Of a DNA stretch of 32,000 bases, positions 1 through 32,000 are shown piece by piece (position 1 is the first letter of the stretch; every line of letters starts with the position of its first letter). Source of the DNA: Candidatus Kuenenia stuttgartensis (GTDB taxonomy: Bacteria; Planctomycetota; Brocadiia; Brocadiales; Brocadiaceae). The position numbers were made by a program, and so were the translations under genes. The stretch lies in contig NZ_LT934425.1 of assembly GCF_900232105.1 (NCBI RefSeq), forward strand, positions 2,160,001 through 2,192,000, in the 5' to 3' direction. The notes beneath the pieces were generated by a model, which did no database searches, had not been told where the DNA came from, and was given only the letters and a program-made list of their open reading frames with translations.

Positions 1-10
1 TACGATTGAA

Positions 11-217
11 ATGGAAAAGGACATTTTTATAGCATCCTTAGATGATATAGAGGCATTTGCTTATGCTGATACAGAATTTGAAGCAATTAATCGGTTGTGT
101 GAAGAAATAATCAATATCTATGAAGATTTACAGGCGGACAGAGACAATTTAGGTAAATTCCCTAAAAAATGGTTAACCTTCTTAGAGGAGGTTATTGTAA
201 AAAGTGAAGAAAAATGA
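11..217 (+). CDS. Small acidic antitoxin-like protein (HicB/UPF0150-like candidate). The ORF may extend 5' past the window edge.
   Basis: 68-aa acidic ORF with no in-frame stop between window position 2 and the ATG at 11. It overlaps the downstream basic 89-aa ORF by 14 nt, a typical type II TA layout. The family call is by pattern memory only. Confidence 0.4.
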   Translation: MEKDIFIASLDDIEAFAYADTEFEAINRLCEEIINIYEDLQADRDNLGKFPKKWLTFLEEVIVKSEEK

Positions 218-473
218 AGTAGAAAGGTTATTCAAAAAACTGGAATTGAAGACGCGGTCTACGGGACATAATTATGGGTGGTTGACTGTAAATGAGAAGA
301 AGATATTAAGAGTTCATTACTCTCATGGGAAAGGGGACATTCCCGATAAAATTGTATCTAAGATTAGAGGGCAGTTAAAACTATCTTTAAAGGATTTCAA
401 AGACTTAATTGATTGTTCATTGAATTACAACAATTACATCAACATTTTAAAACAAAAGGGAATCATTGATTGA
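204..473 (+). CDS. Small basic toxin-like protein (HicA/YcfA-like candidate) with a C-terminal extension
   Basis: GTG start at 204 lies inside the end of the upstream ORF. The 89-aa lysine-rich product has the pattern K..E...L.K.....H......H..G.IP.....I..QL.L, resembling HicA mRNA-interferase architecture. Not verified by search. Confidence 0.35.
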   Translation: MKKNEVERLFKKLELKTRSTGHNYGWLTVNEKKILRVHYSHGKGDIPDKIVSKIRGQLKLSLKDFKDLIDCSLNYNNYINILKQKGIID

Positions 474-540
474 TAAAATGGGTGAATGAGTATCTAAATT
501 ATATTACAACCGAGTTTAAAATAGAAAGACAGTTGCGACA

Positions 541-762
541 AGGAGCATTCCCGATTTTTTGTAACCGTTTGTGTGATTGGGGCAAAACAACGCTTCAAGG
601 GATATGGTTTGAACAGGAGCATTTCAGATTTTTGGCTAACTAACTGTACATTGTACCACAAACATCCTGCTTGTGGTATTTTACCCTCAAGCTGGAAACT
701 TGAGTTACTATTCTTCCCCTCCCCCGCTAATGGCATTTTTACAAAAAATCGGGAATGCTCCC
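541..762. mobile_element. MITE family A, long form (copy A1)
   Basis: Termini are AGGAGCATTCCCGATTTTTTGT (541-562) and ACAAAAAATCGGGAATGCTCCC (741-762), which are inverted repeats. An internal second left-end copy (GGAGCATTTCAGATTTTTGG) sits near 606. The element is flanked by the imperfect direct repeat GTTGCGACA / GTTGCAACA. It is homologous to the copies at 4638-4778 and 12217-12710. Confidence 0.8.
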
Positions 763-1800
763 GTTGCAACATAGCGCAGCAAAGCCGTAACCAAAAAGAG
801 TTTAACCACAAAGGACCTAGCGCGGCCTTTGGCCGCAACCAAAAAGGTGATTTTTAGTTTATTATAAAGTATAGTAGTATCCTCGTAAATAGTAATCAGA
901 CAATTTGGAGGACACTACTTATGAATAAGTTGATGGAATTATATCGAGACAGGATCGTGGGTGCAATAAGCGGTCTGGACAGGATTCGTTTTCGCGGGAC
1001 ATTGCGGTGGTTGGCCAGTGAGCGTGGGATGGGAACATTCATGAACCAAGCGAGAATTCTGCTTAAGGATTTTTCCGGTTGGGTCAATGGGCTTACGGCA
1101 CAGGTGCGAGACAGTTGTGAATCGCGGGCGAAAGATTTGGGTATCGAGGTGCGGTATTTGATGAGCAGCGGTGTTGATAAGGAGAAGTTGGCTCGCCAGA
1201 TCGCGGCGGATAAGAGGATTACGGAAGGTTCCATCTGCCTGTTGAGTGTGGTAGAGCCTTGTATTGCGCCGATGGTCAAGGGCAACAAGGCCAGCAAGAA
1301 GCTCGAGTTGGTAATGGCGCCCCGCAAGTGTGTCTTTGTGTATCATTATTTTAATGATCCAGTGTTTGGTTTTGGTCATGTTCGTATCCAGAGTTGGGCG
1401 CCGTTTAATATTTTCATTTGTCTCAATGGTCGTCATTGGCTGGAGCGGCAACTTCAGAAGCAAGGTATTGATTATGTTAAGGACGGCAACTGTTTTGTGC
1501 GTATAGAGGATATTGCGGCTGCGCAGGTTCTGCTCCATGAGCAGCTTAAGACTGACTGGGCGAAGCTGCTGAACGGGCTTGCGTTAGGCAGTTGCCCGGC
1601 ATTGTCGCAGATTCTTCGTCCGTTGGAACCGGAGTATTACTGGTCTGCGGATGAGACGGAGTGGGCGACGGACATCATGTTTAAATCGGTTGAGGCATTG
1701 GAGGAGTTGTTTCCATCGTTTGTTCATCATGCGATGCGGGTTTGCGACAGTTCTTCGGTGATGAAGTATTTGGGTAGGCGTAACCTTGCAGGCGCTGCCC

Positions 1801-3184
1801 CATAAGCGCTAACTTGTTTTAGGTGCGCTCGAAGTATTTTGATATCTGTGTTTTTCGGATTCTTGTATTTTCTGCTAAAGAACAAGCAATGTCATTCCAG
1901 CACTTAAGAACTTCCTGTAATGATAACGCTGGTTCTATAGCCCGTTTTACTTGATTAAGCATAAAAGCAAATTCACGCCATTTGCTTTTAGTCTTCTTGC
2001 TTGACAATGAAGTATCCCCAGGGGGAAAAAGACGTAGCAAAATCTATTAGTTTTTCTGTCAAAAGAGCAACGAATAGTTTGCCATAAAGCCAAGCTTTTG
2101 AGCTATCATCATCGTATTTAGGTAAGTGTCCAAATTGTGCTATTTGTTTAAATCTTTTAAAGACCAGTTCAATTTGCCATCGAACTCGATACCATTCTAA
2201 GATATCAAAAGCGGTAAATTGATTTTCAGGAAACGTTGTGAATACTATTACGTACTTGGCATAAATAAGGGTCTCCGGTTTTAGTTCAATGCCCTTTTTG
2301 CTTGCATGTCTTTTAAGTTTTTTATGAGCTATTTTAATGGCTTCTTCTGTTTTGTGTATTATACAAAGACGACCTTTGACATATTCAGTATTATCAACGT
2401 TTGGAATAAAAACGTTCCATGATTTTATAGCAAGGGGTCTTTTTAAATATTGGATTTCTTTCAATAAAGGAAAGGGTTTCTTTTCTTCGCCGAATATCCG
2501 TAGAGATTGCGAATTAACTCTAACGCTAAGATAAGCGCCTTTCCTTGTTGCATGATGAATTCCTTGGCCAGTACAGTAACCTCTGTCAGCTATAATATAA
2601 TCATCTTTTTTCATCGGAAACTGCCGAAAAGATTCTCCTGTGCCTTCTCCTTCAGTTCCCGTAAGTTTAAAGAAATCGCAAGATAATGAAGGAACCTCAA
2701 TACTATAATGAATGCGCCAAAGACTTCCTGTTTTCCCAGGTTCCTTTACTGTTGTTGCATCAAATAAGCGAAGATGAAAATTATTCCGTTTATTAATTTG
2801 GAGGCCACGCTCACGGAATAAAGATAAACATAATTTATATAGCCATTCTTTGCTCTTTTTTAATCGCTTTAATAAGGCAACATCGGATAAATCTGCTAAG
2901 TTAGCACGCTTGGCTCGAACTACTGTTTCACGCAATGAATAGCCACATCCTAAATGAATTAATAATGTTCGAAGAAGCTTTTCTTCAGATTTATCCTTGC
3001 GCAAGCCTTTTAAAGCATTTGTATCAACGGCTAAACTTTTCCAATCGTTTGGGAAGAAAGTTCTTAGAAGATCCCAATCTTCTCTCATCATGGCTTTATC
3101 CTCCTATAGAGTGATTAGCGGGATAATTAACATAAAAATACCATGATGAATAAAATTTGTCAATAAAACAAGTTAGCGCTTATG
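1801..3184 (-). mobile_element. IS4-family insertion sequence, 1384 bp, complete ends
   Basis: Perfect 21-bp terminal inverted repeats: CATAAGCGCTAACTTGTTTTA at 1801-1821 and its reverse complement at 3164-3184. An 11-bp target-site duplication AGGCGCTGCCC lies at 1790-1800 and 3185-3195 (12 bp if the terminal C is counted). One DDE transposase ORF lies inside. Confidence 0.9.
1988..3091 (-). CDS. IS4-family DDE transposase (367 aa as called; possibly frameshifted near its 3' end)
   Basis: Candidate DDE residues sit in LFDATTV, IIADRGY and WQIELVF. The IS4 signature Y-x2-R-x3-E-x6-K is present in YRVRWQIELVFKRFK. An ORF in another frame (1819-2040) continues to within 18 nt of the left TIR, past a T5C5TG4 run. 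Confidence 0.85.
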   Translation of the reverse strand: MMREDWDLLRTFFPNDWKSLAVDTNALKGLRKDKSEEKLLRTLLIHLGCGYSLRETVVRAKRANLADLSDVALLKRLKKSKEWLYKLCLSLFRERGLQINKRNNFHLRLFDATTVKEPGKTGSLWRIHYSIEVPSLSCDFFKLTGTEGEGTGESFRQFPMKKDDYIIADRGYCTGQGIHHATRKGAYLSVRVNSQSLRIFGEEKKPFPLLKEIQYLKRPLAIKSWNVFIPNVDNTEYVKGRLCIIHKTEEAIKIAHKKLKRHASKKGIELKPETLIYAKYVIVFTTFPENQFTAFDILEWYRVRWQIELVFKRFKQIAQFGHLPKYDDDSSKAWLYGKLFVALLTEKLIDFATSFSPWGYFIVKQED

Positions 3185-3934
3185 AGGCGCTGCCCCTGAT
3201 GAGGTTATCAGCGACTATCGAAGACGCTATGAAGGTATACGGGTCAAGCACAGTGTGAATTATAATTCAGTGAAGATGTATAACAAGAGCGGTAGTCTCT
3301 TGCGTATTGAGACAACGATCAATAATACGCGGGACTTTAAGGTCTTTCGGAGTCCCAATGATGATGAAGGCAAACCGGCGTCATGGCAGAAGATGCGTAA
3401 GGGCGTAAGCGATCTTCATCGACGGTGTGAGGTGAGCCAACAATGCAATGATCGTTATGGGGATGCTTTGGCGGCGGCTCAGGTAGAGGAGAAACTGAAA
3501 GAAGTGGTGAGCAGCGCTTGTAACAAGGTTGTCAAAGAGGGCAAGAGGTATCGAGGTTTGAATCCCTGGCAGCAGGATGATTACCAGATGCTGATGTTCC
3601 TGTCCAAAGGCGAAAACGCGATAAATGGATTCCGCAACCATGATTTGCGTAAGTGGCTTTACCGGGAATCCGAACAATCCGGCAAGGATCAGCAAAAGAA
3701 ATATTCCGGACGAACGACCCGACGGATAAAGATGCTGCGGGCACACGGTCTAATCCGCAAAGTTCCGAGGGCCAACCGCTATGTTTTGACGGAGAAAGGC
3801 CAGAAGTTCTCTTGTTCACTGATGACCGCTTCAGCCCTTGATATTAAAGCACTTACGGAAATGGCGGCATGAAAAACACGCATAAAAAACAAGAAATTGA
3901 TGGATAGTAGTACAAAGAAAAACCTACAAAAAAT

Positions 3935-4014
3935 GTCATTGCGAGGAGTGGAGCGACGAAGCAATCTCTTGTTCCCAAAAGACTTAAGATTGCTTCGCTG
4001 TAGCTCGCAATGAC
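3935..4014. repeat. Imperfect inverted repeat / hairpin (GTCATTGCGAG ... CTCGCAATGAC)
   Basis: Arm 3935-3967 (GTCATTGCGAGGAGTGGAGCGACGAAGCAATCT) pairs with arm 3987-4014 (AGATTGCTTCGCTGTAGCTCGCAATGAC). It lies just 3' of the interrupted gene. It could be a terminator or a short dispersed repeat. Confidence 0.5.
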
Positions 4015-4095
4015 GGTATCAATGTAGATATTTTAATGAAACGTTATACTAGTAATAATATATCCCCTGATATGCTGGTTTGATATGTTAAAAAC

Positions 4096-4497
4096 ATGAA
4101 TAAAATAGAACAAATATTCGATGACTATCGCATGATAGCAATTATCATCTATGCTGAATATGAAAAAGAGGGCATTGAATTCTTAACGCCTGATAATTTC
4201 TCACAGCAGCTTGCATATATGAAACGTCCTGCCGGATATACAATTCAGGCGCATATCCATAAACCCGTTCCAAGAAATGTTAAATATACGCAGGAAACCT
4301 TGTTTATAAAAAAGGGCAAGGTTAAGATAAATTTCTACAATGAAGAAAAACAATATCTGGATTGCAGGACATTAAAAGCAGGCGATGTAATCCTGCTTGT
4401 CTCAGGCGGCCATGATTTTTTGATGCTTGAAGATACAGAAATGATTGAGGTTAAACAGGGACCCTACGCTGGTGAAGAGGATAAGGAGAGGTTTTAA
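4096..4497 (+). CDS. Cupin-fold protein, probable sugar-nucleotide modifying accessory enzyme
   Basis: 133-aa ORF with the cupin-like metal motif region G.TIQAHIH followed by beta-rich segments (GDVILLVSGGHDF). It is the first gene of a glycan-type operon. Confidence 0.55.
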   Translation: MNKIEQIFDDYRMIAIIIYAEYEKEGIEFLTPDNFSQQLAYMKRPAGYTIQAHIHKPVPRNVKYTQETLFIKKGKVKINFYNEEKQYLDCRTLKAGDVILLVSGGHDFLMLEDTEMIEVKQGPYAGEEDKERF

Positions 4498-4505
4498 GAG
4501 ATAAA

Positions 4506-4525
4506 GATTGAGATTGAGGTTGAGG
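4506..4525. repeat. Hexamer repeat (ATTGAG ATTGAG GTTGAG) complementary to the 5028-5051 repeat
   Basis: GATTGAGATTGAGGTTGAGG lies directly upstream of the ATG at 4527. Its reverse complement matches the (CTCAAC)4 tract at the 3' end of the same gene. Confidence 0.7.
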
Positions 4526-4637
4526 AATGTATAAAAGTTTCAGGGAAATGCCTATATGGAGTGAGGCAATGGAGATGGCAGAATCAGTTCTCCGGCTAAC
4601 GGAATCTCTTCCAAAGAAAGAGGATTATGGTCTAACT

Positions 4638-4778
4638 GGGTGCATTCCCGATTTTTTGTGACTTCCGCCATGTTTTAATAAAACGTACAGTAGTGTTAAC
4701 CCTGACAGGGTTTCAAACCCTGTCAGGGTTGTTTTGCCCCAACTCCATGAACACTTACAAAAAATCGGGAATGCTCCC
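4638..4778. mobile_element. MITE family A, short form (copy A2), 141 bp
   Basis: TIRs are GGGTGCATTCCCGATTTTTTGT and ACAAAAAATCGGGAATGCTCCC. A perfect 8-bp TSD GTCTAACT lies at 4630-4637 and 4779-4786. It carries an internal perfect palindrome, AACCCTGACAGGGTTTCAAACCCTGTCAGGGTT. Confidence 0.9.
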
Positions 4779-5027
4779 GTCTAACTTCTCAAATACGACG
4801 GGCAGCTTTAAGTATCCCCGCAAACATTGCAGAGGCATTTGGTCGGTATCATATAAACGACAAAATTAATTTCTATTATTTTTCCAGAGGTTCAGTAGCA
4901 GAGACGCAAAACCACCTGGGATATGGTTTGATAGTAAGATATTTTCACCAGGCAGATATAAGTATGATTGACCACAAGCTAAACAAATTATATGAATCTA
5001 TTAATCGCCTCATCAAATCCCTAAAAT

Positions 5028-5051
5028 CTCAACCTCAACCTCAACCTCAAC
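5028..5051. repeat. (CTCAAC)x4 tandem hexamer, encoding the (QP)n tail
   Basis: Four perfect CTCAAC units, complementary to the hexamers at 4506-4525. Confidence 0.8.
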
Positions 5052-5067
5052 CTGGATATACCAAACT

Positions 5068-6201
5068 ATGATCCCCGTCAACGAACCACTGCTAACCGGC
5101 AATGAAAAGAAATACCTGGCAGAATGCATCGATACCGGCTGGATATCTTCGGAAGGGCCTTTTGTCCGCCAGTTTGAACAGGGTATTGCTGCGCGTGTAT
5201 CCAGAAGGCATGGAATCGCCGTAAGCAACGGCTCTGTTGCGCTGGAGGCGGCGGTTGCAGCCCTCGGCATCGGAGAGGGAGATGAGGTTATTATACCCAC
5301 CTTTACCATAATATCCTGTGCTGCTGCTGTCGTTCGTGCCGGTGCAATGCCAGTTTTGATAGACTCTGACCCCATTACCTGGAATATTGATGCGGAGAAA
5401 CTCAAGATTAAGCTTAAGGATGAGATTGATAGGAAAGGGAACAAGAAAATAAAGGCGATTATGGTGGTTCATATCTACGGCCTTCCCGTGGATATGGAAC
5501 CAATATTAGAACTGGCAGAAAAATACCGTCTCTTGATTATTGAAGATGCGGCAGAGATGCTAGGGCAAACATATAAGGGGCAGCCATGTGGCAGTTATGG
5601 CGATATAAGCACAATGAGTTTTTACCCTAACAAGCATGTAACCACCGGCGAAGGGGGAATGATTTTGACCGATAGTGACGCGTTAGCAGAGAAATGCCGC
5701 TCTTTGAGAAACCTCTGTTTTCTGGCTAAGAAAAGATTTGTTCATGAGGAACTTGGCTGGAATTTTCGAATGACCAATCTTCAGGCAGCCGTTGGAATAG
5801 CACAGATGGAACAACTGGATGTGTTTGTTATAAAAAAACGCAAAATGGGACAAAAATACACCGAACTTCTATCCGACATTAAATCAATTGACCTGCCGGT
5901 ACAAAAAACGGATTATGCAGAAAACATCTATTGGGTTTATGGCATTGTGCTAAAAGACGAAATCCCTTTTGACGCAGAAGAAGCCATGAAACGATTGGGT
6001 GAGAAAGGCATCGGTACCCGTCCGTTTTTCTGGCCGATGCATGAACAGCCGGTATTCAAAAAGATGGGGTTCTTTAAAGGAGAATCTCATCCAGTTGCTG
6101 AAAGGATTTCCCGCCGTGGATTTTATATCCCCAGCGGTCTTGCCTTAACGGATAACCAAATAAATGAAGTTTCCCGGGCGCTACACGAGGTGCTGGCATG
6201 A
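5068..6201 (+). CDS. DegT/DnrJ/EryC1/StrS-family PLP-dependent sugar aminotransferase (perosamine-synthase-like)
   Basis: The 377-aa product has the N-terminal pattern IPVNEPLLTGNEKKYLAECIDTGWISSEGPFV and AVSNGSVALEAA. The PLP-lysine region is SFYPNKHVTTGEGG. ATGA overlaps occur at both gene boundaries. Confidence 0.85.
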   Translation: MIPVNEPLLTGNEKKYLAECIDTGWISSEGPFVRQFEQGIAARVSRRHGIAVSNGSVALEAAVAALGIGEGDEVIIPTFTIISCAAAVVRAGAMPVLIDSDPITWNIDAEKLKIKLKDEIDRKGNKKIKAIMVVHIYGLPVDMEPILELAEKYRLLIIEDAAEMLGQTYKGQPCGSYGDISTMSFYPNKHVTTGEGGMILTDSDALAEKCRSLRNLCFLAKKRFVHEELGWNFRMTNLQAAVGIAQMEQLDVFVIKKRKMGQKYTELLSDIKSIDLPVQKTDYAENIYWVYGIVLKDEIPFDAEEAMKRLGEKGIGTRPFFWPMHEQPVFKKMGFFKGESHPVAERISRRGFYIPSGLALTDNQINEVSRALHEVLA

Positions 6202-6980
6202 AGGTTTTTGATAAATACTCCGAGTATTATGATATTCTCTATAACGACAAAGATTATGCTTCCGAGGCGGGTTTTATTGATACTATCATTAAAAAATACC
6301 GGCCAAATGCAAAATCAATCCTGAATCTCGGGTGCGGCACGGGAACCCATGATTTTCTCTTAGCACAAAAAGGATACGATATTACCGGCATAGACTGTTC
6401 CGGATCTAACATCAAAAAAGCGAACTCAAAACTTACAGATATCGATAAATTTAAAAATTGCCTGGAGTTCCATGAAGGTGATGTTCGCATCTACAGAGCA
6501 AATAAAACCTATGACATTGTTATTTCGCTGTTTCATGTAATCAGTTACCAAATTACTAATGCGGACTTGAAATCTGTTTTTGAAACTGTAAAGATACATC
6601 TGAATAATAATGGGCTTTTTATTTTTGATTGTTGGTACGGACCTGCAGTATTGCATGTGCGACCTGAAACGAGAATTAAGCGAGTAGAGAGTAAAGATAC
6701 CAGAATAATCAGGATTGCAGAACCGGAAATATTTCCAAACGAGAATAAGGTGCATGTAAAGTATCACGTATTCGTCATTGACAAAGTTACCAATAATGTT
6801 ACTGAAATCAGGGAAACCCACCCTATGCGGTATTTATTTAAGCCGGAGATAGATGAATTAGTATCTGTTTCAGGATTAAACACTTTAGAATGTGCCGAAT
6901 GGATGACGGACAATCCTTTAGGTTTAAATACATGGAAGGCTTATTTTGTCGCTACAAAGCAAATGGCGGTTGCTAAATGA
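6198..6980 (+). CDS. Class I SAM-dependent methyltransferase
   Basis: 260 aa. Motif I is ILNLGCGTGTHDFLLAQKGYDITGIDCS. A 4-nt ATGA overlap occurs with both neighbours. Confidence 0.8.
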   Translation: MKVFDKYSEYYDILYNDKDYASEAGFIDTIIKKYRPNAKSILNLGCGTGTHDFLLAQKGYDITGIDCSGSNIKKANSKLTDIDKFKNCLEFHEGDVRIYRANKTYDIVISLFHVISYQITNADLKSVFETVKIHLNNNGLFIFDCWYGPAVLHVRPETRIKRVESKDTRIIRIAEPEIFPNENKVHVKYHVFVIDKVTNNVTEIRETHPMRYLFKPEIDELVSVSGLNTLECAEWMTDNPLGLNTWKAYFVATKQMAVAK

Positions 6981-9900
6981 AACCGCGTCAGGAAAAAAAT
7001 AACAAATCCTTGCCACCCATCCTTGTCTATCAAATGGGCAAAGTAGGCTCCACAGCAATTTTGAAGTCATTGCAGAGACTGAATCTTTATAACAGAGTTT
7101 ACCACGCACATTTTTTGTCAAAAAGCGGGATAAAGAGTGTGGAAGATTACTACCGAAGCCTTCCATATATAGAAGTTCCTAACCATATTTACGAATCGAA
7201 ACAGATATGTATCGAGATTGAAAATTCCACACGAGAGCAGAAATGGAAAGTTATTACCCTTGTTAGAGATCCCATAGCCAGGGATATATCTGATCTATTT
7301 CAAAACATAGAGCGCGATTTCCCACAAATTAGAACACTTGATAGTAAAAATGCCCTGATAGAAATTAAAACATATTTATACAACATGATCATTAAATTTG
7401 ACGAATCAACTGATTATGCCTGCAGTTGGTTTGACAAAGAGATCAAGGAAGTATTCGGATTTGACGTCTATTCACATGACTTTAGCAAGACGAATGGTTA
7501 TCAAATATTTCAAACGGAAAAGGCAGATATTCTTGTCATTAAGTTGGAGAAATTATCTGAAATTCACAAGGAAGCTTTTCGGCAGTTTTTAGACATACAT
7601 GATTTTACTATCGTAAAAGAAAATATAGGGTCAGATAAGTGGTATAACGAATACTACAAAGAAGTAGTAAATTCATTGCGTATCCCTGGACAGATAGTTG
7701 ATAAAATATACGATTCCAGGTATTCAAAACATTTTTATACGGAGGGGGAGTTGTCTTCCTTTAAAGAAAAATGGTCCGGCAAGTCTTTTTACAATAAAAA
7801 AGACAAAAAAATATTGATTGTCCACCCGGAAGGAAACTTGCACAACAACCCTAATCTGAGCGGAATTGTGGAAATTCTATGTGAAAACGGTTGCAGTGCA
7901 GATGTTTTTTCTCTGAAGCATGAAACGATTGCTCAGAAGGCTCTGTGCTATGGATCACAGATGTTCCTTTTCGATGGGACACGAGATAGTACCGCTGGAG
8001 TATGCTTATTGGCTTCAAAAGTGTTTTTTTCCCCGCAAGAATTAGCACTACATGTACGAAGTGTTTACAAGGACTATGATCTCGTGGTTGGGGTTGACCG
8101 TGGTATTATTGAAGCTTCAATTATCGCTAGTGCACTGGAAGTTCCTTGTGGGTTGATCTCTTATGAAATATTTTTTGCTGATGAAGCCGGTGTGCAATTC
8201 AAACAGACTGAAATACACGCGTGTCAGAATATTTCTTTTGCTATCTGTCAGGATGAGATTCGCTCCGCTCAATTATCGAAGGAAAACAGGATTCCACTGG
8301 AAAAAATAATTAACATTCCGGTTGCCGGACGTGCCGTAAAACGCGGTGAAAGGTGTTGGTATTTTCACGATAAATTCGGAATAGACCACAGAAAGAAAAT
8401 AGCCCTTTTGGCGGGTAGTATTGATAAATGGACAATGGCGGAAGAACTTATAGAAAGCGTTTCACGCTGGGATCCTGAGTGGGTGCTGGTTTTGCACAAT
8501 CGTTACGGACTTGATGGTGGAGTGCATACCATATACGAACGCTACAAAAACAAACCAAATATTTACTTTTCGTTTGACCCTGTTAAATTAGTGCAAGATA
8601 TGCATATATTATTACATTCCTGCGATTTAGGCATAGCGCTCTACAGAGCAACCAAACAAGGTATTTTTACCGGTAATAATCTAACTTACCTCGGAATGGC
8701 ATCCGGTAAGATAGCTACATATCTTCAGCATGGCTTGCCGTTGCTTATCAATGAGATTGGCGAAATGAGCAGATACGTAGAGTCGTATGGTCTTGGTATA
8801 TCGCTTAAAAGTGGCGATGGTATAAACCCAGGAGCCTTGTGCGAAGCCCCTTTTGCATACAAAGAACGATGCTATGGCTTTTTTGAAAACAAATTAGATT
8901 TGAATAAAACGATTCATCCATTCCTTGATAAGATGAATTCTTTGTTGAGAAAATGGCAAAGTGATAGTTCCTACGGGAAAGCAGGACAGGTGTCATCGGC
9001 TGACGTGTTGAGTATCAGCACGGAAAAATCTTTGGAATTTCTTAATTTACTAGTCAAACAAGAATTGCAAGACGGTAATATACAGAAAGCTAAGGAACTA
9101 TTGTCGAAAATTCTTAATCAGTTACCGGACAATATAAAAGCGCTTAATAATCTTGCAGTTATTGAAATCCTTGAAAAGAATTGGGATGCGGCAACAGAAG
9201 CCTTAAGAAAGGTTTTATATCTTGACCCTTCCAACAAGGTTGCGCTGGAAAATACTAAACAATTGGAAAGACACCTTGTTTTATACAAGGCAGTTTTAGA
9301 AGCAGAAAAATTAGTAGGACAAAAGCAATATGCTGAAGCATATAAGATATTGGAAAAGGTTTTAGAAATTGACAAGAATTCCGTGGATGCCTTGAATGCT
9401 ATTGCTAAAATCAGAATTGCAAGAAACGATTTTGAAGTCGCCGGAAAGGTGTTAACCAAGGTATTACAATTACATCCGGCAAATAAAACTGCTATTGAAA
9501 GCCTCGAATACATAAAGAAACAAGTGAACGTTAAAGATCACGCACCGTTGCCAGCGGGGGCGACTGCACTTGGAACTACTGCCGTTACGACTGAAGCTTG
9601 TTCTGGAATATCCGGAAGAACAGAGGCAGATTTTCAACATCTATTAGAAATGCTTAATCTTCAAGCCAAACAAGCATTGCAAGAGGGTAATGCTAAAAAG
9701 GCAAAAGAACTATTAGCAAAAGTTCTTAACCAGTCACCAAATAATGTAAAAGCACTTAACAATTTTGCAGTAACGGAAATTCTTGAAAAAAATTGGGAAT
9801 CAGCACGAGAAGTTTTACAAAAAATTCTTGAACTTGATCCTTCTAATAATGTTGCACTTGAGAATGTTAAATATTTAGAAAATCAGGTATCTTTACATAA

Positions 9901-12013
9901 ATTATTTTTAGAAGCTGAGAAACTAATTGAACAGAAGGAATATTCGAATGCACGTGAGATATTGAAAAATATCTTAGAGATCGATGATAGGCACATTGAT
10001 GCACTTAATGATCTTGCGGTTATAGAAATCTCAGAAAATAACCTATTTAACGCAAGAGAAATTTTAAACAAAGTTTTAAGGAATGATTCTAACAATCAAA
10101 TTGCAAAGGAGAACTTGGAATATCTTGAGCAACTAATCCATGTATCAGAAGAGAAAAGTTCAGATATTAAAGTTTCTGCAATAGTATCGACATACAATTC
10201 CGAACGATTTATCCGTGGTTGTTTAGAGGATTTGACAAATCAAACATCATACAAGAAGGGTGCACTGGAAATTATTGTGATAGACAGTTGTTCACCGCAA
10301 AATGAACAAGCTATTGTTGATGAGTTTCAAAAATCATACAGGGACATTGTTTATATACGGACTGAAAAACGGGAAACCATTTATGCCGCCTGGAACCGGG
10401 CAATCAAAATTGCCAAAGGAGAATATATCACTAATGCCAATACGGATGACCGCCACCGCAAGGATGGTTTGGAAATTTTAGCAAATGAATTGGATGAAAA
10501 CCCTGATGTTGTATTGGTATACGGGAATCAAATTATTACCGAAACAGAAAATGAGACCTTTGAACACCACAAACCAGTTGGTGTCTTCCAATGGCCAGAT
10601 TTCAACAGAAATTATTTGTTAAAAGTATGCAGCATTGGACCACAACCGATGTGGAGAAAGTTAGTTCATAGTGAGTTTGGCTATTTTGATGATATATTCC
10701 AGGTCGCCGGAGACTATGAATTTTGGTTAAGAATTTCCCAAAAATATCATTTTAAACATATTCCTGAATATCTGGGATTATATCTAAGATCTCCACAAAG
10801 TGCAGAATATAGAAACCAGGAACTAACCCAACAAGAAACACTTGTTATTCAAGAAAAATATAAAAAGTTAAAGGATATCCAAGAGAAACCCATCGCGAAG
10901 TTACCATTAGTCAGCATCATTATTCCCACTTACAACAGACCAGGCACCCTGAAGATTGCACTGGAGAGTATTGTCGCACAAACGTACAAGTTTATTGAAA
11001 CCATTGTAGTTAACGACGCCGGAATAGATGTGCTAAATGTCATTGATACATTCAGGGATCGATTATCTATCAAATATTTCGTTCACAATATAAATAAAGA
11101 TCGCTCTGCTGCAAGAAATACTGCAATAAAACATGCTTCTGGTAAATATATTGCGTATCTTGATGATGATGATATTTTTTATCCCGACCATATTGAAACA
11201 CTGGTCAGCTTTCTGGAAACAAACAATACTTATAAAGTTGCTTATACAGATGCTTACAGGGCATTTCAAGAGAAGGAACACGGAAAATATATAACAAAAA
11301 ACAAAGAGATACCTTATTCTTTTGACTTTGACTATGATCGTATCCTTACGGGTAATTTTATACCGACGCCCTGTATTATGCATTATAAATCGTGCATTGA
11401 CGTTGTAGGAATATTTGATGAAACGCTTGGTGCTCACGAGGACTGGGATTTATGGATAAGGATGTCAACAAAATTCCAATTTGCGCATATCAGGAAAATT
11501 ACCTGTGAATATTCCTGGAGGGAAGATGGCTCGTCAACCACATTCGGTAGAAAAGAGGTAATGGATTATACAAGAAATGTTGTTTTACAACGGGGAATAA
11601 AAATTTACCGGGAAAAACAAATTAGAGGACTATTTAATAGAGCGGAAGCTTCATTTCAAAGTGGTGCTTACAACGAAGCGATTGATGCATATAAAAAAGC
11701 CATCGAAACAAGCCCTTCTCCCAAGCAACAATTACCGCCGGAAGAAACTTCCCGCCTTTATGACGCATACTACAATCTTGCCCTTTCATACATAAATACC
11801 CAAAAGGTAGACGATGCCATTGCTGCTTTCCGAAAGGCAGTTGAATTACACAATGCTGACGCCACTATTTATAACAATTTGGGCGTTTTGTATTTCAGGA
11901 AAAGAATGCATGATGATGCAAGGCACTGCTTTGAAAAGGCATTGGCAATAGACGTTGATTACGCAGAGGCGCAACAAAATCTTGAAAAAATATCCAGCCT
12001 GAAAATTTCATAA
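6977..12013 (+). CDS. Giant multidomain glycan-assembly protein: sulfotransferase-like + GT-B-like + 2x TPR block + 2x GT2 glycosyltransferase + TPR
   Basis: 1678-aa uninterrupted ORF.
- aa ~10-270: sulfotransferase-like PAPS motifs (YQMGKVGST resembles 5'-PSB; RDPIARDIS resembles 3'-PB).
- aa ~280-650: Rossmann/GT-B-like.
- aa 686-850 and 890-1054: paralogous TPR blocks.
- GT2 domain 1 from about nt 10166 (VSAIVSTYNSERF ... NANTDD).
- GT2 domain 2 from about nt 10904 (VSIIIPTYNRPG ... YLDDDD).
- C-terminal TPRs at about nt 11630-12010. Confidence 0.8.
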   Translation: MKPRQEKNNKSLPPILVYQMGKVGSTAILKSLQRLNLYNRVYHAHFLSKSGIKSVEDYYRSLPYIEVPNHIYESKQICIEIENSTREQKWKVITLVRDPIARDISDLFQNIERDFPQIRTLDSKNALIEIKTYLYNMIIKFDESTDYACSWFDKEIKEVFGFDVYSHDFSKTNGYQIFQTEKADILVIKLEKLSEIHKEAFRQFLDIHDFTIVKENIGSDKWYNEYYKEVVNSLRIPGQIVDKIYDSRYSKHFYTEGELSSFKEKWSGKSFYNKKDKKILIVHPEGNLHNNPNLSGIVEILCENGCSADVFSLKHETIAQKALCYGSQMFLFDGTRDSTAGVCLLASKVFFSPQELALHVRSVYKDYDLVVGVDRGIIEASIIASALEVPCGLISYEIFFADEAGVQFKQTEIHACQNISFAICQDEIRSAQLSKENRIPLEKIINIPVAGRAVKRGERCWYFHDKFGIDHRKKIALLAGSIDKWTMAEELIESVSRWDPEWVLVLHNRYGLDGGVHTIYERYKNKPNIYFSFDPVKLVQDMHILLHSCDLGIALYRATKQGIFTGNNLTYLGMASGKIATYLQHGLPLLINEIGEMSRYVESYGLGISLKSGDGINPGALCEAPFAYKERCYGFFENKLDLNKTIHPFLDKMNSLLRKWQSDSSYGKAGQVSSADVLSISTEKSLEFLNLLVKQELQDGNIQKAKELLSKILNQLPDNIKALNNLAVIEILEKNWDAATEALRKVLYLDPSNKVALENTKQLERHLVLYKAVLEAEKLVGQKQYAEAYKILEKVLEIDKNSVDALNAIAKIRIARNDFEVAGKVLTKVLQLHPANKTAIESLEYIKKQVNVKDHAPLPAGATALGTTAVTTEACSGISGRTEADFQHLLEMLNLQAKQALQEGNAKKAKELLAKVLNQSPNNVKALNNFAVTEILEKNWESAREVLQKILELDPSNNVALENVKYLENQVSLHKLFLEAEKLIEQKEYSNAREILKNILEIDDRHIDALNDLAVIEISENNLFNAREILNKVLRNDSNNQIAKENLEYLEQLIHVSEEKSSDIKVSAIVSTYNSERFIRGCLEDLTNQTSYKKGALEIIVIDSCSPQNEQAIVDEFQKSYRDIVYIRTEKRETIYAAWNRAIKIAKGEYITNANTDDRHRKDGLEILANELDENPDVVLVYGNQIITETENETFEHHKPVGVFQWPDFNRNYLLKVCSIGPQPMWRKLVHSEFGYFDDIFQVAGDYEFWLRISQKYHFKHIPEYLGLYLRSPQSAEYRNQELTQQETLVIQEKYKKLKDIQEKPIAKLPLVSIIIPTYNRPGTLKIALESIVAQTYKFIETIVVNDAGIDVLNVIDTFRDRLSIKYFVHNINKDRSAARNTAIKHASGKYIAYLDDDDIFYPDHIETLVSFLETNNTYKVAYTDAYRAFQEKEHGKYITKNKEIPYSFDFDYDRILTGNFIPTPCIMHYKSCIDVVGIFDETLGAHEDWDLWIRMSTKFQFAHIRKITCEYSWREDGSSTTFGRKEVMDYTRNVVLQRGIKIYREKQIRGLFNRAEASFQSGAYNEAIDAYKKAIETSPSPKQQLPPEETSRLYDAYYNLALSYINTQKVDDAIAAFRKAVELHNADATIYNNLGVLYFRKRMHDDARHCFEKALAIDVDYAEAQQNLEKISSLKIS
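9032..10139 (+). repeat. Intragenic tandem duplication of a ~165-aa TPR block (period 612 nt)
   Basis: Block 9032-9527 (LEFLNLLVKQELQDGNIQKAKELLSKILNQLPDNIKALNNLAVIEILEKNW...) aligns with block 9644-10139 (LEMLNLQAKQALQEGNAKKAKELLAKVLNQSPNNVKALNNFAVTEILEKNW...). They are joined by a low-complexity A/T/G-rich linker. Confidence 0.85.
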
Positions 12014-12216
12014 CACTGGTATACCGCAGAGAAGACGGAGAACGCAAAAGACATGGACAGACTTATGGCTGACAATGTGAAATATTATGACATACACAGA
12101 GCTGACGGGCCGCGCCGTATATTTCACCATGCACCCGATGTCTTTAAGGAAAATAAACAATCAAATATCTGACGCGTCTCAGGAGCCGATAGTATCAGAT
12201 AGACAAATTTGTGAAG

Positions 12217-12710
12217 GGGTGCATTCCTGATTTTTTATAACCGTTTGTGTGATTGGGGCAAAACTACGCTGCAAGGGATGTGACAAGCCTGTCCCCCGCT
12301 GGCGGGGGAATAAGGGGGTGGAATTGTCTGCGGAGGAAATCTGGAAGGTTTATAACATGAATAGCCATAAGTTTTTCTTCTAATTCCTAAGCTTTGCGTG
12401 GAAATGCATGTCACGAAACAGGATAAAATTGTCCATTTGACCCGTGTGCGGAGCGTAGGAAAGAGGGGCAAGTTTGTTTTCATAATAAAGGGGTAGTTGA
12501 ATCGATGGAGAAATCCAGTCCACCCCCTGAACCCCCGCCAGCGGGGGACATTGTTTGAACAACAGGAGCATTCCCGATTTTTTGGTTAACTAATTGTACA
12601 TTGTAACACAAGCATCCTGCTTGTGGCATTTTGCCCTCAAGCTGGAAGCTTGAGTTACTATTCTCTCCCCCTGCTAAATGACATTTTTACAAAAAATCGG
12701 GAATGCTCCC
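12217..12710. mobile_element. MITE family A, long form (copy A3), carrying a nested family D MITE
   Basis: The left end GGGTGCATTCCTGATTTTTTAT... and the following 65 bp match copy A1 at 541-605. The right part, 12556-12710, matches A1 at 600-762 and ends ACAAAAAATCGGGAATGCTCCC. The two halves are separated by a 259-bp element. Confidence 0.8.
12291..12549. mobile_element. MITE family D (259 bp) nested inside family A copy A3
   Basis: The ends are GTCCCCCGCTGGCGGGGG at 12291-12308 and CCCCCGCCAGCGGGGGAC at 12532-12549, a perfect 18-bp TIR. Each arm is itself a GC hairpin. An inner GGGGGTGGA / TCCACCCCC pair is also present. It is absent from the otherwise homologous copy A1. Confidence 0.7.
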
Positions 12711-13040
12711 CCCTTGATTAGGAGACAGAGTGCATGGGCTCCATCCGTTACCATTAAAAAAATATATGACCGTGTTGTTGCATCTTTTCTCTTCGCTATT
12801 TAAAGTGTTAGGCATACTGCCTTGTTCTTTATGAAAGGCAATATCACGGAAGGTGGCTAAATTAACAGAACACTCGCATAATGCCCCTATTCGTGCCAAT
12901 TTTCAGTGCTGCATACTTTCTTCATTGAGATATGCCCGTTATTTTTCAATAAGGGTCAATTGGTAAAAGGAAGGTACAGAAAAAAGCGTTTTTATTTTTT
13001 GAAGGCGTGTATTAATAAACTGTTGTAAAGATTCACCCCG

Positions 13041-14402
13041 TTAGAGTCCGCTAATATTCATCGTCATCAGAAATTCGGCATTTGTTTTTGTTTTTGAAAG
13101 CCTGTTCTTTAATAATTCCATAGCTTCTATAGGATTCATTTCGTTAAGCACCTTTCTGAGTATCCAGATGCGTTTAATTTCGTCTGCATTAACAATTAAC
13201 TCTTCTTTGCGGGTACCTGAACGGGTAATATCAATTGCGGGAAACAGTCTGCGGTCTGCCAGCTTCCTGTCAAGATGAAGCTCCATATTGCCAGTGCCCT
13301 TGAACTCTTCAAAAATAACCTCATCCATCCTGCTTCCCGTATCAACAAGTGCGGTTGCAATGATGGTAAGGCTGCCGCCTTCTTCAATGTTTCTTGCAGC
13401 CCCGAAAAACCTTTTAGGTTTCTGAAGGGCACTTGCATCCACACCGCCGGACAGTATTTTGCCACTGTGGGGAATCTCTGTGTTGTATGCCCTTGCCAGT
13501 CTTGTGATGGAATCGAGCAGCACAACAACGTCTTTGCCATATTCCACCATGCGTTTTGCCTTTTCTATTACCATTTCCGCAACCTGAATATGCCTGCTTG
13601 CCGGCTCATCGAAGGTAGATCCTATAACCTCCGCATCAACCGACCTGTCCATATCCGTAACTTCTTCCGGCCTTTCATCGATGAGCAGGATAATCAAATA
13701 CGCTTCGGGATGGTTTTTTGTAATACTATTTGCTACTTTTTGAAGCAACACTGTTTTCCCCGTGCGTGGAGGCGCTACGATTAAACCCCTCTGGCCTTTG
13801 CCGATAGGCGTAACAAAATCCATAATTCTTGTCTCAAGTTCAGCAGGATCTTTTTCTAAAAAAAGCCTTTCAGTTGGGTGAAGGGGAGTCAGGTCATCAA
13901 AAACAATCTTATCTCCCATCATTTCCGGATTTTCAAAATTTATTGCCTCAACACGCAACAATGCAAAATACCGTTCTGAATCCTTTGGTGGCCTTATTTG
14001 CCCTGATACAACAGCGCCGGTACGAATGCCAAAACGGCGTATTTGCGAAGGCGAAATGTAGATGTCGTCCGGGCAAGGCAGGTAATTATAGTCAGGTGAA
14101 CGGAGAAAACCAAAACCCTCCGGAAGCACCTCCACTACGCCTTCTCCGTACATCAGACCATTTTGATTGACTCTTTCCTTCAGGATTTTAAAGATCAGTT
14201 CCTGCTTCTTTAATCCCGTGTATTCTTTAAGCCCTTCCTTCTTGGCGATATCCTGTAATTCCTTGATTGTTTTCTTTTGCAGTTCTGTTATGTGCATTTT
14301 GCCGCGTTTGATTTCCTCATATTTTTCATTTGTTTCTTTATCTATTACTTCTATTTCTTTTTTACTGTCCAAGACCATATTCATTGTCTCCTTACCTTTC
14401 AT
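13041..14402 (-). CDS. rho: Transcription termination factor Rho
   Basis: The 453-aa product has an N-terminal Rho_N helix bundle ([22 protein letters not shown]), a cold-shock-like RNA-binding region ([22 protein letters not shown]), Walker A (PPRTGKT) and the Q/R-loop region. The start is ambiguous: ATGs at 14402, 14384, 14378 and 14297. Confidence 0.95.
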
Positions 14403-14404
14403 AA

Positions 14405-15016
14405 CTATTTATCCTCTATATAAAGTTGCCAGAATTTTTTGACTTGCAGAAATGTATTATCGACCGAGAAATTATTATCAATAATATAATCCGCCTTGTT
14501 TTTCTTCTCTTGCAGATCCATCTGGAAAGATTCTCTTTTTTCCAATTCTCCTTTGCTCCAGTGCCTGCTGATTTGACTTCGCTTTATCCGTTGGTCTTTG
14601 CCGGTATTTACAAATACCACATAATCACATACCATTGAAAGCCCCGATTCTTCTAATAAAGCAGCATCGATAACGATAGCATGCTTTTTGCCGCGATGTA
14701 TTATGTCGTCAATTTTTGCATAGATTTGTTTTATAATAATGGGATGCAATATCGAGCATAAAGTATCCAAACCGGCCTTATCCCTGAATACGATCTCTGC
14801 CAGTTGTCTGCGGTCTATTCCGCCATAGCCATTTTTCACCGTATTGCCATATGTTTCTATTATATTTTTTTTAATCTCATCTCTTAAAAGCAGTGTATGG
14901 CACATCTCATCGGCATCGATGTGTGCCGCTCCCAGCGAAGCCAGCATCCGGGCAATGGCACTTTTTCCGCTGGCGATGCCTCCTGTTATGCCAATAATTT
15001 TTGGTCTGTTGCGCAC
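14405..15016 (-). CDS. coaE: Dephospho-CoA kinase
   Basis: 203 aa with the P-loop [13 protein letters not shown]. The GTG start shares one nucleotide with the polA stop (TAGTG). Confidence 0.9.
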
Positions 15017-17679
15017 TATGTTTCCATCCAGTTTTTCCCCGTCTTGATATTCACCTTAACGGGAACCCTGAGCGTTACGGCATGCCCCATTTCTTCCTGC
15101 ACCATTATACGAGTCTGCTCCAGCGCCTGTACCCCTACTTCAAAAAGCAGTTCATCATGTATTTGCAGCAGCATGCGTGCTTCATAATCCCCGCATTTCA
15201 ATTTTGAATAAATATTGTTCATTGCAACCTTTATCAAATCAGCGGCGGAGCCTTGAATTATCGTGTTTATGGCAATACGCTCCGCGAGGTTTCTGAACCG
15301 TTTATTCTTTGCATTAATATCGGGAATGGCACGTTTTCTATTAAAAAGTGTTTTTACATATCCCATTTCTTTCGCCTCTTCGACTACCTTATCCCTGAAT
15401 TCCCGCACCCCCTGATACAAAGTAAAATATGCATCGATAAAATCTTTTGCATCATTTAATGAAAGACCGGTATCCCGTGAAAGCCCATATTCATTAAGTC
15501 CGTAAATAATGCCAAAGTTTATCGCTTTCGCATTGCGCCGCATTTCTGTCGTTACGTTTTCCAGAGGAACATGATAAATGGAGGACGCCACCGCAGCGTG
15601 AATATCCAAATCTTCCCTGAACGCCTCCATCAGCGCCGTATCTTCAGAAAAATGTGCAAGTATCCTTAACTCGATTTGCGAATAATCCGCCGACAAGAAC
15701 ACTGCGTTTTTTCCGGATGGAATAAACGCCCTGCGAATTTGTTTGCCAATATCTGTTTTGACCGGAATATTCTGAAGATTTGGATTACTGCTGCTGAGGC
15801 GGCCAGTTGACGTCACTGTTTGATTAAAGGTCGTATGGATTTTCCCTGTATCCTGATTTAAGAGATTCGGCAAGGCGTCTGCATACGTGCTTTTAAGCTT
15901 CGCAAGCTGCCGGTATTCCAGCGCCAGTTTTGGCAATGGATGACGCCATGCAAGGGAAGCCAGCACGTTTGCATCTGTTGATACGCCTGTTTTTGTGCGC
16001 CTTAATTTTGGTAATTGGAATTTATCAAAAAGGATTGCCCCCAATTGTTTGTGAGAACTGATATTAAACTCCTGCTCTGCAACACGATAGATTTCTTTTT
16101 CCAGACACTGCAATTGTGCCGCTAAATCACCGGACATCTGCCGAAGAAAGTCTGCATTAATACAGATGCCATTCCCCTCCATTTCCGCCAACACATAAAT
16201 CAGAGGAATCTCTATTTCCTGAAAAAGCTGCCATAATCCTTCTTTCTTTAATAACGGCGCCATTGTTTCCGCCAGGCGAAATGTTATGTCGGCGTCCTGG
16301 CAGGCATATTGGCATACCTTATCTACCGGCACTTTATCCATCGTTATCTGCTGTTTGCCGGAACCGATTAATTCAGCGATCATTATTGTTTTGTAAGATA
16401 AGTATTCAAAGGCAATGTCATCAAGATTGTGGTTTCTTTTCGCCGGATTGAGCAGATAAGAAGCAATCATTGAATCAAAATAAATGCCTTTTAACCCGAT
16501 GTTGTGTTTTTTCAGCACAAGCAAATCATATTTGATATTTTGTCCTATTTTCTTTTTACTTTCGTCTTCCAGGACTTTTCTTATTTCAGGAAGAACAATA
16601 TCCGCCGTTAAATGCCTTGTGTTTTCAGGCGCCATCAAAGGCACATAATATGCTTCCTTCTGTTCCCATGAAAAAGAAAGTCCGACAATGTGTGCTTTAA
16701 GGGGATCGGTACCGGTTGTTTCCAAATCTATTGCAAAGGCGTCTTTTTTGCTTATCTGCTCAAGAAACCCGTGAAATTGTTCAATAGTATTTATGAGATA
16801 ATAATGTGTCGCCTCTGTATTTGCAGTAGCTACCATATCGGAGAGAAGGGTATTGAATCCAAAAGATCGAAATAATTTCCTGAGTTTTATATTCTCTCCG
16901 GTGGACAGTCTGCAGGATTCCATATCCACCGTGAGGGGGATATCGTTATAAAGATCCAGCAGTTCCCTGGAGAACCTGGCCTGGTCGGCAAATGTCCGCA
17001 GGTTTTCCTGTCTTTTTTTCCCGGAAATATGACCAACATTGGCAAGTACGGATTCCAGCGACCCCCATTTTTTGATAAGATCGAGGGCGGTTTTATTACC
17101 AATACCAGGAACACCGGGAATATTATCAGAAACATCTCCCGCAAGTGCCAGCACATCAACCACCTGATTCGGCATAATGCCCTTTTGCGTAAATAGCACG
17201 TCCGAATCAATAATCTCCCCTTTTTTTGCGTGCAGTATTTTTACCTTCGGCCCGATTAATTGCTCCAAATCCTTGTCCGAGGTGACAATTACCACTTCTA
17301 TTTCTTTTTTTTCCAGTACGGTCACTAACGACCCAATCACATCGTCCGCTTCATACCCCTTTGCCGCGTAAACCGGAATGCCAAACGCTCTGACAACTTT
17401 ATAAATTAAAGGGATCTGAACTTGCAAATCTTCCGGTGTTTCCTTGCGGGTTGCTTTGTAGTCACTATATTTTTGATGTCGGTTTGTAGTATATTTTGTG
17501 TCAAATACCAGCGCCAAATAGTCAGGACGTTGTTCCCGCAGCAATTTCAGCAACATCCTTGTAAAACCATATACTGCGTTTGCCGGTGTGCCGTCAGGCG
17601 TTGTCAGCTTTGCCGTAATAGCATAAAACGCCTGATAACAATGAGAATGGCCATCGATGATAAAAAACCGTTCCGGCAT
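15016..17679 (-). CDS. polA: DNA polymerase I
   Basis: 887 aa. The 5'-nuclease N-terminus reads FIIDGHSHCYQAFYA. A 3'-5' exonuclease-like middle domain reads FAIDLETT. Pol A motifs are DYSQIELR, RRNAKAINFGIIYG and QIHDELLFE. Confidence 0.97.
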   Translation of the reverse strand: MPERFFIIDGHSHCYQAFYAITAKLTTPDGTPANAVYGFTRMLLKLLREQRPDYLALVFDTKYTTNRHQKYSDYKATRKETPEDLQVQIPLIYKVVRAFGIPVYAAKGYEADDVIGSLVTVLEKKEIEVVIVTSDKDLEQLIGPKVKILHAKKGEIIDSDVLFTQKGIMPNQVVDVLALAGDVSDNIPGVPGIGNKTALDLIKKWGSLESVLANVGHISGKKRQENLRTFADQARFSRELLDLYNDIPLTVDMESCRLSTGENIKLRKLFRSFGFNTLLSDMVATANTEATHYYLINTIEQFHGFLEQISKKDAFAIDLETTGTDPLKAHIVGLSFSWEQKEAYYVPLMAPENTRHLTADIVLPEIRKVLEDESKKKIGQNIKYDLLVLKKHNIGLKGIYFDSMIASYLLNPAKRNHNLDDIAFEYLSYKTIMIAELIGSGKQQITMDKVPVDKVCQYACQDADITFRLAETMAPLLKKEGLWQLFQEIEIPLIYVLAEMEGNGICINADFLRQMSGDLAAQLQCLEKEIYRVAEQEFNISSHKQLGAILFDKFQLPKLRRTKTGVSTDANVLASLAWRHPLPKLALEYRQLAKLKSTYADALPNLLNQDTGKIHTTFNQTVTSTGRLSSSNPNLQNIPVKTDIGKQIRRAFIPSGKNAVFLSADYSQIELRILAHFSEDTALMEAFREDLDIHAAVASSIYHVPLENVTTEMRRNAKAINFGIIYGLNEYGLSRDTGLSLNDAKDFIDAYFTLYQGVREFRDKVVEEAKEMGYVKTLFNRKRAIPDINAKNKRFRNLAERIAINTIIQGSAADLIKVAMNNIYSKLKCGDYEARMLLQIHDELLFEVGVQALEQTRIMVQEEMGHAVTLRVPVKVNIKTGKNWMET

Positions 17680-18206
17680 TTTGGGTTAGTATTGTAATTT
17701 GGTTCTACTATGCAAAACCGTGTGTGTCATGTTACATAAAGAATGCTATTGGCATTTTACAACTATATGACAGACAGGGTGATTGCGCTGGTAAGGTAAA
17801 TAAAGAGGATATGTTGTATGTTATTTACAATCAGGTCTCTAAAAAGTGGAAAAGGAATAGCTTGTTCAATAAAACAACTGTGGTATTAAAAAACAGTTTT
17901 CGTATGGAAAAAAACGGAAAATGCACAGACTGGAAAAAAGGATTTGATTTACCGCTATGCAAAAATTGGATGGAATACTTTCTGAAACGTAATTACAAAA
18001 AATGTTACCATGTATAAATGTTTTGTCAAGTCAAATATGCAAAATCAACACCGCATTTACCAAGGTTTCTTGGATTTTTGCTATACACGTTAATTTTTAA
18101 AAAAACGGCCATTGATTTACCTATAGCGGTTTTTTTCATTTTCTCTGCAAGGTTTATTTTAAAAATAGATATGTTCATCCATGCGGGGCGTAAACAAGTA
18201 AATATT

Positions 18207-18429
18207 GTAACATTTTAGCTTTTTGAAAAATTCACGGTATAGAAAAAATACCATGTAGCCCCGTTAGGGGCGGTCTGTTTGTAGCACAATAAAATTCAAT
18301 AGAGTAAATAGCTCCGTAGGAGCGGCCTGTCCGTATTCAGGCAGACCTGTTTAATATGGATTTACAAGAGACAGGTCGCTCCTACGGAGCTTATCGGTAG
18401 TACGTTTTTTTTTAAAACCAAAGTGTTAC
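18207..18429 (-). mobile_element. MITE family B (copy B1, 223 bp), inverted relative to B2
   Basis: Its ends are GTAACATTTTAGC... and ...CCAAAGTGTTAC. Positions 18207-18383 match the reverse complement of 19751-19927 with one mismatch. Relative to B2 it lacks a ~75-bp internal module. I found no clear TSD. Confidence 0.8.
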
Positions 18430-18478
18430 ATACCTTTATATTGTATGTTTGAAAATTGGACAGCATTTTTGGAAAAAA

Positions 18479-18997
18479 TCATTTGCATTGTTGTCTCGGC
18501 CATCCGGAAGGTGGCAATGTGCCAGTGTATTTTTTAAAATACTGTGTAATTTTTTCGTGAGATTCATAGCCAGGTTCTTTTATATCTTCTGTCCGTGTCA
18601 TTACAAGATAGTTATTTTTAAATTCTATTGATGTTGACCATGTGGTAGTATTGCCGTCTTCCGCATCTGTTCCCTCCCAAAAAGAACCGATAAGTCTACT
18701 ACCGGAGATTTTATAAGTAATGGTATCGTCCACTTCGTAGCACTTTTTCTCATGGGTGTACCATTTTGCGGTATTACCATTAAACTGGAAAATTTCTTCA
18801 TCAATCACATTGGTTTCTTTCCAGTCTTCCCGTTCTCCATCATCGATGTCATACCCTTCGACAATTTCTTTTTCCAACAACCATGTCCCTGACAACCCTG
18901 CTGATTCAGAAGAAGATGATTTGTTTTTTTCTTCACATCCGAATCCAAATAACAGGGTAAAAACAAATAACACAACAATTCCCCTATACTTTTTCAT
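18479..18997 (-). CDS. Lipoprotein with a lipocalin-like domain
   Basis: The signal peptide plus lipobox reads MKKYRGIVVLFVFTLLFGFGC, followed by a Ser-rich linker and a GTWLL motif typical of lipocalin-like domains. The start is taken at the internal ATG (18997) rather than the track start at 19045. Confidence 0.7.
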   Translation of the reverse strand: MKKYRGIVVLFVFTLLFGFGCEEKNKSSSSESAGLSGTWLLEKEIVEGYDIDDGEREDWKETNVIDEEIFQFNGNTAKWYTHEKKCYEVDDTITYKISGSRLIGSFWEGTDAEDGNTTTWSTSIEFKNNYLVMTRTEDIKEPGYESHEKITQYFKKYTGTLPPSGWPRQQCK

Positions 18998-19218
18998 ATT
19001 AGCCCCTTTCCCTGAATAGTACTTGTTAAGATTTATAAAAAACATATTACCTTATTTCTAAATTCGAAATAAATTCAAAATTTCAATTCTGCCCACCCTA
19101 CCCTCGCCAGCAAAGGACATTCTCTCCCTCCGGAGGGGAATTGGGGCGCTTTGGAATTTGTTTCGTGCTTCATGCTTGTTTGGTTCTGGCTTGTCCAGCG
19201 TAAGAAGTTCAATATTTT

Positions 19219-19247
19219 TGTAGAGACGCATCGCATGCGTCTCTACA
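19219..19247. repeat. Perfect 12-bp stem / 5-nt loop palindrome
   Basis: The sequence is TGTAGAGACGCA-TCGCA-TGCGTCTCTACA. Confidence 0.8.
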
Positions 19248-19367
19248 TTAACATCAACAACAGAATAAAGTCGCTGCCAAAGGAATCCTAATTTATTTGG
19301 CGAATAGCGCTCTATGTATTTAATAGCCAAGTCACCCTACCGGGCAGGCAGGAACAATATAAAACGT

Positions 19368-19503
19368 GGGGGTTCAGGTTGCAAACCAATGTCATTTAAG
19401 CAACCAGCCGCAAAAGTCCCCCTTAGAAAAGGGGAATAAAGGGGGTTGTTTTCAATCAAATAACCTTAACTTAATGACATTGGTTTGCAAACCTGAACCC
19501 GCC
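19368..19503. mobile_element. MITE family C (copy C1, ~136 bp)
   Basis: The TIR core is GGGTTCAGGTTGCAAACCAATGTCATTTAAG on the left. The right end is CTTAACTTAATGACATTGGTTTGCAAACCTGAACCC. A related end is seen at 31574. Confidence 0.75.
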
Positions 19504-19629
19504 ATGTGCATTTTTAATCTGTACTACTATCCATCAAATCCTTGTTTTTCTGCTAGTTTTTCAAAATGTACAACCGTAAGGCATTGATTAAATGAGTGTT
19601 ACGTAAAATTTCTAGCATTGGGTTTTTTG

Positions 19630-19927
19630 GTAACACTTTAGTTTTTTGAAAAATGTATTACCTATAAGCTCCGTAGGAGCAGCCTGTTTGTAGCAAAATA
19701 GAATATTATAACAGATCGCAGAGGCAGGTTTGAAACCTGTCTCTGCAATTAGGAGCGACCTGTCTCTTGTAAATCCATATTAAACAGGTCTACCTGAATA
19801 CGGACAGGCCGCTCCTACGGAGCTATTTACTCTATTGAATTTTATTGTGCTACAAACAGACCGCCCCTAACGGGGCTACATGGTATTTTTTCTATACCGT
19901 GAATTTTTCAAAAAGCTAAAATGTTAC
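19630..19927 (+). mobile_element. MITE family B (copy B2, 298 bp)
   Basis: Its ends are GTAACACTTTAG... and ...CTAAAATGTTAC. A perfect 8-bp TSD GTTTTTTG lies at 19622-19629 and 19928-19935. The body is built of hairpin modules (AGCTCCGTAGGAGC..CCTGT and GCCCCGTTAGGGGC). Confidence 0.85.
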
Positions 19928-20031
19928 GTTTTTTGTCATTTTGAATTTGTTTGCAGCCAAAGGCTGCGCCAATTAATCTGTGGTTACTCCTTCATGCTTC
20001 GTTGTTCGTTATAATCTCTTACACAGAAAGG

Positions 20032-20451
20032 TTAATATGATTTCGCCAGGTATCTGATCAAATCTGTGCTGGTAATTATTCCGATAAGGTTGCGGTCGTC
20101 ATCGATGACGGGGAGTGAGTGAAATAGCCCATTACTCAGAATATGTGCAGCTTTTCTCATCGAGTCCCTGATATTAATAGTAACTAAGTTTTTCTGCATA
20201 ACCTGCTCTATGGTATATTGTTGGTCAATTAATTCATCAAGTAATTTAGTATTCGTTTTTGCGGATGCGATGTTGAGTTTTAACATATCGGTAGCGCTGA
20301 TAAGACCCACAAGTTTTCGATCATTTACCACAGGGACATGATGAATTTGGTTTTCTGCCATCATTTTACGTACAGTACTCAGTTTTTGATCTATGGATAC
20401 GGTGTGTACATTTGCCGTTATGACATGAGAAATTGGGTCAAGATTTTTCAT
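20032..20451 (-). CDS. CBS domain pair protein
   Basis: 139 aa with two CBS repeats (HHVPVVNDRKLVGLISATDMLK and HSLPVIDDDRNLIGIITSTDLIRYL). Confidence 0.85.
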   Translation of the reverse strand: MKNLDPISHVITANVHTVSIDQKLSTVRKMMAENQIHHVPVVNDRKLVGLISATDMLKLNIASAKTNTKLLDELIDQQYTIEQVMQKNLVTINIRDSMRKAAHILSNGLFHSLPVIDDDRNLIGIITSTDLIRYLAKSY

Positions 20452-20754
20452 CGTAATTATTTATAAAGATTCACAAATTAAGTAAGAGAAAAATGGTTTG
20501 TAGGTGAAAAAATGCTTTTTTCTGATAACTAACCAGCACAGGCCGGAACTAAACAAAGATTACAACAGAACACGTATATTAAAAAATCGTCATAAGTTTA
20601 CTACTATCAATTAACCATTGTAAGAAGGCAATTACAATGTGTTTATCTTATATAAAAAATCCGGGTAAGGCAAACAAATCATTTCGTGTAAATGATTTGA
20701 GACCAGTATCATTGAGACTTTGGCTCCCAAAGGGAGACGGAAAGTGTTTCTTTT

Positions 20755-21185
20755 TTAGACAATTGAAGTCAAAATACTTTCTATCCATATCCCGACACCT
20801 GTTCCATCGATACAGGACGTTACGATTATATTTAATTCCGGATTAATTGCCAATGCGTTTCGCTTTGCCTTTTCCATATCGAAATTAGTATACGCAAGAA
20901 GGTCCACCTTGTTTATCAGAAGGTGCCGGGCTACTCTGAAGAGGGCGGGATATTTAAGCGGTTTATCGTCACCCTCCGTCACACTCATTACCACCACCTT
21001 GATATCCTCGCCAAGGTCATATTCAGCAGGGCACACCATGTTTTGCTATCCTTTGAGTATCCAGGTCGGTTTGAATATCGCCCTCTATAACGGCTATATT
21101 CACCCTGTCTTTGAGAAGTTCTGCGATTTTTTCAACAATAGAGGTCTTTTCCGGAACCGGGCGAACTCATCAGATGTTTTGATCC
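20755..21185 (-). pseudogene. hypB: Hydrogenase nickel-insertion GTPase HypB remnant (5'-truncated, frameshifted, internally deleted)
   Basis: On the minus strand, LMSSPGSGK (P-loop) is followed by a 1-nt frameshift. TSIVEKIAELLKDRVNIAVIEGDIQTDLDTQRIAKHG then follows, joined out of frame to VCPAEYDLGEDIKVVVMSVTEGDDKPLKYPALF...LLINKVDLL. The segment expected between them (the ENVGNL region) is missing. Only 5 codons precede the LMSS motif, after the stop of hydG. Confidence 0.7.
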
Positions 21186-21188
21186 CGG

Positions 21189-22565
21189 TCAAAAAAACAG
21201 ATCTCTCTCCCCGTTTCTTATCCTTGCAAGCTTATCCTCTGTCTGCTTTTTTATAGAAGCGTTCTCTATTGCTTCCAGTGTCTTATTTATTATCTCCAGC
21301 CCTAAATGTCTGCTTTCCGGAGACGCGTTATCTTCCATATATTCCATAAGTGTAAGTATGCTATTAGGCCCGCAGAATTCCTGGATATCTCCCGGCCTTG
21401 CAAGTTCCATAAACACCGTGCCTGTCCTGCTCCTGCGGTAACAGGCGGTGCAAAAACTGGGCATGAAGCCCTCCTTCATGGCGCTCACGGTTATTTCTTC
21501 CAGACTCCTCTTGTCCGACAGCTCAAACTGTCCAGCCCCTTTTGGCCTTCCCTTCCCCAATCCGCCTGGCGTAGTGCTTGAGGCGGCGCTGGCCTGCGTA
21601 ATCCCGATGCGGAATGCCGCCTCTCTGATCTCAGGACTTTCCCTTGTGGTTATTATCATGCCTGTATAAGGAACGGCGATCCGAAGGATTGCTATGAGCC
21701 TCAGAAAATCGCTGTCACTTACAGGTGAAGGGGGTCTCAAATTAACCGAATGGGCGGGCCTGAGCCTTGGTATGGATATGGTGTGCGGGCCGGTTCCGAA
21801 CGTATCAAAAAGGTAAGCGGCATGGGATATCAGCCCCAGCACCTCATACCGCCAGTCATAGAGTCCGAAGAGTACGCCCATCCCTACGTCATCTATCCCG
21901 CCCTCAAAGGCTTTGTCCAGGGCATACAACTGTCTCCGGTAATCACTTTTAGGACCATGGTGGATTTTTTCGTAGGTAGGCCTGTGATAACTCTCCTGGA
22001 ATAGCTGGTATGTTCCAATGCCTTTGTCCTTTAGCCTTCTGTAGTTTTCAGCCGTTGTTGCGGCGATGTTTACATTGACCCTTCTTATTTCACCCTTTTC
22101 ATTCCTCACAGAATAGATGGCATCTATTGCATCAAGGATATAATCGACCGGATTATTTCCGATATCCTCTCCTGCCTCAAGAAGGACTCTCTTATGTCCC
22201 ATTTCTATGAGGCAGCCCGTCTGTTCTCTTACCTCATCCATGGTAAGTTTTTTTCTCATTGCAGGGTTACCTGCACGAAAGCCGCAGTATAGGCAATCAT
22301 TTACACAGTAATTGCTGATATAGAGGGGGGCGAAGAACACTAGTCTGCTGCCGTATACGGCATTTTTTATGTAACGGGCGGCGTCAAATATCTCCTCGGT
22401 TAACTCCAGATCGATGACGTTTATCAACATCGCCGCTTCTTCAGGGGTAAGCCCTTTCAGCTCCCTGCCCTTTTTTAAAACATCCGCCAGCATAGCCGTC
22501 GACGGTGAGGGGGTATTCGTGAGCAAGGATTGAAATCTATCTTCGTCTATAAATGTTTTTTGCAT
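21189..22565 (-). CDS. hydG: Radical SAM tyrosine lyase HydG ([FeFe]-hydrogenase H-cluster maturase type)
   Basis: 458 aa with the radical SAM motif CVNDCLYCGFR. The C-terminal CX2CX22C motif (CTAC + 22 residues + C, in SFCTACYRRSRTGTVFMELARPGDIQEFCGPN) distinguishes HydG from ThiH. Confidence 0.85.
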   Translation of the reverse strand: MQKTFIDEDRFQSLLTNTPSPSTAMLADVLKKGRELKGLTPEEAAMLINVIDLELTEEIFDAARYIKNAVYGSRLVFFAPLYISNYCVNDCLYCGFRAGNPAMRKKLTMDEVREQTGCLIEMGHKRVLLEAGEDIGNNPVDYILDAIDAIYSVRNEKGEIRRVNVNIAATTAENYRRLKDKGIGTYQLFQESYHRPTYEKIHHGPKSDYRRQLYALDKAFEGGIDDVGMGVLFGLYDWRYEVLGLISHAAYLFDTFGTGPHTISIPRLRPAHSVNLRPPSPVSDSDFLRLIAILRIAVPYTGMIITTRESPEIREAAFRIGITQASAASSTTPGGLGKGRPKGAGQFELSDKRSLEEITVSAMKEGFMPSFCTACYRRSRTGTVFMELARPGDIQEFCGPNSILTLMEYMEDNASPESRHLGLEIINKTLEAIENASIKKQTEDKLARIRNGERDLFF

Positions 22566-22850
22566 GATTCATAATCTCAAAACAATAACCAGTTCTTTAA
22601 GGCTCTTTCTTCATTTATCAATTAATTCCTACTGGTTTTAACTTTTATTTTCCATCTAAATTATTGGTATTTATTCCTTAAGCAACAAGTTTTTCTATAT
22701 ATCCCTCTCTTTTACTCCATACCATTGGTTCGATTCCATAAGCCTTGAGGGCGTTTGCCAATCATCTGTAACAAATCAGCTCTGTCATTTTGCCTGTTTA
22801 GCTTTTTAGATGACACAGCTAATCGGCAATAATCTTTTCAGTTCGCCTTT

Positions 22851-23270
22851 TCATCCTCTTTCCATTTGAGACAGAACCGACTGATTTAGAAATAGCGTAT
22901 TCCAAAGTTTTGTTGTGTTAAGAATTAAATTGAGAAAACCTTTAGTGAGTATTTTTTCGTTTTCCCGAATTACAGTTAACTCATCTGAACAAACCGCATC
23001 AAAAGTTAGAACAGAAGATCTTCTTTTGAATTGAAAAATTGAAACGTTTCTTCGCGCAAAAATTATGTCTCCTTCATAACATAATTTTCCCGAACCTATA
23101 TCTTCAGGGCTTCTGAAATTTTTAATAAACAGTTGTCCTGCATCTAAATCCTCTGGTCTTATAAATCTTTCACAACCAGATTTTGCAGGTGACAAAACTT
23201 CTTCATTGATTTCATCTGCAATGAAACCTATGGCTATTTCATTCCAATTTGATTTATCAGGTTCAATCAT
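22851..23270 (-). pseudogene. Type I restriction-modification specificity subunit (HsdS) fragment, a single target-recognition-domain remnant
   Basis: The 139-aa ORF carries the TRD-like pattern ...YEGDIIFARRN......DAVCSDELTVIRENEKILTKGFLNLILNT... It lacks the second TRD and the conserved coiled-coil regions. It lies directly downstream of the hsdM remnant. Confidence 0.5.
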
Positions 23271-23315
23271 TTCCTGTTTCTATTCCAATTGAATTCAGTT
23301 TGTCAAACAAAACTT

Positions 23316-23569
23316 TCACGGACGTTTGATAATTTTTAATTCCTGTTCTTCCATAGCATTTCTAAATTCTTCATCCCAAACATCAGAGATGCGTTTGAAA
23401 AACAGTAATGGAAAAATTTATTGCTTAAAATCAGCCGCAGCAATCATTCCTCTCAGAATGTTGGCTGCCCCTGCCCCCAGAGATTGTCTTCAAGTTGTTT
23501 TTTAGTCATGTTTTTAAAGCCGTGTAAATAGTCGACAGGCTTACTCTTCTTTGTATCCAGATCATTCAT
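23316..23569 (-). pseudogene. Type I R-M methyltransferase (HsdM) N-terminal remnant with a frameshift and an in-frame stop
   Basis: The minus-strand reading is MNDLDTKKSKPVDYLHGFKNMTKKQLEDNLWG, then a frameshift, then AANILRGMIAAADFKQ, then a stop, then IFPLLFFKRISDVWDEEFRNAMEE. This is the characteristic HsdM N-terminal domain. The methyltransferase core is absent. Confidence 0.6.
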
Positions 23570-23627
23570 TTGTCAATCTTTCAATAATCTTCAATCTGTA
23601 TATGTAGCGCCGTGGTTGCCGATATGG

Positions 23628-24911
23628 TTATTTAAACGCCTCCGCCATCTTTTTCTCAAGCATCTTGTAGCTAAGTGTTTCTTTATAAAGTCCGTATTTT
23701 TCCCAAATCTCTTCTTTCCCGTGATACTTATTTGGGTATATCCTGTAGTCGCCCCTGTACTTCTCAGGCGTCAGATTAAACATAAGCGAATTTGCGCCTG
23801 AAGAGAGTCCGAGCCGTCTTCCTTCTTCATTTTCAATGGTTTCAAGGGCGGTAGTGACCGGTATCTTTGCCTTTGGCATCAGCAATCTTGAAACGGCCGT
23901 TACCTTAAGCGTCATTGCCGCACTACCCGCCGGATGCACAGCCATAGGAGTGGTGTCTGTGGGTATAAACGGGCCTGCGGTCACCATGTTTGCGCCAATG
24001 GATTTAATAGTTATTATATCATCCGCTATATCCTCAACCGTCTGTCCGGGCAGCCCGATGAGAAACCCTGTGGCAATAAAATATCCCATCTTCTTCATTT
24101 CCATGAGTAGCGCAATCCTATCATCGAATGACTGGCCGGGGTGAAGGGAATGATAGAGCGCCTTGTTTGAAGTTTCAAAACGAAACAGAACGCCGTTTGC
24201 CCCGGCATCTTTCATTTTTCTGTAACCTTCTGACGTTCGTTCCCCAACGCTCATAAATATAAAAACCTTACACTTCTCCTTTATTTTTCTGATGATCCCG
24301 GACAGTATCTCGTTGGTATAGGATAAGTCGTCGCCCGACTGGAGAACTATAAGTTTATATCCGCGGTGGTTTACGGCGTCATACACGGAATTTACTATTT
24401 CATCCGGCGTCATTCTGTAACGCCGGACATTTTTTGAGTCCCTTCTGAGTCCGCAGTATAGGCAGTTCCTGACGCAATAGTTTGAAAACTCTACTATGCC
24501 GTGTATGCAGAAAAAATCCCTTAGCCTTGCCTGTCTTATGGTATTTGCCTCTGAAAACATGGCGGTCATCTCCGCATCCTCGCTGGTGCTGAGAAGCCTT
24601 ATTATCTCTTCGCGTTTAAGCTCTCTGGTGTGGCAAGCCTTGAGTATCTCCAGAAATGCGGCATCGAGCTTCGAAATATCTACATAACTTTTAGGCTCAA
24701 GGAGATCCAGTATTTCCCTCGCATCGTCTTCGCTTATTTTTTCCACCGCCGTATCAGAGGCGTAAAGAATCCAGTCACCGGCATGGACGTCAGTAAGCAA
24801 TGCGATTATCGATCTTTCGCCTTTTGAATCACGAATAGTAATTCTTCTTGCAGGCAAATTATCGGGTGAATCTTCAACGAATAGTACTTTTGCAGGAATG
24901 GTAAGGCACAT
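23628..24911 (-). CDS. hydE: Fusion protein: HypC/HupF-like N-terminal domain + HydE-type radical SAM maturase
   Basis: The start is taken at MCLTIPAKV (24911), which is the HypC-family N-terminal Met-Cys motif. It is followed by ...GDWILYASDTAVEKISEDDAREILDLL (HypC beta-barrel plus helix pattern). After a linker comes the HydE-like core IVEFSNYCVRNCLYCGLRRDSKNVRRYRMTPDEIV ... GFLIGLPGQT. The 27 codons upstream in the track ORF run into a dispersed repeat and are rejected. Confidence 0.75.
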   Translation of the reverse strand: MCLTIPAKVLFVEDSPDNLPARRITIRDSKGERSIIALLTDVHAGDWILYASDTAVEKISEDDAREILDLLEPKSYVDISKLDAAFLEILKACHTRELKREEIIRLLSTSEDAEMTAMFSEANTIRQARLRDFFCIHGIVEFSNYCVRNCLYCGLRRDSKNVRRYRMTPDEIVNSVYDAVNHRGYKLIVLQSGDDLSYTNEILSGIIRKIKEKCKVFIFMSVGERTSEGYRKMKDAGANGVLFRFETSNKALYHSLHPGQSFDDRIALLMEMKKMGYFIATGFLIGLPGQTVEDIADDIITIKSIGANMVTAGPFIPTDTTPMAVHPAGSAAMTLKVTAVSRLLMPKAKIPVTTALETIENEEGRRLGLSSGANSLMFNLTPEKYRGDYRIYPNKYHGKEEIWEKYGLYKETLSYKMLEKKMAEAFK

Positions 24912-24953
24912 AACAAAACCTCTTTGTTTGCAACAGGTTAGATTTTTGAAAAA

Positions 24954-25087
24954 GTAGGGGCGAAGCATTTGCCCGTTTGGGTATGAACGCATTCATGATA
25001 ATTTATAGCAAATGCTTCGCCCCTACACTTTACACTATGCGGAAAACATCGCTATTATTGGAATTTTTCAAAAAACTAAAATGTTAC
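24954..25087. repeat. 19-bp perfect inverted repeat plus a solo family-B-like MITE terminus
   Basis: GTAGGGGCGAAGCATTTGC (24954-24972) and GCAAATGCTTCGCCCCTAC (25008-25026) are separated by a 35-nt spacer. GAATTTTTCAAAAAACTAAAATGTTAC (25061-25087) matches the B2 terminus. A related arm fragment (AGGGCGAAGCATTTGC) occurs near 25781. Confidence 0.7.
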
Positions 25088-25101
25088 AAGAGTTCTTTTT
25101 T

Positions 25102-25725
25102 TTAACTCTCTTTCCAATCTATCAATTTACCAGACGGCGGAAGGGTTTTTTTTTGAATAAGCATCTGTAAAAGTTCATCAGGGTTGTCCGACCTCAGAAT
25201 TAGCTGGCCATGTTCCGGTCTTGCGAAGCGTTCTCTGATAATATGGTCTATAAATTGCAGCAACAGATCGAAATATCCTTCTACGTTAAGTATGCCGATC
25301 GGTTTTGCGTGCAATTCCAACTGCGACCATGTGACAATCTCAAAAAATTCGTCCATCGTGCCACATCCGCCCGGCATAGCGATAAAGGCGTCGGATAACT
25401 GTACCATCAGCGTCTTTCTCTCGTGCATGCTGGCAACTTCGTGAAATTCCGTTACTTCGCGGCGAACAATTTCTCTGGAAAAAAGCGCCTTCGGTATTAC
25501 CCCGATAACCTCTCCCTTTTCGCGCATAACGGTTTCCGCAATAACTCCCATGAGCCCGACACTGCCTCCTCCGTATACAAGCCCAATGCCGCGGGCGGTT
25601 AGTGCCTTTCCCAGTTTTTTTGCCGCATCCTTATATGCGGGACGTTGTCCGCTGTTTGACCCGCAAAATACGCAAATACGTTTTACGGGAATATTGTTTT
25701 CCATGTCCATTGAATTTCTGTTCAT
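25102..25725 (-). CDS. LOG-family protein (TIGR00730-type nucleotide phosphoribohydrolase / lysine-decarboxylase-like)
   Basis: 207 aa with ICVFCGS, GLVYGGGSVGLMG and the PGGCGTMDEFFE motif. Confidence 0.85.
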   Translation of the reverse strand: MNRNSMDMENNIPVKRICVFCGSNSGQRPAYKDAAKKLGKALTARGIGLVYGGGSVGLMGVIAETVMREKGEVIGVIPKALFSREIVRREVTEFHEVASMHERKTLMVQLSDAFIAMPGGCGTMDEFFEIVTWSQLELHAKPIGILNVEGYFDLLLQFIDHIIRERFARPEHGQLILRSDNPDELLQMLIQKKTLPPSGKLIDWKES

Positions 25726-25806
25726 TGCAAAAAAGAGTTTTTATAACAATTTAGTATTTTGAAAATTTCCAACAAGTGTAAGGGCGAAGCATTTGCTATA
25801 AGTTGT

Positions 25807-26529
25807 TCAACTTCTTATCTTGTCTTTTACAATTTCTTTTTTCAAGCTTGTGATAGAACCAGTAGGATTCAAGTCTTTCGGGCATACTTCCTGGCAATTG
25901 AACACAGAATGACAGCGCCATACGCCGTTTTCACTGTTTACAATAGCCAGCCGTTCCTGCCGTGCTCCGTCCCGGCTGTCGGAAACAAATCTGTCAATAT
26001 TGAGAAAAGACATTGGCCCCAGATAATCTTCGTGCATCGCTGTTATTGGACAGGAAGAGTGGCAGCATGCGCACAATATGCAGTCTATTAACCCATTCAG
26101 TTTTGATCTTTCATCCGTACTCTGTATTTGTTCCCCCTCAGAGGGCAATGGCCTTCCGGGCATGAGGTATGGTTTTATCTGCTCGTACTTTTCCCAAAAG
26201 GGTTTCATATCGACAAAGAGGTCTTTTTGTATTGCCATGTGGGCGAGGGGGCGAATGGTAACCGTCTTCGTATTCAGTTTGGAAATAAGAGTATTACAGG
26301 CAAGCCGGTATTTCCCGTTGATATGCATGGCGCATGAACCACAAACGGCGGCACGGCAGGACGACCGAAAGGCGAGAGAATCATCCCTATGCTGCTGAAT
26401 GTAAACAAGCCCTTCCAGCACAGTGAGATCTTTTCTCGTAAACGGTATTTCATATTTTTGGAAATATGCTTCCTTATCGCTGGCCGGATTAAACCGGAAG
26501 ATATTAAAGGAAATGGTATCGTTTGTCAT
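25807..26529 (-). CDS. Succinate dehydrogenase / fumarate reductase iron-sulfur subunit-like protein
   Basis: 240 aa. The 2Fe-2S motif is CRAAVCGSCAMHINGKYRLAC, the 4Fe-4S motif is CILCACCHSSCP and the third cluster motif is CHSVFNCQEVCP. The ATG overlaps the ftsY stop (ATGA). No flavoprotein or membrane subunit is adjacent. Confidence 0.8.
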   Translation of the reverse strand: MTNDTISFNIFRFNPASDKEAYFQKYEIPFTRKDLTVLEGLVYIQQHRDDSLAFRSSCRAAVCGSCAMHINGKYRLACNTLISKLNTKTVTIRPLAHMAIQKDLFVDMKPFWEKYEQIKPYLMPGRPLPSEGEQIQSTDERSKLNGLIDCILCACCHSSCPITAMHEDYLGPMSFLNIDRFVSDSRDGARQERLAIVNSENGVWRCHSVFNCQEVCPKDLNPTGSITSLKKEIVKDKIRS

Positions 26530-27797
26530 TGTTCTAATAAGGTTTCTACAAACAAGTCCGGGTTGAATCTTTCAATATCGTCCGCCTGTTCTCCAAGCCC
26601 GATAAATTTAACAGGGATTTCTGTTTCATTGCACATGCCAAGCACTATGCCGCCTTTTGCCGTACCGTCCAGTTTTGCCAGAAATATTCCGGTGACGTCC
26701 ACGGCCTCCCTGAACATCCTGGCCTGTGAAATAGCATTTTGTCCGGTAGTTGCGTCGAGCACCAGTAATACCTCATGCGGCGCATCGGGTATTTTTTTTT
26801 TAATAACCCTCTTTATTTTTATAAGTTCTTTCATAAGATTATCGTGGGTATGGAGACGTCCTGCGGTGTCTACGATTAAAACATCAACACCACGGGCGAT
26901 GCTTGCTTCCATGGCGTCGTATGCGACAGCGGCGGGGTCAGAACCCGTTTGATGCTTTACAATATCTGCCCCGATGCGTTTGCACCAGATATCCAGTTGG
27001 TCTACTGCCGCTGCCCGGAAAGTATCGCCTGCGGCAAGCATTACCTTTTTGCCTTCCTTCATCAAAAAACTCGCGAGCTTCGCGATGGAGGTAGTTTTGC
27101 CCACCCCGTTAACGCCAACTACCATAATGACGGTAGGCCGTTTATCTGCGTATTGAATATCCGTCTGCCACGAATGCAAACCGTCCTTCAGGCGGTCTTT
27201 GATAAAATCATTTATTTGTGATGTTTCGGTAATTGCTTTCTCTTTCCATGCCTCGCGTATTTCTTCGATAAGTTTTTGTACCGGACGCACCCCTATATCC
27301 GCTCCAATGAGAATATCTTCCAATTCTTCAAGAGCTGATTCATCAATGCCTTGTCTGAATGATAAAAAATCTTTTAAACGCAGCCAAAACCGGCCCCGTG
27401 TCTTTTCGAGCCCTTTTTTTAACTTGCCCGGCACAGCAACAGGTTCTTTTTTGATAACGGGTTTTTCTTTTATTTCCTCAACAACCGGTATCTCTTCCGG
27501 AACAACAAGCTCTTCCGGTGGTGCTTTCTCCAGGACAGACATTTCAGGCGGGGCGAAAACCGGTTTCACCGGAGGCGCTTTTTCCACTACGGCTGTTTCA
27601 GCAGGAACGTGCTTTTCCACCACCGCTTTTTCCGCAAGCACAGGCACCTGATCAAAAGGTACCAGCCGTATCGTGCCTTCTTCTTCAATAACAACCTTTT
27701 TTCTCGGTTCAACGGTGTAGTTTATGATGCGGTACCAAAGGCTCTTTTTGGTCTTTTGAATGCCGTTTTTTACTTCAGTCTTTTGTGTTTTTCCCAT
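26526..27797 (-). CDS. ftsY: Signal recognition particle receptor FtsY
   Basis: 423 aa. The N-terminal region is P/E/V-rich and acidic. The NG domain carries GVNGVGKTT, DTAGR and TKLDGTAKGG-like (AKLDGTAKGG) motifs. Confidence 0.93.
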   Translation of the reverse strand: MGKTQKTEVKNGIQKTKKSLWYRIINYTVEPRKKVVIEEEGTIRLVPFDQVPVLAEKAVVEKHVPAETAVVEKAPPVKPVFAPPEMSVLEKAPPEELVVPEEIPVVEEIKEKPVIKKEPVAVPGKLKKGLEKTRGRFWLRLKDFLSFRQGIDESALEELEDILIGADIGVRPVQKLIEEIREAWKEKAITETSQINDFIKDRLKDGLHSWQTDIQYADKRPTVIMVVGVNGVGKTTSIAKLASFLMKEGKKVMLAAGDTFRAAAVDQLDIWCKRIGADIVKHQTGSDPAAVAYDAMEASIARGVDVLIVDTAGRLHTHDNLMKELIKIKRVIKKKIPDAPHEVLLVLDATTGQNAISQARMFREAVDVTGIFLAKLDGTAKGGIVLGMCNETEIPVKFIGLGEQADDIERFNPDLFVETLLEQ

Positions 27798-27848
27798 ATA
27801 TTCCTGTCCTGTTTTTGTATTTTTGTATTTTCAAATGTTAAAAAAAAA

Positions 27849-29117
27849 TCAATTATTGCGGCATCGCTGTTTCAACAGTTTCACAAGGTTCCCCGGTATA
27901 GAGATCTTTGCTATCGGAGTGTCAACCTTTCTTTTTCCGTGAAAGTCGGAACCGCCGGTTGCCACAAGGTCATATTTTTTTGCGAGTTTGAGGTATTTCT
28001 CCACGGTAGCTTTAGTATATGCAGGGTAGTACACTTCTATTCCCTGCAAACCATACCTTACAAGGTCCTCAATTAAATTATCCCGTTGTGTAAGTCCCGG
28101 ATGGGCAAGCACCGGAGCCCCTTTCGCTTCTCTTATCAGCTCTATTGCCTCTTGTGGAGTTAAGGTTTTTTTGGGAACATATGCGGGCGCTTTATCACCA
28201 ATGTATTTATAAAAGGCATCCACTAATGTGCTGGTATATCCGTTGCGCCAGATTACTTCTGCTAAATGCATACGTCCAGGTGAACCTTCCCCTGCAAGAT
28301 CAAACACTTCAACCGGATTGATCTCTACCTGAAGCCCGTGCAGTTTTTCTATCATTTTGTAAATACGTTCAATTCTGTCCTCACGTGCCTTTTTCATTAA
28401 TCCAATTAATGCATCATTATGAATATCAATAAAATAACCTAAAATATGTATTTCTGAAGGGTCCAGAAATGCAGAAATTTCTATGGCGGGAATAATTTGC
28501 AAATTCCCCCCTTTATTGTATTTGTCTGCCCTCAAAAATCCCTGAATAGTATCATGATCGGTGATGGCAATTGCGGATAAACCCAGTCGTATGGCTTCAT
28601 CAACAACCTCTTCCGGCGTTGCAGTGCCATCGGAGAAATTTGTGTGTATATGTAAGTCGGAAATGCCAAAATCAGGGGCTTTTTCCTCTTGTATCGTGTC
28701 TTTCTGTTTTCCGTTTTTCAGCCAATTGTATACTTTATCTAAAATACCATTAACAAACATCCCGGAATCTTTATCGCCGAATTTTTTGGCAAGTTCTATT
28801 GCTTCATTAATAGAAACCTTTGGTGGGATGTCATCTCTATAGAGCAACTCATACACGCCAAGTCTCAGGATGTTCTTGTCAATGACGGCCATCCGGTGCA
28901 AATCCCAGTTTTCCGCGGAAAGTGAAATTCTTTCATCGATCTCTTTTACATGAGATCTGCAGCCCGTGACAAGCAACAGGGCAAACTTATATATATCAGG
29001 TTTTTCCGCATTCTGCCGGCAGAATTCATCTATTTCCGTTTCCGCTTTGTCTCCGAGTAAATCGAGCTGATACAACGCTTTAATGGCAAGCTCGCGGGCA
29101 ATTGTTCTGTTGCGCAT
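27849..29117 (-). CDS. nusB: Fusion protein: NusB antitermination factor + PHP-domain phosphoesterase (TrpH/YciV, RNase AM-like)
   Basis: aa 1-~140 read RTIARELAIKALYQLDL...INEAIELAKKFGDKDSGMFVNGILDKV (NusB). aa ~150-422 read ISDLHIHTNFSDGTATPEEVVDEAIRLGLSAIAITDHDT ... LAHPG ... GIEVYYP ... ATGGSDFHG (PHP metal-binding motifs). It lies downstream of ribH, the classic ribH-nusB arrangement. Confidence 0.8.
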   Translation of the reverse strand: MRNRTIARELAIKALYQLDLLGDKAETEIDEFCRQNAEKPDIYKFALLLVTGCRSHVKEIDERISLSAENWDLHRMAVIDKNILRLGVYELLYRDDIPPKVSINEAIELAKKFGDKDSGMFVNGILDKVYNWLKNGKQKDTIQEEKAPDFGISDLHIHTNFSDGTATPEEVVDEAIRLGLSAIAITDHDTIQGFLRADKYNKGGNLQIIPAIEISAFLDPSEIHILGYFIDIHNDALIGLMKKAREDRIERIYKMIEKLHGLQVEINPVEVFDLAGEGSPGRMHLAEVIWRNGYTSTLVDAFYKYIGDKAPAYVPKKTLTPQEAIELIREAKGAPVLAHPGLTQRDNLIEDLVRYGLQGIEVYYPAYTKATVEKYLKLAKKYDLVATGGSDFHGKRKVDTPIAKISIPGNLVKLLKQRCRNN

Positions 29118-29455
29118 ATAATACTTTCAGACCAAAATAAAAAAAATTAACATAATTAATGAAGAATAATGATGTGTCTCTGAGTTTGATGAATAAAGGG
29201 AAAATAAATAGTTGCACAAATGGGAACATGCGGGATTATTATCAATAATCGTCATGCGGCAGCATGAAAATATACTGTAAGGGCTTACAAACAGGGATTT
29301 CTATGTTTACTCATAACTTTTGTTTTAATAACTGGTTATAGCATTTGGGAAATATCCTTTTGTGAACTCCTTGAGTATGCAGTACTTTTTTTACATCGAG
29401 GCGTCTGGTGGGAGAAGTGTTGAAAAAGGGATAACGTATAATGTTTGCTACCGGT

Positions 29456-29920
29456 TTATATTTGATCAAAGAGATTCACCATTTCTATTGCCGATAAAGC
29501 GGCCTCTGTGCCTTTATTTCCTGTTTTCGCACCAGCACGGTCAATTGCTTGCTCTAACGTTTCTGTTGTAATAACTCCATAGATGACCGGTATTCCGGAG
29601 GACAAACCAATCTGCGTAATGCCTTTCGCTGATTCGCTGGCTACAAAATCAAAGTGGGGCGTTTCGCCGCGAATAATCGCTCCAAGGCAAATAACGGCAT
29701 CATACTTTCCTCTTTGTATAACCTTTTGAGCGGTAATGGGAATCTCGTAAGCGCCGGGTACCCAAAAAACGCCAATATCCTCTTCTTTTACCCCATGCCT
29801 TACAAGACCATCAATCGCGCCTTCCAGTAAACGTTTTGTGATGAAACCGTTATATCGGCTCACGATAATCCCAAAGGTCCTGCCCGTACCGATTAATTTC
29901 CCCTGATATTCAACGCCCAT
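29456..29920 (-). CDS. ribH: 6,7-dimethyl-8-ribityllumazine synthase
   Basis: 154 aa with [28 protein letters not shown] and [14 protein letters not shown]. Confidence 0.93.
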
Positions 29921-30175
29921 AAATGATTCCTTCGGAATTCACTAAAAATATGAATAAGGTTGAGATAAAAGTAAAGACCAAAAATCGCTATTTTAAAGGT
30001 AGGATGTTAACATATACAAAAAAATCTTTCAAGGCTTTTCCTTTTTAATAAAGCAACCTATTGCACTTATTGAGGTGTTAATTGTTCCTTGTAATTTCTG
30101 AAATATCGATGTATTATGAAACTCTTTATTTTATTAGAAAACGAGTAGCATCGCAGAGAAATAATAAGGTTTTGT

Positions 30176-31516
30176 GTGGATATAAAAGAGGAAGAGTACG
30201 GGAAAATCGAAGACGCCAGGATGCCTTTAGGCTCACATTTGGAAGAGTTGCGGCGTAGAGTCTTTTATTCTATCATCGCAATTATTTTCTGTTTTATATT
30301 ATGCTGGGTCTTTAAGCTGCACATTTTGGATATAGTAAAGCGGCCTCATGGCATTGCTATGCATAAGCTGGGACTTTCCACCGAATTGCAAGTGCTGAGT
30401 TATCAGGAAGGTTTTTACGCATACATGAAGCTGTGCTTCATCAGCGCCATTTTTTTAATGTATCCCCTTATCATTTATCAGGCATGGAGATTTGTCAGCG
30501 CGGGGCTGTATGCGAAGGAAAAAAGGTACATTCTCGTTTTCTTCCCGGTTTCATACATTGCTTTCGTTATGGGCGGGCTTTTCGGATATTATTTATTAAT
30601 CCCCTTTGGCTTGCAATTTTTAATAAGCATCCTTGGCCCCGGCATTCAACCCATCATTACGATGCAACAATATGTGTCGTTTGTTTTCCTGCTGACGGTC
30701 GCGCTTGGGCTGGTATTTCAACTACCTCTTGTAATGCTGCTTTTGTCAAAGATAGGATTCGTATCTGCAGATAACTTTATTAAGTGGAGAAAATATTCAA
30801 TACTTGTTATTTTCATTATTGCTGCCATAGTAACACCGCCAGACCCTTTTACCCAGACAATGACAGCCGCCCCAATGATCCTGTTGTATGAATTAGGGAT
30901 ACTCGTGGCAAAACCAACAAAAAAGGGGTTTATTTTACTTGGTATGGTTGTTGGGCTTGGTATTGTCGCCCTCGCGGCAGCATATTTTTATTTTACACAT
31001 ACACGAGGAATGATAGACCTTTCCCGCGTCTATGGGAATATGCAATTACAAAAGGCCGAAGATCATAAGTGGAAAAAGGTATCCTCTGTTGACCGCTTCC
31101 ATAGCGGCGTTGTTCTCAAAACCGGCGACGGAGAGAAGTCTTCATTTTCGACTAAAAATGGGATTGGCGTAAACATGGATTCGAATACCGAAATGTACTT
31201 TATTGATCCATGGAAAATTAACCTCCAAAAAGGGCAAATATTTCTCTCCCTTGCAAACTTGAAAAAAAATCTGGAGATTCTTACCCTAAATGGAAAGATT
31301 GTGGCAGATAACGGAATTTTTAATGTCCGGATAACGGAGTACGCCACTATTGTTACTGCGGTAAAGGGAGAAGCCACATTAATGCTGGAAGGTGAAACAA
31401 AAAAATTGCTTGAGGGCAGACAGCGCAAAATGGCTGCCGGGGGAGAACCCGTGGATATTCATTCCATAATTGATTGGTCTGAAGGCATCATAACGGATGT
31501 ACAGGGCAAAGAATAA
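30176..31516 (+). CDS. tatC: TatC twin-arginine translocase subunit with an extra TM helix and a C-terminal FecR-like domain
   Basis: aa ~16-250 form the TatC core (MPLGSHLEELRRR, FVSAGLYAKEKRY, IVTPPDPFTQ). aa ~252-274 form an additional hydrophobic helix (GFILLGMVVGLGIVALAAAYFYF). aa ~280-446 are a beta-rich FecR-like pattern (W..V...D.F..G..LKTGDG..S.F....G..V.MDSNTE......K..L.KGQ.F.....K...LEI.T..G.I.....IFNV........V.AVKGEA.L). The start is either GTG 30176 or ATG 30221. Confidence 0.75.
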   Translation: MDIKEEEYGKIEDARMPLGSHLEELRRRVFYSIIAIIFCFILCWVFKLHILDIVKRPHGIAMHKLGLSTELQVLSYQEGFYAYMKLCFISAIFLMYPLIIYQAWRFVSAGLYAKEKRYILVFFPVSYIAFVMGGLFGYYLLIPFGLQFLISILGPGIQPIITMQQYVSFVFLLTVALGLVFQLPLVMLLLSKIGFVSADNFIKWRKYSILVIFIIAAIVTPPDPFTQTMTAAPMILLYELGILVAKPTKKGFILLGMVVGLGIVALAAAYFYFTHTRGMIDLSRVYGNMQLQKAEDHKWKKVSSVDRFHSGVVLKTGDGEKSSFSTKNGIGVNMDSNTEMYFIDPWKINLQKGQIFLSLANLKKNLEILTLNGKIVADNGIFNVRITEYATIVTAVKGEATLMLEGETKKLLEGRQRKMAAGGEPVDIHSIIDWSEGIITDVQGKE

Positions 31517-31573
31517 AACAGCGGAACTCCTCAATAAGTATAACTATTCAGCGTAAACATTACACGACTCCCT

Positions 31574-31916
31574 GCGGGTTCAGGTTACAAACCAATGTCA
31601 TTAAGTTAAGAATTATTGTAACACTTTGGTTTAAAAAAAAACGTATTACCGATAAGCTCCGTAGGAGCAACCTGTTTGTAGTAGATAGAATACCATAACA
31701 GATATTAGCTCCGTCAGGAGCGGCCTGTCTTCCTGTCAATCATATACAGGCCGCTCCTACGGAGCTATTTACCTGTTGAATTTTATTGTGCTACAAACAG
31801 ACCGCCCCTAAAGGGGCTACATTGTTTTTTATATCCCCTTGAATTTTTCAAATAACTAAGGTGTTAAGAATTATTTTATTAAAAACAACCCCCTTTTCCC
31901 CCTTTATTAACTGGGG
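31574..31916. mobile_element. MITE family C copy (C2), interrupted by a family B MITE; right terminus not identified
   Basis: GCGGGTTCAGGTTACAAACCAATGTCATTAAGTTAAG matches the C1 terminus in reverse orientation. After the inserted element, the AAAAACAACCCCC...CCCCTTTATT region matches the C1 interior. Confidence 0.55.
31618..31867 (+). mobile_element. MITE family B (copy B3, 250 bp) nested in C2
   Basis: Its ends are GTAACACTTTGG... and ...CTAAGGTGTTAA. An 8-bp TSD GAATTATT lies at 31610-31617 and 31868-31875 (9 bp, AGAATTATT, if the last base is assigned to the TSD). The interior shares hairpin modules with B1 and B2. Confidence 0.8.
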
Positions 31917-32000
31917 ATGACCCATATTTTTTGCTGGACACCGTGTTAACCGTATGTTACACTGTGTACATGCATAGAGTAGGAGGTCGAATATTTTCAG

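Follow-up and report, generated by a model that had tools for sequence, protein, structure and literature searches.

The closest described systems are the maturases of [FeFe]- and [NiFe]-hydrogenases. HydG is the tyrosine lyase that makes an Fe(CO)2(CN)(Cys) synthon (TIGR03955; PDB 4wcx and 4rtb), and HydE, as in T. maritima (TIGR03956; PDB 3cix, 7o1o and 8qmk), is a radical SAM enzyme with a full TIM barrel and a CX3CX2C motif. In the Chlamydomonas-type HydEF protein of the [FeFe] pathway, HydE is fused to the receiver of its product, the HydF scaffold. On the [NiFe] side, HypC, HybG and HupF (PF01455; PDB 2z1c, 2ot2 and 3vyr) are chaperones of the Fe(CN)2(CO) unit, and the canonical Hyp system (HypA–F) employs HypD, HypE and HypF for the cyanide ligands. 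A dedicated carbonyl source has been described in HypX, an accessory protein that produces CO for [NiFe]-hydrogenases under aerobic conditions; it decarbonylates formyl-THF/CoA and works with HypCDEF (PMC6802093).

The window analysed here, the whole 32,000-nucleotide stretch of DNA from Candidatus Kuenenia stuttgartensis, carries elements of both pathways side by side, as follows:

24912..24925, minus strand, Shine–Dalgarno AAAGAGG and spacer before ATG 24911, read from the sequence
23628..24911, minus strand, hypC-hydE fusion gene, 427 aa from MCLTIP, stop within these coordinates (TIGR03956 and PF01455)
24696..24911, minus strand, HypC-like N-terminal domain, residues 1–72, with a Met-Cys start, five strands and a helix
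23628..24653, minus strand, HydE radical SAM barrel, residues 87–427, with CX3CX2C as C146/C150/C153
22932..23518, minus strand, type I R-M remnants between hydG and the fusion (tblastn with hsdM/hsdS of the related locus L005)
23346..23518, minus strand, hsdM 5' fragment (tblastn with intact L005 hsdM)
22932..23258, minus strand, hsdS-like fragment (tblastn with intact L005 hsdS)
21189..22565, minus strand, hydG, 458 aa, intact (profile and full-length structure-sequence match)
20755..21176, minus strand, hypB pseudogene, 5'-truncated and frameshifted, with a 131-bp internal deletion (frames and blastn/tblastn)

The preliminary description of this DNA had assigned the 458-aa gene to hydG on the basis of its two cluster motifs, and this assignment was confirmed. 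The CX3CX2C motif reads ISNYCVNDCLYCGF and the C-terminal CX2CX22C motif FCTACYRRSRTGTVFMELARPGDIQEFC in the translation; the protein scored 531.7 bits against TIGR03955 (cutoff 312) in the profile search, and T. italicus HydG (PDB 4wcx) matched residues 4–458 with 530 bits, the C-terminal cluster motif included. It thus matches described HydG over its full length and differs in context alone, standing with HypC-HydE and [NiFe] genes and being fused to HypC-HydE in two lineages. The hydG genes of loci L006, L008 and L009 are 79–80% identical to that of the window, with dN/dS of 0.09–0.12.

The MCLTIP gene, previously read as a HypC-like part running into a HydE core, indeed combines the two. 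Its residues 1–71 scored 40.5 bits against Pfam PF01455 HupF_HypC (cutoff 28.5), and residues 93–404, which are 120–431 of the 454-aa ORF used for the profile scan, scored 280.5 bits against TIGR03956, barely above the cutoff of 254.6; the stricter HypC model TIGR00074 was missed (34.9 bits, cutoff 48). The mechanical ORF reaches further, to an ATG at 24992. AAAGAGG stands 8 nt upstream of the ATG at 24911, and practically every homologue begins with MCLTIPA.

In the N-terminal domain, M1, C2, L3, T4, P6 and W47 are invariant in an alignment of 51 homologues, and MCLTIPA, near-invariant or invariant in the same sequences, fits the Met-Cys and (L/I)x(I/V)P motif of HypC; T. kodakarensis HypC matched the domain with E=1.8e-4 (phmmer). 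In line with the proposed HypC fold, the AF2 model of the isolated domain (pLDDT 84) retrieved HypC structures as all of its top four PDB matches (2z1c, 2ot2, 3vyu and 3vys), with TM 0.70–0.73 for the two best and 0.70/0.73 at an rmsd of 2.1 Å for 2z1c. The domain thus shares with HypC, HybG and HupF the N-terminal Met-Cys, the OB-like five-strand barrel with a C-terminal helix and the [NiFe] operon context; unlike them, it is covalently tied to a radical SAM enzyme, and no HypD partner was seen within 10 kb. Furthermore, the canonical HypC histidine (His51 in E. coli HypC) is not retained in the fused domain, the aligned position being Ala in the window and A/I/T/S across the family, after a residue that is mostly Tyr. 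In nine loci a further, standalone HypC that keeps this His is encoded just upstream of the fusion, so the last chaperone in the chain may be a protein other than the fused domain.

The C-terminal part is a HydE barrel. Residues 87–396 aligned with residues 14–320 of T. maritima HydE (265 bits, E=8e-78, about 41–46% identity), the RxET, TTA and QSGxD stretches are common to both, and C146/C150/C153 are invariant in the homologue alignment. The AF2 model of the full fusion (pLDDT 88.5, pTM 0.88) gave T. maritima HydE as its best PDB fold in Foldseek, with TM 0.86–0.90 normalised to the target. The cysteines of the C-terminal auxiliary Fe-S cluster are present in T. maritima HydE and dispensable there. 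The alignment stops short of this motif, the last 30 residues of the window protein are free of Cys, and none occurs beyond residue 153 in the C-terminal region of its barrel. The fusion differs from described HydE by the lack of these cysteines, by the added HypC domain, by its separate phylogenetic position (in a HydE-domain tree, the 22 HypC-fused sequences all group in a single clade) and by its location within 10 kb of [NiFe] genes rather than hydF or hydA. These data show one conserved protein, in which a complete HydE barrel comes after a HypC fold whose N-terminal Cys is invariant. The logic is that of Chlamydomonas-type HydEF, except that the fused partner is here a carrier of the HypC type from the [NiFe] pathway.

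Nor is the fusion peculiar to this locus: at least 320 species-level genomes encode it, from Brocadiales and Desulfobacterota, a very large number of Patescibacteria/CPR and a single DPANN archaeon. Its conservation is far beyond chance; of 320 loci in species-representative genomes, the best 80 nearly all match it from residue 1. All 120 of the top 120 protein clusters belong to the family, nearly all with PF01455 and PF04055. Identity to the fusion and to HydG drops in step across loci (84/79, 67/68 and about 52/55%). NCBI names the members plain "HydE". The preliminary description had held that a widespread architecture annotated as HydE, with canonical hydA/hydF elsewhere, would speak against it; half of this was found, the neighbourhoods covered here (up to 10 kb each side) showing no hydA or hydF.

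We compared 81 distinct fusion loci, using up to 10 kb of sequence on each side. Of these, 49 have hydG next to the fusion, 50 have [NiFe]-hydrogenase genes no more than 10 kb away, and 37 have both; many [NiFe]-linked loci are without an adjacent hydG. The sequence examined around the fusion held no [NiFe] gene in 31 of the 81 loci, nor in 14 of the 32 with at least 8 kb on both sides. The neighbours identified include the large subunit (PF00374; ShyA/HydA-like), the small subunit, sulfhydrogenase-type beta and gamma subunits, HypA and HycI, and hypA, hypB or hycI is often near. The hydrogenase is of group 3b in CPR and group-1-like in Brocadiales, so the association recurs across phyla with differing gene orders and two [NiFe] groups. 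In addition, two independent HypC-HydE-HydG triple fusions were found (881 and 906 aa), the second directly after a beta-gamma-delta-alpha-HycI 3b operon by Pfam inspection. In contrast to HypA, HypB and HycI, signatures of HypD, HypE and HypF, like those of HydA and HydF, were absent in every frame from 84 loci and the window (up to 10 kb each side), including the HypD signatures GPGCPVC or GFETT at every locus, and Pfam annotation of seven neighbourhoods around more distant members showed none of the five proteins. The context thus links the fusion to [NiFe]-hydrogenases, not [FeFe]-hydrogenases.

The window itself is a remnant of such a cluster. In its close relatives among sister Brocadiales the order is fusion-hydG-hypA-hypB-small-large subunit; hypA, part of hypB and both structural genes have been lost from the window, and because of the deletion of the hydrogenase genes only the HydG/HypC-HydE pair is left. 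The earlier report of a hypB remnant 3' of hydG holds: the P-loop 'SPGSGKD', the segment 'SIVEKIAELLKDRVNIAVIEGDIQTDLDTQRIAKHGVPC' ending in a stop, and a 94-aa C-terminal ORF are each in a frame of their own, and the first ~100 bp and the internal 131 bp of the intact hypB of relatives are gone. The profile match spans TIGR00073 positions 122–211 only, and blastn/tblastn recovered two pieces, equivalent to HypB residues 39–82 and 122–214; this is a true pseudogene with no intact GTPase in a single frame. Loci L001 and L005 carry intact R-M systems at the position of the R-M remnants. As stated earlier, the window has no HydF, HydA or [NiFe] structural genes: motifs of HydA, HydF, [NiFe] subunits, HypD, HypE and HypF were absent from all its frames, and its larger ORFs matched none of these families in profile searches. 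The preliminary interpretation is thus partly supported: the idea that maturation here crosses between the [FeFe] and [NiFe] pathways gains strong support from a pair that sits within [NiFe] operons in several phyla and was never seen beside hydA/hydF, with the correction that the module in the window is a leftover.

Judged from sequence, the intact pair is probably the surviving half of a [NiFe] gene cluster with a hybrid, tyrosine-based HydG and HypC-HydE maturation module, pointing to an alternative route by which the iron-carbonyl-cyanide centre of this enzyme could be made. As it does for the H-cluster, HydG would cleave tyrosine and assemble a synthon of the Fe(Cys)(CO)2(CN) type, from which the HydE barrel would remove the cysteine; the substrate-site residues of this barrel agree with those of T. 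maritima HydE. The tethered HypC-like domain may then take the Fe(CO)x(CN)y unit on Cys2 and hand it to the apo large subunit, directly or via a standalone HypC, before nickel insertion by HypA and HypB. With a standard four-cysteine [NiFe] large subunit as the obvious client, the unknown metalloenzyme suggested earlier as an alternative need not be invoked. Known HydG product carries two CO and one CN, and the [NiFe] site requires one CO and two CN, so that an extra ligand-exchange step must be assumed, which counts against the scheme. Also against it are the missing histidine of the fused domain, the absence of the client hydrogenase from the window, the [NiFe]-free loci, the [NiFe]-linked loci without hydG and the sister Kuenenia genomes without hydG. 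The module would occupy the same logical slot as HypX, that of a dedicated carbonyl source, with an unrelated fold and chemistry, namely radical SAM tyrosine cleavage.

For the organism of the window this leaves two options: a client hydrogenase encoded at another site, or a module that has recently become a relic. That the locus is already non-functional, with hydG and the fusion on their way to pseudogenes after the loss of hydrogenase, hypA and hypB, is a serious if doubtful possibility, to which the hypB pseudogene, the deleted hypA and structural genes, and the R-M debris between the maturase genes all point, as do sister Kuenenia genomes already without hydG or hydrogenase (two have kept the fusion and lost hydG). 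However, both ORFs are full length with every motif intact, and the fusion shows a dN/dS of 0.11 against the orthologue of Kuenenia Bin_40, itself without hydrogenase or hydG in the 20 kb examined around its fusion, a value inside the 0.05–0.30 of flanking housekeeping genes, although pairwise dN/dS is blind to very recent relaxation.

It is unlikely that the pair supplies only CO, or Fe-CO, beside a canonical HypC/D/E/F set encoded elsewhere, in which case HypE and HypF would still provide the cyanide, HydG and HydE would serve as the anoxic source of carbonyl, and the HypC-like domain would dock to HypC/HypD. The standalone His-bearing HypC of nine loci fits this proposal, hyp genes are often scattered in genomes, and we know of no CO source for anaerobic [NiFe] maturation. 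On the other side, hypD, hypE and hypF occur in none of about 90 neighbourhoods, though hypA, hypB and hycI do, many of the genomes with the fusion are the very small ones of CPR bacteria, and HydG makes cyanide too, so HypE/F would be redundant.

A quite improbable reading takes both proteins for ordinary [FeFe] maturases that act on HydA with HydF elsewhere, the HypC-like extension being incidental or stabilising and the proximity to [NiFe]/hyp genes coincidental. Both proteins do exceed the NCBIfam equivalog cutoffs for HydE and HydG, NCBI calls all family members HydE, the window HydG shows about the same similarity to CPR members of the family and to canonical T. italicus HydG, and the substrate-site stretches agree with T. 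maritima HydE; yet HydA/HydF signatures occur in 0 of 81 loci against [NiFe] genes in 50, this link recurs in various gene orders, two [NiFe] groups and several phyla, the fused HydEs form a clade of their own, and the invariant MCLTIPA N-terminus implies strong selection on the HypC part.

Maturation of another Fe-carbonyl/cyanide or sulfur-containing cofactor at hydrogenase-free loci, such as those of a CPR subgroup that adjoin type IV pilus genes, is very improbable, for although 19 of the 81 loci show neither hydG nor [NiFe] genes and a related HydE subgroup has another kind of carrier domain at its N-terminus (PF11823, Se/S carrier), no other client gene recurs in neighbour clustering, and a gene missing within 10 kb may still be elsewhere in the genome.

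The pair is widespread and unstudied within the [NiFe] operons of many uncultured bacteria, where it is usually filed as helpers of the iron-only hydrogenase. Independently, 'an unusual HydE-HypC fusion' has been mentioned in passing for a 1.5-Mb symbiont genome, where it shares a [NiFe] operon with HybD, HypA and HypB (bioRxiv 10.64898/2026.04.11.717937).

We analyzed the locus by profile searches, alignments and structure modelling, and found hydG and a HypC-HydE fusion gene next to the wreck of hypB:

20755-21176, minus strand: hypB pseudogene downstream of hydG, with its P-loop, its middle part and its last 94 codons spread over three reading frames
21189-22565, minus strand: intact hydG (458 aa) with the CX3CX2C and C-terminal CX2CX22C motifs, matching TIGR03955 and T. 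italicus HydG
22932-23518, minus strand: type I restriction-modification debris, filling the 1-kb gap between the fusion gene and hydG
23628-24992, minus strand: open reading frame of the fusion gene (427 aa from the ATG at 24911), with HupF_HypC and HydE matches

The HydG assignment, first made from the two cluster motifs, was confirmed by a score of 531.7 bits against TIGR03955 (cutoff 312) and by a full-length match to the crystallised T. italicus HydG (530 bits). The preliminary description had also proposed a HypC-HydE fusion starting with MCLTIP. Indeed, residues 1-71 of the product matched Pfam HupF_HypC (40.5 bits, cutoff 28.5) and stayed below the cutoff of TIGR00074 (34.9 against 48 bits), residues 87-396 matched T. 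maritima HydE (265 bits), and the protein scored 280.5 bits against the HydE model TIGR03956 (cutoff 254.6). Since the Shine-Dalgarno sequence AAAGAGG precedes the ATG at 24911, and residue 1 is the start of MCLTIPA in essentially all homologues, we placed the start at 24911, and not downstream of the HypC-like part; the same observations rule against the upstream ATG at 24992, which has no Shine-Dalgarno sequence. The AlphaFold model of the fusion is confident and has two domains (pLDDT 88.5, pTM 0.88), of which the barrel superposes on HydE structures. When the N-terminal 78 residues were modelled separately (pLDDT 84), the top four PDB matches were HypC, with 2z1c as the best (TM 0.70/0.73, rmsd 2.1 A). 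The 1-kb gap contains a frameshifted hsdM 5' fragment and an hsdS-like fragment, the latter inside a 139-aa ORF (22851-23270), and a hydF remnant there is thus ruled out. Motif and family searches found no lookalike of HydA, HydF, a [NiFe] subunit, HypD, HypE or HypF anywhere in the window, in agreement with the first reading that HydF, HydA and [NiFe] structural genes are missing from it. The flanks of the locus are ordinary chromosome genes (polA, coaE, rho, ftsY and tatC), and promoter and terminator counts at 20400-25300 were not above those of shuffled sequence.

The window aligns with Brocadiales loci at four places, namely the fusion, hydG, hypB codons 39-82 and hypB codons 122-214. Measured against intact relatives, hypB has lost ~100 bp from its start and 131 bp internally, and hypA and everything downstream, including the small and large subunits, are gone as well. 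In Kuenenia hertensis and Kuenenia Bin_40, an intact type I restriction-modification system follows the fusion and hydG is absent; in K. hertensis, hypA and hypB remain, along with short pieces of the two hydrogenase subunits. Because the three genomes lost different parts, the genus is dismantling the cluster in different ways, and the locus records how the window organism, an anammox bacterium resembling Kuenenia (93-94% identity to Kuenenia sp. Bin_40), lost a hydrogenase cluster step by step. It is plausible, if short of probable, that the pair is a dying relic in this genome, and such a reading is compatible with the family-level conclusion drawn below. The dN/dS of the fusion between the window and Bin_40 is 0.11, within the range of flanking housekeeping genes (0.05-0.30), and that of hydG is 0.09-0.12 against three Brocadiales relatives with a fuller cluster (L006, L008 and L009); either hydG and the fusion retain a use elsewhere in the genome, or the loss happened too recently to show. 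An inverted repeat of 185 nt (18200-18384 and 19750-19934, with 98% complementarity) lies immediately past the site of the missing hydrogenase genes and encloses 1.4 kb of sequence with a lipoprotein-like ORF of 188 aa (18479-19045). Partial copies are present 12 kb away (31613-31686 and 31773-31830) and in another Brocadiales genome (L006, 7300-7412). The repeat is perhaps a dispersed element of MITE-like type, and could mark the boundary of a deletion or recombination event.

The HypC-HydE architecture itself proved to be that of a conserved family. A scan of one genome per species gave at least 320 fusion loci, nearly all of the best 80 aligning from residue 1, and every one of the 120 top-scoring protein clusters (51-100% identity) is a member of the family. 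Apart from a few shorter entries that appear truncated, these clusters carry PF01455+PF04055 and measure 419-450 aa. This recurrence, together with the dN/dS of 0.11, rules out that the fusion arose locally, as an artefact of deletions in a decaying hyp/hyd locus. The carriers are Brocadiales, Desulfobacterota/Syntrophales, one Methylomirabilis-labelled MAG, very many Patescibacteria/CPR and one Aenigmatarchaeota MAG. Candidatus Kuenenia sp. Bin_40 comes closest, with 93% identity at the amino-acid level and 93.6% at the nucleotide level across the syntenic flank. Among the 150 top-ranked representatives of a library clustered at 50% identity, about 16 are HypC fusions, and in a rough neighbour-joining tree of the HydE domain, drawn without support values, all 22 fused sequences fall within one clade (29 of 149 tips).

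In an alignment of 51 homologues, M1, C2, L3, T4, P6 and W47 of the fusion are invariant; the histidine after the GDW(V/I)(L/I)V motif of canonical HypC is not retained in the fused domain. The HydE substrate-site stretches RxET, TTA and QSGxD closely match those of T. maritima HydE. We also sought named HydE active-site residues in PMC11826987 and found none, so that the residue-level comparison is confined to the T. maritima alignment. In a HydE-like subgroup (P0143, P0166, P0169 and P0170; L092 4413-5735), an N-terminal PF11823 'putative Se/S carrier' domain replaces HypC, with hydG directly upstream in the single context seen, and small carrier domains appear to have been fused to HydE repeatedly.

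For a census of neighbours, ORFs were called in all fetched loci and clustered, and recurrent neighbours were counted over 81 distinct loci. As a result, hydG was found immediately downstream of the fusion in 49 of the 81, often with overlapping stop and start codons, and the identities of the fusion and HydG fall in parallel across loci, as expected for a co-inherited pair. A [NiFe] large subunit with the RICGICPVVH and DPCISCATH motifs (PF00374; best NCBIfam matches, sulfhydrogenase alpha) occurs at 41 loci, and together with a small subunit (39 loci), a FAD/NAD/2Fe-2S gamma subunit (30 loci) and a 4Fe-4S beta subunit (28 loci) makes a group-3b-type enzyme. The usual order in CPR is beta-gamma-(fusion)-(hydG)-small-large-hypA; in the Brocadiales relatives L006, L008 and L009 it is fusion-hydG-hypA-hypB-small-large, with a large subunit of a different, group-1/NiFeSe-like type. 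The pattern also holds for more divergent members drawn from the representative library: P0133 comes after NicO...beta-gamma-delta-alpha-HycI and P0135 after large subunit-HycI-HypA, hydG follows P0127 and P0130, and P0132 has hydG and hypA 4.5 kb off. Furthermore, two independent HypC-HydE-HydG triple fusions were found, one of 881 aa (L074 10001-12646, P0121) and one of 906 aa (P0126, L093 8001-10721), the latter directly after a beta-gamma-delta-alpha-HycI operon. P0142 (803 aa) is a HydE-HydG fusion without HypC.

Six-frame motif scans of 84 loci detected no HydA P1-P3, HydF CxH...HCxxC, HypD GPGCPVC or HypF zinc fingers, the stray matches being one lone GFETT inside a fusion gene and one lone PRIC*, and none of the Pfam-annotated neighbourhoods contained HydA, HydF, HypD, HypE or HypF. 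Within at most 10 kb on each side of the fusion, 31 of the 81 loci have no [NiFe] gene in view, and an adjacent hydG is missing at many [NiFe]-linked loci. Nine operons have two HypC-type modules, because a standalone HypC that keeps the canonical His (LLAHGELA or LLVHGELA) lies directly upstream of the His-less fused domain (L041, L043, L049, L071 and L075, with 76-77 aa, and L034, L040, L045 and L072); several of these proteins have His-rich C-terminal tails (GHAHVHSH). Taken together, we rate the feature as a HydE subfamily and a HypC derivative joined in a [NiFe]-linked module.

Some further properties of these operons were recorded. Many CPR [NiFe] large subunits (e.g. L047 7241-8542) stop exactly at the His of DPCISCATH and thus have no cleavable C-terminal extension, yet in some related operons there are genes for HycI-type or degenerate endopeptidase-like proteins (cluster c23, without a Pfam match). 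A second cluster without a Pfam match, c14 (e.g. L076 9444-9971), comprises proteins of 170-200 aa with an N-terminal hydrophobic segment and a SAM-methyltransferase-like DLGSGDGR motif; its genes sit between the gamma subunit gene and the fusion in L047, L060, L068, L076, L077, L079 and L084, with hydG not adjacent in five of the seven.

Maturation of [FeFe]- and [NiFe]-hydrogenases is usually presented as the work of two unrelated machineries, and the source of the CO ligand of [NiFe]-hydrogenases in anaerobes is a long-standing question. HydG converts tyrosine into an Fe(Cys)(CO)2(CN) synthon, the cysteine sulfur of which undergoes radical attack by HydE. In the [NiFe] system, the N-terminal cysteine of HypC bears the Fe(CN)2(CO) unit and hands it to the apo large subunit, and nickel is inserted by HypA and HypB. 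In the module, HydG and the HydE barrel would make an Fe-carbonyl/cyanide fragment, which the tethered HypC-like domain would take up and pass to the large subunit of the [NiFe] enzyme. This hand-off is favoured by the evidence from gene order and fusions, by the substrate-site match of HydE and by the extreme conservation of the N-terminal cysteine motif. Against an easy hand-off count the ligand mismatch, with 2 CO and 1 CN made where 1 CO and 2 CN are needed, the fused domain without the conserved HypC histidine, the many [NiFe]-linked loci without adjacent hydG and the 31 loci without a [NiFe] gene in view, all of which need explaining. The nine loci with a standalone His-bearing HypC suggest a relay rather than direct delivery.

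Tentatively, and still on the doubtful side, HydG and HypC-HydE may form a complete HypD/E/F-independent route to the [NiFe] Fe(CN)2(CO) unit, with both ligand types derived from tyrosine and delivery on the N-terminal cysteine of the fused HypC. The main alternative, which is fully compatible with the data and which we nevertheless consider rather unlikely, is that the module supplies only CO and works alongside a HypCDEF set encoded at a distance. An ordinary pair of [FeFe] maturases, whose HydF and HydA partners are encoded elsewhere, would agree with the current database annotation (family members, where named by NCBI, are '[FeFe] hydrogenase H-cluster radical SAM maturase HydE'), but this improbable reading leaves the neighbourhood statistics unexplained. 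The crossing of the two maturation pathways suggested by the preliminary description was right in direction and is much strengthened at the family level by the [NiFe] contexts, but the system in the window itself is a remnant.

By wiring an [FeFe]-type tyrosine lyase and HydE to HypC and [NiFe] operons, the module provides a concrete, testable candidate for an alternative pathway, and makes the anaerobic CO-ligand question directly testable. If the full HypD/E/F-independent route is true, it would explain the origin of the [NiFe] carbonyl in CPR, Brocadiales, some Desulfobacterota and a DPANN archaeon, and the Fe(CO)(CN) synthon would be the point at which the two hydrogenase maturation systems can stand in for each other. 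For annotation, hundreds of genomes, especially of CPR, carry the label '[FeFe] hydrogenase maturase HydE/HydG', which can wrongly imply [FeFe]-hydrogenase metabolism. We found no published study of the HydG/HypC-HydE module in the literature searched, and an earlier description elsewhere is possible. The only trace there was a one-line mention in a 2026 preprint on a Legionellales symbiont whose genome measures 1.5 Mb (bioRxiv 10.64898/2026.04.11.717937). It is an independent sighting of the same association, with a HydE-HypC fusion described as unusual in a [NiFe] operon beside HybD, HypA and HypB; the preprint gives no interpretation and does not mention HypD, HypE or HypF.

Elsewhere in the window, a second dispersed repeat family (510-719, 4718-4778 and 12186-12669; 60-97 nt, 77-90% identical, direct and inverted) lies around a polysaccharide gene block, with a DDE transposase gene (1988-3091) between two of its copies. 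The 1678-aa protein encoded at 6977-12013 unites a capsular-polysaccharide NKWYS domain with numerous TPR repeats and a pair of GT2 glycosyltransferase domains; its gene adjoins an aminotransferase and a methyltransferase. In translation, 27849-29117 starts with NusB-like sequence and continues into a PHP-type phosphoesterase region, and by Pfam 30176-31516 encodes TatC fused to a FecR domain.

Follow-up and report, generated by a model that had tools for sequence, protein, structure and literature searches.

The locus examined here lies in a window of 32,000 nucleotides (the whole stretch of DNA analysed) from Candidatus Kuenenia stuttgartensis, and raises the question of why a single reading frame joins the transcription antitermination factor NusB to a PHP phosphoesterase of the RNase AM type, and whether that junction reflects a working link between rRNA transcription and rRNA 5'-end trimming. 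NusB and RNase AM have each been well studied, and we know of nothing that links them in model organisms. The gene, its parts and its relevant neighbours are arranged as follows:

27849..29117, minus strand: nusB-PHP fusion gene, 422 codons plus stop, a single ORF in which both domains are detected
28725..29117, minus strand: NusB domain, residues 1-131 (Pfam PF01029, TIGR01951, Foldseek)
28662..28724, minus strand: interdomain linker, residues 132-152 (low pLDDT, low identity)
27918..28661, minus strand: PHP domain (TrpH/YciV/RNase AM-type) with helical insertion, residues 153-400 (NF047791, PDB matches, Foldseek)
27852..27917, minus strand: C-terminal tail with helix, residues 401-422 (model and identity)
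29456..29920, minus strand: ribH (lumazine synthase), the upstream neighbour (PF00885, E 1e-57)
29118..29455, minus strand: AT-rich spacer of 338 nt between ribH and nusB-PHP (read off the sequence)
26526..27797, minus strand: ftsY (SRP receptor), 51 nt downstream (PF00448, E 6e-78)
13041..14402: gene for Rho, also within the window

An initial sequence-only reading had described one uninterrupted 422-residue frame in the conserved ribH-nusB position, and both points held: there is no internal stop in 27849..29117 on the minus strand, and ribH lies upstream. The linker (nt 28662-28724) spans the stretch at 28670-28700 where that reading had placed the junction, and contains neither a stop nor a frameshift. 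A frameshift or assembly artefact was ruled out by the recurrence of the same open frame in at least 101 of the 129 genomes of the class. The order ribH-nusB is kept in most related loci and the order PHP-ftsY in Planctomycetota and Verrucomicrobiota, and ftsY and nusB-PHP probably form one operon. Among named proteins, the nearest matches belong to Candidatus Kuenenia, Brocadia, Jettenia and Scalindua, as expected of an anammox planctomycete.

The genome, complete as a single contig of 4.41 Mb, was searched for further copies of either half, including the separate yciV/trpH whose presence the sequence-only reading had left to be checked. No second NusB or TrpH was found in it; the other NusB-domain match is RsmB (L002, 1471..2880) and the other PHP match, 213 aa long, belongs to another subfamily. 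This leaves the fusion as both the sole NusB and the sole TrpH/YciV-type PHP protein of the genome.

The N-terminal half carries a full NusB domain, as had been proposed from the letters. Pfam PF01029 matches residues 6-130 (E 5.6e-37), and the NCBIfam model TIGR01951 scores 139.3 bits, above its equivalog cut-off of 88.35. In an AlphaFold2 model, residues 2-137 form helices of high pLDDT in the all-helical NusB fold, and Foldseek superimposed this part on solved NusB structures with TM values of 0.83-0.91, the highest being NusB of the NusB-NusE-BoxA complex 3r2c. In its equivalog-level match and its fold the domain resembles NusB of E. coli, A. aeolicus and T. maritima (3D3B, 3R2C, 1TZT; rrnTAC 6TQN), and it shares with these NusB proteins the ribH-nusB synteny and a boxA-like target in the rrn leader. 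Y16, D117 and F121 align with Y18, D118 and F122 of E. coli NusB, residues drawn from E. coli genetics; among 93 fused homologues the tyrosine is present in 92 and the phenylalanine in all 93, whereas most fused relatives have Asn or Lys at the position of E. coli D118, which is Asp here. Mean identity of these homologues to the window protein is 0.63 over the NusB part. Unlike the NusB proteins of E. coli, A. aeolicus and T. maritima, the Kuenenia protein bears a C-terminal extension of ~290 aa. The 16S rRNA m5C967 methyltransferase RsmB is comparable in that it, too, joins a NusB-fold domain to an enzyme directed at rRNA; however, the N-terminal NusB-like domain of RsmB is a diverged paralogue, whereas the fused partner here is the true and only NusB.

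The C-terminal half is recognized by the Pfam PHP model from residue 154 (154-219, E 1.5e-13) and by the NCBIfam RNase RNM model NF047791 over residues 152-394, at 160.5 bits against an equivalog cut-off of 375. Sequence matches in the PDB were 3e0f, 9etk, 7ug9 and 2yb1, and Foldseek aligned the domain with BAD_1165 of Bifidobacterium adolescentis (3e0f, TM 0.86), RNase AM of V. cholerae (9etk, 0.81), Cv1693 of Chromobacterium violaceum (2yb1, 0.81) and the PHP domain of E. coli RNase AM (7ug9, 0.80). It shares with RNase AM (Rnm/YciV/TrpH) a PHP barrel with a helical insertion domain between barrel strands, visible as model helices at 235-330 and in the full-length structural matches 3e0f, 9etk and 2yb1. 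BAD_1165 (3E0F/3O0F) is the best match in sequence (E 1.3e-35) as well as structure; unlike the fused domain it is stand-alone, a putative metal-dependent phosphoesterase with no function in its PDB title.

Active-site residues were mapped by HMMER alignment to 7ug9, using the published residue list for E. coli RNase AM (PMC9410882). The metal ligands H156, H158, D163, H188, E213, H224, H339, D391 and H393 correspond, in order, to E. coli His13, His15, Asp20, His45, Glu72, His83, His198, Asp255 and His257, and all nine are invariant in the 93 fused homologues, so that the complete metal-ligand pattern noted earlier is confirmed and the active site is not degenerate. Equally invariant across these sequences are the 5'-phosphate pocket R248, R251 and R282 (E. 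coli Arg107, Arg110 and Arg141) and the base-stacking F302 (E. coli Phe161); mean identity over the PHP part is 0.58. By these correspondences the PHP half has an intact catalytic site, suited to nucleotides that carry a 5' phosphate. The resemblance to E. coli RNase AM is nevertheless incomplete: identity is ~30%, and Arg201 of the E. coli enzyme, which contacts the scissile phosphate, is replaced by L342 here and by Leu or Val in most sequences. The same position is also hydrophobic in close PHP relatives unlinked to nusB, which indicates that Leu/Val marks a wider clade and not the fusion; no residue signature at this position separates nusB-linked from unlinked PHP proteins. With its NF047791 score below the equivalog cut-off, the PHP part belongs to a separate clade of the superfamily and is no orthologue of E. 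coli Rnm.

The AlphaFold2 model, built on the alignment of the 93 fused homologues, has a mean pLDDT of 90.5 and a pTM of 0.65, with residues 137-146 falling below a pLDDT of 50. Mean identity drops to 0.20 in the linker, and the spacing of the LDK and DLH motifs varies from 21 to 55 aa among the 93 proteins; the C-terminal tail, modelled as a helix at 409-420, has a mean identity of 0.39. The model thus predicts two well-folded, independent domains on a disordered tether, and a fixed NusB-PHP interface finds no support in it, given the pTM of 0.65 and the disordered linker. Foldseek returned no solved chain that holds both parts.

We assessed how widely the architecture occurs. The best 120 matches in a collection of 5.8 billion proteins all carry both Pfam domains, and databases label the fused proteins merely 'NusB'. 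When 1.84 billion representatives were scanned without a profile, only ~7 clusters at 50% identity among the 34,527 matches were fused. At least 101 of the 129 genomes of the class match over both domains without a break; they belong to four families of Kuenenia's order (f1, f2, f105, f106) and two of another order (f111, f112); ~5 further genomes of the class are fused through a longer linker (verified in L027), and unfused exceptions occur in families f104, f107, f109 and f110. When 399 genomes of the phylum were scanned, family f101 was the only one beyond the class to show the fusion (L024, L025). The architecture is the rule within its class, as the sequence-only reading had allowed that it might be; as to its being already described, a full-text literature search found no paper on a NusB-PHP fusion. 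The fusion is real and ancient. Trees of the PHP part and of concatenated NusB and PHP both placed the fused proteins in two clades, namely the class and f101, the latter beside the unfused families f40 and f58, yet by an AU test one fused clade is also compatible with the data (p 0.28), and independent origins were not retained on this evidence. On either topology the history takes two or more fusion or fission events, because unfused lineages lie inside the class and one genome of the fused lineage (G500) carries an in-frame TAG.

We extended the comparison to the two genes as separate neighbours. When the best PHP locus was taken from each of 50 Planctomycetota genomes, 5 were fused, 23, from nine further families, had nusB immediately upstream, and 22 lay apart from nusB. 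Where the genes are adjacent they are often tightly packed: the nusB stop overlaps the PHP start by 4 nt in L031, L032, L033, L045, L048, L049 and L069 and by 8 nt in L038, L044 and L068, while in L021-L023 the two are in frame and separated by the stop and one codon. In an all-prokaryote scan with a 10-sequence PHP alignment and one genome per species, inspection of the best 80 loci, those of the nearest standalone homologues, revealed nusB directly upstream of PHP in 22 of 22 loci from Omnitrophota, 8 of 9 from Planctomycetota, 3 of 3 from Verrucomicrobiota and one other bacterium, as against 0 of 45 from Chloroflexota, Bacillota and a dozen other phyla. The Omnitrophota loci have no ftsY downstream and the Verrucomicrobiota loci no ribH upstream; since each flank is missing in one phylum, the constant element is nusB-PHP itself. 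Conservation of the pair in three related phyla suggests that rRNA trimming is tied to rRNA transcription, and the fusion in more than 100 genomes together with the translationally coupled pair in Planctomycetota, Verrucomicrobiota and Omnitrophota point to a functional partnership.

A NusB acting in rRNA antitermination should find its target upstream of the 16S gene, of which the genome has one. The region upstream contains, in order, a promoter (TTGATA-17-TATATT), a boxA-like element and a stem-forming segment. The boxA-like element, TGTTCTTTTATAA, lies ~20 nt past the promoter and predicted transcript start and ~105 nt upstream of the 16S gene, and TGTTCTTTTATAA agrees at 10 of 13 positions with the E. 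coli boxA. A leader search across 59 genomes of the order recovered, besides the 16S 5' end, a conserved 38-nt island around this motif, and 25 of 28 loci of the order have the pattern TG(T/C)TC(T/A)TT with an A-rich tail at 105-160 nt before the 16S anchor. The 16S leader holds a conserved boxA-like element. Downstream of it, leader nt 47-79 pair with the 35 nt that directly follow the 16S 3' end, leaving ~58 nt between the leader stem and the mature 16S 5' end; the predicted leader-trailer duplex has an energy of -60.8 kcal/mol versus -49.2 for shuffles (sd 5.3), or ~2 sd better. Rho is encoded in the window, so antitermination is needed.

Our best reading of these data, to which we give even chances, is that the fusion anchors a 5'-3' exonuclease to the antitermination complex of the rrn operon. 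A single polypeptide would comprise two working modules. The N-terminal module, as the cell's only NusB, should bind boxA together with S10 and thereby enter the antitermination complex of RNA polymerase at the single rRNA operon. The C-terminal module would be an RNase AM-like, three-metal PHP phosphoesterase whose pocket holds a 5'-monophosphorylated nucleotide and cuts the bond 3' to it, amounting to 5'-to-3' exonucleolytic trimming. On its disordered linker of 20-55 aa, the nuclease would stay no more than a few nanometres from NusB, close to the leader RNA and to the site where RNA leaves the polymerase, and there it could trim the 5'-monophosphate ends produced by RNase III or RNase E/G. 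Likely targets would be the ~58-nt extension on pre-16S rRNA or the excised leader fragment bearing boxA.

That the fusion couples antitermination to rRNA 5'-end maturation had been put forward from the sequence-only reading. Indirect support for such coupling comes from the nusB-PHP pair, kept in three phyla with differing flanks, from the boxA-like element conserved in the 16S leader and from the fully conserved 5'-monophosphate pocket of RNase AM; the mechanism itself, in which the protein would bind boxA and S10, work as a nuclease and act on rRNA precursors while they are being transcribed, is something we infer from sequence. It fits known biology in several respects. In E. coli, RNase AM carries out 5'-end maturation of 5S, 23S and 16S rRNA, and RNase AM-RNase III fusions have been noted in some deltaproteobacteria (Jain 2020, PMC7261194); the E. 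coli enzyme also degrades a 40-nt 5'-phosphorylated RNA processively (PMC9410882). Like the Kuenenia protein, the RNase III fusions join an RNase AM-type domain to a component of the rRNA-processing pathway, although the partner there is an endonuclease and here a transcription factor.

Several observations weigh against coupling. In E. coli, RNase AM is a separate protein that works on ribosomal particles at a late stage, after their assembly, and removes only the last 3 nt (PMC7261194), whereas the Kuenenia-type domain is fused or adjacent to NusB. No interface between the domains is predicted, and operon synteny explains part of their linkage. The replacement of Arg201 by Leu/Val and a score far below the RNase RNM cut-off count on the same side, as does a leader-trailer duplex only ~2 sd better than shuffles. 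Other enzymes could also mature 5' ends: the genome encodes one RNase E/G and two beta-CASP proteins, and with the latter present the PHP domain was ruled out as the sole possible 5'-3' exonuclease, even though no RNase J equivalog was found in the genome.

A more specific form of the tethered-exonuclease reading, which we regard as unlikely, would make the nuclease a built-in subunit of the antitermination complex that rides RNA polymerase through NusB and processes 5'-monophosphate ends as soon as RNase III or RNase E/G makes them. Such a subunit might serve in co-transcriptional maturation of the pre-16S 5' end, in clearance of the boxA leader so that NusB is recycled, or in torpedo-like surveillance. 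If true, PVC bacteria would possess the first 5'-3' exoribonuclease physically integrated in a bacterial elongation complex. More generally, a functional partnership of NusB and PHP would set a large, uncharacterised clade of COG0613 enzymes in a cellular context, would make it directly testable whether bacterial rRNA 5'-end trimming or leader clearance can be physically coupled to the transcribing polymerase, and would bear on the action at elongation complexes that has been proposed for RNase AM-like enzymes (PMC8501993).

The strongest competitor, somewhat doubtful in our judgement yet a real possibility, is a neutral fusion of operon neighbours, in which the PHP domain does general housekeeping as a nuclease on short RNA fragments with a 5' phosphate (nanoRNA, dinucleotides), is merely co-expressed with NusB and was joined to it by loss of the stop codon between overlapping genes, without mechanistic coupling. 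The genes belong to a conserved block, ribH-nusB-PHP-ftsY, and in four loci (L042, L043, L046, L051) PHP remains beside ftsY without nusB, which indicates that part of the linkage is plain operon synteny; E. coli nusB likewise shares an operon with unrelated genes. The fused state is also labile, with nusB and PHP of the f40 and f58 genomes a single substitution short of fusion and the in-frame TAG of G500, and the model offers no domain interface. P. aeruginosa RNase AM, moreover, is a diribonuclease (PMC11528712). Set against this, only nusB-PHP stays constant across three phyla whose flanks differ, more than 100 genomes of a deep class retain the fusion under strong constraint on each half, and two NrnA-sized DHH/DHHA1 proteins encoded in the Kuenenia genome could already act as nanoRNases. 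If the coupling does prove neutral, the locus would be a clean example of fusion through stop-codon loss between overlapping genes.

Much less probable is that the PHP domain serves as the cell's 3',5'-bisphosphate nucleotidase (pAp phosphatase) and has no role on RNA. The model for 3',5'-nucleoside bisphosphate phosphatase, NF041577, matches residues 154-402 at 158.2 bits, nearly equal to the score of the RNase RNM model, Cv1693 (2YB1), an enzyme of this activity, shares the fold (TM 0.81) and the active-site architecture, and pAp is bound by the same pocket. However, 158.2 bits is far under the equivalog cut-off of 400, and the genome has a separate CysQ that exceeds its own (258.8 versus 228.8 bits); that CysQ covers pAp hydrolysis we count in favour of the coupling reading. 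A pAp phosphatase would also give no reason for the conserved partnership with NusB, and we know of no NusB link for Cv1693.

More improbable still is that the nuclease acts on nascent 5' ends in another way, by removing non-canonical (FAD-type) caps or as an RNAP-associated 'torpedo' after endonucleolytic cleavage. E. coli RNase AM does remove FAD caps (PMC9410882), a possible third torpedo class formed by RNase AM-like proteins has been proposed (PMC8501993), and both the position of the boxA-like element, ~20 nt from the predicted transcript start, and the missing RNase J equivalog would suit such a role. The idea is purely speculative, though: NusB complexes suppress termination and do not cause it, the two beta-CASP proteins are at hand, and primary transcripts begin with a triphosphate that a 5'-monophosphate pocket should not accept. 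Lastly, the position downstream of ribH and weak matches to PHP histidinol-phosphate phosphatases might suggest the missing phosphatase of riboflavin synthesis (ARPP dephosphorylation), a notion that we consider barely credible since R248, R251, R282 and F302, the second-phosphate pocket and stacking residue of nucleotide and RNA enzymes, are invariant and the Verrucomicrobiota pair occurs without ribH.

We also considered whether the PHP domain replaces SuhB in the antitermination complex. This was ruled out, as the SuhB-like IMPase is intact in 38 of the 41 other genomes of the family. As a separate observation, the SuhB-like IMPase is split only in the Kuenenia assembly studied here.

In some genomes of f40 and f58, two Planctomycetota families in which nusB and the PHP gene are unfused, the two genes share a reading frame, the stop codon of nusB being followed by one further codon and then by a TTG start. 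In the three fetched loci listed here a single substitution would fuse the genes, and some fused NusB-PHP protein may be made in these genomes through read-through of the stop codon.

Same-frame nusB/PHP junctions (coordinates given along the coding strand)
L021, 3426-3434
L022, 3857-3865
L023, 4034-4042

Within the NusB domain of the window's own fusion, residue 117 (window 28767-28769) is the counterpart of E. coli NusB D118, the residue changed to Asn in the NusB101 allele, D118N (PDB 3imq). The window protein carries Asp at this position, and among the 93 fused homologues of alignment A1 the residue is Asn in 53 and Lys in 26.

Outside the window, the same genome encodes a SuhB-like inositol monophosphatase whose gene is split. 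The E. coli homologue of this enzyme is a component of the rRNA antitermination complex.

G000:C1:2997950-2998715 (L019 1143..1968), minus strand, split SuhB-like inositol monophosphatase gene

In this assembly the gene is read as two overlapping frames, with the break at model position 138/139, and in 38 of the 41 other genomes of the family, the same genus included, it is undivided, occupying one frame of about 270 aa. The split stems from an assembly error of one base or else from a frameshift specific to this strain.

When the NusB and PHP sequences were placed in a tree, several metagenome-assembled genomes named "uncultured Planctomycetia/Planctomycetales" (L087, L094, L096, L097, L104, and L109) fell within the Omnitrophota clade. 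NCBI may have them under the wrong phylum, and the count of Planctomycetota with nusB directly upstream of the PHP gene (8 of 9, among the 80 best loci, one genome per prokaryote species) must for that reason be read with caution. Separately, a 2.8-kb contig of a Thermoplasmata archaeon MAG (L119) carries a bacterial-type TrpH-like PHP gene with 43% identity to the window's PHP domain, which may reflect bin contamination or horizontal transfer.

Other genes in the window
1988-3091, DDE transposase
6977-12013, plus strand, 1678-aa protein with a capsular-polysaccharide NKWYS domain, long TPR arrays, and two family-2 glycosyltransferase domains
21189-22565, second radical SAM/BATS protein, near the following gene
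23628-24992, minus strand, radical SAM protein with an N-terminal HupF/HypC-like domain (residues 28-98)
30176-31516, plus strand, single ORF joining TatC (residues 20-233) to a C-terminal FecR-like domain (314-400)

The TatC-FecR-like architecture is unusual for a Tat translocase subunit. Genes for a DegT-type aminotransferase and a methyltransferase precede that of the 1678-aa protein.
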